NCBI GenBank assembly: GCA_964548955.1
Contig: CAZJTP010000001.1
Coordinates: forward strand, 74,285-134,298
DNA: 60,014 nucleotides
Source of the DNA: an uncultured Phycisphaeraceae bacterium
Lineage (GTDB): Bacteria; Planctomycetota; Phycisphaerae; UBA1845
Direction of reading: 5' to 3'
The notes beneath the pieces were generated by a model. It was not told the origin of the DNA, searched no databases, and saw nothing but the letters and a program-made list of their open reading frames with translations. Positions 1-60,014 of the stretch are shown piece by piece. Both the position numbers and the translations under genes were made by a program. Every line of letters starts with the position of its first letter. Within the stretch, counting starts at the first letter, position 1.

Positions 1-100
1 GCCGACAACGAAAACGACTCTCCCCATGCCATATCATAGCGTTCCCGTGCGGGACGACCAAGCGGGTACATCGGGTGTCCCACGGTTATCGGTCGGGGGG

Positions 101-125
101 CATGGCCCACACTTGCGTGGCTATG
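101..125. repeat. REP-like bulged palindrome (catggcccacacttgcgtggctatg)
   Basis: Near-identical copy at 42249..42272 (atggcccacgcttgcgtggccatg). Arms ATGGCC/GGCCAT and ACGC/GCGT can pair. Intergenic, downstream of purF. Confidence 0.6.
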
Positions 126-207
126 TCGGAGGAGGTGGATCTATGATTCACCGCACTCATACCCGCGTCTTGGGCTTGGGCATGGCACCCGTTCGGAAAG
201 CCGGTGC

Positions 208-1632
208 TTACGTGAACATCCGGAGTTGCACGCGCTCCATGGCGAACTTCTCGACCGGCTCGTCCACGTTGATGGGATAATCACCGGAGAAACAAGCGGT
301 GCAGTACTTGTCCTTGGCCATCTTGACGCAGGACAACATGCCCTCGTGCGACAGATAGTGCAGCGAATCGACGCCAAGGTAATCGCGAATCTGGGATACG
401 GAGCGTTTGTGGGCGACCAGTTCTTCCTGACTAGGGAAGTCGATCCCGAAATAGCAGGGGTGGCGAATCGGCGGGCTGGCCACACGCAGGTGAATCTCCT
501 TCGTACCGGCCGCCCGCAAGGCGCCGATCTTGCCGCGGGTCGTCGTGGCCCGGACCACCGAGTCCTCGACCACGATCAACCGTTTTCCTTTAACAGCCTC
601 TTTGATCACATTGAGCTTGATCTTGACGGCCATGTCACGTCCTGACTGCGTCGGCATGATGAAGGAACGTCCGGTATAATGGCTGGTGGTAAATGCCCGG
701 CCATAGGGTATCCCGCTCTGGTGGGCGTATCCGGTCGCGGCACATTGCGCACAGGTGGGGATCGGCACGACCAGATCGGCGTCCACGGGGGCTTCCGTCG
801 CCAGTTGCCGGCCCATCGCCACACGGACCATGTGAACATTCTCGCCGAACACCAGGCTCGAGGGGTCGGCGAAGTAAATGTGCTCAAAAATGCAGGCGGC
901 CCCGCGGCCGCTCGTGTCACCGCCAAAGAAACGGCTGCTCATACCTTCGTCGTTGATCGTGACGATTTCGCCGGGCTCGACGTCACGCACATAGTTCGCG
1001 TCGATCATATCGAGCGCCCTGGTCTCCGAGGCCACTACGGTTGCCCCACATTTGGTCGTCCCGAGGCAAAGTGGCCGGAAACCCAGCGGATCGCGAGCGG
1101 CCACCATCCGATCGGGAAACAGCAGTAGCATAGAGTAGGCGCCTTGAAGATGGTTGAGGACGTGGTTGAGCGGGTCACTCTTGCCCTGGTGTGTGGGCTT
1201 TGCGAGCAGGTGAATGATCACCTCCGTGTCACAAGTCGTCTGGAAAATGTGCCCGACCTGCTCGTAGTTCCGCCGCAGCAGGGCGGCGTTGATCAGGTTG
1301 CCGTTGTGGGCGACCGCAACCTGCCCACCCGCGAAGCTGAACATAAGCGGCTGTGAGTTGCTCTCGGTGCACGAACCGGTCGTCGAGTAACGTGTGTGCC
1401 CGATGGCAATGCGACCGCGAATCCGCTCCAGACTTTGCTCGTCGAAAACCCGGTTGACCAATCCCAGGCCGACGTGACGGAGCAGGAACTCTCCGTTTGT
1501 CGAGACGATCCCCGCGGATTCCTGACCCCGGTGCTGCAAGGCGTACAACCCGAGGTGGGTCAGGTAGACAGCGTCCTCATGCCCCCAGATGCCGAAAAGA
1601 CCGCAATTGTGTCGAATGGATGAATCGTGCAC
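208..1632 (-). CDS. purF: amidophosphoribosyltransferase (glutamine-PRPP amidotransferase), Fe-S type
   Basis: ORF 208..1770. Has the Ntn nucleophile block NCGLFGIWG after a short propeptide, HRGQESAGIV, the PRT-type block LIVVEDSVVRATT and a C-terminal Cys cluster CTACFSGDYP. There is no ATG near the catalytic Cys, so the in-frame GTG at 1632 (VHDSSIRHNC...) is the likely start. The longest ORF reaches 1770. Confidence 0.93.
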   Translation of the reverse strand: MHDSSIRHNCGLFGIWGHEDAVYLTHLGLYALQHRGQESAGIVSTNGEFLLRHVGLGLVNRVFDEQSLERIRGRIAIGHTRYSTTGSCTESNSQPLMFSFAGGQVAVAHNGNLINAALLRRNYEQVGHIFQTTCDTEVIIHLLAKPTHQGKSDPLNHVLNHLQGAYSMLLLFPDRMVAARDPLGFRPLCLGTTKCGATVVASETRALDMIDANYVRDVEPGEIVTINDEGMSSRFFGGDTSGRGAACIFEHIYFADPSSLVFGENVHMVRVAMGRQLATEAPVDADLVVPIPTCAQCAATGYAHQSGIPYGRAFTTSHYTGRSFIMPTQSGRDMAVKIKLNVIKEAVKGKRLIVVEDSVVRATTTRGKIGALRAAGTKEIHLRVASPPIRHPCYFGIDFPSQEELVAHKRSVSQIRDYLGVDSLHYLSHEGMLSCVKMAKDKYCTACFSGDYPINVDEPVEKFAMERVQLRMFT

Positions 1633-2190
1633 GGAAACAAACGTCGAAAAATCGAAACGCCGAATAATCAAAACACCAAGACTCGAAACGCCGCGGCATT
1701 CGGCTGTCGGCGCCTTGACGGTTCCTCGTTCTGACTCTTCGACGCTTTCGGGCTGAAAGTCGGCCGACAAGCAAGCCTATTCGCCGCGGGTCTGGCCGTC
1801 AACCACCAGGAACAAACCATCGGTTACAGGTGAGTGTCAAGTTAGCGGGTAGAGTCTTGAACCGATCCCGGAGCGCCAGCGACGAGTTGAAACCGAGGTT
1901 TGCGATCAAAACTCCGCAGGCCGAATTTCAACCTGTGGGACTGACCTTGAACCTGTTGGACCGGCTTTCCAGTCTGTCCGGGACAGGTTGAACCTGCCAA
2001 CGGTGAGGGTCCACAGGCGTTCCGTTTGACCGCTCGCACATCTCTATAATGGCACAGATCGAGCAGTAAGGCCTGGGAGGCACACCAGGCTGCTGCGGGC
2101 GCTTCCGCCTGACCCTCGACGATGCCTGGAAACGGGGGTGTCTTGGAGGCTGTCGTTTCGTATAATAACGCCAGGGGAGGTGTTTGAGGC

Positions 2191-2823
2191 GTGAGCAGAT
2201 TCTACCGGTGGGGGATCGCAATTCTGTTGGTGCTATCGGTTCACGTGATCCGCGTCGACGCAGCCGAGCTTCAGGTCCACGACCTCAGTATGTCGGCGGG
2301 CACGACCGCGGATCTTCTGGTATCGGGGGCCATTGCCGGTGAATCCACGTTCGGTGTCGAGGTCTTGCTCGAAATCATTCCACGGGCGGGCGTCCGCGGA
2401 ACGTTGTCATTCACACCGTCGCCGCCGCCGGACATTATTGCCCTCGAGGACCCCTGGCCCGATGAGGGGATGTTTTCCGCGTTTGATACAGACATCACTT
2501 TGTCAACCGCCTGGAATGGGTGCGTGAACACAAACGGATCACTTGAGGCCCAGGAGGTTAACTTCGCGGGGATGCTGGCTGGCTTCCCGGTAGTTGCCAG
2601 TGCTGATGCGTCTGGCGTATGGGACGTGGTCTTGGCCACGTCGGTTGGCAATAGCAGTTGGGAAGCAGTGCCCACAACACTCCTATCCGGGACGATTACG
2701 GTCACATCGAGCGACGATATTCCGACTGTCTCCGAATGGGGCTTGGTTGTCACGGCGCTGCTGCTTCTGGCGGGCGGAACGATCGTCATATCGCGACGAA
2801 TCGCCGATGCGCACATCGAGTAA
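2191..2823 (+). CDS. secreted protein with IPTL-CTERM-like (PEP-CTERM-related) C-terminal sorting signal
   Basis: GTG-start ORF with a signal peptide (WGIAILLVLSVHVIRVDAAEL). The C-terminus IPTVSEWGLVVTALLLLAGGTIVISRR is motif + TM helix + Arg cluster. Confidence 0.75.
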   Translation: MSRFYRWGIAILLVLSVHVIRVDAAELQVHDLSMSAGTTADLLVSGAIAGESTFGVEVLLEIIPRAGVRGTLSFTPSPPPDIIALEDPWPDEGMFSAFDTDITLSTAWNGCVNTNGSLEAQEVNFAGMLAGFPVVASADASGVWDVVLATSVGNSSWEAVPTTLLSGTITVTSSDDIPTVSEWGLVVTALLLLAGGTIVISRRIADAHIE

Positions 2824-2862
2824 CTCGCGCTCCTCGTCGCTGCGAGCGAATCCGGCTACGAT

Positions 2863-4782
2863 GTGTGCGTGCCAACGCCCGAGTCCACCGAAATAGCGGT
2901 GCGTAGCCAGTCGTGGCTGCGGCTGGTGATCCTTGCCGCCGCCGCGGCCAACATCGCGTCACTCCTGAGCGTACTTTACGTGGGTCGCATCCACCCGGTG
3001 CGTTACCACTTGGTGCTCCCTTCCGACGCGGGGATCACTACGGTGTTCGGTGCCGGTTCGATCATGGCTGCCGTCCTCCTGATAGTCGGCCTCTGGATCG
3101 TAACGCATCCTCGATCGAGACGAATCGACACCGGCAATCGAACGAACGTATCCGCTGAGGGCTGTCGGGCGTGGATTCCGGCTGCCGTCGCTCCTGTGTG
3201 GTGCGTCGTCTTCGTTCAGCATCCACGGGTCAATCTCTTAATCGTCTTCGGTGGAATCCTGTTGACCGCCTGGGCCGTCGCCCGTTTCGTTCGTGCAGTC
3301 CTTGGTGGCGTGGCGCCGAGCTTTGCTCAAGAGATACGGATCGAGAAAAGAGAGGAACGAGCTGCGCGCTGGTGGCGGGAAGGCTGGTTTATCTTCGTCG
3401 CGGTGTTGGCAATCGGATTCACCGTCTTTCATACGTATGTACAGATCAGACTGCACCGATCTCTTCAATACGGCAGTCCGGACATCGGGTACTACGCGGA
3501 GATTCTGACGAATGCCCTGCGCGGGCGAGGCCTGAGATGTGAGGCCTACGGGCATGATTTCTTCGGAGAGCATTTCAGCCCCGGCCTTTATCTGCTCGTT
3601 CCAGTGTGGGCATTCTGGCCGCACATCGAGACGTTGATGTTTCTGGGAGCGGGTGCCGTGTCCAGCGGCGCCTTGGCGATCTACGCGTTGATGCGTTCAC
3701 ACGTGGTCTCCGCACGCATCGCAGCCGTCGTGGCGGTTGCGTACCTGCTCTACCCCTCCAGCAGCCGGATCATCTACGGAGCCTCGTACGGATTCCACGA
3801 GATTCTCTTGGCAATACCGCTGATGCTGTGGAGCTTCTACCACTACCATCGGCAACAATGGTGGAGAATGGCGTTGTTCGCCGCCTTGGCCTTGTCGCTT
3901 AAGGAGAATGCAGCCGTCGTCTACGGTTGCTTCGGTCTGTATGTGTTCGCCCGCAATAGTCGGGACTGGTGGGGCTTGCTGCTGCTCACGGCGTGCGCCG
4001 CTTACCTGGTCCTGAGCGTGGGCTGGATTGTCCCTTCATTCCGCGTGGACGATGCCTACTCCAAGTATTACCTGTATGAAGGCCTGGGAGGAACGCCGGG
4101 CAACATACTTACATCGTTTGTGCGCGAGCCGTCGCGCGTGATAAACCGGCTGTGCTCATGGCAGGCGTTTAGCTATGCCCTGTCGCTTTGCGTGCCGGTC
4201 GGAATGATCCTGCTTAGAAAACCCGTCGTTCTCGTGGCTGTTCCGACGCTAGCATTTACCTGCCTGATGGACAATCCCGCCTTCGCGTCGATCCGGTTCT
4301 GGCATCAGAGTTCGGCGTTGCCGGTGCTGTGGCTCGCAACTGTTGAAGCCGTGGCAAGGCCGGGCCGCAACGGCATGAGGTCTCCACGGCTTGCAGCCGC
4401 CGTCCTCTGCTGCGCCGCGTTGACTCATTACGGGCTTGGCTTTTCTCCGATGTCCCGCACATGGCGTGATTTTTCATTGCAGACGGAAGATCGAAGCGTT
4501 CTGATTGACCGGCTGCATGAGATGATCCCTGAATCGGACAGTGTTCAAGCGACTCCTCGCCTGGCCTGTCATTTTTACAATCAACAGCACGTGTATCCAC
4601 TTCACGTTGAACCACCACAACCGCCCGGCTGGGTTGTAATCGACACGCAGGACACGTTTGTCAGCCCGGACGATCGCGCCACGCTCGAACGACTTCGCGA
4701 CGTACTTCTGTCAAACGATTCGTACGACCTTGTGCTTCACGACGGTTCGGTGCATGTGTTCAGACAACGCACCGGAGCGTAA
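2863..4782 (+). CDS. polytopic membrane protein, DUF2079-like
   Basis: 639-aa ORF with many hydrophobic helices. The block DIGYYAEILTNAL...GEHFSPGLYLLVPVWAFWP matches my recollection of the DUF2079 signature (HFSP). Confidence 0.7.
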   Translation: MCVPTPESTEIAVRSQSWLRLVILAAAAANIASLLSVLYVGRIHPVRYHLVLPSDAGITTVFGAGSIMAAVLLIVGLWIVTHPRSRRIDTGNRTNVSAEGCRAWIPAAVAPVWCVVFVQHPRVNLLIVFGGILLTAWAVARFVRAVLGGVAPSFAQEIRIEKREERAARWWREGWFIFVAVLAIGFTVFHTYVQIRLHRSLQYGSPDIGYYAEILTNALRGRGLRCEAYGHDFFGEHFSPGLYLLVPVWAFWPHIETLMFLGAGAVSSGALAIYALMRSHVVSARIAAVVAVAYLLYPSSSRIIYGASYGFHEILLAIPLMLWSFYHYHRQQWWRMALFAALALSLKENAAVVYGCFGLYVFARNSRDWWGLLLLTACAAYLVLSVGWIVPSFRVDDAYSKYYLYEGLGGTPGNILTSFVREPSRVINRLCSWQAFSYALSLCVPVGMILLRKPVVLVAVPTLAFTCLMDNPAFASIRFWHQSSALPVLWLATVEAVARPGRNGMRSPRLAAAVLCCAALTHYGLGFSPMSRTWRDFSLQTEDRSVLIDRLHEMIPESDSVQATPRLACHFYNQQHVYPLHVEPPQPPGWVVIDTQDTFVSPDDRATLERLRDVLLSNDSYDLVLHDGSVHVFRQRTGA

Positions 4783-4848
4783 ACGCCTCGTTCCTTTCGG
4801 AGAGTCAGAAAGATCAAGCCGTCAGCGTGAGGCCCATTGAAATGCACC

Positions 4849-5697
4849 CTACGTGTCACTCCGGCTCAGGATGACGATGCCGGCGGCGTCCGCGTCGGCG
4901 ATCATCTGCTTGCGGTCGACGATGAGCGTTTTACCCGCTTCGATGACCAGCATCCTCGCGCCGCCGTGCTTCATGTTGGCAATCGTCTCGGGGCCGACGG
5001 TGGGAACGTCGAAACGCATGTCCTGATCCGGTTTAGCCGCCTTCACGAGAGTCCAGCCGCCTTGCGGACAGAGCTTCCCCGCCCGTTCGATCATTCCGTC
5101 GGTACCCTCGATCGCCTCGACCGCGATGACCTCGGTTTCCTTTACCGCGATTGACTGGCCGATGTCGAGCCGGCCCATTTCCCTGGCGATGCGCCAGCCG
5201 AACTCGGCGTCCTTGCACTGTGCGCCCGCGGGTTGACGGTGCGTCAGAACGCCCTCCGGAGCCATGTGCTCACCGCAGTAGTGCACGCAGTCCTGCATGA
5301 TGATCCCGTTTTCGTCGAACTCGTCGGCTACCGCTGACAGTACGGTGTCATTACGCTTGTCCGGTATCGTAAAGAACCAGATTCTCAGCGCGGTCACATC
5401 CGGCAGTAGACGAAGCAGCCGCAGCCGCCCGTACATGCTTTTCTTCTCGACCGAGCCCGCGAGGATGACGCGCCGCGCACCGTGGCGCTTGAGGACGCGG
5501 ATCCATCGACCGATGCGGGCCAGACCCGCCCAACGAAACGTATCCGCCCGCTCGGCGAGCGCGGCATTCGCGAATCCGCGCAGCCCGACGACGGTCACAT
5601 GACACCCAACGCGCTTGGCGCCTTCAAGCACCATGAAGGGGAAGCGTCCCGCTCCCGCGATGATGCCGAGTCGAGTTGCCGTGGGCGCGGTCGTCAT
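4849..5697 (-). CDS. lpxI: UDP-2,3-diacylglucosamine pyrophosphatase LpxI (DUF1009 family)
   Basis: N-terminus LGIIAGAGRFP. Further blocks DIGQSIAVKETEVIAVEAIEGTDGMIERAG and LVKAAKPDQDMRFDVPTVGPETI. Lies 27 nt downstream of lpxD on the same strand. Confidence 0.85.
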   Translation of the reverse strand: MTTAPTATRLGIIAGAGRFPFMVLEGAKRVGCHVTVVGLRGFANAALAERADTFRWAGLARIGRWIRVLKRHGARRVILAGSVEKKSMYGRLRLLRLLPDVTALRIWFFTIPDKRNDTVLSAVADEFDENGIIMQDCVHYCGEHMAPEGVLTHRQPAGAQCKDAEFGWRIAREMGRLDIGQSIAVKETEVIAVEAIEGTDGMIERAGKLCPQGGWTLVKAAKPDQDMRFDVPTVGPETIANMKHGGARMLVIEAGKTLIVDRKQMIADADAAGIVILSRSDT

Positions 5698-5724
5698 TCA
5701 AACAGATGGTCCGCACGGCGGACG

Positions 5725-6804
5725 CTACTCTCTCCCGTCAACCTTTTCGCGCAGCTCCTTCACCTCGCGCTCGAGGTCCTTGATCCGCTTGATCCAATCC
5801 GGCAGCTTCCCGACCACATGAAACGACCGCTTGGCCTGGTCAATTGGAATCGCCGGTGAACCGAGCACGTCGGCGTTCGGCTCAACGTTGCCGGAAATAC
5901 CGGACTGCCCCCCAGCCCGGGCGTGATCGCCGATCGTAAGATGCCCGTTGACGCCGACCTGACCGGCCAGCGTGACGTGCCGACCTACCGTCACTGAGCC
6001 GGCCACGCCAACCTGACCGACAAACAGACAACCAGGCCCCACCTTTGTCCCGTGACCGATCACCACGACGTTACCGAATTTCGTACCTGTGCCGATCTCC
6101 GTCTGCCCGAGCGTGGCCCGATCGATCGCACAATTTGCGCCGATCTCGATATCATCCCCAATAACAACCCGTCCGACCTGCGGTATTTTGACCCATTGAT
6201 CCCCGTGAGGCGCGTAACCGAGCCCGTCTTCTCCGATGACGGTGCCGGCGTGGATCGTCACCCGATCGCCCAACACGCAATGATCATAGACCACGACGTT
6301 GGGGAATAAGACGCATTCATTCCCGATCCGGACGCCGTCGGCGACGTAGCAGCCGGGGTAGATCGTGCACTTCTCACCAATTGTGACGTTTGTCGCGATC
6401 GTTGTACCGGCGGCGATGTTCGCGTTGGCACCGATCGTTGCCGTCGAGTCAATCGTCGCCCGCTCGCTGATACCCCAGCGTGGGTGCTTGCGGTGGCCGT
6501 GAAGCTTGATGATCGCCACCGTAACGGCGGCGTACGGATCGGCGCACCGGATTGCGGACACACCGTCGGGCACTGCCACATCGTCTTTCACAATGACGGC
6601 CGAAGCTCCGGTAACGCCTAGTGCGCTTATGTACTTGGGATTGGAAAGGAAGCTGATCTCCCCGTCCGAGGCATCGTCAAGTGTGTTGACGGATTTTATG
6701 AGGCGATCCTGACCGTCCAGCCGGGCGGGAAATCCCGCGTCCGCAAGGACGTTGCAGAATTCAGTCAAACGAAGCTGGGGCACGCGCGCTTGTACCTCGC
6801 ACAT
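5725..6804 (-). CDS. lpxD: UDP-3-O-acylglucosamine N-acyltransferase
   Basis: N-terminal LpxD block LRLTEFCNVL...GEISFLSNPKY, followed by long left-handed beta-helix hexapeptide repeats (IGxxxxI/V). The ORF runs to 6861; Met at 6804 (MCEVQARVPQLRL) is the most plausible start. Confidence 0.9.
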   Translation of the reverse strand: MCEVQARVPQLRLTEFCNVLADAGFPARLDGQDRLIKSVNTLDDASDGEISFLSNPKYISALGVTGASAVIVKDDVAVPDGVSAIRCADPYAAVTVAIIKLHGHRKHPRWGISERATIDSTATIGANANIAAGTTIATNVTIGEKCTIYPGCYVADGVRIGNECVLFPNVVVYDHCVLGDRVTIHAGTVIGEDGLGYAPHGDQWVKIPQVGRVVIGDDIEIGANCAIDRATLGQTEIGTGTKFGNVVVIGHGTKVGPGCLFVGQVGVAGSVTVGRHVTLAGQVGVNGHLTIGDHARAGGQSGISGNVEPNADVLGSPAIPIDQAKRSFHVVGKLPDWIKRIKDLEREVKELREKVDGRE

Positions 6805-7207
6805 CGGAGAATCACCTGACCACCGGGGCGGCATTCTACGGACCTGCTTTTGACACTGCAAATCCAGCGACGGGCCGCAACATCAGACACCAAGCGATGT
6901 TCTCGTGCATCTTGTGGGATTCTCTGCGAAGCGTGGTACGCTGTTTGCCATCTCTCGGCAGAGGTGCAACTAGGCAGCCTCGAAGGTCGGGACGCGGCCC
7001 GGCCAACGAAGCGGTAACGCCGCTCTTCAGCAACCCTGCAATAAAAAATGCGCGTGTGGACAGGACGGTGACTTCGCCTGTAATCTGTGGGAAGGACTGG
7101 AACCCGGCAGGCATCTGTAAACCGATGAGTAACGTCGAGTCGGACCGATTCAACAAAGAGAGGCGTGGCTGCTTTGCGGGCATAAAATCGCGCCGCCAAC
7201 AACATCA

Positions 7208-8578
7208 ATGTCCTTGAAGGAGGATATCGTAGTGGACAACGAGAAAGTCATGAACCGGTGGCTCGTAGTTATCGGTGCCATCCTGATTCAGTTGTGCCTC
7301 GGGGCCATCTACGCCTGGAGCGTATTTACTACCACGCTCAAGGCCGGCACTGATGACGGTGGTTACGGCTTCACGGCCACGCAGACTCAGTGGATCTTCT
7401 CTGCGGGACTCGCGGTGTTCGCACTCGTCATGCTCTTTGCGGGGCGTTGGCAGGCCAAAGTTGGTCCCAGGACCGTCGCCGCCGTTGGCGGCGTTGTGCT
7501 TGGGGCGGGCTACATCCTCGGCGGTCTGTTGGGTAAGAGCTTCTGGCCACAGATGATCTGCATCGGGATCATCGGCGGGGCCGGTATCGGGCTCGCTTAC
7601 GTGGTGCCAATCGCCGTTGGTGTAAAGTGGTTCCCGGACAAAAAGGGGATGATCACGGGACTGGCTGTCGCGGGCTTCGGATTCGGTGCGACGATTTGGG
7701 TCAAGCTGGCCGGTAGCTGGTTCGGAGGGCTGCTCAATGTGACCAACGTCTTCGGCCTGCCCGGGGTGCAAAGTGTATTCTTCATCTATGGAGTCGTGTT
7801 CCTCGTGTTGGTGCTTTTGGGCAGCATCGTCATGGTTAATCCACCCGCCGGGTGGAAGCCGGCTGGGTGGAATCCCGACGCCGCGGTTGGAGGCATAAAG
7901 GCGACCGGTGCCCTGGACCTTACCGCCACACAGATGGCAGGCACGCCTCAGTACTGGGGCCTATTGCTCATGTTCATCGGATCGGCGATGGCGGGTCTTA
8001 TGGTGATCGGTGTCATACGTCTTTTCGGCGAAGACAGCCTCCAAGCCAACAACGTGGCCAGTGACGCAGCCACGGCGGGGGCCATCGCCGGAACGGCCAT
8101 GGCCTGGCTGGCTATACTCAATGGTCTCGGACGCATCGTCTGGGGCATTGCTTCCGACAAGATCGGCCGCAAGACCGCCCTGTTCTTGATGTGTCTGATT
8201 CAGGGCGTCATGATGTTGCTGTTCTTCAAGGTAGGCGGGACCAAGATGGGGCTGATTGTCGGCGCCAGCATCATCGGCTTCAACTTCGGCGGCAACTTCG
8301 CTTTGTTTCCTGCTGCAACCGCCGACTTCTTCGGCAACAAGAATGTTGGTTCGAACTATCCGTGGGTGTTCCTGGCCTACGGTATTGCCGGGATCGTCGG
8401 GCCGCAGATCGCGGGGCATTTCAAGGACACCGCCACCGGCGTCGATGCATGGAAGGTGCCCTTTATTGTAGCCGGCATCGCCTGCCTGGTCGCGGCTCTC
8501 TTGAGTCTGATGCTCAAAACGCCCAAGCCCAAAGCGATAGAACAAGCCACCGGACCTGAAACCGAGCCGGCCGCGTAA
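7208..8578 (+). CDS. MFS transporter, oxalate/formate antiporter (OFA) family
   Basis: 12-TM-type profile. N-terminus NRWLVVIGAILIQLCLGAIYAWSVF is typical of OFA-family MFS. GAAGGAGG at 7217-7224 followed by an in-frame GTG at 7232 suggests the true start may be 7232. Confidence 0.85.
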   Translation: MSLKEDIVVDNEKVMNRWLVVIGAILIQLCLGAIYAWSVFTTTLKAGTDDGGYGFTATQTQWIFSAGLAVFALVMLFAGRWQAKVGPRTVAAVGGVVLGAGYILGGLLGKSFWPQMICIGIIGGAGIGLAYVVPIAVGVKWFPDKKGMITGLAVAGFGFGATIWVKLAGSWFGGLLNVTNVFGLPGVQSVFFIYGVVFLVLVLLGSIVMVNPPAGWKPAGWNPDAAVGGIKATGALDLTATQMAGTPQYWGLLLMFIGSAMAGLMVIGVIRLFGEDSLQANNVASDAATAGAIAGTAMAWLAILNGLGRIVWGIASDKIGRKTALFLMCLIQGVMMLLFFKVGGTKMGLIVGASIIGFNFGGNFALFPAATADFFGNKNVGSNYPWVFLAYGIAGIVGPQIAGHFKDTATGVDAWKVPFIVAGIACLVAALLSLMLKTPKPKAIEQATGPETEPAA

Positions 8579-8640
8579 CACGGTGCCGCCGCAGTGGCGG
8601 TCCTGTAGGTAAGGTATCGCACATCTTGGTGTGCAATACA

Positions 8641-8683
8641 GCGCGGGCGGGTCGCCAGTATCACACCAGCCACCCGCCCGCGC
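8641..8683. terminator. GC-rich stem-loop between convergent genes (possible bidirectional terminator)
   Basis: Perfect 12-bp inverted repeat GCGCGGGCGGGT ... ACCCGCCCGCGC with a 19-nt loop, 60 nt after the MFS stop. No clear U-tract. Confidence 0.45.
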
Positions 8684-8735
8684 TTCCTGTGTTCAGCTTA
8701 CCGAATTCTCAATTCTCAGCGGATTTAATCGCCAC

Positions 8736-8825
8736 CTACGTGGCGGCTGTGAACGATGAGAAAAGGTCCGGGAAGAACAACAGCACGGCAGCCAAGCCAC
8801 CAATAATCCACCACCAAATACCCAT
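8736..8825 (-). CDS. 29-aa hydrophobic small protein (candidate sORF)
   Basis: Encodes MGIWWWIIGGLAAVLLFFPDLFSSFTAAT, preceded on the minus strand by GGAAGGAG 7 nt upstream of the ATG. It is the only protein-like part of the long ORF 8736..9257. Confidence 0.35.
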   Translation of the reverse strand: MGIWWWIIGGLAAVLLFFPDLFSSFTAAT

Positions 8826-9283
8826 GGTCAGACTCCTTCCTATCTGAAACATGAAACACAGCGCGCCACATCGCCCCGCGCCGGAACGACGCTCACGCTG
8901 CCGAAAGTATACCACGTCACAACGACGTGTCCACAATTTTCTTTTGGCGACTGTCCCAATTAAGGAACAGCCCGTAGCGGCAAACCTGCCCGTCCTGCGG
9001 CGTGGGACGGGCGGAACGGGAACGGTGGTGTGCGTGGGTGGACTCCCCACGTTTGGCCTGAAACCGGGCGCGAAGCGCAAACCGTGGTGTTTGCCGGCTC
9101 TACACGCCTTGCTTGGATCGTATACGAACCGCGTCGGAAGCAGCAGGAATCCGCGCACGCCATGCAGTCCGACGAGACCGGCAGCCCTGCCGCCCCCGTG
9201 ATCCGCATGGCGGTTGGCATCAAAGTTGCAGACGCATTCCGAACGCATACAGTGCAACAGACGCGGTATTGATAGGAATTAAC

Positions 9284-10633
9284 ATGTTTACCCGAAGATT
9301 CTTCCTCACAGCCTTCATTGTGGGGATTTCCACCGGTCAGCAACCACTCGCCCACACCGTGGGAGTGCAGCCGCCAGACAAACACGCGGCTCAGGGCGAG
9401 GCGGCAACTCCTGAACAACCCGAGGCCGAACCGCCCGAACCGTTCCTGTCACTCAGTTCGTCGCGCGTAACAGGCGACTGGGGTGGCGTGCGCACGGACC
9501 TGGAGGAGCAGGGCGTTAGTCTGTCGATGATTCTGACCACATCCTACGCCCAGAACTTCCGCGGCGGGCTCAACACACATAACGCCAACGCCTTCTCCGG
9601 CGACTGGCGTATGAACCTGACGTTGGACTTCGACAAGATGGGCCTGATCCCCGGCGGCTTCTTTTTCATCCGCGGGAAATCCAGTTGGAACAACGGTGTG
9701 GACGCCGACGTCGGAACGCTCGGGGCGACTCACTGGGTTTTCGGAAGTGGCGGTGATGAGGAATACTACATCGACAAGTGGTGGTACGGGCAACGAATGC
9801 TGGATGGCCGGTTGGAGTTCCGCATCGGTAAGCTGCTTACACCGGCAGACCTTTTTGACATTCCAGCGTATGCGAAGTGGCCTTGGGATCAGTTCATGAA
9901 CGCGAACCTGAACAAGAGCCCGAACATCCCTCATCGCAAGTCCCCTGGAGCGTATCTAAAGATCAAGTTGTGTGATTTGGCGCACCTCACGATGGCAGCG
10001 GTGGACGGTGACCAGAAAGATGCGACGCTGGCCGCCGACGTCGAGCGGGCCCTGCACGGTCCAGCCACCTACATCGGACTGTGGGAACTCGTGTTAACTC
10101 CCAAGTTTGAAAGTGCCAATGGCGCGTTGCCGGGGAATTACCGGTTCGGGTGGTGGTATGACGGACGAACGAAGCGGGTGCTCAGGGATGAGTTGGGCGG
10201 CACACTGGCGCCGCGCCAGCGGAGCGATGACGTGGGCTGGTACCTGACGTTCGATCAATTTCTGTGGAAGGAAAACGACGATCCGAAGGACAAGCAGGGA
10301 CTTGGGGCGTTCATGCGATATGCCTTCGCCCATCCGGAGACGAACCAGATCAATCACTTCTGGTCGATCGGTGCCCAGTACGAGGGGCTGTTTCCCTATC
10401 GCGATAAGGACGTACTAGCATTTGGTGTGGCCCAAAGCATGATGTCCAAAACGTTCCGCCACAACATCAATGACCTGGCCGATCGCGAGACGACCTACGA
10501 ACTCTACTACGCCTACCACGTTACGCCATGGTGCATCATCTCGCCCGACGTTCAGTTCATCACCAACCCCGGCGGGAACAAGGATGCGCGCGACGCCATC
10601 GTCGGCGGCGTGCGGGTGCGGGTTGCTTTCTAA
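9284..10633 (+). CDS. carbohydrate-selective porin, OprB family
   Basis: Signal peptide MFTRRFFLTAFIVGISTG. Block GDWGGVRTDLEEQGVSLSMILTTSYAQNFRGG is typical of OprB porins, and the protein ends in an aromatic residue (VRVAF). The ORF extends to 9113, but that extension is Arg-rich and non-protein-like. Confidence 0.85.
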   Translation: MFTRRFFLTAFIVGISTGQQPLAHTVGVQPPDKHAAQGEAATPEQPEAEPPEPFLSLSSSRVTGDWGGVRTDLEEQGVSLSMILTTSYAQNFRGGLNTHNANAFSGDWRMNLTLDFDKMGLIPGGFFFIRGKSSWNNGVDADVGTLGATHWVFGSGGDEEYYIDKWWYGQRMLDGRLEFRIGKLLTPADLFDIPAYAKWPWDQFMNANLNKSPNIPHRKSPGAYLKIKLCDLAHLTMAAVDGDQKDATLAADVERALHGPATYIGLWELVLTPKFESANGALPGNYRFGWWYDGRTKRVLRDELGGTLAPRQRSDDVGWYLTFDQFLWKENDDPKDKQGLGAFMRYAFAHPETNQINHFWSIGAQYEGLFPYRDKDVLAFGVAQSMMSKTFRHNINDLADRETTYELYYAYHVTPWCIISPDVQFITNPGGNKDARDAIVGGVRVRVAF

Positions 10634-10670
10634 CACAGGTTACTGGGCCGAGAATCCCTTCCCGGGCCAT

Positions 10671-10696
10671 TCGTGCGAGAAAGGATTCTCGCACGA
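10671..10696 (+). terminator. stem-loop downstream of porin gene
   Basis: TCGTGCGAGAA-agga-TTCTCGCACGA, an 11-bp perfect stem with a 4-nt loop, 38 nt after the stop. No U-tract. Confidence 0.45.
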
Positions 10697-10864
10697 GCGT
10701 TATGTTGGTTCCGAGCTGACCGGTTTTCGTCGACGCGCGTGCGGTAGCCCCACCGGACCTGCGCGGTGATTTGCGTTGCCCAGCTACGAAGATTACAGTA
10801 AGCGTCGTTGGGATCGCAAACACAATGAACTTGTCGGGAGTCATTCGTCAATGAGGGAGCACAG

Positions 10865-11365
10865 ATGATGGAATGCTCTTGGAAAACCTCTTGGAGCTGC
10901 CCAACCGGGCATCAATCTGCTCAGAACGGAAACCACAGACGCTCAACCGCACGCAGGGCACATGGGCGTCGTTTCGCTATTTGCCAATCGCCATCCGCCG
11001 TTGTGTTCGGCCTGGGCTTGCTGTGTGTGACGCTATCGGGTCCGGGCTGCCGTGAAAAAGACCCTGGTTTCGATGTGATCACGTTGGAGGGCAAGATCGA
11101 CCGGATCAAGCGAATCACCGACGAGACCGGCGAGATCACCGTCATCTACTACAGCGAGAAGCACAAGCAGGACATGGCCGGCATCGGGGTGGTCACGCGT
11201 GAAACGGAGATCATGATCAACGGCGCTATCGCGAAGCTCAAGGATCTGCGCGAAGGCGACAGCGTGAGTGGCGAGGTCCGCGTCGAAAAGAAAGGCAAGG
11301 AGAAGCGCCAGATTGCCCTGAAGATCCACGTCGACCGCCCAACACCGGTCGGCGACGGAGGATAA
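10865..11365 (+). CDS. small secreted/lipoprotein-like hypothetical protein
   Basis: Hydrophobic segment AVVFGLGLLCVTLSGPGC followed by a charged soluble domain. Start codon uncertain. Confidence 0.5.
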   Translation: MMECSWKTSWSCPTGHQSAQNGNHRRSTARRAHGRRFAICQSPSAVVFGLGLLCVTLSGPGCREKDPGFDVITLEGKIDRIKRITDETGEITVIYYSEKHKQDMAGIGVVTRETEIMINGAIAKLKDLREGDSVSGEVRVEKKGKEKRQIALKIHVDRPTPVGDGG

Positions 11366-11498
11366 GCTGTGCAGAGAGTTCAATGGACTCTGTGGGACCG
11401 ACTTTCCAGTCGGTCAAGAGACAAGCCGGTGGCACCTTTCATGCAGGTTTGTGCAACCGGGTCTGAATGAAATGCGCTTGACGTAGTGCACTGGCTGT

Positions 11499-11591
11499 CT
11501 ACGGTTCGCCGGCAAAAACCCATTGAAACGCCTGCAGATCGACCAGATCGATCGTGCCGTTTCGATTGATGTCATAGGATCTGCACTTATC
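11499..11591 (-). pseudogene. orphan 3' remnant of a gene ending in a dockerin/EF-hand-like motif
   Basis: Minus-strand frame reads ...DKCRSYDINRNGTIDLVDLQAFQWVFAGEP-stop. This resembles the C-terminus of the 17843..18883 protein (DMDYDGDVDLRDFAGFQRVFGTP-stop). No credible upstream coding sequence or start exists. Confidence 0.35.
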
Positions 11592-11674
11592 CTCGACTAC
11601 ATCGTCTGGCCCGTGCCTTAAGAGCCAAAACCATGGTGCGTACCCGGGTGGCCGCGCATACTTGGCCGAATTGA

Positions 11675-12823
11675 CTACGCCCTACGAATTTGCTGTTGCA
11701 GTTTCGCCAAAGCGGCAAGGGGGCGCGCCAGCAGCTTGAGTCGCCCCGTCGTGGCTTCCCAGCGATACACGCTGGCCGCTGAAACGTCCAGCTGCCGGGC
11801 GAACTTAGCCACCGAAAGCCCAAGTTGCTTGCGCAGTTGGGCCACCGACTTGCCCGTGGGTCGAATCTTCGGAGTAGCGCTGGCAGAATTCCTGTCCGGC
11901 ACTGGTTTGTTGGTCGCGGGCTTGGAGGATTTCTTGCGGACAGCAGATTTTCGTTTCGCTTTCTTAGAGACCTTGGCTTGGTCCCTGGCCGGTGTGCGTG
12001 TTCGCCGCGCACGACTGGGCGCGACCGCTCCCTCACGGTCGCGGCTCGGAATGGCGGCACGTTTCTCGGCGTGTCGTTGTTTCTTCGTCTCAGTTCTCGG
12101 AGCAGGTTGCTCCGTGCCCGCAACATCAAGGTCGATACCGAAGATGTCGCCGAGCTGATCGTCGTCCAGTGAATCGCCCGTTGCGACGGGACCCGGCATT
12201 GCCATCTCGGTGGAAATCAACTCCTGGGCATCGACATCGCGGAGCAGGAACAACAGTTCAGGTTGGTTGTCGAGCCGACTGCCGACACCGTACAGCGTGG
12301 CCGCGACGTGTTTGCACATCACCGCCCAATCAGGACAACTGCAGGCGAGTTCGATCTCACGTGGCTGAGGGAAGAGACCGTGCGCACGGTCCGTTACGAC
12401 GGTCATGACCTGGTCAGACAACTTGCCCTGGAGTAGTTCCAGCATGGAACCGATCTGTCCGGCGCACCTCTCCTTAACGGACTTCCAGATGGTCGGCTTC
12501 AGCTTCTTGATGCGGATGCTCGTGTTGTACAGCTCGGAGCCGCTGACGATAGCTTCGATACGCCCGGGGCGGATGGACAGGTGGCAGACCGAGCCGTTGC
12601 GAACATACGTTCGCCCACGCGGCAAGCGGTTCTCGTAGTCGGAGAATGATTCCAGATGGTCGCACCAGCCCTTGCCCCAGAAGCTCCGTGCAATCGTCCG
12701 CCCTTCGATCTCGACCGGCTGAATGTCCTTGCCCTTCTTGCGGAGCTTCTCAATTTTGCGCAAGGCGTTGGCGCGTCGCCGGGCCACGGGAACATATGGA
12801 CTCCATTGTCTCCAGGACATCAC
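11675..12823 (-). CDS. SWIM zinc-finger protein (SNF2-associated) with C-terminal HTH-like segment
   Basis: SWIM finger CSCPDWAVMCKHVAATLYG (CxC...CxH). A basic low-complexity linker follows. C-terminal SVAQLRKQLGLSVAKFARQLDVSAASVYRWE looks like an XRE-type HTH. Starts 11 nt after the SNF2 stop. Confidence 0.85.
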   Translation of the reverse strand: MMSWRQWSPYVPVARRRANALRKIEKLRKKGKDIQPVEIEGRTIARSFWGKGWCDHLESFSDYENRLPRGRTYVRNGSVCHLSIRPGRIEAIVSGSELYNTSIRIKKLKPTIWKSVKERCAGQIGSMLELLQGKLSDQVMTVVTDRAHGLFPQPREIELACSCPDWAVMCKHVAATLYGVGSRLDNQPELLFLLRDVDAQELISTEMAMPGPVATGDSLDDDQLGDIFGIDLDVAGTEQPAPRTETKKQRHAEKRAAIPSRDREGAVAPSRARRTRTPARDQAKVSKKAKRKSAVRKKSSKPATNKPVPDRNSASATPKIRPTGKSVAQLRKQLGLSVAKFARQLDVSAASVYRWEATTGRLKLLARPLAALAKLQQQIRRA

Positions 12824-12834
12824 GCCCTCACTCC

Positions 12835-15516
12835 TTACATCATCGCACGGTTAACATCCAGACGGACCAGCTGCATCAGTTCATCATCAGGCAATTCCGT
12901 TAGTTTGACCTCGCCATCGGTGGCGAGGATCTCGTCGGCCATCTGTCGCTTCTCCGCAATTAGTTCATCAATCCGTTCCTCAATCGTACCGCTGGTGACG
13001 AACTTGTGCACCAGCACGTTGCGTTTCTGGCCGATGCGGAATGCGCGGTCGGTGGCCTGGTTCTCTACGGCCGGGTTCCACCAGCGGTCGAAGTGAATCA
13101 CATGCGAAGCCGCGGTCAGGTTCAGGCCCGTGCCGCCGGCCTTGAGCGACAGAATGAAAAACGGCGGTCCGCCCTCATCCTGAAACTGTGCGACCACGCC
13201 CTTACGCCTCTTGACACTCGTTTGGCCGTGTAAGACCAGCCCCGCGCGACCGAACACCGCGGTCAGATGGTCCGCCAACGGGTCGATAATCTCCCGGAAC
13301 TGGGTGAAGATCAAGGCCTTTTCTTGGCGTTGGGCCAGCTCTTCGCAAAGCTCGCCGAGACGGAGGAACTTGCCGCTGTCGGAGGGGGTGTAGCCGCCGT
13401 CGCCGGAAAGCTGGCTGGGATGGTTGCAGATCTGCTTCAGCCGCATCAGCGTCTGGAGCACCAGCCCGCGCCGCGCCATGCCATCGGCTGTTTCCAAGGC
13501 CGATCGCATTTGCCGTACGGTTTGCTCGTAGAGCTTGACCTGTGTTCTGGTCAGATTGCAGTATCGGACGGTTTCGATCTTCTCCGGCAGATCGGCGATC
13601 ACGGAACGATCCGTTTTCAGGCGGCGTAGGATGTACGGCCCGACCAATTGACGCAAGGGCGCGAACCGGTTCTGCTCCCGCAGTTGCAAACCTTTGATGA
13701 ACGACTTGAACACGCCCGCTGAACCGAGTAAGCCGGGATTGAGGAAATCGAACAGCGACCATAGATCGCCCAGGCGGTTTTCAACCGGTGTGCCGGTCAG
13801 GGCGATCCTCGCGTGGGCGGGGAGTTTCTTCACGGCCTTGCTCTGACGGGTCGAGGGGTTCTTGATCGCCTGGGCCTCATCGAGAATCACGAAGCGCCAG
13901 TCCAATTGCGTCAACCAATCCTGCCGGGCCAACATGGAGTAGGTCGTGACCGCCAAGTCGGTCTCAGCAAGGTGCTCATCGGGAGATTCGGCAATGTGCG
14001 CAAGTGTCTGGCGGTCCGTCTCGGCCGGATGCAGAAACGTCAGTTTCAGCGACGGCGCAAAACACTCCGCCTCGCTGCGCCAGTTGCCCAGAAGTGAGGC
14101 CGGCACGATCAGAAGCGCTGGCCTACGCTGCGGTTTAGCGTCTCCATCCCGATTACACAGCAATAGTGCCAGCACCTGGATCGTCTTGCCCAGCCCCATG
14201 TCGTCAGCCAGGCACGCTCCCAACCCCAGCGTCGTCAGGAAACGCAGCCAGGCCAGCCCGTCGCACTGATACGGCCGGAGTATCCCGTGCAGCCCATCGC
14301 GAAGCTCTACCGCATCCAGTCGCCCCGGTTCGCGAAGACCCGCAAGGATCTTCTGCATCCCTTCGCCAGCCGATACGTGGGCCCATGAGCGTTGTTCCTC
14401 GACCCGGTCTTCATGCTTCAGGTCTGCCGACGCACCGGCCAACAGGCGCATTCCCTCGACAAATGAGATCTCCCCATTCGCCGCGAGGTTCTCGAGGGCC
14501 TGCCAGTGGTCGATCGCCTCCTGCAGTTTCTCGCGATCCACCTCAACCCATTGGCCCTTGAGCAGCACCAATCCATCCGGGCCGGCCAGCAACGCAGTCA
14601 TCTCCTCCGACGAAATGCTCTCATCCCCCAGCGCCATGCTCACGTTGAAATCCAGCACCGCGCCTGCTCCGAGTGTGGTTTGGTTCTGGCGGCCGATCGT
14701 CACCGAAACCTGCGGACGGGGGCGTTTCCTCCACCAATCCGGCAGCCGGACCGACAGACCGCTGTCCTCCAGCTCCGGCGAGGTCCGCAGAAACGCATAC
14801 GCTCGCTCTGCCGGCCACGCCATTGGCTGATAGACTTCGCCGGAATCAACCAGTTTCTTTACCCATTCGCAACGTTCCGAAGCCTGTTGAACCGGAGCGA
14901 GTAACTTGATCAACGCGGACCGATTCTTCGCCCCGGCGTACTGCTCCAGCGCCCTTCGCAATGGGAGGTGCTTCAATCGCCCCCCGGCACCGAACCCGGT
15001 GGCATAGGTCGCCAGAAACGCAAAAGGACGGGCCTGGTCGCTCTTGTTCTCGGCGAGGTGAAAGCAGACGCGACCCACTTGGTGCCACTTCGGCGCCCGC
15101 GCTTGCTGAAACGCTCCCAAGCCGCCGGCTGACTCGATCGCCTCCGTTGCCCACTGGTCCAACGCGCTGCAGATGTCCAGCAGAATCTCAGCGGTCAGAT
15201 ACTCCCCGCCCTGCATGGGCGGCGCCGTCAAAACCCACGTCGCGCACTCCGCTGGCGACGGTGGCTCGACTTCGATGGTCTCCGCCGATTCGGGAATGTG
15301 ACAAAGCGCGGTGAGATACCGCTCGGCCACGCTCTGCCAGTAGCGCAAGGTCAGGGAATCGCCCGTACCGATCTTCTCAGCCGCCAGCGTGAAGAGTCCT
15401 TCCCGCCAGTCAACAGAAAACAGCTTCCGCAATCCCGCCAGCCGCGCAGGCTCGGCTTGGCCCTCAGTAGACTCCCAGCACAGATGCCCAGTCGGTGTGA
15501 GTCGGATTTCTGGCAC
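12835..15516 (-). CDS. SNF2-family DEAD/H helicase-like ATPase with long N-terminal SNF2-associated region
   Basis: Motifs LRPYQCDGLAWL, DDMGLGKTIQ (motif I), ILDEAQAIKN (motif II), LTGTPVENRL and the helicase-C block LSLKAGGTGLNLTAASHVIHFDRWWNPAVENQATDRAFRIGQ. The longest ORF (to 15642) runs through tRNA-Ser, so the start must be internal. GTG at 15516 is the first candidate past the tRNA. Confidence 0.9.
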   Translation of the reverse strand: MPEIRLTPTGHLCWESTEGQAEPARLAGLRKLFSVDWREGLFTLAAEKIGTGDSLTLRYWQSVAERYLTALCHIPESAETIEVEPPSPAECATWVLTAPPMQGGEYLTAEILLDICSALDQWATEAIESAGGLGAFQQARAPKWHQVGRVCFHLAENKSDQARPFAFLATYATGFGAGGRLKHLPLRRALEQYAGAKNRSALIKLLAPVQQASERCEWVKKLVDSGEVYQPMAWPAERAYAFLRTSPELEDSGLSVRLPDWWRKRPRPQVSVTIGRQNQTTLGAGAVLDFNVSMALGDESISSEEMTALLAGPDGLVLLKGQWVEVDREKLQEAIDHWQALENLAANGEISFVEGMRLLAGASADLKHEDRVEEQRSWAHVSAGEGMQKILAGLREPGRLDAVELRDGLHGILRPYQCDGLAWLRFLTTLGLGACLADDMGLGKTIQVLALLLCNRDGDAKPQRRPALLIVPASLLGNWRSEAECFAPSLKLTFLHPAETDRQTLAHIAESPDEHLAETDLAVTTYSMLARQDWLTQLDWRFVILDEAQAIKNPSTRQSKAVKKLPAHARIALTGTPVENRLGDLWSLFDFLNPGLLGSAGVFKSFIKGLQLREQNRFAPLRQLVGPYILRRLKTDRSVIADLPEKIETVRYCNLTRTQVKLYEQTVRQMRSALETADGMARRGLVLQTLMRLKQICNHPSQLSGDGGYTPSDSGKFLRLGELCEELAQRQEKALIFTQFREIIDPLADHLTAVFGRAGLVLHGQTSVKRRKGVVAQFQDEGGPPFFILSLKAGGTGLNLTAASHVIHFDRWWNPAVENQATDRAFRIGQKRNVLVHKFVTSGTIEERIDELIAEKRQMADEILATDGEVKLTELPDDELMQLVRLDVNRAMM

Positions 15517-15593
15517 AGTTTTGCTTCTGACCCCTCCGAAAGCCGCCGACGGCCCGGAGCATCCGCGCCGCGTCAAAGCCTGACGACGAAAAA

Positions 15594-15680
15594 CGGAGCG
15601 GGAGGGATTCGAACCCTCGGTGCAGTTACCCGCACACCGCATTTCCAGTGCGGTCCCTTAAGCCGCTCGGACACCGCTCC
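15594..15680 (-). tRNA. tRNA-Ser (anticodon GGA)
   Basis: Folded by hand. Acceptor stem GGAGCGG/CCGCTCC with discriminator G. Anticodon stem CCGCA/TGCGG with loop CTGGAAA. Long variable arm. T-arm GAGGG-TTCGAAT-CCCTC. No encoded CCA. Confidence 0.92.
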
Positions 15681-16102
15681 AGGTATCATATAAGTCTTTT
15701 ATTGTGTTCGTCCGCTGCAGTCTTCGAAAAAGGCCCCGCACCGATTGGTTGACTTATACTATACTGCCCGTTGCTGGCTATGAGTTGGCTCACTAGGGCA
15801 ATGGTGAGGCGACCAGATGATAACACCGTGCTCCTATGTTCAGGACGTCACAGGCAAAACTGTTGACGGACTCTCTTTTCACAAGCCGTCGGGCAGATAC
15901 TACTCCATCGACAAGGGCGGTCAACGCAAATACTGGGCCGGGACAAGGACAACGCGATCAACCGCTACCGCGCCAGCCTGAAGCTGTGGCCACTTCACGT
16001 TATGACCGAGAACGAGAAGCTCTACTACATGTTCCTCGAAGAAGACCTCGGCGGCGAGATTGCCGTACGTATCCACAAAGCCACATGCATCATCTAAGCG
16101 AG

Positions 16103-16621
16103 CTACGCCGACCGCGGAGAGGGCCAGGGTGGCGAGACGCGGCGGGCCTCCTCCCACAACGCGGATGGGAAGCGGGTCGGCAGGTCATCCATGAGCGACA
16201 ACCGAACCACGACGATCAACTCCTGCCACGACCTGCACTCGTGCAACGCGACTTCTAAAGCCGGAGTCCATCCTTTCCCGTCATACTCCAATGGCCCCAC
16301 CTCGTCGATGCCAATCACGTCCAGACCGTCTCGCACGGCGGCCATGACGGCGGTGTTCCCTGCGACCACAGCTTCATCATCGAACCGATAGATGCCCACG
16401 CTGGGCATATCGCCGGGTGATGTGACCACCCGGGCCAGCAGTCGCCGGTTGCCGCTGCGCAAGTCGATCAAGTCATACCCGATGCGTTGCCCACTCTCGA
16501 AGACTGCCGGCGACACGATGCCGCCGACTGATCGCCCGCGCTCGGCCTTTTGGACTGCGTACCGGAGAAGGAACGTGGTTTTCCCTTCCCCCCGATCCGC
16601 GGAAAAGATGGTCACCCCCAT
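16103..16621 (-). CDS. small P-loop NTPase (DUF2478/THEP1-like)
   Basis: Walker A SADRGEGKTT and Walker B-like VIGIDEVGPLE. The ORF reaches 16699, but Met at 16621 (MGVTIFSADRGEGKTT) gives the usual N-terminus. Confidence 0.65.
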   Translation of the reverse strand: MGVTIFSADRGEGKTTFLLRYAVQKAERGRSVGGIVSPAVFESGQRIGYDLIDLRSGNRRLLARVVTSPGDMPSVGIYRFDDEAVVAGNTAVMAAVRDGLDVIGIDEVGPLEYDGKGWTPALEVALHECRSWQELIVVVRLSLMDDLPTRFPSALWEEARRVSPPWPSPRSA

Positions 16622-16911
16622 ACCGGTGTATCCGTCGCCCAGGAAGCGAAAAGGGCAAAAAAGGCCGTGCAAACCATGTTGCGTAGCCACCGGATGCATG
16701 ATACACTAATCGCCACTGGTCGGGACCTTGGAAAAACCGCCTGTGGTGCGGTGGCGGGGAGTTGGTCTTGCAAGCGCTTTTTTTCTACGACGGCAAGGTT
16801 GACTTGACGGTGTTAAGGAAACGTGCGTCAGGTCCGTTGCGGCGGCCCAGGATCACGCCTCCGGGTAGCGAAACAGCGTACCTCCAGTCAGTCTTGATGC
16901 CGTAGTTTTTT

Positions 16912-17832
16912 TTGAGATGCGATATGCTTTGTAAAGCACATCGGTCCGTTGTCGGCGCGGTGCATCTTGGTGGCTTTAGCTTACTGGAGCTGCTTGTTGT
17001 CACCTCCGTGATCACGTTGTTGTTGGCGATCCTGTCACCGTCGCTCAAAGGCGCACGGGAGCAGGCCAAGCAGGTGGTCTGCAGTTCGCGGCTCAGACAA
17101 TGGGGTGTCGCGTTTAGTTGCTACGCGGTTGAGAACGGTGGGATGTGGCCACACTGCGACGGGTTGGACCGGGGGCCGGACGAACTGGACGATCCCGGTT
17201 TGAGCCCGGAGGATCTGGCTGACTGGCACGGCTGGATGGATCTGCTTCCCCCGATGCTCGGTTTCGAACCGTGGCGTGACTATCCAAGATACCAGCGTCC
17301 GAACGAAGCCACGTTCTATCAATGCCCCATGGGTCGACCGCTGGAGGGTCGAGGCACGTACAGCTACCGCCCGTTCCGCGACGGGTATTTCAGCTACGCT
17401 ATGAATTCGTGCCTGGAGCTCGACAAGAACGCGTGGTCGCCGCCCGACGGCGTCGGTTATCCGATGCCGTCGTTCATCGACACGGCCAGGATAATGTGTC
17501 CTCAGCGTGTCATCGTGCTGTTTGACCAGTTGCTCGATCCCCGCAAGGGTTTTGACGAACAGAAGCTCTACCGCGGCGCGGGCAAATACAGCGGGAGCTA
17601 TCCCAAGGCGTTTTCGGCTCGTCACCGGCATGGTCGGTCCGGTTTGGGCGGGAATATCCTCTATGCCGACGGGCACGTGAAGTGGCAGAGGAGTGCCTGG
17701 AAGCCTGAGTGGGATCCTGAACTGGAGGTGCCGCCGCGCGACGACCCCAACTGGTACCCCTATCCGGTCATCACAATCGAGAAGAAGTCGAAGCCGAAGA
17801 ATCGAAGCCGCTCGCGTGGGCGTGGTCGGTAA
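16912..17832 (+). CDS. prepilin-type N-terminal cleavage/methylation domain protein, DUF1559-like pseudopilin
   Basis: GFSLLELLVVTSVITLLLAIL class-III signal/methylation motif. C-terminal GGNILYADGHVKW resembles the H-X9-DG family motif. Lys/Arg-rich tail. Confidence 0.85.
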   Translation: MRCDMLCKAHRSVVGAVHLGGFSLLELLVVTSVITLLLAILSPSLKGAREQAKQVVCSSRLRQWGVAFSCYAVENGGMWPHCDGLDRGPDELDDPGLSPEDLADWHGWMDLLPPMLGFEPWRDYPRYQRPNEATFYQCPMGRPLEGRGTYSYRPFRDGYFSYAMNSCLELDKNAWSPPDGVGYPMPSFIDTARIMCPQRVIVLFDQLLDPRKGFDEQKLYRGAGKYSGSYPKAFSARHRHGRSGLGGNILYADGHVKWQRSAWKPEWDPELEVPPRDDPNWYPYPVITIEKKSKPKNRSRSRGRGR

Positions 17833-17842
17833 GCATAAACGA

Positions 17843-18883
17843 ATGTGCTATTGGGAAAGGAGTGTAATCGTGCGGAATCATTGTTTCGTTTCGCTGGTGA
17901 TGGTTGTAGTGGCAATCTGGTGCGCAGGCGTCGGCTATGCGGATGAGCTTTCAATCTACCAGATCCAGTCGACCACATCCGTCGGTGACGTAAGTTTCTA
18001 CAACGGCGAGATACACGACGTGATCGGCGGAGTCGTGACACATATATGGCAGGGTGTCAACGCCCGCGTGTACCTGCAGGATCCTTCCCACCCCACATGG
18101 GGTGCGATTGTCGTGAAGGACGGGGAGGGTGGAGAGTTGACCGGCATTGTCAGCGTTGGCGACTGGGTTAGCTTCGACAACATCTACATCGACGAGTTTA
18201 GGGGTACGACGTTTCTGCAGTACCTCAGGAGCGATGCGCCCGACGTGGCGTTCAACATTGTCAGCCGAGACAATCCGCTCCCGCCGGCGATCCTAATTCC
18301 CGTCGCGGCGATACCGGCTCCTCTACAGTATCCGGGCGACGAATGGTACGTCGACAATCACGATGCGGAACTGTATGAGTCCATGCACCTTGTGATCCGG
18401 GACGTCACAGTGACTGCAATGCACCTGGGCAAGGCCGTGGACAACTACAATCTCCAAACCCCCAATGGGGATGACTGCTGGGCGACTGACTACATGAATG
18501 ACGCCGTGCAGCCCACGGAATACCACGAGTTTGTTGGAATGGACCAGCATTTCTGCGCAGTATCGGGTGTGTTCGAGCAATACACAAAGACGTCTGCCGG
18601 TTGGGACTACTATCAGTTGATCACGCTGGAGACGGCTGACCTGGCGATCTGCGGGGACGGTGACAGTGACGGTGACGTGAAGCTGGATGACGTCCCGCGC
18701 TTTCACGAGTGCTTTGGTGGGCCGTCATGTGACGGAGTATCGGGCGGTTGTGATCCACCTGCGTGGACTACGTCGCCAATGCCGATGCCGATCCTGGATT
18801 GCCTGATGATGGATATGGATTATGATGGCGATGTGGACCTGCGCGACTTCGCCGGTTTCCAACGAGTGTTTGGAACACCCTGA
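17843..18883 (+). CDS. secreted protein with OB-like N-domain and C-terminal dockerin/EF-hand-like Asp repeats
   Basis: Signal/anchor VSLVMVVVAIWCAGVGYA. N-domain LSIYQIQS...VIGGVVTHIW...VYLQD...GAIVV resembles the N-terminal module of ExeM/NucH-type secreted proteins (recollection). Repeats GDGDSDGDVKLDDVPRFHECF and DMDYDGDVDLRDFAGFQRVF. The ORF reaches 17693, overlapping the previous gene. Confidence 0.7.
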   Translation: MCYWERSVIVRNHCFVSLVMVVVAIWCAGVGYADELSIYQIQSTTSVGDVSFYNGEIHDVIGGVVTHIWQGVNARVYLQDPSHPTWGAIVVKDGEGGELTGIVSVGDWVSFDNIYIDEFRGTTFLQYLRSDAPDVAFNIVSRDNPLPPAILIPVAAIPAPLQYPGDEWYVDNHDAELYESMHLVIRDVTVTAMHLGKAVDNYNLQTPNGDDCWATDYMNDAVQPTEYHEFVGMDQHFCAVSGVFEQYTKTSAGWDYYQLITLETADLAICGDGDSDGDVKLDDVPRFHECFGGPSCDGVSGGCDPPAWTTSPMPMPILDCLMMDMDYDGDVDLRDFAGFQRVFGTP

Positions 18884-18911
18884 CGTGGGTGTGGATGGAA
18901 AAGGTGGACTG

Positions 18912-19448
18912 ATGCGTACGCGGCTGATGGCGATGCGGATGGTCATTCTCGCGCTCGCAGTCGTAGTGTGCAGTTGTGAGAAGAAGTTCGACGATCGTTC
19001 CTCAGAGGTACCCAAAGTGAAGATGACGCTCGAACTGACGGGGACCGGCCTGTGCAAGCCGACGACATTCACATATGAGCAACTGGCCGATATGCCGATG
19101 AAACGGCTCGACAATGTACTCATGCGCAAAACACACTACGACAACGAAACAACGAGTTGGGAGGGACCGGCGCTGGAACCGCTTCTTGCCGCCGCCGAGA
19201 TCAAACCGGGTCCCATGAAGGTGACGCTTGTGGCGGAGGACGGCTACGAGATCGAAGCTACGCTCGACGACATGAAAGACGCGGTTGTGGCCATGAAGAA
19301 TGGTCAGGGTCGGTGGATTGTCCGCACGGATGAGGACTGTGAGTGGAAGCTCGTACCGCCGCACAAGCCGGGCAATTTCTGGATCATGAACCTCTCACGC
19401 ATCAAGGTTGAGCCGGCGGCGGAAACGCCGAACCGTAGGAATGACTGA
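18912..19448 (+). CDS. lipoprotein, possibly molybdopterin-oxidoreductase-fold-like domain
   Basis: Signal + lipobox-like MRMVILALAVVVCSC. Pattern FTYEQLADMP...TSWEGPALEPLLAAAEIKPG...VAEDGYE...IKVE resembles the Oxidored_molyb domain layout (low confidence). AAGGTGG lies upstream of the ATG. Confidence 0.6.
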   Translation: MRTRLMAMRMVILALAVVVCSCEKKFDDRSSEVPKVKMTLELTGTGLCKPTTFTYEQLADMPMKRLDNVLMRKTHYDNETTSWEGPALEPLLAAAEIKPGPMKVTLVAEDGYEIEATLDDMKDAVVAMKNGQGRWIVRTDEDCEWKLVPPHKPGNFWIMNLSRIKVEPAAETPNRRND

Positions 19449-20022
19449 GCGGCGTCACACTTTTTTCTCCCTGCACGAGCTACTGATCATGGCGGCGCTG
19501 GCTGCGCTGGGTGGCGTATCCGGCAGCGCGGTAAGCCTTGTCGGCGCGGCCGTGCACGCGGCGATCGGACTGCCTGGCGGCTTGCAGTTTATGGCCGGCA
19601 TCCACGTTTTGTGGCTGATCCTCGCGGCGGGACTGATCCGTAAACCGGGAGCGGCCACTATGACCGGGCTGCTCAAGGGCGTCGTGGAGCTGCTTTCCGG
19701 CAACCCACACGGATTGATCGCGGTTCTGATGAGCGCCTTGGCCGGGCTGACGGTTGATCTGGTCTGGGTCTTGGCAGGACGGCGCGAACGCGTGGCACTC
19801 TTCGTTCTGGCCGGTGGGATGGGGGCGGCAAGTAACATCTTGATATTCAAGCTGGTTTTCTCACTACCCTCGCACCGCGTTGTGAACCTGGGACTGGCGG
19901 TTGTAACCGGAGTCGCGTTTCTCAGCGGAGCGCTGCTCGCTGGGGTGCTGGGGTGGTCGTTGATTCACGCTCTGCGCCGCGCCGGTGTTGTGGGGGCGCA
20001 AGGACCGTCACTACATGAATAA
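19441..20022 (+). CDS. ECF-transporter S-component-like integral membrane protein
   Basis: About 6 hydrophobic segments in ~190 aa with Gly/Ala-rich helices. The start overlaps the upstream stop (ATGACTGA) and the stop overlaps the next start (ATGAATAA). Confidence 0.6.
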   Translation: MTERRHTFFSLHELLIMAALAALGGVSGSAVSLVGAAVHAAIGLPGGLQFMAGIHVLWLILAAGLIRKPGAATMTGLLKGVVELLSGNPHGLIAVLMSALAGLTVDLVWVLAGRRERVALFVLAGGMGAASNILIFKLVFSLPSHRVVNLGLAVVTGVAFLSGALLAGVLGWSLIHALRRAGVVGAQGPSLHE

Positions 20023-20854
20023 GAGATTACTGCTGGCGGGGATCATCGGCGTTCCGATCGGGATGGTTCTCATGACCGGGCTTGCGGGTGTCCTGCCGCT
20101 TTTCGTACATCTACCGGGAGGTGGTGAGCGCTGCAGCAAGTGCCACGATCTTCACGGCGGCGTGCACTTCGAGGGGCTCAAGACGGATGGGTGGATTCAC
20201 CTGACCGGTGACGTTCCCCGCCACGCGTGGATCGAGACGGCCAAGCTTTTCCATGACCATCAGATTGACGGTCTACCCGGCGTGACGTTGCTTGACCTGC
20301 TGGCGGAGTACGGTTGCCGAGAGTTTCACCACATCGTTTTCATCTCCGCCGACGGTGGCCATGTTTCCATTGACTCAGGCGACCTGACCCGGTCCGCCCG
20401 ATTGCTTCCGTATCTAAACGCCGCTCGATTCGCCGATGAGCGGTTGCACTCGTCAGCCTGGCTTCGGGCGATCGTTGAGATTTGCGTGGTCGCGGATGAA
20501 CCGACCTTCGAGCTGAACGGGCGGCGAATCACCTTCGGGGCGCTCCTGGCCGGTGCTCGAACCACCGTCGTGACCGAACCGGCCCGCGTTTCCCAGAAGG
20601 AGGAATCGACCGGCCGGATGTATCGCAACGTTGCATCCCGCCTCGTCATCGGCGTACGCCTGGGTCGATTGATCGAGCCTTCCTGCAATCAAGTCATTGT
20701 CACCGCAGGCGGGCAAACGCAGTCCTTCAACACCGACGACGTGCGTGACGCCGTCATAGCCCGCGACGAGGATACCGGAGACGTCATCCTGGTCTTGCCA
20801 GAGAAAAGCCGCCATGAGTGGCCGGTTGGCGTGACAGCCATTACGTGGCAGTAA
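20015..20854 (+). CDS. membrane-anchored protein with a single CXXCH motif and an Oxidored_molyb-like region
   Basis: N-terminal TM LLLAGIIGVPIGMVLMTGLAGVL, then GGGERCSKCHDLHGG (CXXCH). Later block IDGLPGVTLLDLLAEYGC...FISADGGH is similar in pattern to the 18912 protein. Confidence 0.6.
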   Translation: MNKRLLLAGIIGVPIGMVLMTGLAGVLPLFVHLPGGGERCSKCHDLHGGVHFEGLKTDGWIHLTGDVPRHAWIETAKLFHDHQIDGLPGVTLLDLLAEYGCREFHHIVFISADGGHVSIDSGDLTRSARLLPYLNAARFADERLHSSAWLRAIVEICVVADEPTFELNGRRITFGALLAGARTTVVTEPARVSQKEESTGRMYRNVASRLVIGVRLGRLIEPSCNQVIVTAGGQTQSFNTDDVRDAVIARDEDTGDVILVLPEKSRHEWPVGVTAITWQ

Positions 20855-20933
20855 CCAATTGGATCTGGAACAATCACGAGGTCGCCGTGTCGCGCGGTCA
20901 GGCATGAGGATCCCACGCATTCTCCTGCGTCGA

Positions 20934-22391
20934 TCATTGCTCCCTGCGATACAGAAACCAATTCCAGCCGGACAGCCTGGCGTACCGGTAGCTTCGCGTC
21001 AGCGAATACGCATGCCCGAACAAATCCGTGACCGCGCCGGGCGGCAAGACGTCCCTGGCCCAGTTGTGGAGAATGAGCCAATCCGGCCCCTCCTGTGGCC
21101 ACATGCTTTTGTCGTAATACGTGATTCGCTTGATACCGCCAAAACGTGGTGCGTAGTAGTCCAAGATCGTCTTGTTGCGGAAATCGTGGTCGCTTCCAAT
21201 GGTCACCACGTTGCCCGGTGTGTTCTCGACCATATACGTCAACGCGTCAACGTAGTGCCCGCGCCCGTGCTTGAGCAGATCGGCGGTATATACGCCGCCG
21301 CCCGACATGATCGCCAACATCACCGCGACGTAGACAACCCTGCCAACAGGGCCGCACCGGTAAAGGCTCGCAAGCAAACGGCTGAGCAAAAGAACAAGGA
21401 ACGCCACGCTTATGAGGAAATATCGCACGTACAAAAGCTGCGGCGGTCTGATAAGAAGCAGTAAGCCTGGTGACAGAACGATGACAACAGCGAAGAACAC
21501 CGTGGAGTCCGACCGATCGCGGGCCAGCATCAACAGACCAAAAACGATAATCACCAGCACCGCCCCAGCGGCTGCAACAGCCATTGGACCCGTCTCAGGG
21601 GCACCCAATGTAAGGGCGGCGGTTCTGACCACGACACCAAGCGCCGAAAAGACCGGCCCGCCGCTTATGACAATGTGCCGAACGTGCACAAAATACAGAG
21701 CGATGACAAAACCGATCGGAACCGCATGGCAGCGAACGACGTTTAGAGCTACTTGCGACCAACGCCGACTCGTCTTGACGAACCGAACCAGCGACCAGAC
21801 AAGCAGGGCAATGTAAACGTGCACGAAAATCAAATGCGACAGAAATCCCAAGACCACCATGAGCCAAAACAAGACCGGCGCCCACCGATGTCCCTCCAGG
21901 CAGCGCCGCATCATAAGAAACGACAACAGCGCAAACGGCACGACCAACGCGTACCCCCTGGCTTCGGAGGAATAGTGGATCATCAGGTAAGATGAGCCGG
22001 TCAAGAGGACCGCCGTCAATGCTTCAAGCCGAGCCCATCGCCGGGCGATGAGAGACGAGCAGATCACAGCCACGGTCCCAGCCGCAATCGCGGGGATGCG
22101 ATAGATCATCCAGTTCTCCCGATCTCCGAGAAAATACAGGAGGAGGGTATTGAGGATGTGGTTATTGTCGTGATGGATTTGCGTGAGGATTTCCACCGGC
22201 GATAAGACGCTGCTTGCGAAGTGCAACGACCAGATCTCGTCAAGCCAGAGATCGCCGGCGCTCGCCCGGAACCGCACAACCGCAGCCGCAATGACGATGA
22301 GCGTTAAAGCAATGCCCAAGGCCGGGCTGCCGCTGCGAGTATCGGCCTCGCTGGATTTGCCTTCATCTGACACGCAGCCCGTTGCCTTCAC
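20934..22391 (-). CDS. membrane glycosyltransferase, GT39/ArnT-PMT-like
   Basis: 485 aa and polytopic. N-terminal loop GDLWLDEIWSLHFA (acidic DE motif typical of GT-C/GT39 enzymes), with a soluble C-terminal domain. Confidence 0.7.
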   Translation of the reverse strand: MKATGCVSDEGKSSEADTRSGSPALGIALTLIVIAAAVVRFRASAGDLWLDEIWSLHFASSVLSPVEILTQIHHDNNHILNTLLLYFLGDRENWMIYRIPAIAAGTVAVICSSLIARRWARLEALTAVLLTGSSYLMIHYSSEARGYALVVPFALLSFLMMRRCLEGHRWAPVLFWLMVVLGFLSHLIFVHVYIALLVWSLVRFVKTSRRWSQVALNVVRCHAVPIGFVIALYFVHVRHIVISGGPVFSALGVVVRTAALTLGAPETGPMAVAAAGAVLVIIVFGLLMLARDRSDSTVFFAVVIVLSPGLLLLIRPPQLLYVRYFLISVAFLVLLLSRLLASLYRCGPVGRVVYVAVMLAIMSGGGVYTADLLKHGRGHYVDALTYMVENTPGNVVTIGSDHDFRNKTILDYYAPRFGGIKRITYYDKSMWPQEGPDWLILHNWARDVLPPGAVTDLFGHAYSLTRSYRYARLSGWNWFLYRREQ

Positions 22392-22489
22392 GTTTACTCC
22401 CGTACCTTCAATCCCGGTGAGATTCCTCCCCAGTTTCCTTCCGGCCGCGCCAGCGCGTCAAGCCCGGAGCGGCGATACAATCCCCGATC

Positions 22490-24073
22490 ATGATTTTGTT
22501 CGACCGGTTCGGTTGGCGGTTTGCCGGTGCGGCGACCTGGGCCTTGCGTAACATATCCCTGTGTATCGACCGGGGCGAGTTCATCACGGTCGCCGGTCCA
22601 AGCGGGTCCGGGAAGACGACTCTGGCCCAGGCGATGTGTGGGCTCCTCAGTGGACGGCAGGCCGGCGTTTGCGAGGGTAGCGTTCTCGTGGCAGGCCGGG
22701 ATGTCGCCGACACTCCGCTGCATAAGACCGCCGAGACAATCGGACTGGTCCAGCAGAATCCGGAGACACACTTCGCAACGCTCACCGTCTCCGATGAAGT
22801 CGCCTTCGGGATGGAGAACCGCTGTCTGCAGCGTGAGGAAATCCGCAAGCGCAGCCGTGAGGCGATGGAATTGCTGTCGATCACCAGCCTGCGCGACCGG
22901 AGCCTGTCGACGCTGTCGGGAGGCGAAAAGCAGCGTGTGGCCGTCGCCTCCATAATCGCCGGACAACCCGACGTATTAGTCCTCGATGAGCCGACAGCCA
23001 GCCTCGATCCGGAGGCATCCCGTGATTTATTTCACTCGTTGTCCAAGCTGTGCCGCAAGGCGGGGCTTACGGTGGTGATCATCGAGCACAAGCTGGCCCA
23101 ACTGCTGCCGCTTTCGCCGCGCCTGATCCACCTGGAAGGTGGGCAAGTGAAGGCGGATGTTCCCAGCGGCGGCGTTGAACGTGCATCTTATGCACGACTG
23201 ACAGGTTCCATGACCGTGCGAGATGAGCGACTCGTCGCCGTCGCAACCCCGGCTCCGGGCGATCCTCTGGTGGACATGTCGCATGTCACGGTGGAGCTAG
23301 GTGGAGAGACAATCCTGGATGACGTCTCGCTGCAGGTGCGCGCTGGCGACGTGGTGGCCTTGCTGGGGCCCAACGGGGGCGGCAAATCGACGCTGCTGAA
23401 CTCTCTGTTGGGATTGGTCCAGCCCGCGTGCGGGTCGATCCAGGTATGTGACATTACTGTGTCACTCTCTATGGTTTCCCAATTGGCCGGGCAGGTCGGT
23501 CTGGTCTTTCAAAATGCCGATCATCAACTTGTCGCCGACACGGTCTGGGACGAGGCCCTCTTCGCCGGTCGGAACCTCAAGATGTTGAAACCAAGTGGGG
23601 AGCACAAGGCGACCGGCCTGCTCGAACGAGCCGGGCTGCACGAGCGGAAGATGGACCATCCGTACCGTTTGAGCTGGGGTCAAAAGCGAAGGCTCAATCT
23701 GATCTCAGCCATTCTGCACCGGCCGCGGCTGTTGTTGCTGGATGAACCGTTTGCCGGACAGGACTGGGAGAATGTCACGTTCTTGCTTGACGCGATTCGG
23801 GGCGTGCTGGACGGTATGCCGCAGCGACCGGCGGCGCCGGGTTGCACCGCCGATCGTGAGCAGTGTGCACGTTCACGTCAGCAACGCGGCGCGTGTCTGA
23901 TGGTCACGCACGATCCGCGAATCGTACTGCAAAATTGCACGCGCGTGCTGTTCATCTCGGATGGGCGAGTGACGGTGGATGCCCCCGTGCCGGCGGCTTT
24001 CGACCGCCTGCTTACGATGGGACACGAAGCATACGTGCCGGAGGGCAGCTCCAAGCCGTCAGCCTGGTCATGA
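22490..24073 (+). CDS. fused double ATP-binding-cassette protein (ECF/CbiO-type A-A')
   Basis: Two NBDs: GPSGSGKTT...LSGGEKQRVAVA...VLDEPT and GPNGGGKST...LSWGQKRRLNL...LLDEPF. Confidence 0.9.
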   Translation: MILFDRFGWRFAGAATWALRNISLCIDRGEFITVAGPSGSGKTTLAQAMCGLLSGRQAGVCEGSVLVAGRDVADTPLHKTAETIGLVQQNPETHFATLTVSDEVAFGMENRCLQREEIRKRSREAMELLSITSLRDRSLSTLSGGEKQRVAVASIIAGQPDVLVLDEPTASLDPEASRDLFHSLSKLCRKAGLTVVIIEHKLAQLLPLSPRLIHLEGGQVKADVPSGGVERASYARLTGSMTVRDERLVAVATPAPGDPLVDMSHVTVELGGETILDDVSLQVRAGDVVALLGPNGGGKSTLLNSLLGLVQPACGSIQVCDITVSLSMVSQLAGQVGLVFQNADHQLVADTVWDEALFAGRNLKMLKPSGEHKATGLLERAGLHERKMDHPYRLSWGQKRRLNLISAILHRPRLLLLDEPFAGQDWENVTFLLDAIRGVLDGMPQRPAAPGCTADREQCARSRQQRGACLMVTHDPRIVLQNCTRVLFISDGRVTVDAPVPAAFDRLLTMGHEAYVPEGSSKPSAWS

Positions 24074-24840
24074 GATTCCAGCCCGGTCAATCGATAATCC
24101 ATCGTCTCCACCCGGTGGTCAAACTGGCCTGGTTGTTGTGGGTAACGGTAGCCGTGTTCGTTTTCAATCCCACGATGGCCGATTGGCCTGCCTTTAACGC
24201 AGCGATCCTGCCGCTGATCGTCGCGGGGTGCGCCGCCGTGCTCTTGTGGCTGGCCGGGGTCGCGCCTTGGCGCATTCCCGGAATCCGTCTCTGGATGACG
24301 CTGGGTACGGCGATCCTCGTGCTTCACGTTCTTTCGACCCGCCAGGGTGATCCGGTGCTCGGTCCGGTGACAACGGTGGGACTTGCCGCGGGGCTTCGGG
24401 CGATGGGCCGGCTGCTGGCCGTCATCCTCGCAAGCGCCCTATTCGTGATGACGACCGATCCGGTGTCTCTGGCCTGTGCGCTGATGCGTGTTGGATTGCC
24501 CTATCGCTGGGGGTTTGCCCTAGTTACGTCGTTGCGATTGGCCCCCATTTTTCGATTGGAAGCCCACCATATTTACCAGGCCCAGTTGGTGCGCGGCGTC
24601 GCGTACGACACGGCCGGACCACGCCGCTGGTGGTTGATGCTGCGGCACCTCTGTTTTCCGCTTGTGGTCTCAGCCATGCGAACCGCCCATTCGCTGTCGT
24701 TGTCGATGGAGGGCCGTGCATTCGGCCTGCACCGGCAACGAACCTACATGCGTGAGGTGGCGGTCAATCGCCGTGACGTTGTGGCCGGCACACTGCTGGT
24801 TGTATCAGTGCTGTTGGTGGTGTGGCACGGATTTACATAG
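24070..24840 (+). CDS. ecfT: energy-coupling factor transporter transmembrane (T) component, CbiQ/EcfT family
   Basis: Start MRFQPGQSIIHRLHPVVKLAWLL is typical of CbiQ/EcfT. ATGA start/stop overlap with the ATPase gene. 5-6 TM segments. Confidence 0.85.
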   Translation: MRFQPGQSIIHRLHPVVKLAWLLWVTVAVFVFNPTMADWPAFNAAILPLIVAGCAAVLLWLAGVAPWRIPGIRLWMTLGTAILVLHVLSTRQGDPVLGPVTTVGLAAGLRAMGRLLAVILASALFVMTTDPVSLACALMRVGLPYRWGFALVTSLRLAPIFRLEAHHIYQAQLVRGVAYDTAGPRRWWLMLRHLCFPLVVSAMRTAHSLSLSMEGRAFGLHRQRTYMREVAVNRRDVVAGTLLVVSVLLVVWHGFT

Positions 24841-24969
24841 TGTTGACCGACGCCGACGGCAAGTCCTAGATACGGATGATGTGAGTACAGACCGGCGCCA
24901 ATAGGTCGGGCTTTGCCCGAAATTCCACTCCCGCGTCGGGCCGAGCCCGACCTATCCGGCTCAATCAGA

Positions 24970-25067
24970 AGAACCGCGACTGTCAAGGAGCGGCGGGTGG
25001 CATGGGCAAGCGGCAGCTTGCCCGTGGTGATTCCCAAACACGGGCAAACAAGTTTGCCTATGCCACC
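24970..25067. repeat. 98-bp nested-hairpin repeat, copy 1
   Basis: Nearly identical to 25146..25244. The outer 14-bp stem GGTGGCATGGGCAA/TTGCCTATGCCACC (one mismatch in this copy) encloses an inner 9-bp stem TTGCCCGTG/CACGGGCAA. Confidence 0.85.
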
Positions 25068-25145
25068 CCAGACAGGTAGCTCGGGCTTTACCCGACGGAA
25101 GGTCTCCGCCGATCTCCGGCCGGCGCCGACCTGCTCGACGCGAAC

Positions 25146-25244
25146 AGAACCGCGACTGTCAAGGAGCGGCGGGTGGCATGGGCAAGCGGCAGCTTGCCCG
25201 TGGTGATTCCTGAAACACGGGCAAACAAGTTTGCCCATGCCACC
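25146..25244. repeat. 99-bp nested-hairpin repeat, copy 2
   Basis: Direct repeat of 24970..25067, differing by about 3 substitutions/indels. The outer stem GGTGGCATGGGCAA/TTGCCCATGCCACC is perfect here. Confidence 0.85.
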
Positions 25245-25297
25245 ACAAATGGGATGCACTTCTGCACCAACGGGCCCGTGACAGAAACGGCGGGGCT

Positions 25298-25536
25298 AAA
25301 CGCCGCTTCAGCGGCGTTTCCCGCAGGGTTTCAGGCCAGCCGTTTTACGGCTGGTCCGCGAGCTCCCATGTCTCGCCTTCCTCACCGAGCCCGCTTCAGC
25401 GGGCTTACCGGCGCCATGGGAAAGCGCGTTGAAACGCGCTGCATAGATGAAAAAGAAGATTCCACGAACTGACCGGCCCTCGAAGAGCCGGCCTGAGAGC
25501 CCGCCTCCGGCGGGAAATCCTCGTGAACGGGGATTC
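25298..25536. repeat. array of about seven different short GC-rich hairpins
   Basis: Hairpins read by eye: AAACGCCGC-ttca-GCGGCGTTT (25298-25319), GGCCAGCCG-tttta-CGGCTGGTCC (25334-25357) and AGCCCGC-ttca-GCGGGCT (25388-25405). Also AGCGCGTT/AACGCGCT (25423-25440), CCGGC..GCCGG (25473-25491), CCCGCC-tcc-GGCGGG (25500-25514) and an imperfect one at 25516-25536. Confidence 0.7.
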
Positions 25537-25978
25537 GCAGACTGGCGCTGCTTCGTCGACAGCCGAACTTCCCACTAAACTGTCACAGACCCTGCACCAA
25601 CGGAGCAGGTACACCGGCGTTGCAGCGGCCGCCACTCCATGCTATGCTCCCTGCACGTTATCTGACGGCGCCTGACCAAGCCATTTTACTGGCGCGAGTT
25701 TGACCTGTGCAGCAGAGCCCCTGTAATCCGGACACGGCCGGTCTCAAATGGTGTTTGAGAAGCTCTCGGGTCTCAAACACCAACAAGGCTGAAGGCGGAA
25801 GGATGAAGGATGAAGAGAAGCGGATGCCCAGGTTTCATCCTTCAGCGTTGCGGAGCACGCCTCCGGCAGACGATCCAGAGGCGTGTTATACTTGTAGGAA
25901 ATCAAAGTTCCTCATGTTCAGCGGACCAAGCGTGCTATTGTTGGGTTGCCATGAGGTGATTTCAACTTGGTGTTCACG

Positions 25979-26545
25979 ATGAACCTCATATGCGGTAGCT
26001 GCGGCAAAAAGCTCAAGGCAAAGGATGAACTCGCTGGCAAGACAGCAAAGTGCCCGAAGTGCGGTAACGCTATTGAGATTCCCAGAGCAGCTCCGAACAC
26101 GAAAATACCACCCGCTACCGAACGGCAAAAGGATTATGCGACGTCCTTGGGTATCGACTTCCCATCAGACATTGATCGCAAAGAGATCAGCCAGCTGATC
26201 GACACCGCAGTGCAGCAGCGCGATGAAAGACGATTCAAACAACTATCCGAGTTAAGTGATCGCGAGAGCGAAGCGTGGCGGGCAATGCGCGAAGAGGTAC
26301 TTGCAGAGATTGATGAGGAAGATTGCCGTCTGTCAAAGGCGCAGCAAGACCAAATGGTAGAGGAACTCGCGAATCGAAACCGAGGGGCGATCCTGATTTC
26401 TTTTGCTTTAGATGATGTGGTAGATTTCGAGGATTTGACAGGCGTACGATTTGAACTCTCTTTCTCTGAAGATCTGGACGAAAGCGAGATGCATTCCGTT
26501 TTAATGTGGATGGGTGCGGCAATGTTGCGCCGATCTCAAGAGTGA
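25979..26545 (+). CDS. hypothetical protein with N-terminal zinc-ribbon
   Basis: N-terminus MNLICGSCGKKLKAKDELAGKTAKCPKCGNAIEIP (CxxC...CxxC), followed by a charged helical region. Two hand-counted 60-nt samples are 50-52% G+C versus 63-67% in neighbouring genes. Confidence 0.6.
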   Translation: MNLICGSCGKKLKAKDELAGKTAKCPKCGNAIEIPRAAPNTKIPPATERQKDYATSLGIDFPSDIDRKEISQLIDTAVQQRDERRFKQLSELSDRESEAWRAMREEVLAEIDEEDCRLSKAQQDQMVEELANRNRGAILISFALDDVVDFEDLTGVRFELSFSEDLDESEMHSVLMWMGAAMLRRSQE

Positions 26546-26628
26546 CTGCAGAATCGCATGGCTGGCAGCCTAACAAGGCGATGCACCAGACGGCGCTTCG
26601 CACCGTAGCTCACCGCCAGGACGTTCGA

Positions 26629-26892
26629 ATGAAGATTGACCCAAAGATAATCACGCTCTACCGATACTTCGCGTACGCGGCTCACATGCGACGCCTGTTC
26701 CGTGACGAAGTGCGCGAAGGCTGGATGAAGATGATGGCGGTGCGCGCCCCGTCCTTCGGCTCAGGCGAAGGGTGGGGGAAGGACAGAAGAATCGGCCCAT
26801 CGACGGGTCTATCCGTCCCCCACACTTGCTTCGCAAGGATGAGACACCCGTTCGCAACTGCACGGGGAGCCGTTAGGGCGTATCCAACATGA
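26629..26892 (+). CDS. hypothetical small protein (weak)
   Basis: Begins MKIDPKIITLYRYFAYAAHMRRLFRDEVREGW. The stop overlaps the next start (ATGA at 26889). The C-terminal half looks low-quality. Confidence 0.3.
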   Translation: MKIDPKIITLYRYFAYAAHMRRLFRDEVREGWMKMMAVRAPSFGSGEGWGKDRRIGPSTGLSVPHTCFARMRHPFATARGAVRAYPT

Positions 26893-27566
26893 GCCAACCT
26901 CTCAAAGCAGTCTCCACGGGTGACGTCTCGCTCAAGATACTCCGCGACCTAAGCGAGGAGCTAGCACCCGAGATCGAGCTTGAGGTCGACGACCGCCAGA
27001 TCTTTATGCGATCGGCCGAACCCCCCTCATGGCTGACGTTGCTGGCTGAAGCGGACTGGTGGATCCAGGGCCTTGCGGCTTATGCCGCGTTGTACGTCGC
27101 TGAGATTGTGAAGGAAGCAGCGAAGGATACATGGGAAGGTCGAGCGAGGGCGGTCGCCGCGGTCAAGGCGACAGGCAACCGCCTATGGCACCTTGCAGAA
27201 GGCATCGCACGGCTTCGAGTCCAGATATCGCCGCGAACACGGATCGAGGTGGGACTACCGTTCCCGGACGAGCACTTCCCGGCGCGCCTCGAGTTTAACG
27301 TCAGCACCACCGAGGAGATTGCTCTTTACCTTGCCCTCTTCGTCCACCATCTCCCCGGGCTCGAGGCGCTCATCTCATCTCGGGCGATCGATGGTGATCA
27401 CTTAGCCGCTGGAATGTACCTCAAGCTACTCGCCGATGGGTCGCTTGAGGTTTCTTGGCAGGATGCCCACACGCTCGAAGTCCAGGAACATATTCTCCGG
27501 ATCGGGGATGCGGACTTACTTGATCGCTCGTACGTCGAGGGTTGCTCTTCGGACGAAGGCGGATAG
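26889..27566 (+). CDS. hypothetical protein
   Basis: 225-aa ORF with protein-like composition and one hydrophobic segment (WWIQGLAAYAALYVAEIV). No motif recognised. Confidence 0.55.
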   Translation: MSQPLKAVSTGDVSLKILRDLSEELAPEIELEVDDRQIFMRSAEPPSWLTLLAEADWWIQGLAAYAALYVAEIVKEAAKDTWEGRARAVAAVKATGNRLWHLAEGIARLRVQISPRTRIEVGLPFPDEHFPARLEFNVSTTEEIALYLALFVHHLPGLEALISSRAIDGDHLAAGMYLKLLADGSLEVSWQDAHTLEVQEHILRIGDADLLDRSYVEGCSSDEGG

Positions 27567-27599
27567 ACCTCACCGGAAGGCAAAGGGGTTAGGACGGGT

Positions 27600-27780
27600 G
27601 GTCCTTGTGCTTTGGACATGGGAGCCAGGTAGGGCAGGTCGTTGACCTGCCTCTACCATCTGGGTTGAAATGAATGTCATCGCCGTATGAAGGCGACGGC
27701 GAAGGCAGGTGAATCACCTGCCCTACGCGACTCTCCCTCAGGGGAGGCCGGGTGGCCCATGTCCTTTGGACATGGGGGAG
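27600..27780. repeat. cluster of REP-like palindromes
   Basis: Palindromes AGGGCAGGTC-gt-TGACCTGCCT (27631-27652), AGGCAGGTGAATCACCTGCCCT (27703-27724), CTCCC-tca-GGGAG and CCCATGTCC-tttg-GACATGGG (27756-27776). Confidence 0.65.
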
Positions 27781-28048
27781 ACGATGAGATACGCTGGGAC
27801 GATGACATACGCTCGGTTTGGCAGCCCATCTGGTCCGCACAGCGGACCGTACAAAAATGGTGATGCTATCCGCGACGATCATCGCCTCCCCCACCTCCAG
27901 AGGAGGCGGGTCACCCAGCCCAAAGACCAAGGATGAAGGATGGGGGATGAAGGATGAATCGGAGACCCTTGAATCACAGGGCCACACGGCAGTTCCGCAT
28001 GTCTTGCGGATCAGTATAATCATTGTTTTGTGGGGATAGTCAGCGGAG

Positions 28049-28777
28049 ATGGGATTGAGACTTGCGGACGACATTCGAGAACTGGCGATCGAGGCCGGTG
28101 CCGACTTTTTCGGCGTGGCCGACCTTGCCCCGGCCCGTGATGCTATCTTCGAGCAAGGGGGAGAATCCGTTGCTCGCTTCCCGCGTGCAGTCTCCATCGG
28201 TATCGCACTACCGCATTCCATAATCGATAAGCTGCCGGACCGGACAAGCGTAGCCGTCGCACGAAAGTACTGGCAGGTCTATGTCGAGACGAATCAACAC
28301 CTCGATGAGATCACATCGCGCCTGGTCGGCAGACTTCAGCAGGCGGGTTTTTCGGCATTGGCCGTACCTGCGACGCATACTGTGGATCCCGATCGGCTCT
28401 GCGGTGTTTTCTCAAACAAACTCGCAGCCCACCTGGCCGGGTTGGGATGGATTGGGAAGAGTTGCCTTCTCATCACTCCGGAGGCGGGGCCCCGGGTCCG
28501 CTGGGCTACCGTCTTGACCGGCGCACCGCTGGCGGCGACGGGTCGGGCCGCCGATGAGCAGTGCGGGGAATGCCGGCAATGCGTGGACACGTGCCCCGCA
28601 AGGGCCTTTACCGGCAGGCCATTTCGAGCGGACGAGCACCGTGACATGCGCTTTGCCGCCAAAAAATGCAAAATCTACGTGACCCAGATGAAAGAGAAGA
28701 TGGGCTGTCCCATACTTTGTGGTCTTTGTGTTTCTGTCTGTCCACACGGGAAACAGGACCATCCGCAGGACCATTGA
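28049..28777 (+). CDS. 4Fe-4S double-cluster protein, epoxyqueuosine-reductase (QueG)-related
   Basis: Cys motifs CGECRQCVDTCP and CGLCVSVCPHG. N-terminus DDIRELAIEAGADFFGVADL is typical of the QueG/reductive-dehalogenase-related family. Shorter than canonical QueG. Confidence 0.65.
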   Translation: MGLRLADDIRELAIEAGADFFGVADLAPARDAIFEQGGESVARFPRAVSIGIALPHSIIDKLPDRTSVAVARKYWQVYVETNQHLDEITSRLVGRLQQAGFSALAVPATHTVDPDRLCGVFSNKLAAHLAGLGWIGKSCLLITPEAGPRVRWATVLTGAPLAATGRAADEQCGECRQCVDTCPARAFTGRPFRADEHRDMRFAAKKCKIYVTQMKEKMGCPILCGLCVSVCPHGKQDHPQDH

Positions 28778-28944
28778 ATGCACTCGATTCCAGAGCAGAC
28801 TGCGATTTCGTGTAGCGCACCCCCCTTTCATCCCCCCTTGCCAAAGGGGGAAAGAGGGGGGTTCATCCGATACACAAGAGGTAGAACCCTCCAAAGACCG
28901 CCGCTTTTCAGAACGAGTGATTCACACGTCCGTTAGGCCGAGCC

Positions 28945-29165
28945 TTACTTCCGTCCGTAGGTCTGGATTACCGAGCTGTTCAGGTCGGAGGTCAGCTTGT
29001 CCAGGGAGCGGAGTTGGCCTGTGCGTGAATCTCATCCAGTTCGAACAGACCACGGTTGGACAGGCGATGATACTTGAGGTGATCCCAGACATACTCCATC
29101 GGGTTGAGCCCGGGTGCGTACGGCGGCAACCACTCGATCGAGAGCCGTGGATAGGCCGCCCGCAA
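28945..29165 (-). mobile_element. IS630-family transposase fragment (C-terminal ~70 aa, frameshifted)
   Basis: Minus-strand translation LRAAYPRLSIEWLPPYAPGLNPMEYVWDHLKYHRLSNRGLFELDE carries the LPPYxPxLNPxExxW block with the catalytic E of DDE. The tail LRSLDKLTSDLNSSVIQTYGRK-stop is in another frame. The N-terminal two thirds are absent. Confidence 0.75.
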
Positions 29166-29167
29166 CT

Positions 29168-29581
29168 ACGGCGTCGTGAGACGCCGCTGGGAAGGTTTCT
29201 CGATCCCGTTGCGGACAAGCTCCTGGTCGCCAGCGAGGTGGTTTTACTGGCGATCGACGCCACCGCCGTCTCCAGCTTCAACCTACCCGGTTGGGTGGCG
29301 GTCGTCGCGCTGGGCAAGGAGGTACTGACGGTGATCGGGTTCGGCCTGGTCTATTTGATTACGGTGAGCCCTTCGTCCAACCGCGGATTTTGGGAAAGGC
29401 CTGCACCCTGGTACAATTAGTCATGATCGCGTTATGCCTGCTGGCACCGGATTTGCCAACAATTGTGCAGCGACTGTAGGCGATTTTGTACTGGCTCGCG
29501 AGCGGGCTGGCGGTCGTTGCGATTGTGGACTATTTGAAGATTGGAAATCGTTTCGACTCGGAGCACCACACAAAGACGTAA
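29168..29581 (+). pseudogene. pgsA: CDP-diacylglycerol-glycerol-3-phosphate 3-phosphatidyltransferase (pgsA) remnant
   Basis: Begins mid-motif at RRRETPLGRFLDPVADKLLV, so the N-terminal ~60 aa including DG..AR are missing. A frameshift lies near 29365 (GFGLVYL / GEPFVQPRILGKACTLVQ). An in-frame TAG at 29477-29479 is followed by the typical tail AILYWLASGLAVVAIVDYL. Confidence 0.7.
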
Positions 29582-29594
29582 AGGTGAAGACCTG

Positions 29595-30842
29595 ATGAGC
29601 AAACTACACTTCTCGCCAATCGACAAAGCACTCGAAGACCTGCGTGAGGGCAGGTTCATCATCCTCGTCGACGACGAGGATCGTGAAAATGAGGGCGATC
29701 TGGTCATGGCCGCCCAGAAGATCACGCCTGAGGCCGTCAATTTCATGCTCAAGGTCGGTCGCGGCGTCCTCTGCACGCCCATGACCCGGGAGCGGTGCGA
29801 GCAGCTCAACCTGCCGCTGCAGACGTCGGACAACACCGCGCGTTTCGGTACGGCCTTTACGCTCACCGTCGACGCCCACAGCCGCTTCGGCGTTACCACC
29901 GGCGTCTCCGCGATGGATCGCGCCAAGACGATTGAAGTCGCCTGCGCGCCGGATACTCGCCCGGCGGATTTGACTCGACCCGGCCACGTGAATCCGCTCA
30001 TGGCCCGCGACGGCGGCGTCCTTGTACGGGCGGGACAGACGGAAGGATCGGTAGATCTGTGTCGCCTGGCCGGGTTGCGGCCGATAGCAGCCATCATCGA
30101 AATCATGAACGATGACGGGACAATGGCACGCATTCCGGACCTGGCGCGCCTGTCCGAAAAACACGGCATCCGCATGTACACCGTCGCCGACATCATCGAG
30201 TACCGCATGCAGCGCGAGTTCTTCGTGAAACGCGGCGTGACCACGAAACTGCCCACGACATTCGGCGAGTTCTCACTGATCGAATATCACTGCCCGGTTG
30301 ATGTCGAGCCGCATCTGGCCCTGTGCTGCGGCGGCGTCGGTGATCTTGATGCCAACGGAGACCCGATCGTGCACAATGAGCCGGTTCTGGTGCGCGTCGA
30401 GTCCGAGTGCATGACCGGACACGTCTTCCATTCATTGCGGTGCGACTGCAGCGAACAGCTCGATGTGGCCATGCAGATGGTTCAGGAGGCGGGGAAGGGC
30501 GCGGTCCTCTATCTGCGGCAGGAGGGCCGCGGTATCGGCCTGCACAACAAATTGCGGGCGTACAAACTACAGGATGAGGGATTCGACACCGTGGAGGCAA
30601 ACGTCAAGCTCGGGCTCCCCGTCGACCGACGCGACTACGGCATTGGAGCCCACATTCTCCGCGATCTGGGTCTTAGACAACTTCGCATCCTCACCAACAA
30701 CCCCAAGAAGGTAAACCGCCTCGAGGTTTACGGCATCGAAATCGTCGAACAACTGCCATTCGAAATGCAACCCAACGAGCACAACCGCTTCTACCTCAAA
30801 ACTAAAAAAGCCAAAATGGGCCACCAGCTTCGGGATGTGTAA
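29595..30842 (+). CDS. ribBA: bifunctional 3,4-dihydroxy-2-butanone-4-phosphate synthase / GTP cyclohydrolase II
   Basis: Blocks DRENEGDLV and GHVNPL in the DHBP synthase half, and ECMTGHVFHSLRCDCSEQL with YLRQEGRGIGL in the GCH II half. AAGGTGAAG lies upstream of the ATG at 29595. Confidence 0.95.
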   Translation: MSKLHFSPIDKALEDLREGRFIILVDDEDRENEGDLVMAAQKITPEAVNFMLKVGRGVLCTPMTRERCEQLNLPLQTSDNTARFGTAFTLTVDAHSRFGVTTGVSAMDRAKTIEVACAPDTRPADLTRPGHVNPLMARDGGVLVRAGQTEGSVDLCRLAGLRPIAAIIEIMNDDGTMARIPDLARLSEKHGIRMYTVADIIEYRMQREFFVKRGVTTKLPTTFGEFSLIEYHCPVDVEPHLALCCGGVGDLDANGDPIVHNEPVLVRVESECMTGHVFHSLRCDCSEQLDVAMQMVQEAGKGAVLYLRQEGRGIGLHNKLRAYKLQDEGFDTVEANVKLGLPVDRRDYGIGAHILRDLGLRQLRILTNNPKKVNRLEVYGIEIVEQLPFEMQPNEHNRFYLKTKKAKMGHQLRDV

Positions 30843-31129
30843 CGCTGGATTGCGCAAAGGCGAACGGCGGGGAGCATATTGCAATAACGACTCGCAAGAA
30901 GGGCGGTAATGGTACCGGCGACACCGGTGATCCGCACCCGTTTTATGTGCCAGCCGCTACGGAGTCGATGACGGTTCGTCCGATCGGGTGGGCGGAGCGC
31001 AGACGCGCGTACCTTCAACAGCGATATTGATCAACGCGTTCCGGTTACGATGGAAGCAAAGCCGGCAGGCCGGGAACTCGACCTGCCGGCTTCGCAAAAC
31101 TCTCAGATCAACCTATCGGCAGAAATCCA

Positions 31130-34100
31130 CTACGGAAAGACCACCGCCGATTCAAACACGACGTAGCCGACCTGCTCCGTCGTGTGGTTACGCTCGCTGT
31201 CGCCGATCTGGTCTTCGTCACAGGCCAGATTCAGCGTCGTCGAGGTTGTCGGGTTGGCACCATACGAATACGACCAGCCGCCGTTACCGCCGTCCATGCC
31301 CGCCATCGTCGTCACCGCAACCGTGGGCGCGGATGTAAACGACGTGTCGAACGTGTAGGTGTACGGTGGACTGTTCGTCACACCTGCAACCGTGTCCGCT
31401 CCGACTAACGCCTCGAATTCCACACCACCGATCGTGCCGTGCCCGGCCTCGAACACGATGAAGCCGACAGTCTCATCGGCCCGTGTTGTGTCGGTGTCCT
31501 CGGCGACCTCCTTGCCGGTCTTCAGGGCGCTGGCCGACGGTGGATTCGTCCGTCTGCTGCCCTGGCACCAGAAGACCGACCACATTGGATCGTTGTCACT
31601 CATCACCTGACCAAGAACCACGGGGCTAGTGTAGCTCTGACCGTAGCTTTGAGACTCGCCGACCCAACTGTTGTTCTCGTCGGTGACCGTTGAGAGGTAC
31701 TTCTGGGCCTCGATGTCCACGCCGTCGATCGTCCAGGTACCTTCCTCCACAACCAGGTAGCTGACGGTCTCCGAAGACACGCCACTGCCCGAGGGATTCT
31801 GTAAGTAAACGTCGAAGCTCGTCGACGTGACGGCGGTGACTCTCGCAACGACCGGCGTGCTGTTGTTGTAGTACTGCACTGAGCAGACCACCACGGGATT
31901 GACGTAGGTGCTGGTAAGATTCACGGTCACGGCCGTGCCGCCGACGGTCACCGTGCCTGCTTCCATGATGCCGGCTCCGCCGGGGTCGCATGCATCGGTG
32001 TCCTCATTACAGGTTTCACCCGGTTCGCACGGATCACCGGTCGAGCTGCAATCGGCAACCGCATCGCAGAACTCCGTCCCGTTACAGAAGAGCCCGTCGT
32101 CAGGACAGTAGGCATCGTTCGGGATATTGTCGCACGAATCAGTGCCCTCGTTGCACGAATCGTCCGTACAACCCACGCCGTCATCGCAGTCGACGGCCGT
32201 GCCCGGCTGACAATCGTAAACCGGATCGCACGTTTCCGCGCCATCGCAGTACACGCCGTTATCACAGTAGGCATCGTTCGGGATGTTGTCGCACGAATCG
32301 GTACCTTCATTGCAGGAGTCGCCCGTGCAGTCAACGCCGTCATAGCAGTCGATGGCCGTACCGTCCTGGCAGTCTGAGACCGAGTCGCACCACTCGGCAC
32401 CGTCGCAGTACAGTCCGTTGTCGCAGTTGGCATCATTGGCCACGTTATCACACGAGTCCGTGCCTTCATTGCACGAATCGTCCGTGCAGCCAACACCGTC
32501 ATCGCAATCGACGGCCGTGCCATCCTGGCAGACGTGGTCGACACAGGTTTCCTCGCCGTTGCAGTAAACCCCGTCGTCACACTCCCAGTCGTAGTCGCAC
32601 ATCGGCCCCACGGTCGCGGTAACGGAAATGTCGTCAACAGCCATGTCACTGCGGTAGCTGCTGCCGGTGACGCCACGGAAGCGGATGACGATCGTCGTCC
32701 CACTGTACGAAGTAAGATCGACGTTGGCCTCATACCAGGAGTTACCCTGGTCTCCGGACAGGCTCCAGGCGTTCGTCCAGCTAACGCAGTCCTCAGAGAC
32801 CTCCACATTCAAGGTTCCCATATTGCTGCCATACATGTGGTACCAGAAGGTCAGCTCCGCATCGCTCGCACTGGTGAGGTCGAAGCAGGGGCCTTCCAAT
32901 ATGGCTGTCTTGTTGGGGTAATTCGGGGAGGATGACTCGGTGTACACATAGTAAGAGCCGCCATGTGCACCGGACGGCCCCGTGCTGCTCGACGGGGTCG
33001 AGCCGCTTCGGCGCGTCCAGTCAAAATCATCGCCAGAGGCGTTGACCCAGTCTCCCCAGCCGCTTTCAAAGCCTTCGGTGTAGGGATACGAGGAGACAGT
33101 GCTCGCGCATTCGTTGTAACAAACACCGTCCGTGCAGGTATCCACCGTGCAGGCGTTGTCGTCGTCGCAGTCCTCGTCGTTTATGCACTCGACCTCTTCA
33201 CACGTGTCCGTCTCCTCGTTGCAGGCCTGTCCTGGGCACGGATCGCTGCCCGGTTGACAAAGGTAGTCAACACAGGTCTCCACTCCGGTACAGAACAGTC
33301 CGTCGTCACAGTCCTCATCACCGTCGCATGGGATCGCCGGCGTCACGGTGACGGAAATATCGTCAACGGCCATATCACTTCGATAGCTACTTCCGGTAAT
33401 TCCACGGAAGCGGATGACGATCGTCGTCCCACTGTACGAAGTCAGATTGACGTTGGCCTCATACCAGGAGTTACCCTGGTCGCCGGATAGGCTCCACATA
33501 TTCGTCCAGGTAACACAATCCTCAGAGACCTCCACGTTCAGCGTCCCCATAGCCGATCCGTACATGTGATACCAGAAGCTCAGCTCCGCATCGCTCGTGT
33601 TGGCGAGGTCGAAGCAGGGGCCTTCCAGTATCGCCGTCTTGTCGGGGTAGTTCGGGCTCGACGACTCAGTGTAGACGTAGTACGTGCCACCGTGGGCGCT
33701 GGACGGACCGGTGCTGCTCGAAGGTGTTCCGGCGCTGTCCCGTGTCCAGTCCATGTCATCGCCAGAGGCGTTGATCCAGTCTCCCCAGCCGCTTTCAAAG
33801 CCTTCGGTGTAGGGATACGAGGAGACGGTGCTCGCGCATTCGTTGTAACAAACACCGTCCGTGCAGATATCCACCGTGCAGGCGTTGTTGTCATCGCAGT
33901 CCTCGTTGTCTATGCATTCGACGTCCTCGCAGATGTCCGTGTCCTCGTTGCAGTACTGACCCGGCTCGCAGGGATCGCCAGTTCCGACGCATACACCGCC
34001 TGAGCAGTTGTCTGTCAAGGTACAGAACAATCCATCGTCGCAGGGGTCCGTGTTGGGGATGCCACAGGTGCCGGCGCCGTCACATTCGTCGTCCGTGCAC

Positions 34101-36097
34101 ACGTTGCCATCATCGGTACAGGGTGTGCCCGCGGGATCAAAGCAGTTGTCGGCGGCCTCGTTGCAGTTGTCGGCGCACTCCGACCCGCCGACACATGGAT
34201 CGCCCGCGTGCACCGAACAGGTGCCGCCGGAACACGTGTCCGCACCGTTGCAGAACAAGCCGTCGTCACACGAGTCCGTGTTGTCGTAGGCCACGCAGCT
34301 GCCGCCGCCGTCGCACTCGTTGTCGGTGCAGACATTGCCGTCATCCGTGCAGACCGTACCCGCCGGGTCATAGCAGTTGTCGGCGGACTCGTTGCAGGAA
34401 TCAGCACACTCCGAGCCGCCGACACACGGATCGCCCGCGTGCACCGAGCAGTTGCCACCGGAACACGTGTCCGCACCGTTGCAGAACAATCCGTCGTCGC
34501 AGGAATCCGTGTTGTTCGTGTACTCGCAGAATCCGCCGACACACGCGTCATCGGTGCACAAGTTAACGTCGTCGCACTCCCAGTCGTACTCGCACTCCGG
34601 CTCCGGCTCGACAAGCGCCAACGAGTTGAGCACGTCGATGCGGCCGTAGCCGTAAGCGCGGTCAAAGCCGGCAGATCCCATATCGATGGCACCGTCGCGG
34701 ATGATCTGCCGCACCTCCGCCGGCGTCAGCGAGCCATCGGCACTCAGAATCAGTGCCGTCAAACCGGCCACGGTTGGGCAGGACATGCTCGTGCCGCTCA
34801 TGCCGGTGATTGAACCGCCGCCGGCGGCATTGCTGGCTGACCAGATGTTCGCACCGGGTGCGGTCACGTCGAGGTAATCGCTCTCGTTGCTGAAACAGCC
34901 TACCTCGTCGGTCTGGGGGGCGTAGTCCGTGCATATCCCCCAGTTCCAGTTCGTCGTGGGGTCCTCACACGTTGGGTAGTCGTTCTTCCAGGTCATGCCG
35001 ACGGCGATGACACTCGCACCGCAGGCCGGGGAGCTTAGCGCATTGCTGTAGTTTTCATTTCCCGATGCAGCAACAGCCACGACGCCGTTAGCGACGGCGT
35101 TATTCGCCGCAACCGCCCAGCTATGCGTACACGGGCCGCTGTAGTTGCCCGTTCCGATACTCATGCTGATCACATCCGCCTGTGCTCCGGATGCGGACTG
35201 GTCCGCACAGTAGTTGATGCCGGCGATGATGTCGCTGTCGTAACCGCCACCGGCGCTGTTCAGAACCTTGACCCCGATCAGTGTCGCCTCTGGTGCAACG
35301 CCCTGGAAAGGCATGGAACCCGTGCCACAGGGATCCCAACTCAGCCCGGTGCCGCCGGCCGCAATGCCGGAGCAGTGAGAGCCGTGGCCGTGATCGTCTT
35401 CCGGATTCGAATCGTCGTTGTAGAAATCGTAACCCTTGGATGTGTCGATCCGATCGGAATACATGATGTGATCCGAATCGATGCCGGTATCGACGATGCA
35501 AATACGTACGCCGGCGCCATCTGCCGAGTAGCCGGCACCGGTGATCTGGCTCTGCAAGCCACGAATCAACGGCATGCTGTCATGGAGCATCAGCACGTTC
35601 TGGTGGTATTCGTCCTCCTCAATCCGTACGACCCCCGGAAGCTCCTTTAACGCGTCAACCTGACTCTCCGGAATGTCGCGCAGGTTGAGCACGTTTGGAA
35701 GAACGGCGTTGTACTCGTACTTGACCACGCCTCCTCTTTGGGCCGCAAACGCCCGGACGTCCGCCCGTTCAATCGCGCTCGCTATGGTTCCTTCCTCCAT
35801 GTATACGAGCACACTTACGAGGCCCGGCTTGCCGCGTGGACCGCCAACCGGTACAGCTTCCAAATCCTCTTGGATCGGTGCCCCAACGATTTCTCCGGGC
35901 AAACGCGGTCCGACAGCCTCGTAATAAGCTTCGTCGATTTGCAGTTGCACCGTGTTGGTAGGCACGGTTCGCATACGTCCTAGTTTGGCCCCGTCAGCGC
36001 CACTCGCCGTCCAGACAACGCCTGCACCCATGATCACAACCGCGGTCATGGCCGGCACCCACATCCTTCTCCTCTTCGGTCGTAGAATCCCTCTCAT
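31130..36097 (-). CDS. giant secreted S8 subtilisin-like serine protease with Cys-rich repeats, two MAM-like domains and two C-terminal beta-sandwich-like modules
   Basis: Signal peptide present. Catalytic triad blocks ICIVDTGID, HGHGSHCSG and GMSGTSMSCP (aa ~200-440). Repeated DGLFCNG../C.DD.N.CTDD.C modules. Two copies of YPYTEGFESGWGDW...FWYHMYGS.MGTLNVEVS... (MAM-like). Tail modules are of the F..P.V..../R+..vt..sF type (H-type-lectin-like, low confidence). Confidence 0.9.
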   Translation of the reverse strand: MRGILRPKRRRMWVPAMTAVVIMGAGVVWTASGADGAKLGRMRTVPTNTVQLQIDEAYYEAVGPRLPGEIVGAPIQEDLEAVPVGGPRGKPGLVSVLVYMEEGTIASAIERADVRAFAAQRGGVVKYEYNAVLPNVLNLRDIPESQVDALKELPGVVRIEEDEYHQNVLMLHDSMPLIRGLQSQITGAGYSADGAGVRICIVDTGIDSDHIMYSDRIDTSKGYDFYNDDSNPEDDHGHGSHCSGIAAGGTGLSWDPCGTGSMPFQGVAPEATLIGVKVLNSAGGGYDSDIIAGINYCADQSASGAQADVISMSIGTGNYSGPCTHSWAVAANNAVANGVVAVAASGNENYSNALSSPACGASVIAVGMTWKNDYPTCEDPTTNWNWGICTDYAPQTDEVGCFSNESDYLDVTAPGANIWSASNAAGGGSITGMSGTSMSCPTVAGLTALILSADGSLTPAEVRQIIRDGAIDMGSAGFDRAYGYGRIDVLNSLALVEPEPECEYDWECDDVNLCTDDACVGGFCEYTNNTDSCDDGLFCNGADTCSGGNCSVHAGDPCVGGSECADSCNESADNCYDPAGTVCTDDGNVCTDNECDGGGSCVAYDNTDSCDDGLFCNGADTCSGGTCSVHAGDPCVGGSECADNCNEAADNCFDPAGTPCTDDGNVCTDDECDGAGTCGIPNTDPCDDGLFCTLTDNCSGGVCVGTGDPCEPGQYCNEDTDICEDVECIDNEDCDDNNACTVDICTDGVCYNECASTVSSYPYTEGFESGWGDWINASGDDMDWTRDSAGTPSSSTGPSSAHGGTYYVYTESSSPNYPDKTAILEGPCFDLANTSDAELSFWYHMYGSAMGTLNVEVSEDCVTWTNMWSLSGDQGNSWYEANVNLTSYSGTTIVIRFRGITGSSYRSDMAVDDISVTVTPAIPCDGDEDCDDGLFCTGVETCVDYLCQPGSDPCPGQACNEETDTCEEVECINDEDCDDDNACTVDTCTDGVCYNECASTVSSYPYTEGFESGWGDWVNASGDDFDWTRRSGSTPSSSTGPSGAHGGSYYVYTESSSPNYPNKTAILEGPCFDLTSASDAELTFWYHMYGSNMGTLNVEVSEDCVSWTNAWSLSGDQGNSWYEANVDLTSYSGTTIVIRFRGVTGSSYRSDMAVDDISVTATVGPMCDYDWECDDGVYCNGEETCVDHVCQDGTAVDCDDGVGCTDDSCNEGTDSCDNVANDANCDNGLYCDGAEWCDSVSDCQDGTAIDCYDGVDCTGDSCNEGTDSCDNIPNDAYCDNGVYCDGAETCDPVYDCQPGTAVDCDDGVGCTDDSCNEGTDSCDNIPNDAYCPDDGLFCNGTEFCDAVADCSSTGDPCEPGETCNEDTDACDPGGAGIMEAGTVTVGGTAVTVNLTSTYVNPVVVCSVQYYNNSTPVVARVTAVTSTSFDVYLQNPSGSGVSSETVSYLVVEEGTWTIDGVDIEAQKYLSTVTDENNSWVGESQSYGQSYTSPVVLGQVMSDNDPMWSVFWCQGSRRTNPPSASALKTGKEVAEDTDTTRADETVGFIVFEAGHGTIGGVEFEALVGADTVAGVTNSPPYTYTFDTSFTSAPTVAVTTMAGMDGGNGGWSYSYGANPTTSTTLNLACDEDQIGDSERNHTTEQVGYVVFESAVVFP
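32042..32524. repeat. three tandem ~162-bp coding repeats (54-aa Cys/Asp-rich units) inside the subtilase gene
   Basis: The unit DC.DGV.CT.DSCNEGTDSCDN..NDA.C.....C.G.E.CD...DC..GTA. is read three times in the translation (aa ~1192-1352). Confidence 0.8.
32609..34042. repeat. two tandem ~729-bp coding repeats (Cys-rich linker + MAM-like domain) inside the subtilase gene
   Basis: aa ~686-925 versus ~929-1163 align colinearly, with roughly 85-90% identical residues by eye (for example VSSYPYTEGFESGWGDW[IV]NASGDD[MF]DWTR). Confidence 0.85.
34046..34507. repeat. two tandem 231-bp coding repeats (77-aa Cys-rich unit) inside the subtilase gene
   Basis: DSCDDGLFCNGADTCSGG[NT]CSVHAGDPCVGGSECAD[SN]CNE[SA]ADNC[YF]DPAGT[VP]CTDDGNVCTD[ND]ECDG occurs twice (aa 531-607 and 608-684). 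Confidence 0.85.
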
Positions 36098-36665
36098 GAC
36101 TTGCTAGCTCCTTGTCTTAGATCCATCGAACAGAATAAACCCAATGTTGCCGCTGCACGTGACGTAATTTCGCCGGAACAGCCCGCTGTTTGTACAACGA
36201 AAAATGTCAGCATGCACGACAGCAACGCCACTGCGAGCCTCGAACACAACGCAACAATCACAGATACATGCAAGACGCACCGGACCGGAGATGTCGAACT
36301 CTGACGCCCAGGTGCGAAAGAGTCCGGCTGGGGACAGCATAGCGATGTGTGTCGTACGATACAAGTGTACGATCGAGCGACACCCGGTTTGCGGTCGCCA
36401 TGTAGGCCTCTCCAGGTCATGTGTCAAGGGCTGCGCATAATCTACCGGCCGAAGCCTCGATGTCAAAGCGACACTTTTCGTGATGGCATCCAGCCAGGCT
36501 GGGTGGCTCTGGGTGGTTGCCCACCCAGGGTGACCTGCCCCCGATTTATGTACCAGTCGCTACGAGAGTCGTTGCCGTTTCGTCCAGCCGGGCGGGCGGA
36601 GCGGCGCGCCGGCGTAGCGCAGCGCAGCCCGCCCGACACGAGGCCGCGAAAGCGGCTGGGCAATC

Positions 36666-36971
36666 ATGGGCCTGCTGACTGCGGGGACGTCCTGGGCCCA
36701 GGATGGACGCGGGTCGATTGTCGGCTGGAGTAGCCAAGTCGGCGGCGTGGACCTGAGTGCTGACTTCGCGGCGGTCGCAGGCGGCGGGTGGCATCTAGGC
36801 CTGAAGACCAACGGTTCGATCGTCGCGTGGGGACGGAACGATTACGGCCAATGCAGCGTGCCGCCGCCGAACACTAACTTCATAGCGGTCGCGGGCAGGT
36901 ACGGGCACAGTCTCGGAATCGAGGATTTTCCGCGAGACGATACCAGCACGCCGAACCCTCCCCACGGTTGA
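36666..36971 (+). CDS. short RCC1-like repeat protein (possibly a gene fragment)
   Basis: GSIVGWS...AVAGGGWHLGLKTNGSIVAWGRNDYGQCSVP...IAVAGRYGHSLGI resembles about 1.5 RCC1/BLIP-II repeats. The N-terminus looks like the tail of a signal peptide only. Confidence 0.35.
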   Translation: MGLLTAGTSWAQDGRGSIVGWSSQVGGVDLSADFAAVAGGGWHLGLKTNGSIVAWGRNDYGQCSVPPPNTNFIAVAGRYGHSLGIEDFPRDDTSTPNPPHG

Positions 36972-37036
36972 CTGCCCGGAACCTGACTCCTAGAATCGCT
37001 TCACGTTTTCCAAAGGATCTAACCGAAGGAGAGACT

Positions 37037-37375
37037 ATGACAGGCTCCGATACACTGGAATTCACCGACAGCAGTTTTGAAGAGGCAGTGCTGGGCGCCG
37101 ATCAACCGGTGCTGGTGGACTTTGGGGCGGATTGGTGCGCTCCGTGTAAGGTGCTGGGTCCCGTGATTGACGAGTTGGCCGCCGAATACGCGGGTAAGGT
37201 AAGGGTCGGGAGAGTCGACACCGACGCGAATCGCGAGGTCTCCGTACGCTTCACGGTGAGCGCTATCCCGACGGTCATCCTCTTCAACAAGGGGGAGATC
37301 GTCGAGAAGTTCATCGGATTGAGGGGCAAGAAGGATTTCCAAGCCGCAATTGAGCGGGTCATTACAGCCTCGTGA
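37037..37375 (+). CDS. trxA: thioredoxin
   Basis: WCAPC active site within VLVDFGADWCAPCKVLGPVIDELA. 112 aa. AAGGAGAG lies upstream of the ATG at 37037. Confidence 0.95.
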   Translation: MTGSDTLEFTDSSFEEAVLGADQPVLVDFGADWCAPCKVLGPVIDELAAEYAGKVRVGRVDTDANREVSVRFTVSAIPTVILFNKGEIVEKFIGLRGKKDFQAAIERVITAS

Positions 37376-37501
37376 CCGCCGTCCTGGTACCGTGCGATCG
37401 GGTCGCGGATTCCGCGGGCAGTGTGGCGCATGAAGTTCGCGTGACGCCCTACGGGCGTACACTATTGCGCATGGAGCGGTCCCGCCGTGACCGGTTGACC
37501 G

Positions 37502-38863
37502 ATGATCCCCCACAGACGGGCGAGCGTCGGCTCGCAATGCGCGGTTCTCGCAGAGAATCTGATGGTCGAATCGACCCCCAATCCCGAATCCCGCGAGGAC
37601 GGGTCTTCCAAAGACCGACCGCATGACGGATGCTCAGCCCACGGAAGCGGGGAGACGCTTGACGATGCCGAGAGCCCTAGCAACGGGATCGAGAAGGTCT
37701 TTCCGACCACTGCCGTCCGATTCGGCTACATGCGTTACATCGGGGAGTTCAGCCATCCGGTGGACATGAGGTTCACCTGCGGTACGAAACTCGTCATCCA
37801 GACGCAGCGGGGAATCGAACTGGGGGAGCAGGTCTCGTTGACCTGCACCGGAAGTGACAAGGCGGCCACACCACAACAGATCAAGGAATGGGTGGATCGC
37901 AGCGGTCCGGACGCCTACGTGTTTAACGCGGGGCGCATCCTGCGAGAGGCCACCGCCGCCGACCTGGCTGAGTTCGTGCGGATTCAGAACGGCTGCCGGG
38001 AGAAACGCGACCTTGCCCAGCAAGTCGCCGAGAAGCACAACCTCCCCCTGAAGGTTGTGGAGTGCGAATGCCCCTTGGGCGGGGAACGCATCATATTCTA
38101 CTTCACTGCAGCCGAACGCGTCGATTTCCGCGGCATGGTCAAGGACCTGGCGAAAGAGTATCGGACGCGGATCGAGATGCGGCAGATTGGCGCCCGCGAC
38201 GAGGCCCGGCTGCTCGCCGACTACGAAACTTGCGGGCGGGAAATCTGCTGCAAGGTCTTTCTCAAAACGCTCAAGCCGATCAGCATGCGCATGGCGAAGG
38301 TGCAAAAGGCCACGCTCGACCCGTCGCAAGTGTCCGGTCGATGTGGGCGGCTGAAGTGCTGCCTTCGTTTTGAGCACGCCGCTTATGAAGAGTTGGACAA
38401 GCGGCTTCCGCGCGTCGGCGTGCGTATCCGTACGAACCACGGGGAGGGTGTCGTTACCAATCGACAGATTCTGACCCAACTCGTTCAGATCCGCACCGAC
38501 AACAACACGCTGCTGACGGTTGTGATGGAGGACGTTACCGCCGTCGACGTGGAAGCGCCGGGTTCCCAAGACACAGCATCCGATCCCCTCCGTTTGGAGC
38601 AGGAATCGGCTGAGCAACCTGCCGGTGCGCTGACCGATCCGAAGAAGAAGCCCGCGTCTCCCAGGGCTGCCCGACCAACGCCCAAGGATCGAGCAAAGAG
38701 GACCAGGCCCGACCCGGAGCGTGCTGATTCTCCGAAGGCACCGCCCGGGAAGGAGAAGGACGGTGAGAGGCCGACCAGCCGGCGGCGCAAACGTCGTCGC
38801 CGGCCACGCGGTCGCCACGGGCCGGGAGGGTCCGGCGGAGGTTCATCACCATCGACTCGTTAG
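37502..38863 (+). CDS. PSP1 C-terminal domain protein (RicT/YaaT-like) with Arg/Pro-rich tail
   Basis: Block YFTAAERVDFRGMVKDLAKEYRTRIEMRQIGARDEARLL..CGREICCKVFL...GRCGRLKCCLRFE is the PSP1 domain. Start uncertain (alternative Met at 37562). Confidence 0.85.
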   Translation: MIPHRRASVGSQCAVLAENLMVESTPNPESREDGSSKDRPHDGCSAHGSGETLDDAESPSNGIEKVFPTTAVRFGYMRYIGEFSHPVDMRFTCGTKLVIQTQRGIELGEQVSLTCTGSDKAATPQQIKEWVDRSGPDAYVFNAGRILREATAADLAEFVRIQNGCREKRDLAQQVAEKHNLPLKVVECECPLGGERIIFYFTAAERVDFRGMVKDLAKEYRTRIEMRQIGARDEARLLADYETCGREICCKVFLKTLKPISMRMAKVQKATLDPSQVSGRCGRLKCCLRFEHAAYEELDKRLPRVGVRIRTNHGEGVVTNRQILTQLVQIRTDNNTLLTVVMEDVTAVDVEAPGSQDTASDPLRLEQESAEQPAGALTDPKKKPASPRAARPTPKDRAKRTRPDPERADSPKAPPGKEKDGERPTSRRRKRRRRPRGRHGPGGSGGGSSPSTR

Positions 38864-38905
38864 CGGTTGCCAAGGTAAGGGCAAACGATTGGTGGGATTA
38901 TCAAC

Positions 38906-39451
38906 ATGATTGCTGAGCCTGGCAAAACGCTCCAAGACTTGGTTGAACACGTGGGTCGCTATCCCGAGGAAGCCTTCGTGTTTACGCGGGAGGGGCTCAG
39001 TCACGCCGCCGATCATATTCACGGGCCGGAGACCGAGGCTCACCGGGCCCTGCAGCACTATCTCGCCGGGTATGATCTTGATTGGGACGACCTAATTGCC
39101 CGGTATCACAAAGGAGAGCTTCCGGAACCGGTTGTGCAGGCGATCGAGGCGGCCGGTGGATGCGAGAAGCTCAACCGTCATGTCGGCGGGCGTGAACTCT
39201 GCTGGGCGCTTAGGGACTACGCCCTGAAGCGATGGGGCATTCTCGCCCGCGTTGTTCTGGAGTCCTGGAACATTCGAAGCACCACCGATTTCGGTCGCAT
39301 CGTCTTCGGTTTCATTGACCTGGACCTCATGCGAAAGCAGGACGGAGACACGCTCGAGGACTTCAACGATGTGTACAGCTTCCACGAAGCCTTTGACGAG
39401 CCGTTCCGTGCCGGACTTCAAGACGGCGATCCAAACCCAACCGACGCGTGA
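38906..39451 (+). CDS. conserved hypothetical protein
   Basis: 181-aa ORF with good coding character. It may belong to the Planctomycetes/Verrucomicrobia-restricted Minf_1886-like family (recollection only). Confidence 0.6.
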   Translation: MIAEPGKTLQDLVEHVGRYPEEAFVFTREGLSHAADHIHGPETEAHRALQHYLAGYDLDWDDLIARYHKGELPEPVVQAIEAAGGCEKLNRHVGGRELCWALRDYALKRWGILARVVLESWNIRSTTDFGRIVFGFIDLDLMRKQDGDTLEDFNDVYSFHEAFDEPFRAGLQDGDPNPTDA

Positions 39452-39539
39452 AACACTTCTCTCTGCGCTACCGGCAGACCCCACGCGCCGTCCTTTTGTG
39501 TTATCCTAATAGCCGATTCGCTGGGCGCAAGATTGAAAG

Positions 39540-42227
<2,688 letters not shown>

Positions 42228-42248
42228 AACGACACTTGTCTGGGTGGT

Positions 42249-42272
42249 ATGGCCCACGCTTGCGTGGCCATG
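42249..42272. repeat. REP-like bulged palindrome (second copy of 101..125 element)
   Basis: atggcccacgcttgcgtggccatg lies in the 97-nt mutS-mntH spacer. Confidence 0.6.
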
Positions 42273-42324
42273 TTCTTGCCAATGTTTTACGCCCACCGGG
42301 GATCACCGTGGAGAAGTCAGTCGG

Positions 42325-43551
42325 ATGCGATGGTCTAAACGCTTCGGTCCCGGGTTGTTGGTCACGGCTGCTTTCATCGGGCCGGGGACGATCACCACGG
42401 CGACGGCCGCAGGGGCCGGGTTCGGTTTCGCCCTTCTTTGGGTGCTCCTGTTTGCCGTTATCGCGACGATCGTGCTTCAGGAGATGTCCGCCCGGCTCGG
42501 CCTGGTCACCCGCGAAGGAGTAGGCGAAGCGCTGCGAACCGCCTTTGGAAACCCGCTGCTTCGTACGCTTGTTGTAGTGCTGGTTGTAGCGGCGATTGCA
42601 GTGGGCAACGCGGCCTTTCAAACGGGCAACATCACCGGGGCGGCCATGGGTCTTGAGGCCCTGAGCGGCATTTCGCAACCCATCTGGGCGATCGTCGTCG
42701 GGGCGGCGGCGTTCGTGCTACTAGGCACCGGAACGTACCGGATCATCGAACGGCTGCTGATCGTCCTGGTGGCGGTCATGAGTGTCGTGTTCGTCCTGAC
42801 GGCCGTCATGGTCCGACCGAGCGTCGCCGAGATGGTCAAAGGCATGTTCGTGCCGCAAGTCCGCGAGGGATCGCTCACCACGGTCATCGCCCTGATCGGG
42901 ACCACGGTGGTGCCGTACAACCTGTTCCTGCACGCCAGTTCCGTCCGCGAGAAGTGGCCCGCATCAATGCCGCTGGTTCAGGCGCTGCGAGAGTCACGGA
43001 TCGATACGGTCATGGCAGTGGCACTTGGCGGATTGATCACGCTGGCCATCGTTGTGACAGCCGCCGCCTTCTTCGAGAAGGGAACCGTGATCGAGAACGC
43101 AGCCATGATGGCTGAGCAGCTTGAACCGCTGCTTGGACCGGCCGCCAAATACTTCTTTGCGTCCGGCCTTTTCGCAGCCGGTTTGACCAGCGCGATCACC
43201 GCCCCGCTGGCAGCCGCCTACGCCTGCACCGGGGCGCTGGGCTTTGAAGTAAATCTTCGGTCCTGGAAGTTTCGCACCGTCTGGGCGATCGTCCTGGTTG
43301 TCGGAGTGGTTTTCGCATTAGTCGGGTCAAGTCCGGTTGCAGCCATTATCTTCGCCCAAGCCGCCAACGGCCTTATCCTCCCGGTGATCGCCGTATTCCT
43401 GCTTATCGTGGTGAACCAAAGGCGACTCCTTGGCGAGCAGATCAACGGGGTGACGGCCAACCTGCTCGGCGGTCTGGTCGTGCTCATCGCAGCGGGACTG
43501 GGGGTCTACAAGCTGGCCGGCGTGCTTTCCCGGCTCCTTGGCGGCCCCTGA
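42325..43551 (+). CDS. mntH: Nramp-family divalent metal (Mn2+/Fe2+) transporter
   Basis: GPGLLVTAAFIGPGTITTATAAGAGFGFALLWVLLFA...QEMSARLGLVT is the Nramp signature region. 11-12 TM segments. The ORF extends to 42199, but the Met at 42325 fits. Confidence 0.9.
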   Translation: MRWSKRFGPGLLVTAAFIGPGTITTATAAGAGFGFALLWVLLFAVIATIVLQEMSARLGLVTREGVGEALRTAFGNPLLRTLVVVLVVAAIAVGNAAFQTGNITGAAMGLEALSGISQPIWAIVVGAAAFVLLGTGTYRIIERLLIVLVAVMSVVFVLTAVMVRPSVAEMVKGMFVPQVREGSLTTVIALIGTTVVPYNLFLHASSVREKWPASMPLVQALRESRIDTVMAVALGGLITLAIVVTAAAFFEKGTVIENAAMMAEQLEPLLGPAAKYFFASGLFAAGLTSAITAPLAAAYACTGALGFEVNLRSWKFRTVWAIVLVVGVVFALVGSSPVAAIIFAQAANGLILPVIAVFLLIVVNQRRLLGEQINGVTANLLGGLVVLIAAGLGVYKLAGVLSRLLGGP

Positions 43552-43801
43552 TTGGAATCACTGTGACACGACGGATGTGAAAGGTCTCATACGCGTCCCA
43601 TTAAAGAAGTGCGCTTTGTCGTCCGATGCCCGGCAGCCTGAGGCGACGTCTCGCCTGCTGCGTGCCCGCTCCTTGATAGTCGCGGTTCTGATCTGGAGCA
43701 CAGCTTATTGTTGGGATTCGTATCAGCCTCTTGTGCCGTACTGGCTCTCACAACGCACGTGTACGGACTGGAGATCCGTGCCATACCTGATCGAGAGGTT
43801 G

Positions 43802-45298
43802 CTACCCGATCCAGTAGCGCGCCAGGACTTTCTTTACGGCTTCGACCAGTTCCGTGCGGGGGACTGAGAACTGGGCCGGTTGCTCTTCGAGCCATTTCTT
43901 GCGGTCGGCGCCGACTTCCTTGGACAGCTCCTCACCGAGACGAAGGTCCTTGATCGACACCTCCTGTTTGTTCAGCTCGTCAGAGCCCACGACGACGCAG
44001 ACGGTCTTGCCGGAGGCGCTGGCGTATTTGAACTGCCGGCCGATGCCCTGGGTGCCGAGGTACAGCTCCGTGTTGACGCCGGCTGAGCGCAGTTCGGCTG
44101 CGATTCTCTGGTACTCACCGGTCAGGTTCTTGTCGAGTCGGGTTACGAGAACTGCCGCAGTCGTGTCATCCACGTCGATCTTGCCCAGCGTGCGAAGGGC
44201 CGCCAGCAGCCGATCGACGCCGATCGACGAGCCGGTCGCGGGGATCTTCTGCCCCGTGAACCGCTCGACGAGATCGTCATACCGCCCACCGCCGAAGACG
44301 CTGCTGAATTGTCGCGTCACGCCCTTGTCATCAACGATGTCGAAGGTGAGCACGGCCTCGAACACCGGCCCGGTGTAGTAGGCCAATCCGCGCACCACCG
44401 TCGGATCGATCACCACACGATCCTCGGCATAGCCGGCGCCCAATAGTGCCTCGTCAATTTCGCGCAGCTCGTCGACGCCCTCCCGGCCGACGCGGCTGTC
44501 ACCGACGACTTTGTCGAGCTCGTTGCAGACGGCGCTTCGGGAATCAGCCCTGACGCTCAGATATCGCAGCACCACGTCGATCTGCCCGGATGCAAGGCCG
44601 ACGCCGCGTGTGAAGTCGCCCGATTCGTCACGCCGGCCCGGGCCCAGCAGCTCCTTGACGCCGTCAAGTCCGACGCGGTCGAACTTGTCGATCGATCGGA
44701 GAATCTGCAGCGACGCCTCGGACGGAACTTCACCGCAGGCGGTCACATGCTCCAACACTCCGCTGAGGACCTTGCGGTCGTTCACATGAACAATGTAGTC
44801 GCCGCGACTGATTCCGAGGGCCTCCAGCGTGTCACACATGACCATGCAGCACTCGGCGTCCGCAAGCATCGACGCGGTGCCGACCGAGTCGAAATCGAAT
44901 TGGTAAAACTCGCGGAAGCGATCCGGGCCGGGCTTCTCCACGCGATAGACCGGGCCGACCTGATAACGCCGAAACGGCAGCGGCAGGTCCTGAAGGTTCA
45001 TGGCTACGAACCGCGACAGCGGTGCGGTCAGGTCGTAGCGCAGCGCGATCCACTCGTCATCCTCGTCGCGCATAGCGAAGATGCCGCCGTCGGGGCGATC
45101 CGCGTCCGGCAGGTACTTGCCAAGAACATCGACGTACTCCAGGGCCGGTGTCTCCAGCGGCACATATCCGTACCGCTCATAAACCTCGCGGATCCTGGCG
45201 ATCATCCGATCCCGCGCGAGAACGTCTGCTGCGGTGATGTCGCGGAATCCCTTAAGCCGCCGCGGAGTGATCCGGTCTGTCTTCCTGCCTTTGGCCAA
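43802..45298 (-). CDS. hisS: histidine-tRNA ligase, long (~500 aa) type
   Basis: Blocks LKGFRD, YGYVPLETPALEYVDVLGKYLPD, LRYDLTAPLSRFVA, YRVEKPGPDRFREFYQFDFD and GGGRYDDL, with an anticodon-binding C-domain. The longest ORF reaches 45376. TTG at 45298, preceded by GGAGAG, is a plausible start. Confidence 0.9.
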   Translation of the reverse strand: MAKGRKTDRITPRRLKGFRDITAADVLARDRMIARIREVYERYGYVPLETPALEYVDVLGKYLPDADRPDGGIFAMRDEDDEWIALRYDLTAPLSRFVAMNLQDLPLPFRRYQVGPVYRVEKPGPDRFREFYQFDFDSVGTASMLADAECCMVMCDTLEALGISRGDYIVHVNDRKVLSGVLEHVTACGEVPSEASLQILRSIDKFDRVGLDGVKELLGPGRRDESGDFTRGVGLASGQIDVVLRYLSVRADSRSAVCNELDKVVGDSRVGREGVDELREIDEALLGAGYAEDRVVIDPTVVRGLAYYTGPVFEAVLTFDIVDDKGVTRQFSSVFGGGRYDDLVERFTGQKIPATGSSIGVDRLLAALRTLGKIDVDDTTAAVLVTRLDKNLTGEYQRIAAELRSAGVNTELYLGTQGIGRQFKYASASGKTVCVVVGSDELNKQEVSIKDLRLGEELSKEVGADRKKWLEEQPAQFSVPRTELVEAVKKVLARYWIG

Positions 45299-45412
45299 GT
45301 GATACTCTCCGACGCAACACGAGGCTGGCTCCGTGTTTCGCAAATCGTGCGACAGTGATCGTGACCCAAGCCGCAAGACTTCCGAAACACGGCACTGAAG
45401 CGTGCGGTTCGC

Positions 45413-45937
45413 TTAACGTTTGGAGAACTGGAAACGTCGGCGCGCGCCGCGCTGGCCGTACTTCTTCCGTTCCACCCTGCGCGGATCGCGAGACAGCAGA
45501 TTCTGGTCGCGCAGCTTCGGCTCGTGGTCGGGATTGGCCTTGGCCAACGCCCGGGCAAGGCCCAGCACTACCGCGCCGGCCTGACCGCTGATCCCACCAC
45601 CACCGACGTTGACGAACACGTCCATCGATTTGGTCGTCTCGGTGACTTCCAGCGGCGTCAATACGGCCTGGCGATCCTTGTCCAGCTTGAAGAATGTGTT
45701 CACTTCACGCTTGTTGATGAGGAACTTCCCGTCGCCGGGGCGGATGCGCACGCGGGCTACGGCCGCCTTGCGACGACCCGTGCCCCAGTAATACGGGTCG
45801 GCGACTGCGGACTTCTTCCGGTCGGCGCTCGGTGCGGTCACGGGCGTAGCCGCTTGGGTCGACTCGGCCGGTGCAGGCTCGCCCGGCGCAGGTTCAGCCG
45901 GTGTCGCCTCGACGTTGGTGGTTGGCTCATCACTCAT
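45413..45937 (-). CDS. rpsI: 30S ribosomal protein S9 with ~45-aa Pro/Ala/Glu-rich N-terminal extension
   Basis: YWGTGRRKAAVARVRIRPG...GGGISGQAGAVVLGLARAL...RRFQFSKR. Confidence 0.95.
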   Translation of the reverse strand: MSDEPTTNVEATPAEPAPGEPAPAESTQAATPVTAPSADRKKSAVADPYYWGTGRRKAAVARVRIRPGDGKFLINKREVNTFFKLDKDRQAVLTPLEVTETTKSMDVFVNVGGGGISGQAGAVVLGLARALAKANPDHEPKLRDQNLLSRDPRRVERKKYGQRGARRRFQFSKR

Positions 45938-45965
45938 GCGTCAGCGTCTCCACAAAGCAGCATTG

Positions 45966-46409
45966 CTACAAGGGAAGAGGGGAAGGTTGTTGCGCCGCGT
46001 GCGGGTGCGTATCCGCCGCGTAGACTTTCAGCTTCTTGAGCATCCTGCGACCCAACGCATTCTTGGGCAGCATCCGCCGCACGGCCTCCCGAACAATCCG
46101 GTCCGGATGACGCTCCAACACCCGTTTGTAGGGGATCTCTTTGTACCCACCCGGATGGTACGAATAGCGGGCGTACGACATCGTGTCCGCCTTCCGGCCC
46201 GTCACGTGAACCTTATGAGCGTTGGTCACGACGACGAACTCGCCAGTATCCACGTGCGGCGTGTAGGTCGGCCTGTGCTTGCCCATCAGGATCAAGGCGA
46301 TCTTCGTTGCCAGCCGACCGAGGATCTGATCAGTTGCATCAACGACGTACCACTGCTGCTCGACCTCACCCGGCCTGGCCAGGAAGCTTCCTAACTTACG
46401 TCTGGACAT
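45966..46409 (-). CDS. rplM: 50S ribosomal protein L13
   Basis: QQWYVVDATDQILGRLATKIALILMGKHRPTYTPHVDTGEFVVVTNA. Lies upstream of rpsI, the conserved operon order. Confidence 0.95.
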   Translation of the reverse strand: MSRRKLGSFLARPGEVEQQWYVVDATDQILGRLATKIALILMGKHRPTYTPHVDTGEFVVVTNAHKVHVTGRKADTMSYARYSYHPGGYKEIPYKRVLERHPDRIVREAVRRMLPKNALGRRMLKKLKVYAADTHPHAAQQPSPLPL

Positions 46410-46883
46410 AGGTTTACGCTCGAAGCCATCAACATCGAACTACTAAGAAGCGACTACTGTACTAACATTTCACCGCCCGTCAAGGCCGCCTTTCTTCGTT
46501 TCGGATTGCCTGTGGAGGCGATCTTCTCGCGGCGGGTTTTGATGCCACACCTCAGCCTGAAGGGGCTGTCGGTTTAATCGAAACCGAACGCCGGAAAGAC
46601 CATAATCGATGGTCAGGGCTCTGTTTTCACTCTTGTCACCCGTTTGCCGCAGTCGCAATCGGACTAAATCGACAGCCCGAAGGGCTAAGCGACAACAGCC
46701 GTGGGCAAGTCCCGCTGCCTCATCCCCGCCCGACATCCCTTGTTTCCCAGCAGGTAAGTCGGGTCAGCAGACCCGACGCCAAACCAGTAAGTGCCGGCTT
46801 GCCCATGTCTTCAACGATCCCGCGTGGCCAAGCCCTGCCGGAGGCGACGGGCCATGGGTACAAGCCCGTCGTGTGGGTCGTGC

Positions 46884-46950
46884 TAGAAGCCCCCGAAGGG
46901 GGCGAAAGTCTATAGCCACGGGCGCAAGCCCGTGGTTTTAGGCGAAGCAC
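46884..46950. repeat. 67-bp two-hairpin REP element, copy 1
   Basis: tagaagcccccgaagggggcgaaagtctatagccacgggcgcaagcccgtggttttaggcgaagcac. Hairpins GCCCCC-gaa-GGGGGC and CCACGGGC-gcaa-GCCCGTGG. Identical copy at 47006..47072. Confidence 0.9.
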
Positions 46951-47005
46951 GGGTTCTTCAGGATCCAGACGCCCCGATCTGTTTCATTGACTGTGCAAGC
47001 ATCAA

Positions 47006-47072
47006 TAGAAGCCCCCGAAGGGGGCGAAAGTCTATAGCCACGGGCGCAAGCCCGTGGTTTTAGGCGAAGCAC
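47006..47072. repeat. 67-bp two-hairpin REP element, copy 2
   Basis: Base-for-base identical to 46884..46950, 122 bp downstream. Confidence 0.9.
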
Positions 47073-47141
47073 AGCCGATACAAGCCCTGGAGGGGCGACA
47101 GAACCGCTGTGACAACGAGATAGTCGTGCCGACCGTGTGTC

Positions 47142-47226
47142 GCCCCTCCGGGGCTCATTCGGGTCCGCCGCTCTTGTTCCACGGGCTTGCGCCCGTGGCT
47201 ACGCGCTTATGCCCCTTCCGGGGCAT
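47142..47226. repeat. degenerate inverted copy of the two-hairpin REP element
   Basis: CCACGGGC-ttgc-GCCCGTGG (the loop is the reverse complement of the direct copies) followed by GCCCC-ttcc-GGGGC. Further GCGCCAC..GTGGCGC hairpins lie at ~47300-47380. Confidence 0.7.
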
Positions 47227-47393
47227 TCCACCCGGGTGCTGAGTCTTCCAGGCGCGAGTGTCAACGAGCGGACACAGCGCGACGGTGAGCATCACCAACC
47301 GTGAGTCGTGTAGCGCCACCCCTCGCGGGTGGCGCCACAACCATACCATCGCGCCGTTGTGCGCCACGCACAAGGCGTGGCGCTACATTGCGT

Positions 47394-48728
47394 TCATGCA
47401 GCCGCTCGATGCGCAACGACGCGTCGACGGGCAAGCACCACCGTCCCCGCCGTTAGCACGAGCAAGGCCATCGTAACAAGGCCCCATTCGGAGACGGTGG
47501 GAATTGGACAGGCAGACCCGTGGCATACCGTCCCGTTTTCAAGGTAAACGCCGCCACTCTCCGAGCACAAATCTTGGGCGAGCTGGAGACACCCGACTGC
47601 TCCAAAACTGCCACAGCACGCTCCGCACTCGTCGGGAATGCCGTCGTTGTTGGTGTCGTCGCTCTCTCCGCAGCCGAGCACATCGCACGGGCCACCCGTG
47701 TCGCCGCATGAAATGTCGCATTCGTCGGGAATGCCGTTGCCGTTGCAGTCTTGCGCCAGGGCGACACGAAACCCGATGAAGGATTCGCCCTCGAACGGCG
47801 GAGGGCCGCCGTAGTAGCCGCGGAATGCCGCGTACAAGGGGTAGCCGTAGGGGTAGAACGACCCGCCGCGGAGACCACGAGACGCACCGTAAAACACGGC
47901 TTCGTTCCACTCCGAGACATTCCCTCCCTGGTCGAAACTGCCGTAAGGGCTGTCGGACGGCTTGGCGTCGTACGCGCCAACCTCGATCCTGTAGTACGGA
48001 GCGCCTATCACGTACCCATCCGGGGAGTAGTTCGCCGAGCCGTTCGTCATATCCGTACCCGCCGGAGCCTCCGCCGTCGGCGCCGCATCCGATTCCGTCG
48101 GGTAATCCCAGTAGTTGCCCGTCACACCATCGTTCTTGTGATACGCTGCCTTGTACCACTCGTCCTCGGATGGGACTACCCACGTGGCATCCGGCTCGCG
48201 AACAACCAGCAGTGTAGCTGTACCCGTCGCCCCGTTTAGGTAGTACGACCCATCCTCTGTCGTTGTCAGGTCCTGGGCACCCGTTGGCTGGCCGTTGTGT
48301 AGCCAGTTGCAGAACCGCGCAGCATCACCCCAGGAGACGTGGTTCACCGGGCGGTCGGCCCAGTCCGCACCCACTGAGTAGCTGTAATTGGGCGACGAGC
48401 CGGTGCGCTGAATGTTGCACCCGAACAACCCTTCAGAGGGGTTCGCCATCGAGGTGTTGTACAGCCCGTAGGTGTCCGTTGCTGCCACAGCATTGAGAAA
48501 CTCGGTGTACTGCCCGGCGGTCACCTCGTACTTGCCGATGTTGTAGACGTAGTCCACAGCCCCGCAGTCAGTACAGCAGGGACCGTGCCCACCCGCGCAT
48601 TCTCCGGACGACTCCCCGGTATTGCCCGGGTTGCCGACGGTTACCGTCTCGATGTCCACCGCTTGCGCTCCCGAAACGCAGGCCAACACCACCGCTGCCA
48701 CTGCCACTAATCTTGAAATGTTCCGCAT
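47394..48728 (-). CDS. formylglycine-generating-enzyme (FGE/SUMF1)-domain protein with Cys-rich NGIPDEC repeats and IPTL-CTERM-like tail
   Basis: Signal peptide MRNISRLVAVAAVVLACVSGAQA, with GGAGGA upstream of the ATG at 48728. FGE-like blocks YNIGKYEVTAGQYTEFLNAV, PVNHVSWGDAARFCNWL, RGLRGGSF and IGFRVA. Repeats NGNGIPDECD / NNDGIPDEC. C-terminus IPTVSEWGLVTMALLVLTAGTVVLARRR. The longest ORF reaches 49010. Confidence 0.8.
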   Translation of the reverse strand: MRNISRLVAVAAVVLACVSGAQAVDIETVTVGNPGNTGESSGECAGGHGPCCTDCGAVDYVYNIGKYEVTAGQYTEFLNAVAATDTYGLYNTSMANPSEGLFGCNIQRTGSSPNYSYSVGADWADRPVNHVSWGDAARFCNWLHNGQPTGAQDLTTTEDGSYYLNGATGTATLLVVREPDATWVVPSEDEWYKAAYHKNDGVTGNYWDYPTESDAAPTAEAPAGTDMTNGSANYSPDGYVIGAPYYRIEVGAYDAKPSDSPYGSFDQGGNVSEWNEAVFYGASRGLRGGSFYPYGYPLYAAFRGYYGGPPPFEGESFIGFRVALAQDCNGNGIPDECDISCGDTGGPCDVLGCGESDDTNNDGIPDECGACCGSFGAVGCLQLAQDLCSESGGVYLENGTVCHGSACPIPTVSEWGLVTMALLVLTAGTVVLARRRVVAHRAAA

Positions 48729-49040
48729 CGCACTATCCTCCTTACTGGGAAATGAAGAAGCCTTCGCTTCCAGGACGCCCGTCGCCTGTCCCGAGAGGGA
48801 CGGGCCGGGCATGGTCTCACGAACGATATCGGGGGTGGATACGCTTCCCCTTCGTCGCATCGCAGCGGCCGCGATTCTAACCGGATCCCGACCGCGAAAC
48901 CATATCCGGATTCCAACCCGCCTACCCGGGTGTGGCCATTCTCTGTGGCACATACGAATAATTCGTGTCTTTCCGTAGCGGCCGGCGTCCCCGCCGGCCG
49001 TCGTGCGCAATAACGCTTGCCGGGGAAACGGCCTGCGAGG

Positions 49041-49086
49041 ACGCAGGCCGCTACGGACGCAGGCCGCTACAGACGCAGGCCGCTAC
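49041..49086. repeat. three direct 14-bp repeats at 16-bp period (ACGCAGGCCGCTAC)
   Basis: Copies at 49041-49054, 49057-49070 and 49073-49086, in the 945-nt divergent spacer upstream of the cytochrome operon. Confidence 0.8.
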
Positions 49087-49673
49087 AATCTCAGGAGGGC
49101 GACATGACGACACAATGCCACAAAATATGGCAACGCCGCCTACCCTGCGGGCGGCAGCGGGGGCAATTGCCCCGTCGTCAGGTAGGTTCTCAGGTCATCG
49201 GCATTCGTTTCGGTCGGGCTGTGAGCCCGCAGACGCAGCGGGCGTCAGTTGAGCGAGCCGAGTGCCGTGGCCATGGCTGCGCTGATCGGCCGGCGGATCA
49301 ACCGGACCTGGGATGCGTTCCGGCGTTCCCGCCCGCTCCAAAGGACCGCCTAATCGCTATCTTTTCGGAATGCACCCCCGACTGCTCGCCAGGGTTATCG
49401 GGGCTTGAGGGAGCGTTTGTAACCTGTTATGATATCACAGCTTACGTCAATCATCGGACGAGTCACGGGGGGTGAAGGGGTTAACGCACCGGCATGGTCT
49501 GCGTAGGCAGCCAATAACGTGACTACGGGGCGTGTGTGGAGGGCCGACGTTGTGTCGTCGCCCGCCCGCTCCGGGTCGGAGCCATGAGAAATGGTGGCCG
49601 GGCCGTGCTAGCATTGGTACCGGTCGCGCAATTGCTACGACCAGGGACGATCGAGTTACGGAAGGAGTATGCC

Positions 49674-50285
49674 ATGAGGCGCGCGAGGATAATCCCGCTT
49701 TCAGCCCTGCTTGTGGCTTTCAGCGCCGCTGCGTTCGCAGGGGGGATCGTCGGGACCGGGCACGATTTCTCGAGCGAGGCGTGGAGCGATGGCCGGATCT
49801 GCCTGCCGTGTCATGTGCCGCACAACGCACAAGTCGACGAGGACGGCAGCAGCATGGTCCTTTGGAACCATAGTGTTACCAACGAGACATTCATGATGTA
49901 TACCGGCTTCGCGGTCGAGCGGATCGATCGGGACCAGGATGAGCAGCCGGGCGGGGGCAGTAAGCTGTGCCTGAGCTGTCACGATGGCGTGACAGCCGTC
50001 GATGCCTTCGGTGGTGGTCTGGAATCCCCGTCGGTGTTCGCAGAGACCTCGCTTGGCACGGACCTGCGGGACGACCACCCGATCGGAGTGCAGTATCCGC
50101 CGGATGGATTCGCCGGTTTCAAGCCGAGGGCCAACCTGCCGCCCGTGAAGCTGATTACCTGGGGCGGCAAGACCGATCGAGTCGAGTGCACCTCGTGCCA
50201 TGAGCCACACTCGGACGACTTCGGCATGTTTCTCCGCATGGACAACACCGGCAGTGCGCTGTGCCTGCAGTGCCACGACAAGTAG
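49674..50285 (+). CDS. tetrahaem c-type cytochrome (doubled-CXXCH type), periplasmic
   Basis: GGAAGGAG lies upstream of the ATG at 49674. Signal peptide MRRARIIPLSALLVAFSAAAFAGG. Haem motifs CLPCH, CLSCH, CTSCH and CLQCH. HDFS...C..CH.PH and LWNH patterns. Confidence 0.9.
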   Translation: MRRARIIPLSALLVAFSAAAFAGGIVGTGHDFSSEAWSDGRICLPCHVPHNAQVDEDGSSMVLWNHSVTNETFMMYTGFAVERIDRDQDEQPGGGSKLCLSCHDGVTAVDAFGGGLESPSVFAETSLGTDLRDDHPIGVQYPPDGFAGFKPRANLPPVKLITWGGKTDRVECTSCHEPHSDDFGMFLRMDNTGSALCLQCHDK

Positions 50286-50356
50286 CACCGTTTGAGGCCG
50301 CGCGACGGTCTGACTGCGACGATTCGACTGACGAACGATAGACGGATGGGGGGGCG

Positions 50357-50989
50357 ATGAGATTTCAAATGGGGCGACTATCGGCGGTATTCGTGGCGGT
50401 GCTTGCCGGCGCGGCAATCTCACAGGACGCCTCGAGGATCGTGAATACGCCGCATAATCTGAACACCGTTGACGTCTGGGGCGTGGTCATCCCGCAGAAC
50501 CGCATCTGCCTGCCATGCCACACGCCGCACAACGCACAGAGGGAGGACAGGGGCGAGAGCCTGGTTCTGTGGAACCATGCGATCACCGAGCAAACGTTCG
50601 AGATGTACACCACGTCGGCGGGCCATAAGGGCGGCCAACCGGAGGGATACAGCAAACTCTGCCTGAGCTGCCACGACGGAGTGACAGCCATCGACAGCTT
50701 CGGTGGCAACAACGGTTTCTTCAATAATGTGAGGATCGCCCCGGATCGTCCCAGCAACCTGGGCACCGACCTGCGAAACGACCACCCGATCGGGGTCCAG
50801 TATCCCCCGCCGGACTTGACAGGATACCACGACAAAAGCACATTCATGGGTGTGAAGGTGGTGACGGTCAACGGCGTCGACCGGGTGGAATGTACATCCT
50901 GCCACGACCCCCACAATAATTCGCTCGGAATGTTCCTTCGACAGACGCTAAGCGGGAGCGCGCTTTGCCTCGAGTGTCATGACGAGTAG
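50357..50989 (+). CDS. tetrahaem c-type cytochrome, paralogue of the preceding gene
   Basis: Signal peptide present. Haem motifs CLPCH, CLSCH, CTSCH and CLECH, colinear with the 49674 protein (RICLPCH.PHNAQ, KLCLSCHDGVTA.D, LGTDLR.DHPIGVQYPP, VECTSCH.PH, ALCL.CHD). Confidence 0.9.
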   Translation: MRFQMGRLSAVFVAVLAGAAISQDASRIVNTPHNLNTVDVWGVVIPQNRICLPCHTPHNAQREDRGESLVLWNHAITEQTFEMYTTSAGHKGGQPEGYSKLCLSCHDGVTAIDSFGGNNGFFNNVRIAPDRPSNLGTDLRNDHPIGVQYPPPDLTGYHDKSTFMGVKVVTVNGVDRVECTSCHDPHNNSLGMFLRQTLSGSALCLECHDE

Positions 50990-51171
50990 CTCCGCCCGGA
51001 GAGAATGCGAGGGGCAGAAACGCCGATAACTCCCCGTAGGCGGGCCGGACTGGGCAGGGCGTAGTTGGCGCGTCGCCGGACGGCTGGAAGGCGGAACCGT
51101 CGCCACGACCAGGGAGGTGTCACCCCGTGACAGGAAGCCAGCGATATCGGTATTTCCTCCGAAGTTGGCCA

Positions 51172-52392
51172 ATGGCAACGCGGCTAAGACGAGCAAACGC
51201 CACCGGGGTCATGGCCGTTGCCGTGGCCCTGACTGCGGGATGCAACACCCCGGGCAGGACGGAGGCCCCGCTGCTGGTATTCCCGTCACCGCCGGCCGAG
51301 CCAAGAATACAATTCCTGACCTGGGCGAGTGGTGCCCAGGAAGTTGAAGCCCCAAAGAGCGGATTAGCCAAGTTCGTACTCGGCGATGAACCCGAGAACC
51401 GTTTGGCGATAGACAAGCCCTACGGCCTGGCCGCGCGCGACGGAGTCGTGTACGTGTGCGACACGAAGATGCCAGGCTTGTGCCGTCTGGATTTCAAGAA
51501 CCAAACCTACACCGTGTTCGGCGTCCGCGGACCGGGGCGGCTCCGTAAGCCGATCAACCTCGTCATCGACCCGGCCGGATACAAGTTCGTCGCCGACTCG
51601 CTGCGCAAGCAGATCGTGGTCTTTGGTCCCGACGACGGGTACGTGACGGCCTTCGATGTACCCAAACCGAGCCACCCGGTTGACATCGCACTCTCGGGCA
51701 ACGAGATCTATGTGCTCGACAACGACGATACTTGCCAGATCGTCGTAATGGATCGCCAGACGGGCGAGGTGCTCCACACTCTTTGCGGACCGGGTGAGGA
51801 GCCGGGGCAGTTCAGAATACCCAACAGCCTGTGCTTCGGGCCCGAGGGGCACCTGTATGTCAGCGATACCTTGAACTGGCGCATCCAGAAGCTGACCCGT
51901 GACGGTGAGCTGGTCTGGGTCAAAGGGACGCCGGGCCATCGCCTGGGGCAGTTTGGACGTCCCCGGGGTCTTCGGATCGGACCGGAGGGCATCGTCTACG
52001 TTGCCGACGCAGCCACCGAAATCATCCAGATGTACAACCCGGACGGGCAGATACTCATGCACTTCGGCGGTCCGGGCTCGGTGCCCGGCGCCCTCGTGCT
52101 CCCCGCTACCGTCGCCATCGATGCGACTTCCATCCCGTACTTCAAGCAGTACATCCACGAAGATTTCGACGTCGAGTATCTGCTGTTCGTCAGCAGTCAA
52201 TACGGTCAACACCTCATCAGCGTCTACGCCTTCGGCTCCTTCCCCGAAGGCTATCAATTATCGGAGGCGCAGATAGCCTCACTGCCGCCGGTGGATGAGG
52301 AGGAGGCTGAAGAATCGACAGGCACACCGGCGGGCGCTGACAATACACCAGACCAGGCGGGCGAAGATCAGCGATCAAAGCGGCAGGAATGA
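51172..52392 (+). CDS. NHL-repeat beta-propeller lipoprotein
   Basis: Lipoprotein signal MATRLRRANATGVMAVAVALTAGC. NHL-type repeats, for example GQFRIPNSLCFGPEGHLYVSDTLNWRIQKL and GQFGRPRGLRIGPEGIVYVADAATEIIQMY. A GTG at 51127 is an alternative start. Confidence 0.85.
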   Translation: MATRLRRANATGVMAVAVALTAGCNTPGRTEAPLLVFPSPPAEPRIQFLTWASGAQEVEAPKSGLAKFVLGDEPENRLAIDKPYGLAARDGVVYVCDTKMPGLCRLDFKNQTYTVFGVRGPGRLRKPINLVIDPAGYKFVADSLRKQIVVFGPDDGYVTAFDVPKPSHPVDIALSGNEIYVLDNDDTCQIVVMDRQTGEVLHTLCGPGEEPGQFRIPNSLCFGPEGHLYVSDTLNWRIQKLTRDGELVWVKGTPGHRLGQFGRPRGLRIGPEGIVYVADAATEIIQMYNPDGQILMHFGGPGSVPGALVLPATVAIDATSIPYFKQYIHEDFDVEYLLFVSSQYGQHLISVYAFGSFPEGYQLSEAQIASLPPVDEEEAEESTGTPAGADNTPDQAGEDQRSKRQE

Positions 52393-52395
52393 GTC

Positions 52396-53076
52396 ATGGA
52401 TGAGCGTCGGTCCTGCAAACTCACCGCGCAGTGCTCACCAAGCCGGCAGGAAGTATGCCGCACCCGCCCACACCGAGCCGCCCGGCGGGCGGTGATTGTC
52501 TCGACTACAACGGCGGCAGTTCTGATTGCAGCGGCCGCATGCTCGCACGAGGCCGGACATCGGGTGCTCGTGTTCTTCTTCGACGGCGTGCCCCCTCTCG
52601 AAACCGGTGTTACCGATCTTGCGGTCGAGACGGCGGGAGATGCATTGGCGACTACGGCGATCGAACCGCCGCAGCGCGTAAACGCCGCAAAGAGGTTCTA
52701 CAACCATCCGGCTTACAAGCAAAATCGCTGCCCCGAGTGCCACAATGTTGACGGTGGAACGTTGATCAAGACGGCACGCGAGGGACTCTGCCAATCCTGC
52801 CATCCCGAGACGCCGGCGAAGAAGAAGTTCGTCCACGGACCCGTGGCGCTCAACGGCTGCCTGGCGTGTCATCTCTATCACAAGTCGCTGCATCCAAAGG
52901 TACTGGTGGCGGACGCCCAGACGCTCTGCTTCCACTGCCATGAAGAGGGCGAACTGAGGACCGATGAGCACCACGCAACCATCAAGGAGGAGCGTTGCAT
53001 CGACTGCCACGACGCGCACGGCGGTGACGATCGATTCTTCCTTATTCCAAAGGCGGACACGGTTGAGTCTTCATGA
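52396..53076 (+). CDS. pentahaem c-type cytochrome, lipoprotein-type signal
   Basis: Signal AAVLIAAAACS. Haem motifs CPECH, CQSCH, CLACH, CFHCH and CIDCH. Starts 3 nt after the NHL gene stop. Confidence 0.9.
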   Translation: MDERRSCKLTAQCSPSRQEVCRTRPHRAARRAVIVSTTTAAVLIAAAACSHEAGHRVLVFFFDGVPPLETGVTDLAVETAGDALATTAIEPPQRVNAAKRFYNHPAYKQNRCPECHNVDGGTLIKTAREGLCQSCHPETPAKKKFVHGPVALNGCLACHLYHKSLHPKVLVADAQTLCFHCHEEGELRTDEHHATIKEERCIDCHDAHGGDDRFFLIPKADTVESS

Positions 53077-53122
53077 GACGTATTGATCGTTGAACGGAAG
53101 CAACGAACATGCTCGTCGTGCA

Positions 53123-55171
53123 ATGTGGCACGCCGGAGGCGGTCGGCGCGCGCGCCGTTGGATCGTGTGCCTCGCCGCCGGTGCAACCGGCGCGGCATTC
53201 CTGGCCGGCTGCCGCACGCAGCCCAGGGTGTCCGACGGCTTCGAGGAGCTGATGTTCACCGACTTCAAAGCGCATGCGGACTTCGTCGTCAGGCGGCAGG
53301 ACAGAGAGCAGGAGTCGAAAACGGAAACCAGTAAGATCCGCTCCAAGGAAACCATCTTCGAGGAAAGTCTGAGCCTGGAGACTAATGGCTATGTGTACCA
53401 CCCGAACCTGCTCGAGTTCACGCTCGGCGGAGTGTTCGGGCTGGTGCAGGAGGATTTCGAGGATATCGTCGATGGGCGGAAACGAAACGCGAGCAACAGC
53501 GGCGATCTGCTCGAGTTCGACATGGATGCGCGGATCTTTAAGAAGAAGACTTACCCCATGACAATGTTCGCCCACCGCCGCCGCGGACTTGTCCCTCGCC
53601 CTTTCTTGCCCAGTCTGGAGACGACCACGGCCAACTACGGCTTCACCTGGCAGTACGTCAGCAAGAAAATGCCCAGCAGCCTCCAGTTCAGCTATACCGA
53701 TGTTAAGCTGAGTCCGCTGCTGGTGAGCGGGTACGCCGAGGACAAAGGACGACAAAAGAACACGGTGCTGAGATTCGAGACCGGTTACAACTTCAACGAT
53801 CACCACGTGCTGTCGCTTGTCTACGAGCACGAATCGGTTGACGAAGAGCCCTTCGAGGTCGATTATGACGCCGACGAGGTCACGCTCACGCATCGGCTGG
53901 AGTTCGGCACCGAGCACCAACACGATCTGCGATCGGAGCTCAACGTCCTGGACCAGCGCGGTACAATCGACATTGATCGGGTCCGCTGGCGCGAGGACCT
54001 GCGGCTGAAACACTCCGACACGTTGCAGTCTCTATTCCAGTGGGAAGTGTTGGACCGGACCCGCGGAAACCGATTGGGCAACGTGCCGGACGTGGAGGAG
54101 CGTTCGACTTTGCTCTCCGGATCGTTGCGGCACCAGCTTTACCAGAGCCTGACTTCGCAGCTCCGCATGTTCGTACGGAAACAGAAATTCGAGCCTGACC
54201 TGGACATCACCCGATGGGGCGGTCAGATCGACTTCAGCTACCGCAAGACGAATCGTTGGGGTGTGCTGAATGCCAACTACGGTTTCCAGGCCGAGCGTAA
54301 CGATCACCGCGGTGCGTCGCAGACGGCCGAGATCGTCGACGAATCGCAGACTTTTCAAGACCCGGACCCGATCACACTTGGCAACCGAAACGTCCTTGTC
54401 GGATCCATCTTCATCACTGCCGAGGATCGCGTGACCATTTACCAGCGCGGGCGGGACTTTCTGGTGCGGCCCCTCGGCAACCACGTCGAGATTGAGCGCG
54501 TTCCGACCGGATACATCGCAGACGGCGAGACGGTTCTTATCGACTACCTGTTCAGCATCGGCGGGACATTCAAACTAGACACCATCGCCCACAACTTCGG
54601 CATCCGACAGGACTTCGAGTGCGGTTTGAAGCCGTATTACCGGTTCGAGTGGCAGGATCAGTCCATCACACCTGCGAGTGCTTCCGGAGCCATTGCGGAG
54701 GATATCACGGGGCACATCACCGGCGTGGAGTACCGGGATGCCTCGCTGAGACTCTTCGCAGAATACGAAGATCATGATTCAACTATCACTCCGTTCATCA
54801 GTACACGTTTGGGGGCATCCTGCACGCATCGGTTCAAGACCGGTGCGGAGACAAGCCTTCAAACCCGCTGGACCGACACGAGCCACGGCCCACCAACGGA
54901 GCGGGACGTCAGGCTGTTCACGCTGGAAGGTCGACACCGACACCCCATCACACCCAAGCTGATGATCGAGGGTTCAGTGCTCTATCGCAACGGCGAGGAC
55001 TCGCTCTCCCGTGACACCGAGGGAGTGGACGTATCACTCTCTTTGGAATGGTCCGTCCGGCAAACGGACGTCAAGATGAGTTTCGAGTACGGCGATTTTG
55101 AGGACGAATTCACGCGAAATGATTCCACCGCACTATTCATTCACGTAAGGCGAGAGATTTGGCAGCCATGA
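53123..55171 (+). CDS. large beta-rich envelope protein, putative outer-membrane beta-barrel (lipoprotein-type signal)
   Basis: Signal MWHAGGGRRARRWIVCLAAGATGAAFLAGC. About 650 further residues have no hydrophobic helix. They show many short alternating hydrophobic/polar stretches rich in Y/F/W/R/D/G (for example LRLFAEYEDHDS, VSLSLEWSVRQTDVKMSFEYGDF), with an aromatic residue near the C-terminus. A TTG at 53090 is an alternative start. Confidence 0.6.
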   Translation: MWHAGGGRRARRWIVCLAAGATGAAFLAGCRTQPRVSDGFEELMFTDFKAHADFVVRRQDREQESKTETSKIRSKETIFEESLSLETNGYVYHPNLLEFTLGGVFGLVQEDFEDIVDGRKRNASNSGDLLEFDMDARIFKKKTYPMTMFAHRRRGLVPRPFLPSLETTTANYGFTWQYVSKKMPSSLQFSYTDVKLSPLLVSGYAEDKGRQKNTVLRFETGYNFNDHHVLSLVYEHESVDEEPFEVDYDADEVTLTHRLEFGTEHQHDLRSELNVLDQRGTIDIDRVRWREDLRLKHSDTLQSLFQWEVLDRTRGNRLGNVPDVEERSTLLSGSLRHQLYQSLTSQLRMFVRKQKFEPDLDITRWGGQIDFSYRKTNRWGVLNANYGFQAERNDHRGASQTAEIVDESQTFQDPDPITLGNRNVLVGSIFITAEDRVTIYQRGRDFLVRPLGNHVEIERVPTGYIADGETVLIDYLFSIGGTFKLDTIAHNFGIRQDFECGLKPYYRFEWQDQSITPASASGAIAEDITGHITGVEYRDASLRLFAEYEDHDSTITPFISTRLGASCTHRFKTGAETSLQTRWTDTSHGPPTERDVRLFTLEGRHRHPITPKLMIEGSVLYRNGEDSLSRDTEGVDVSLSLEWSVRQTDVKMSFEYGDFEDEFTRNDSTALFIHVRREIWQP

Positions 55172-56220
55172 TCAGCTTCCGTCTTATCGCACTAGTCGTG
55201 TCCATGCTTGTTGCGGCGGGTTGCCATCGCCCGCTAAGACCGATTTTTGACGAGCCCACACCGCCGGTAACATGGCCGGCCGATCCCGCTCGGGCAAGGA
55301 TCCGGTACGTGGGGCAGCTCACTTCGTCGGCCGACGTCAAGCCGGCGCGAAAGCCGTTCCAGGGAGTCGTGGACTTCTTCGTGGGGGCGAAGACCCCGGA
55401 GCAGCTCTACGGCCCACGCTCGGTCGTTACCACCGGCGGCGGAAGTAGAGTTTGGATCGCGGATCCCGGCGGGCGCTGCCTGCACCTGTTTGATCTGCAG
55501 GATCGGTCTTACAAGAAAATTGTCCGCGCGGGCAACGAGCGTTTCTTGAGCCCGTCGGATTTGTGTGCCGGGCCCGAGGAAACGATTTTCATCTGTGATT
55601 CGGAGAGCATTGCGATTCACCAGTTGTCGGGACGTACCGGGGAACTTCGCCGCTCGCTACGCCTGACGGATGACGTGAAGCGACCCGTGGCGCTGCACTA
55701 TGACGCCAACAGGAAGGAGCTGTTCATCGTTGACGTGGCCGCCCACAACATCAAAGTCCTCAGCCTTGACGGGCGGCTTATCCGTATCGTCGGTCGACGG
55801 GGGAATCGCATTGGTGAGTTTAACTATCCGTGCGACATCGCCGATGACGGTACGGTCATCTGGATTGCCGACACCGGCAACCAGCGGGTCTGTGGACTGA
55901 CGCATTCCGGTGATCCGGTCGTCACCTTCGGCGAAGCGGGTGACGCCCCGGGGCGGATGGCCCTGCCCAAGGGAATCGCGACCGACAGCGATGGAAACGT
56001 GTACGTCGTAGACGCGCGGTTCGAGAACGTACAGGTTTTCGATCGCACGGGCAATCTGCTGCTCGTCATCGGCGAGGAGGGGATCGGTCCGGGGCAGTTC
56101 TGGTTGCCGGGGGGGATCTTCATTGATCCAAACGACAGAATCTGGATCTGCGACACGTACAATCGGCGGGTCCAGGCCTTCGAACGCATCAAAGACACTC
56201 GCCTCGGAGACCAGCCATGA
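55168..56220 (+). CDS. NHL-repeat beta-propeller lipoprotein (second copy)
   Basis: ATGA overlap with the upstream stop. Signal MISFRLIALVVSMLVAAGC. Repeats GEFNYPCDIADDGTVIWIADTGNQRV, GRMALPKGIATDSDGNVYVVDARFENVQVF and GQFWLPGGIFIDPNDRIWICDTYNRRVQAF. Confidence 0.85.
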   Translation: MISFRLIALVVSMLVAAGCHRPLRPIFDEPTPPVTWPADPARARIRYVGQLTSSADVKPARKPFQGVVDFFVGAKTPEQLYGPRSVVTTGGGSRVWIADPGGRCLHLFDLQDRSYKKIVRAGNERFLSPSDLCAGPEETIFICDSESIAIHQLSGRTGELRRSLRLTDDVKRPVALHYDANRKELFIVDVAAHNIKVLSLDGRLIRIVGRRGNRIGEFNYPCDIADDGTVIWIADTGNQRVCGLTHSGDPVVTFGEAGDAPGRMALPKGIATDSDGNVYVVDARFENVQVFDRTGNLLLVIGEEGIGPGQFWLPGGIFIDPNDRIWICDTYNRRVQAFERIKDTRLGDQP

Positions 56221-57935
56221 ATGCCACGTCAAATCATAGGTGCTTTGGGTTGCTCGTGGCGGCGGCTGTATGCTGTACCCAGATTGTGCGGGCTCAGGAA
56301 CGTGTCGTCGAGACGGTGCACAATCTTTCGACCAGCGGCTCGGGCGAGATTCGCGCGGAGTCAGAAGAGCGGGTGTGCGTCTTCTGCCATGCGCCACACA
56401 GCACGGCCGGGTCTATACCGTTGTGGAATCGTGAGTTTCCGGTCGCGAATTACCGCATCTATCAGTCGTCGACGTTCGACGCCGCTCCGGGGCAGCCCAC
56501 CGGTGCGAGCAAACTTTGCCTGAGTTGTCATGACGGGACAATCGCACTCGGTCGGGTTCTGAGCCGCGCCGATCGGATCCGCATGGTCGGCGGAGACTTC
56601 ATGCCGGCCGGTCTCTCGAACCTCGGGACCGATCTGTCCGACGATCACCCGATCAGCTTCTACTACACCGCAGGTCTGGCGGCGTCGGATCGCCAGCTTA
56701 AAAGCCCCAACACGCTGCCGGACAAGATCAAGCTGGATCCGTCAGGGCAACTCCAGTGCACCGCCTGCCACGACCCGCATCACAACAGGTACCGGATGTT
56801 CCTGACAATGCGCGATGAGTTCGGCGCCCTTTGCACGGTATGTCACGACATGTACGGTTGGTCATCCGGTTCACACAGCACGGCCGGTGAAGCGGTGTCC
56901 GGCGCGGCAATGGGTGACTGGCCGTTCGGCACGGTGATCCAAAACGCCTGCCGCAGTTGCCACCGCAGCCATGCCGCGGGCGGCCGCGAACGCCTGCTCA
57001 TCTTTGAGAAGGAGGAGGACAACTGTCTAAGCTGTCACGATGGAAGCGTCGCGCGGTTTGACATCGGCGCCGAAATCGACAAGCCCAGCGCTCACGACCC
57101 GCGCCTGTACGTTGGCATTCACGACCCCGCTGAGACGCTTGCGGGCTCGCAGCCGCATGTCGAGTGCGCCGATTGTCACAACCCTCACGCTGCTGCCGCG
57201 CCGACCCAGCAGGACTATAATATCGCCATCGGCGCGACAATGCTGAGGGTACCGGGCGTGACCTCGGGCGGCGGTTACGTGCAGGAGGCGCAGTTTGAGT
57301 ATGAGGTCTGCTATCGCTGCCACGCCGACGCGCCGGTTCCGGTCTCGCACCGCATTTCCCGCCAGGCGGATCAGCCGAACCTGCGCCTGAAGTTCAGCTC
57401 GACCAATCCCAGCTTCCACCCGGTGGTAACAGCCGCAGCAAGCACGGACACGGTGAGTCTGGACCCGACCATTCCCAGCGGGACGCTGATCCGCTGCACG
57501 GACTGCCACAATAACGACACCGGATCCCGGGCGGGCGGCAGCGGGCCCGACGGGCCGCACGGCTCCGTGTACGACTTCCTTCTCGAACACAACTACACCG
57601 TGCACGATAACACGCCCGAATCGGCTTACGACTACGCGCTTTGCTACAAGTGTCACAGGCGCGTCAGTATATTGAACAACGAGAGCTTCCCAAGGCACGC
57701 CGAGCACCTGCGAGACCGGGACGCACCCTGCAGCGCCTGCCACGATCCGCATGGAATCAGTACCACCGTAGGCGGCGGCTCCGACCACACGCATCTGATC
57801 AACTTCGACACCACGATCGTACGCCCGCTGACCGGGACTACGCGGACGGCGTTTCGAGACCTCGGACGCTTCGTCGGGAGCTGCACGTTGACGTGCCACG
57901 GCCACGACCACAACGAACAGGAATACGGCTATTGA
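56217..57935 (+). CDS. dodecahaem c-type cytochrome (11 CXXCH + 1 CX3CH)
   Basis: ATGA overlap with the upstream stop and a signal peptide. Haem motifs in order: CVFCH, CLSCH, CTACH, CTVCH, CRSCH, CLSCH, CADCH, CYRCH, CTDCH, CYKCH, CSACH and CTLTCH. The first ~190 aa are colinear with the two tetrahaem proteins. Confidence 0.9.
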   Translation: MNATSNHRCFGLLVAAAVCCTQIVRAQERVVETVHNLSTSGSGEIRAESEERVCVFCHAPHSTAGSIPLWNREFPVANYRIYQSSTFDAAPGQPTGASKLCLSCHDGTIALGRVLSRADRIRMVGGDFMPAGLSNLGTDLSDDHPISFYYTAGLAASDRQLKSPNTLPDKIKLDPSGQLQCTACHDPHHNRYRMFLTMRDEFGALCTVCHDMYGWSSGSHSTAGEAVSGAAMGDWPFGTVIQNACRSCHRSHAAGGRERLLIFEKEEDNCLSCHDGSVARFDIGAEIDKPSAHDPRLYVGIHDPAETLAGSQPHVECADCHNPHAAAAPTQQDYNIAIGATMLRVPGVTSGGGYVQEAQFEYEVCYRCHADAPVPVSHRISRQADQPNLRLKFSSTNPSFHPVVTAAASTDTVSLDPTIPSGTLIRCTDCHNNDTGSRAGGSGPDGPHGSVYDFLLEHNYTVHDNTPESAYDYALCYKCHRRVSILNNESFPRHAEHLRDRDAPCSACHDPHGISTTVGGGSDHTHLINFDTTIVRPLTGTTRTAFRDLGRFVGSCTLTCHGHDHNEQEYGY

Positions 57936-58085
57936 GTCGCTAGACCAGGCTCTGTTTTTGTGTAGCGAGCAGCGGGCTCAAAGCCCGCGCGGAATCTCCG
58001 AGGTAAGCCTTTCTTCCAAGAGCCCAAAACCGCTACGTGAAATTGAAAAACGCTCTGGTCAATCTGACCTCAGTGTCCGTGGCAA

Positions 58086-58800
58086 TCAATCTGCGTAAGG
58101 CGGGCGGGTAGCACGGTGTGGGGCCGCAGGTGGCAGGCCGTGGTTGCTGGCGTGTGGCACGGCCTGGCGAAGCCAGACTGTAGCCACACGAACCTCACGC
58201 GATGACAGCCAGACTTCCCGCCAACGCGGCTGTCGGCTCCACATCTCCGATAGCAGATAGGCGTCGGTCCGGTTCGATTTGACGATCACGCCTTGGGCAA
58301 CCTCAGGGCTCCAACCATCCGATCGGGCAAGACCCTGGTGGTAGGATCCTGCGAAGACGTTTACGCCAGCAAGTTTGTCTCGTCGCGTCGGTGAATCCTG
58401 GCTACACACGTGCCACCATCGCGGTTTTTACTGGTGGTCGGGCGGTCTGGGGTATGCGGGCTGGAACGGCCAGAACGGGTTTCACGGCCAACCAGTGGCG
58501 GAAAGCCATCAGAATATGTTGAAGCCGGAACCGTTGGGGGGGGGGACGGTGAAGATGATACGTCGCTTGCCAACGGTTCGGCCTACAAACGTACTTCCGC
58601 TGCACTACTTGCGGCTGTCACGGTTGCTCTCCGGGTATTGACTCCGACAAGCCCGGGCTTCATGAAACGATTACGAGCGAGGAACTTTGTTGTACGGACG
58701 GCATGAGATCGCTGAATCTGGGGCGTGCCACGTGGATCAGGCGGGCTGCCAGGACCACCAAATCAACCGTTTCTCCGGACCGGATGACCCTAGTTCACCC
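58086..58800 (-). pseudogene. degenerate IS3-family-like transposase (rve integrase) remnant, multiple frameshifts
   Basis: Minus-strand pieces in different frames: LRTTKFLARNRFMKPGLVGVNTRR (compare the IS3 OrfB block LR..G..V...RV.RLM+..GL.G..RR), VCRPNRWQA (compare the PN..W..D block) and C-terminal REVRVATVWLRQAVPHASNHGLPPA (compare EV..A..EW+.W.N..R.HS.LGY.PP). A G10 homopolymer lies at ~58536-58545. Confidence 0.35.
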
Positions 58801-59033
58801 GCTGCCAGACCCGGCTTGGCGAGGCCGGAATTGGGGTTTACTTATGCAGAGTCCGGGGTATACTACCGGCGGTTGGTTCGTCGAACGAGGCACGTACGTG
58901 ACATTGGCTATCCAAGTCCGGATCGAATTGCTAAGATCGTCCTCCTACCTTCGAGGCTGGAATGTCAGCCACTTTCACTCACGACCCTGAAAGTAAAACC
59001 GTGGGTCGGGCAAGCCATCGACAGGAGATTGCG

Positions 59034-59360
59034 ATGGGCAAAAAGTTGTATGTTGGGAACCTCAGCTATGATGTCAGTAGTTCAGACTTGGAAACGCTAC
59101 TGTCGGCACACGGAACGGTCCTGAGCGCGGAAGTCATCACTGACCGGTCGACCGGCCAGAGCAAAGGGTTCGGATTCGTGGAGATGGACTCCGACGCGGA
59201 CGCCCAGGCGGCCATCGCGGCGTTGGACGGCCAGCCACACGGCAGTCGAACGCTGACGGTGAACGAAGCCAAGCCCCGCGCCCCGCGCACCGGCGGCGGT
59301 CGCGGTGGTTACGGCGGCGGACGCGGCGGAGGAGGAGGAGGTCGCCGAGACCGCTATTGA
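59034..59360 (+). CDS. RRM-type RNA-binding protein with Gly/Arg-rich tail
   Basis: RNP-2 LYVGNL and RNP-1 KGFGFVEM. Tail GGGRGGYGGGRGGGGGGRRDRY. AGGAG lies upstream of the ATG at 59034. Confidence 0.92.
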   Translation: MGKKLYVGNLSYDVSSSDLETLLSAHGTVLSAEVITDRSTGQSKGFGFVEMDSDADAQAAIAALDGQPHGSRTLTVNEAKPRAPRTGGGRGGYGGGRGGGGGGRRDRY

Positions 59361-59850
59361 ACCACGTGACAGCGTAGAGAATCATAAGGCCACCCATTGG
59401 TGGCACGTCTCGATGGGACACGACAAACCTTTGCGTCCTGCCCCGAAGGGTGTTTGTCTAGTCTCTCACGACGGCTGTGATCCCCGGCGCGCTGCGAGAG
59501 TTGGTGACGACTAGTTCTTCGGGCTCGTTCTGAAACTACAGCGGCGACACAACCGCATAGGCGGTGGAGACGGGCGGGGGCGCAGGCTGGTCGTACGAGA
59601 CCGACTGTCAAGAATGGGCCTGCCTGGCAAAAACCTCATGTGCCCCTGCGTCCGTCGAGACAGGGCAGCCAACGTGCGCGGGCCCACTCGACCCCAGGTG
59701 AGCACGAATGGGAGCTTGGACATCGTCCGTCTGAAACCCCGCCCTTGACACGGACACGCTCATGGGAGCCTGTGGCTCGCTACAGGGAAACCGGGGATGT
59801 TTTAGAGCGTGTTTGAGAAGCCGGAGCAATCCTACCAACGGATTCCAAAG

Positions 59851-59940
59851 GGTGCCACGGGCGGCTTGCCCACCCGTGTTTTCCTCGCCTCAAGCAAGCG
59901 CACTGGCAGCAAGCTGCCAGTGGCAAGCTGCCAGTGGCAC
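59851..59940. repeat. REP-like hairpins related to the 24970 family
   Basis: GGTGCCACGGGCGGCTTGCCCACCCGTG, then CACTGGCAGC-aa-GCTGCCAGTG, with a tandem GCAAGCTGCCAGTG x2 (59909-59936). Confidence 0.6.
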
Positions 59941-60014
59941 CCAACTTCTCAAACAGCCTCTTAGCTCGACTTTTGCCCTTTTGAGGGTCATTCGTGAGCG
60001 ATTTCATTAAACAA

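Follow-up and report, generated by a model that had tools for sequence, protein, structure and literature searches.

A seven-gene multihaem cytochrome locus from an uncultured Phycisphaeraceae bacterium probably belongs with the omcE nanowire clusters

A 60,014-nucleotide stretch of the genome of an uncultured Phycisphaeraceae bacterium (contig CAZJTP010000001.1; hereafter the window) carries seven adjacent genes for multihaem cytochromes, propeller lipoproteins and a large beta-rich protein, which raises the question of whether they encode an electron route across the outer membrane and to which known kind of system they belong. All seven open reading frames (g1 to g7) lie on the + strand, begin with ATG and end in a single terminal stop. 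The gaps from g1 to g7 are 71, 182, 3, 46, −4 and −4 nt, the last two being ATGA overlaps at 55168 and 56217. The coordinates, overlaps and 3-nt gap given in a preliminary description of this DNA were all correct, and its count of 24 CXXCH motifs plus one CX3CH was reproduced exactly, with four CXXCH each in g1 and g2, five in g4, and 11 plus CTLTCH in g7. The Pfam search that it had proposed returned Paired_CXXCH_1 for five of five cytochromes (E = 6e-12 to 5e-24) and NHL for g3 and g6 (E = 2e-15 and 8e-18). Lipoboxes were read in the sequences of g3 (LTAGC), g4 (AAAAC), g5 (FLAGC) and g6 (VAAGC), and ordinary signal peptides in those of g1, g2 and g7. No other multihaem open reading frame was found in the window, which encodes no inner-membrane or periplasmic partner.

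The first two genes encode tetrahaem cytochromes c of 203 amino acids (g1, 49674 to 50285, with a Sec signal peptide) and 210 amino acids (g2, 50357 to 50989). They had been recognized as paralogues, and a full-length alignment gives 50% identity (E = 6e-65); what had been missed is that g1, g2 and g7 share one module resembling OmcE, a Geobacter nanowire subunit (PDB 7TFS). Full-length alignments were obtained for g1 with the OmcE filament subunits 7tfs_A (E = 1.4e-21) and 9yuq_N (E = 7e-17) and with OmcE of G. sulfurreducens (33% identity, E = 1e-29), while g2 matched 7tfs_A with an E value of 9e-24. All eight OmcE cysteines and all eight haem-ligating histidines are kept in g1, g2 and the N terminus of g7. 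By these alignments, homology to OmcE extends over the full length of g1 and g2 and over the first ~210 residues of g7. By percent identity, g2 is the orthologue of the single OmcE-like gene of other Phycisphaerae and g1 a more divergent, extra paralogue; the 211-amino-acid gene of Phycisphaerales genome CP070827 is 48% identical to g2 versus 39% to g1. Products of g1 and g2 may polymerise. Tetrahaems similar to OmcE are common, and the source paper on the omcE cluster (bioRxiv 10.1101/2025.10.22.684050) itself cautions that not all OmcE-like tetrahaems need do so; what cytochrome filaments do physiologically is under dispute (PMC11077965).

The dodecahaem cytochrome g7 (572 amino acids, 56217 to 57935) consists of an OmcE-like tetrahaem module (residues ~13 to 211) followed by an 8-haem C-terminal part with seven CXXCH and the CX3CH. 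Residues 14 to 211 matched 7tfs_A with an E value of 2.9e-28, or 9e-39 with a profile. OmcE proteins stop just past haem motif 4, whereas g7 runs on into eight further haems; it is therefore a candidate for the base of a filament. Conservation of the haem sites, on which the preliminary description had staked its reading, was complete for g7, with all 12 motifs invariant in 31 homologues, and g7 is the best-conserved component of the cluster, with 43 to 50% identity across phyla. Its AlphaFold2 (AF2) model was of too low confidence to use (pLDDT 33.6); the protein may form a rod that threads through g5.

The g5 lipoprotein (682 amino acids, 53123 to 55171) had been described as a barrel-like protein of ~690 amino acids without internal helices, and modelling agreed: the AF2 prediction (pLDDT 89.5, pTM 0.78) is all-beta with ~28 strands, and its only helix is the signal peptide. 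Top Foldseek matches were all outer-membrane barrels, with the best TM-score for MtrB (6r2q_B, 0.44/0.45), and g5 is confidently modelled as a large outer-membrane beta-barrel. G29 and C30 are nearly invariant, and a conserved insert of ~80 amino acids lies at residues ~398 to 480. No Pfam model matched g5 itself; its family comprises 2397 representative clusters, a few members of which match Porin_4 or BBP2_2. Directly upstream, g4 (52396 to 53076) encodes a pentahaem lipoprotein of 226 amino acids resembling an MtrA/DmsE half-module, with matches to Paired_CXXCH_1 (E = 1e-20), to the DmsE family TIGR03508 (E = 3e-12, under the curated cut-off) and to the MtrA chain 6r2q_A (E = 1e-8). A g4-homologous domain is fused N-terminally to g5-type barrels in three proteins (P0267, P0329 and P0343), a Rosetta-stone arrangement in which g4 aligned with the N terminus of P0267 at an E value of 6e-19, and we propose that g4 is the periplasm-side partner of the barrel. 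The cluster proteins scored under the thresholds of the family models MtrB_PioB, OmcA/MtrC, DmsE and GSU2203. With the barrel modelled and an MtrA-like g4 that is fused to barrels elsewhere, the earlier proposal of a candidate trans-outer-membrane electron conduit gained support.

The two NHL beta-propeller lipoproteins are distinct in sequence and in position. The first, g3 (406 amino acids, 51172 to 52392), shares 65% identity with the CP070827 orthologue in the same position versus 27% with g6-type propellers, retains 32 to 38% identity across phyla, and is always found after the OmcE-like gene. The second, g6 (350 amino acids, 55168 to 56220), matches the DUF5128 six-bladed propeller (E = 5.5e-11) and aligns along its whole length with the NHL lipoprotein of the G. 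sulfurreducens omcE cluster (31% identity, E = 4e-45).

Co-occurrence of these genes in GTDB genomes, a check suggested at the outset, was surveyed in the loci of the best 80 relatives of g7. A g5-type barrel is present in 62 of these loci, an NHL gene corresponding to g6 lies directly 5' of g7 in nearly all 80, and 45 of the 80 hold the full set of OmcE, barrel, at least two NHL proteins and g7. The 45 loci span at least 14 phylum- or class-level lineages, among them Planctomycetota, Nitrospirota, Alpha-, Beta- and Gammaproteobacteria, Desulfobacterota, Bacteroidota, Ignavibacteriota, Calditrichota, Verrucomicrobiota, Myxococcota, Acidobacteriota and Zixibacteria. Identity of g7 is 61 to 83% within Phycisphaerae versus 43 to 51% in other phyla, and gene order is kept throughout Phycisphaerae, including the complete genome CP070827. 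The closest named homologues are all from Phycisphaerae or Planctomycetota, in keeping with the Planctomycetota-like host surmised from the sequence.

The preliminary description held that the paired NHL propellers and the haem counts match no characterised conduit. This claim was not supported: the tetrahaems are OmcE homologues, and the parts list equals that of the omcE cluster (G. sulfurreducens, PDB 7TFS; D. soudanensis, PDB 9YUQ; Petersen et al.), whose minimal form, as published, combines OmcE and a large beta-barrel with a pair of multihaem cytochromes and a pair of beta-propeller lipoproteins (bioRxiv 10.1101/2025.10.22.684050). Shared components include the OmcE-homologous tetrahaem with all haem ligands and the NHL/DUF5128 lipoprotein. 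Unlike in the Desulfuromonadia cluster, the omcE gene is duplicated here, the gene order differs, and the glycosylation gene block is absent; the five phyla of the omcE paper do not include Planctomycetota. In place of the Geobacter multihaems with 9 and 8 CXXCH, the locus has a lipoprotein with five haems and a 12-haem protein that itself contains an OmcE-like module. As a whole, the machine is only partly orthologous to the characterised Geobacter system, because the Geobacter multihaems resemble g4 and g7 weakly; g5 and the 752-amino-acid barrel of the G. sulfurreducens cluster have no detectable sequence similarity (hmmsearch E = 0.1 to 0.6; hhalign probability 4%). We nevertheless favor the reading that the locus is the same in kind as the Desulfuromonadia omcE cytochrome-nanowire cluster, with a proposed envelope-crossing electron route, at a probability of about 0.68.

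Under this omcE-type reading, periplasmic electrons would pass to the MtrA-like g4, located in or next to the periplasmic opening of the ~28-strand barrel g5, and then to g7, a 12-haem rod that would occupy or cross the barrel. The OmcE-like N-terminal module of g7 would face outside, where a polymer of g2 and/or g1 could be rooted on it or dock to it and conduct electrons to acceptors that are insoluble or distant, such as metal oxides, humics or partner cells; reverse flow would also be possible. The NHL lipoproteins may act as scaffolds or in assembly, each at its own position, with g3 partnering the OmcE/barrel block and g6 partnering g7. Of this scheme, the OmcE homology with all haem ligands, the barrel fold of g5, the likeness of g4 to MtrA together with its fusions, and the conservation of a six-gene module across many phyla were observed, whereas the membrane topology, the threading of g7 through g5, the polymerisation of g1 and g2, the role of the propellers and the direction of flow are inferred.

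Direction is the subject of one alternative, in which the module draws electrons from Fe(II) minerals, metallic iron, cathodes or partner cells; this reading fits the architecture just described. Electron uptake is the function proposed for the Uet cluster of Ca. Tenderia electrophaga and some Gallionella (bioRxiv 10.1101/2022.05.06.490989; PMC10734462), whose parts list is close: a tetrahaem (UetA), a ~28-strand barrel (UetC), two NHL proteins (UetH and UetI) and UetJ, with 11 CXXCH, encoded directly 3' of an NHL gene, as g7 is of g6. Uet additionally holds a PPIase, three c7-type trihaems and a cupredoxin, and lacks the pentahaem lipoprotein. Multihaems are likewise described as co-transcribed with NHL propellers in D. 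ferrophilus (DFE_0448-0451 and DFE_0461-0465; PMC5815863; PMC9769857), where the DFE cytochromes are also proposed to act in uptake and no porin is recognised, in contrast to the barrel g5 here, and FeGenie "DFE variants" have been reported from Phycisphaerae MAGs. As judged by parts list, the locus probably corresponds to the Uet and DFE clusters. Homologues of g7 also occur in lithotroph-like Acidiferrobacterales, Sedimenticola, Thioalkalispiraceae and Burkholderiales. However, direction is not readable from sequence, the module is found in Desulfobacterota, Ignavibacteriota and other typical reducers as well, and in a survey the EET markers of Phycisphaerae were mostly of the reductive type, while just 3 of 139 OTUs carried oxidative ones. 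We regard a dedicated uptake role as a tentative possibility.

A plain conduit of the MtrCAB/Pcc type, with g4 periplasmic, g5 as porin, g7 at the surface and g1 and g2 as monomeric surface or periplasmic shuttles, is close to the reading first given to this locus. Shewanella MtrCAB and Geobacter Pcc/Ext are built on the same plan, with one multihaem on the periplasmic side, a large barrel, and another multihaem outside; g4 resembles half of MtrA, MtrB is the best TM-score match of g5, g4-barrel fusions exist, and g7 matches the Mtrc-MtrF_II-IV domain (E = 2e-10). Against this, the alignments of g1 and g2 run the whole length of a protein that is known solely as a filament subunit, and both keep all eight histidines, including the set required for the inter-subunit haem ligation described in OmcE (PMC12954529). 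The MtrB_PioB, OmcA/MtrC and DmsE scores were subthreshold, and Mtr and Pcc have no counterpart to the two conserved propeller lipoproteins; haem counts of 5 and 12 and OmcE-like subunits further separate the locus from Mtr, Pcc and Ext. A conduit that operates without a filament thus seems doubtful. By description, the locus also resembles EET1 to EET4 of peat Acidobacteriota and Verrucomicrobiota (bioRxiv 10.64898/2026.05.27.727921), porin-scaffold-cytochrome systems with OmcE-like 8- to 13-haem cytochromes; their phyla differ from the host here, and the exact module was seen in Acidobacteriota and Verrucomicrobiota loci of our survey (L087, L042 and L065).

The interpretation in the preliminary description is partly supported: its candidate conduit gained support from the barrel and an MtrA-like g4, but its lack of a known match and its suggestion of horizontal acquisition did not. 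The locus had been read as lying between a REP-rich spacer and an IS3-like remnant, a setting compatible with such acquisition. REP-like repeats do exist upstream (46851 to 47390), but another gene lies between them and the cluster, and the spacer directly 5' of g1 contains nothing of this sort beyond a 16-nt triple repeat and a single inverted repeat. To the right, open reading frames of at least 80 amino acids (57936 to 59124) yielded no transposase domain. GC content is flat at 0.59 to 0.63 throughout the window with no step at the cluster, the flanking genes are housekeeping (rpsI/rplM, hisS, mutS and an RRM protein gene), spacing to the RRM gene is identical in a second sample (L002), and the Phycisphaerae orthologues form a coherent group. 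The patchy spread over many phyla implies that the module has moved horizontally at some earlier point, yet recent acquisition of this copy is quite improbable.

We give very little credence to a periplasmic or outer-membrane redox enzyme, such as an N- or S-oxyanion reductase with catalytic propellers: NHL/SGL-type propellers include lactonases and PAL, and NrfB and NrfH models matched weakly, but every Nrf-type match fell far under its cut-off, the cluster has no CXXCK catalytic haem motif and no molybdopterin, Fe-S or copper subunit, the best matches are an extracellular filament protein and MtrA, and reductase genes were never tied to this synteny in the surveyed loci.

Overall, as judged by homology and synteny, the locus is the form that a widespread syntenic outer-membrane cytochrome module takes in Phycisphaerae. 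It represents a known kind of system that has been described previously, for which Phycisphaerae are a new host.

The seven genes of the cluster, designated g1 to g7, lie on the + strand exactly where the preliminary description had placed them (g1, 49674 to 50285; g2, 50357 to 50989; g3, 51172 to 52392; g4, 52396 to 53076; g5, 53123 to 55171; g6, 55168 to 56220; g7, 56217 to 57935), and translation gave an ATG start and a single terminal stop in each. Consecutive spacings from g1 to g7 are 71, 182, 3, 46, −4, and −4 nt, which confirms both ATGA overlaps and the 3-nt gap; an ORF listing revealed no further genes in the gaps between g1 and g7. Counting in the translations reproduced the total of 24 CXXCH sites plus one CX3CH, with four in each of the tetrahaem proteins g1 and g2, five in g4, and 11 plus CTLTCH in g7. 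Lipoboxes read from the sequence (LTAGC in g3, AAAAC in g4, FLAGC in g5, and VAAGC in g6) agree with the earlier lipoprotein calls, and ordinary signal peptides were read for g1, g2, and g7. The proposed paralogy of g1 and g2 holds at 50% identity. Paired_CXXCH_1 was found in all of the cytochromes and NHL repeats in g3 and g6, as had been anticipated; the MtrB_PioB assignment envisaged for g5 was not obtained, and scans of its translation matched no Pfam and no NCBIfam family.

To place the tetrahaem proteins, PDB sequences were searched. Both aligned end to end with OmcE, the Geobacter nanowire subunit (7tfs_A; E of 1.4e-21 for g1 and 9e-24 for g2), and also with OmcE of the Desulfuromonas soudanensis nanowire bundle (9yuq_N). 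The same two chains were matched by residues 14 to 211 of the 572-aa g7 protein (E of 2.9e-28, or 9e-39 with a profile). In an alignment of the two solved OmcE subunits, g1, g2, the g7 N-terminus, and Phycisphaerales orthologues, 8/8 Cys and 8/8 His were invariant, the latter comprising the four His of the CXXCH motifs and those of T-x-H-[DN]-L, CH-x-P-H, D-D-H-P, and CH-x-P-H. The interfacial haem of OmcE filaments takes its His ligands from two adjacent subunits (PMC12954529; PMC9473688). The haem ligands are conserved in g1 and g2, which may polymerise into an extracellular filament with His-haem ligation between subunits.

The chains of OmcE, g1, and g2 stop two or three residues past the fourth haem motif; g7 runs on from there into eight more haem sites. 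The g7 protein is an OmcE module whose own 8-haem extension fills the position of the "next subunit," which makes it a natural candidate for the membrane-proximal end of a filament. Conservation of the haem sites had been named beforehand as a point on which the proposal could fail; all 12 g7 motifs were invariant in 31 Phycisphaerae homologues and twelve were present at nearly all of the 80 loci surveyed (the best 80 of 584 confirmed matches). An AlphaFold2 model of g7, built without haems from a 31-sequence alignment, reached a pLDDT of only 33.6.

For the 682-aa g5 protein, AlphaFold2 with a 52-sequence alignment returned a model with a pLDDT of 89.5 and a pTM of 0.78, in which the sole helix is the signal peptide and the remainder forms about 28 long antiparallel strands. 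All top Foldseek matches in the PDB were outer-membrane barrels (Cir, LptD, and TonB-dependent receptors), and the highest TM-score, 0.44/0.45, was to MtrB of the Mtr complex. The model and these matches therefore argue against g5 being soluble or a non-barrel protein and agree with its initial description as barrel-like. A g5 profile matched no PDB sequence, and a few family members match Porin_4 or BBP2_2. More than 170 close homologues were found, all from Planctomycetota, and 2397 relatives were recovered when 1.84 billion representatives were searched with a profile. Restriction of the family to one phylum, as its few named distant representatives (all Planctomycetota) had implied, was overturned by the multi-phylum synteny survey. 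Between barrel strands 17 and 18, residues ~398 to 480 (54314 to 54562) form a conserved insert of about 80 residues with short strands and the motif DExxTFxDPxPI ... GxDYxV ... EIERxxxGxIxxGxxVLxDY. Across phyla, no other part of the barrel family is as well conserved; the insert may act as a plug or as a docking domain for a cytochrome.

The pentahaem lipoprotein g4 resembles the DmsE/MtrA family TIGR03508 (E of 3e-12, 46 bits, under the cut-off of 192) and the MtrA chain 6r2q_A (E of 1e-8). In three of the g5 relatives, metagenomic proteins of 887 to 940 aa (P0267, P0329, and P0343), a g4-like pentahaem lipoprotein domain (E of 6e-19 to g4) is fused N-terminally, through a Pro/Ala-rich linker, to a g5-type barrel. 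Such natural fusions argue that g4 and g5 physically act together. The N-termini of barrels normally face the periplasm, and on this basis we infer that g4 partners the barrel on its periplasmic side.

To determine how widely this arrangement occurs, one genome per GTDB species was scanned with a g7 alignment; more than 600 stretches matched, of which 584 could be confirmed, and the top 80 were retained and annotated with HMMs built in this analysis. Within these best 80 of 584, full-length g7 homologues with 43 to 51% identity came from Nitrospirota; Alpha-, Beta-, and Gammaproteobacteria; Desulfobacterota, including the isolate Desulforhopalus sp. IMCC35007; Bacteroidota, Ignavibacteriota (including an Ignavibacterium album MAG), and Calditrichota; and Verrucomicrobiota, Myxococcota, Acidobacteriota, Zixibacteria, and Eisenbacteria. 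A full-length g5-type barrel accompanied g7 at 62/80 loci, a 4-haem OmcE-like gene at 50/80, and at least two NHL genes at 52/80; all were found together with g7 at 45/80, the remainder being mostly short contigs. Across phyla, identity to the window proteins was 43 to 50% for g7, 32 to 43% for the OmcE-like proteins, 31 to 38% for the NHL proteins, 26 to 34% for g4, and 19 to 28% for the barrel.

The complete Phycisphaerales genome CP070827 has a single OmcE-like gene and the order OmcE-like, NHL, 5-haem, barrel, NHL, 12-haem. We refer to these six components (OmcE, NHL-A, 5-haem lipoprotein, barrel, NHL-B, and 12-haem protein) as the six-gene module. It consists of two blocks, [NHL-B, 12-haem] and [OmcE, NHL-A, 5-haem, barrel], which are swapped (NHL, 12-haem, then OmcE, NHL, 5-haem, barrel) in Ignavibacteriota, Calditrichota, and some Bacteroidota; the swapped order indicates that the module is built from two conserved units. 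Swapped blocks were observed at the comparison loci L032, L033, L045, L049, L062, L063, L066, and L074. Gammaproteobacterial modules have no pentahaem gene, and some gammaproteobacterial loci (L058) carry two OmcE copies, like the window.

Further cytochromes were observed beside the module. Proteins of 789 to 1021 aa with 18 to 24 haems, repeated fragments of which match the OmcE profile, accompany it in Desulfobacterota and Gammaproteobacteria (L055, 1 to 2667; L059, 1 to 2634; L067, 12475 to 14841; L071, 17033 to 19432; L072, 11869 to 14334; L076, 14902 to 17964); these may represent OmcE-like units joined covalently in series. An extra 12- to 14-haem cytochrome of ~440 to 480 aa lies directly upstream of the OmcE-like gene at many Planctomycetota loci and one Acidobacteriota locus (L001 [CP070827], 4166 to 6675; L008, L012, L015 to L018, L046, L060, and L087) and is preceded in CP070827 by a sigma-54 two-component regulator pair. 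Neither this cytochrome nor the regulator pair is present in the window.

The cluster had been described as matching no characterised conduit. This statement does not survive comparison with the minimal omcE cluster, which comprises OmcE, two beta-propeller lipoproteins, two multihaem cytochromes, and a large beta-barrel (Petersen et al., bioRxiv 10.1101/2025.10.22.684050): the parts list of the window is identical, except that OmcE is duplicated, and the synteny is in effect already assigned to a described system. Both systems have an OmcE-homologous tetrahaem with four CXXCH motifs and four further haem-ligating His (g1 and g2 here), two propeller lipoproteins (g3 and g6, both with NHL repeats and a lipobox), two further multihaem cytochromes (g4 with 5 haems and g7 with 12), and a large outer-membrane barrel gene near omcE, represented in the window by g5 downstream of g2 with g3 and g4 between. 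Gene-by-gene comparison with the G. sulfurreducens locus gave 33% identity over the full length of OmcE for g1 and g2 (E of 1e-29); one NHL lipoprotein of that cluster matched both g6 (31%, E of 4e-45) and g3 (26%, E of 6e-24), and g4 and g7 are weakly similar to its 9- and 8-CXXCH cytochromes. The 752-aa Geobacter barrel has the role and position of g5 but no detectable sequence relationship to it (no BLASTP match, hmmsearch E of 0.1 to 0.6, and hhalign probability of 4.4%). The comparison thus points to the same kind of machine, with a barrel family that is unrelated or unrecognisably diverged and a different cytochrome architecture. We conclude that the locus is a newly added Planctomycetota member of the OmcE or "porin-scaffold-cytochrome" kind rather than an unprecedented conduit. 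OmcE homologues have been reported in five phyla, Planctomycetota not among these (bioRxiv 10.1101/2025.10.22.684050), and OmcE-like porin-scaffold-cytochrome clusters have been reported from peat Acidobacteriota and Verrucomicrobiota (bioRxiv 10.64898/2026.05.27.727921).

Other described clusters resemble the window in part. The Uet cluster of Ca. Tenderia electrophaga encodes the tetrahaem UetA, the 28-strand barrel UetC, the NHL proteins UetH and UetI, and the 11-CXXCH UetJ (bioRxiv 10.1101/2022.05.06.490989; PMC10734462). Compared by description only, its tetrahaem, ~28-strand barrel, and NHL genes before an 11-CXXCH cytochrome fit the parts and order of the window; however, it also has the PPIase UetB, the trihaem c7 proteins UetD/E/G, and the cupredoxin UetF, and Pfam found no such domains in the seven proteins here. 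The DFE clusters of D. ferrophilus (DFE_0448-0451 and DFE_0461-0465), likewise compared by description only, combine multihaem cytochromes with NHL propellers as the window does, and earlier work reported FeGenie "DFE variants" from Phycisphaerae MAGs. The MtrCAB barrel family MtrB_PioB (TIGR03509) was not matched by g5 in the NCBIfam scan, leaving a likeness at the fold level only (TM of 0.44). The MtrCAB cytochromes are decahaems, in contrast to the 5 and 12 haems of g4 and g7; g4 and g7 scored 46 and 50 bits against the DmsE/MtrA decahaem family (cut-off, 192), and neither matched the OmcA/MtrC decahaem family (TIGR03507) significantly. An oxyanion-reductase reading was rejected, as the cluster contains no catalytic subunit of any kind.

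The surroundings of the cluster were assessed with regard to its origin. GC content stays at 0.59 to 0.63 throughout the window and does not shift at the cluster, and the neighbours are mutS, an Nramp transporter, hisS, rpsI, rplM, and an FGE-sulfatase/IPTL-CTERM gene upstream and an RRM protein gene downstream. The REP-rich spacer described on the left exists, but one gene away from the cluster: REP-like palindromic elements occupy 46851 to 47390, between rplM and the FGE-sulfatase gene, and include an exact 67-nt repeat (46884 to 46950 and 47006 to 47072), an inverted, 80% complementary copy (47179 to 47228), and further hairpins (47083 to 47155 and 47309 to 47387). The IS3-like remnant described on the right was not recovered. 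The 1.1 kb between g7 and the RRM gene (57936 to 59033) had no Pfam, Rfam, or tRNA match and no transposase domain, ORFs at 58086 to 59124 had no Pfam matches, and a contig from a second sample (L002) keeps the length of this stretch. With flat GC, housekeeping neighbours, no insertion sequence remnant, and conserved spacing, recent horizontal acquisition is therefore unsupported; the distribution of the module over many phyla makes an ancient horizontal spread among them likely.

The FGE-sulfatase gene (47394 to 49010, − strand) is divergent from the cytochrome cluster and encodes a secreted protein of 538 aa, in which an FGE-sulfatase (SUMF1-like) domain is combined with a Cys-rich region and an IPTL-CTERM sorting motif. 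Immediately ahead of g1, the spacer contains three tandem copies of a 16-nt unit (GACGCAGGCCGCTAC+1; 49040 to 49095), adjoined by a 30-nt inverted repeat (48972 to 49001 and 49028 to 49057). As these repeats sit at the divergent junction of the two transcription units, 48972 to 49095 could be a regulatory site. Elsewhere in the window, 31130 to 36097 (− strand) encodes a secreted subtilase (Peptidase_S8) of 1654 aa that also has two MAM domains and a region resembling H-type lectins, a mix that is unusual in bacteria.

Overall, the data fit best with an electron conduit in the outer membrane that terminates in an OmcE-type cytochrome fibre or serves to assemble one, and the general idea of a trans-envelope conduit is reasonable. 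The OmcE homologies, the g5 barrel fold, the g4-barrel fusions, and the synteny are established here; beyond these we infer a topology and a direction of flow in which electrons would pass from the periplasm to g4, then to g7 threaded inside or through the g5 barrel, and on through the OmcE-like module of g7 to a polymer of g2 and/or g1, with the propeller lipoproteins g3 and g6 as putative block-specific scaffolds or assembly factors. The omcE operons examined previously encode no tip or initiator candidate (bioRxiv 10.1101/2025.10.22.684050). A bolder, joint proposal is that g7 supplies the base or tip so far missing from OmcE-type nanowires, its 8-haem rod lying in a 28-strand, usher- or anchor-like barrel and nucleating or anchoring the OmcE polymer, and that the six-gene module unifies the OmcE, Uet, and DFE clusters as one machine found in 14 or more lineages at phylum or class level, Planctomycetota among them. 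We regard this combination as tentative, with a probability of roughly 0.3.

Two points stand out: the barrel family is distinct and occurs very widely, and the OmcE-plus-8-haem protein is a candidate base for the filament. The survey suggests that the machinery extends far beyond the five phyla so far listed, with the OmcE-plus-8-haem fusion as its best conserved part, and this fusion is a concrete candidate for the outer-membrane anchoring and start of cytochrome nanowires, a question that the field itself calls open. Uncultured Phycisphaerae, usually seen as fermentative polysaccharide degraders, abound in sediments, groundwater, and anoxic waters. Should the proposed mechanism hold, OmcE-type cytochrome fibres could allow them to use solid phases for respiration or electron exchange.
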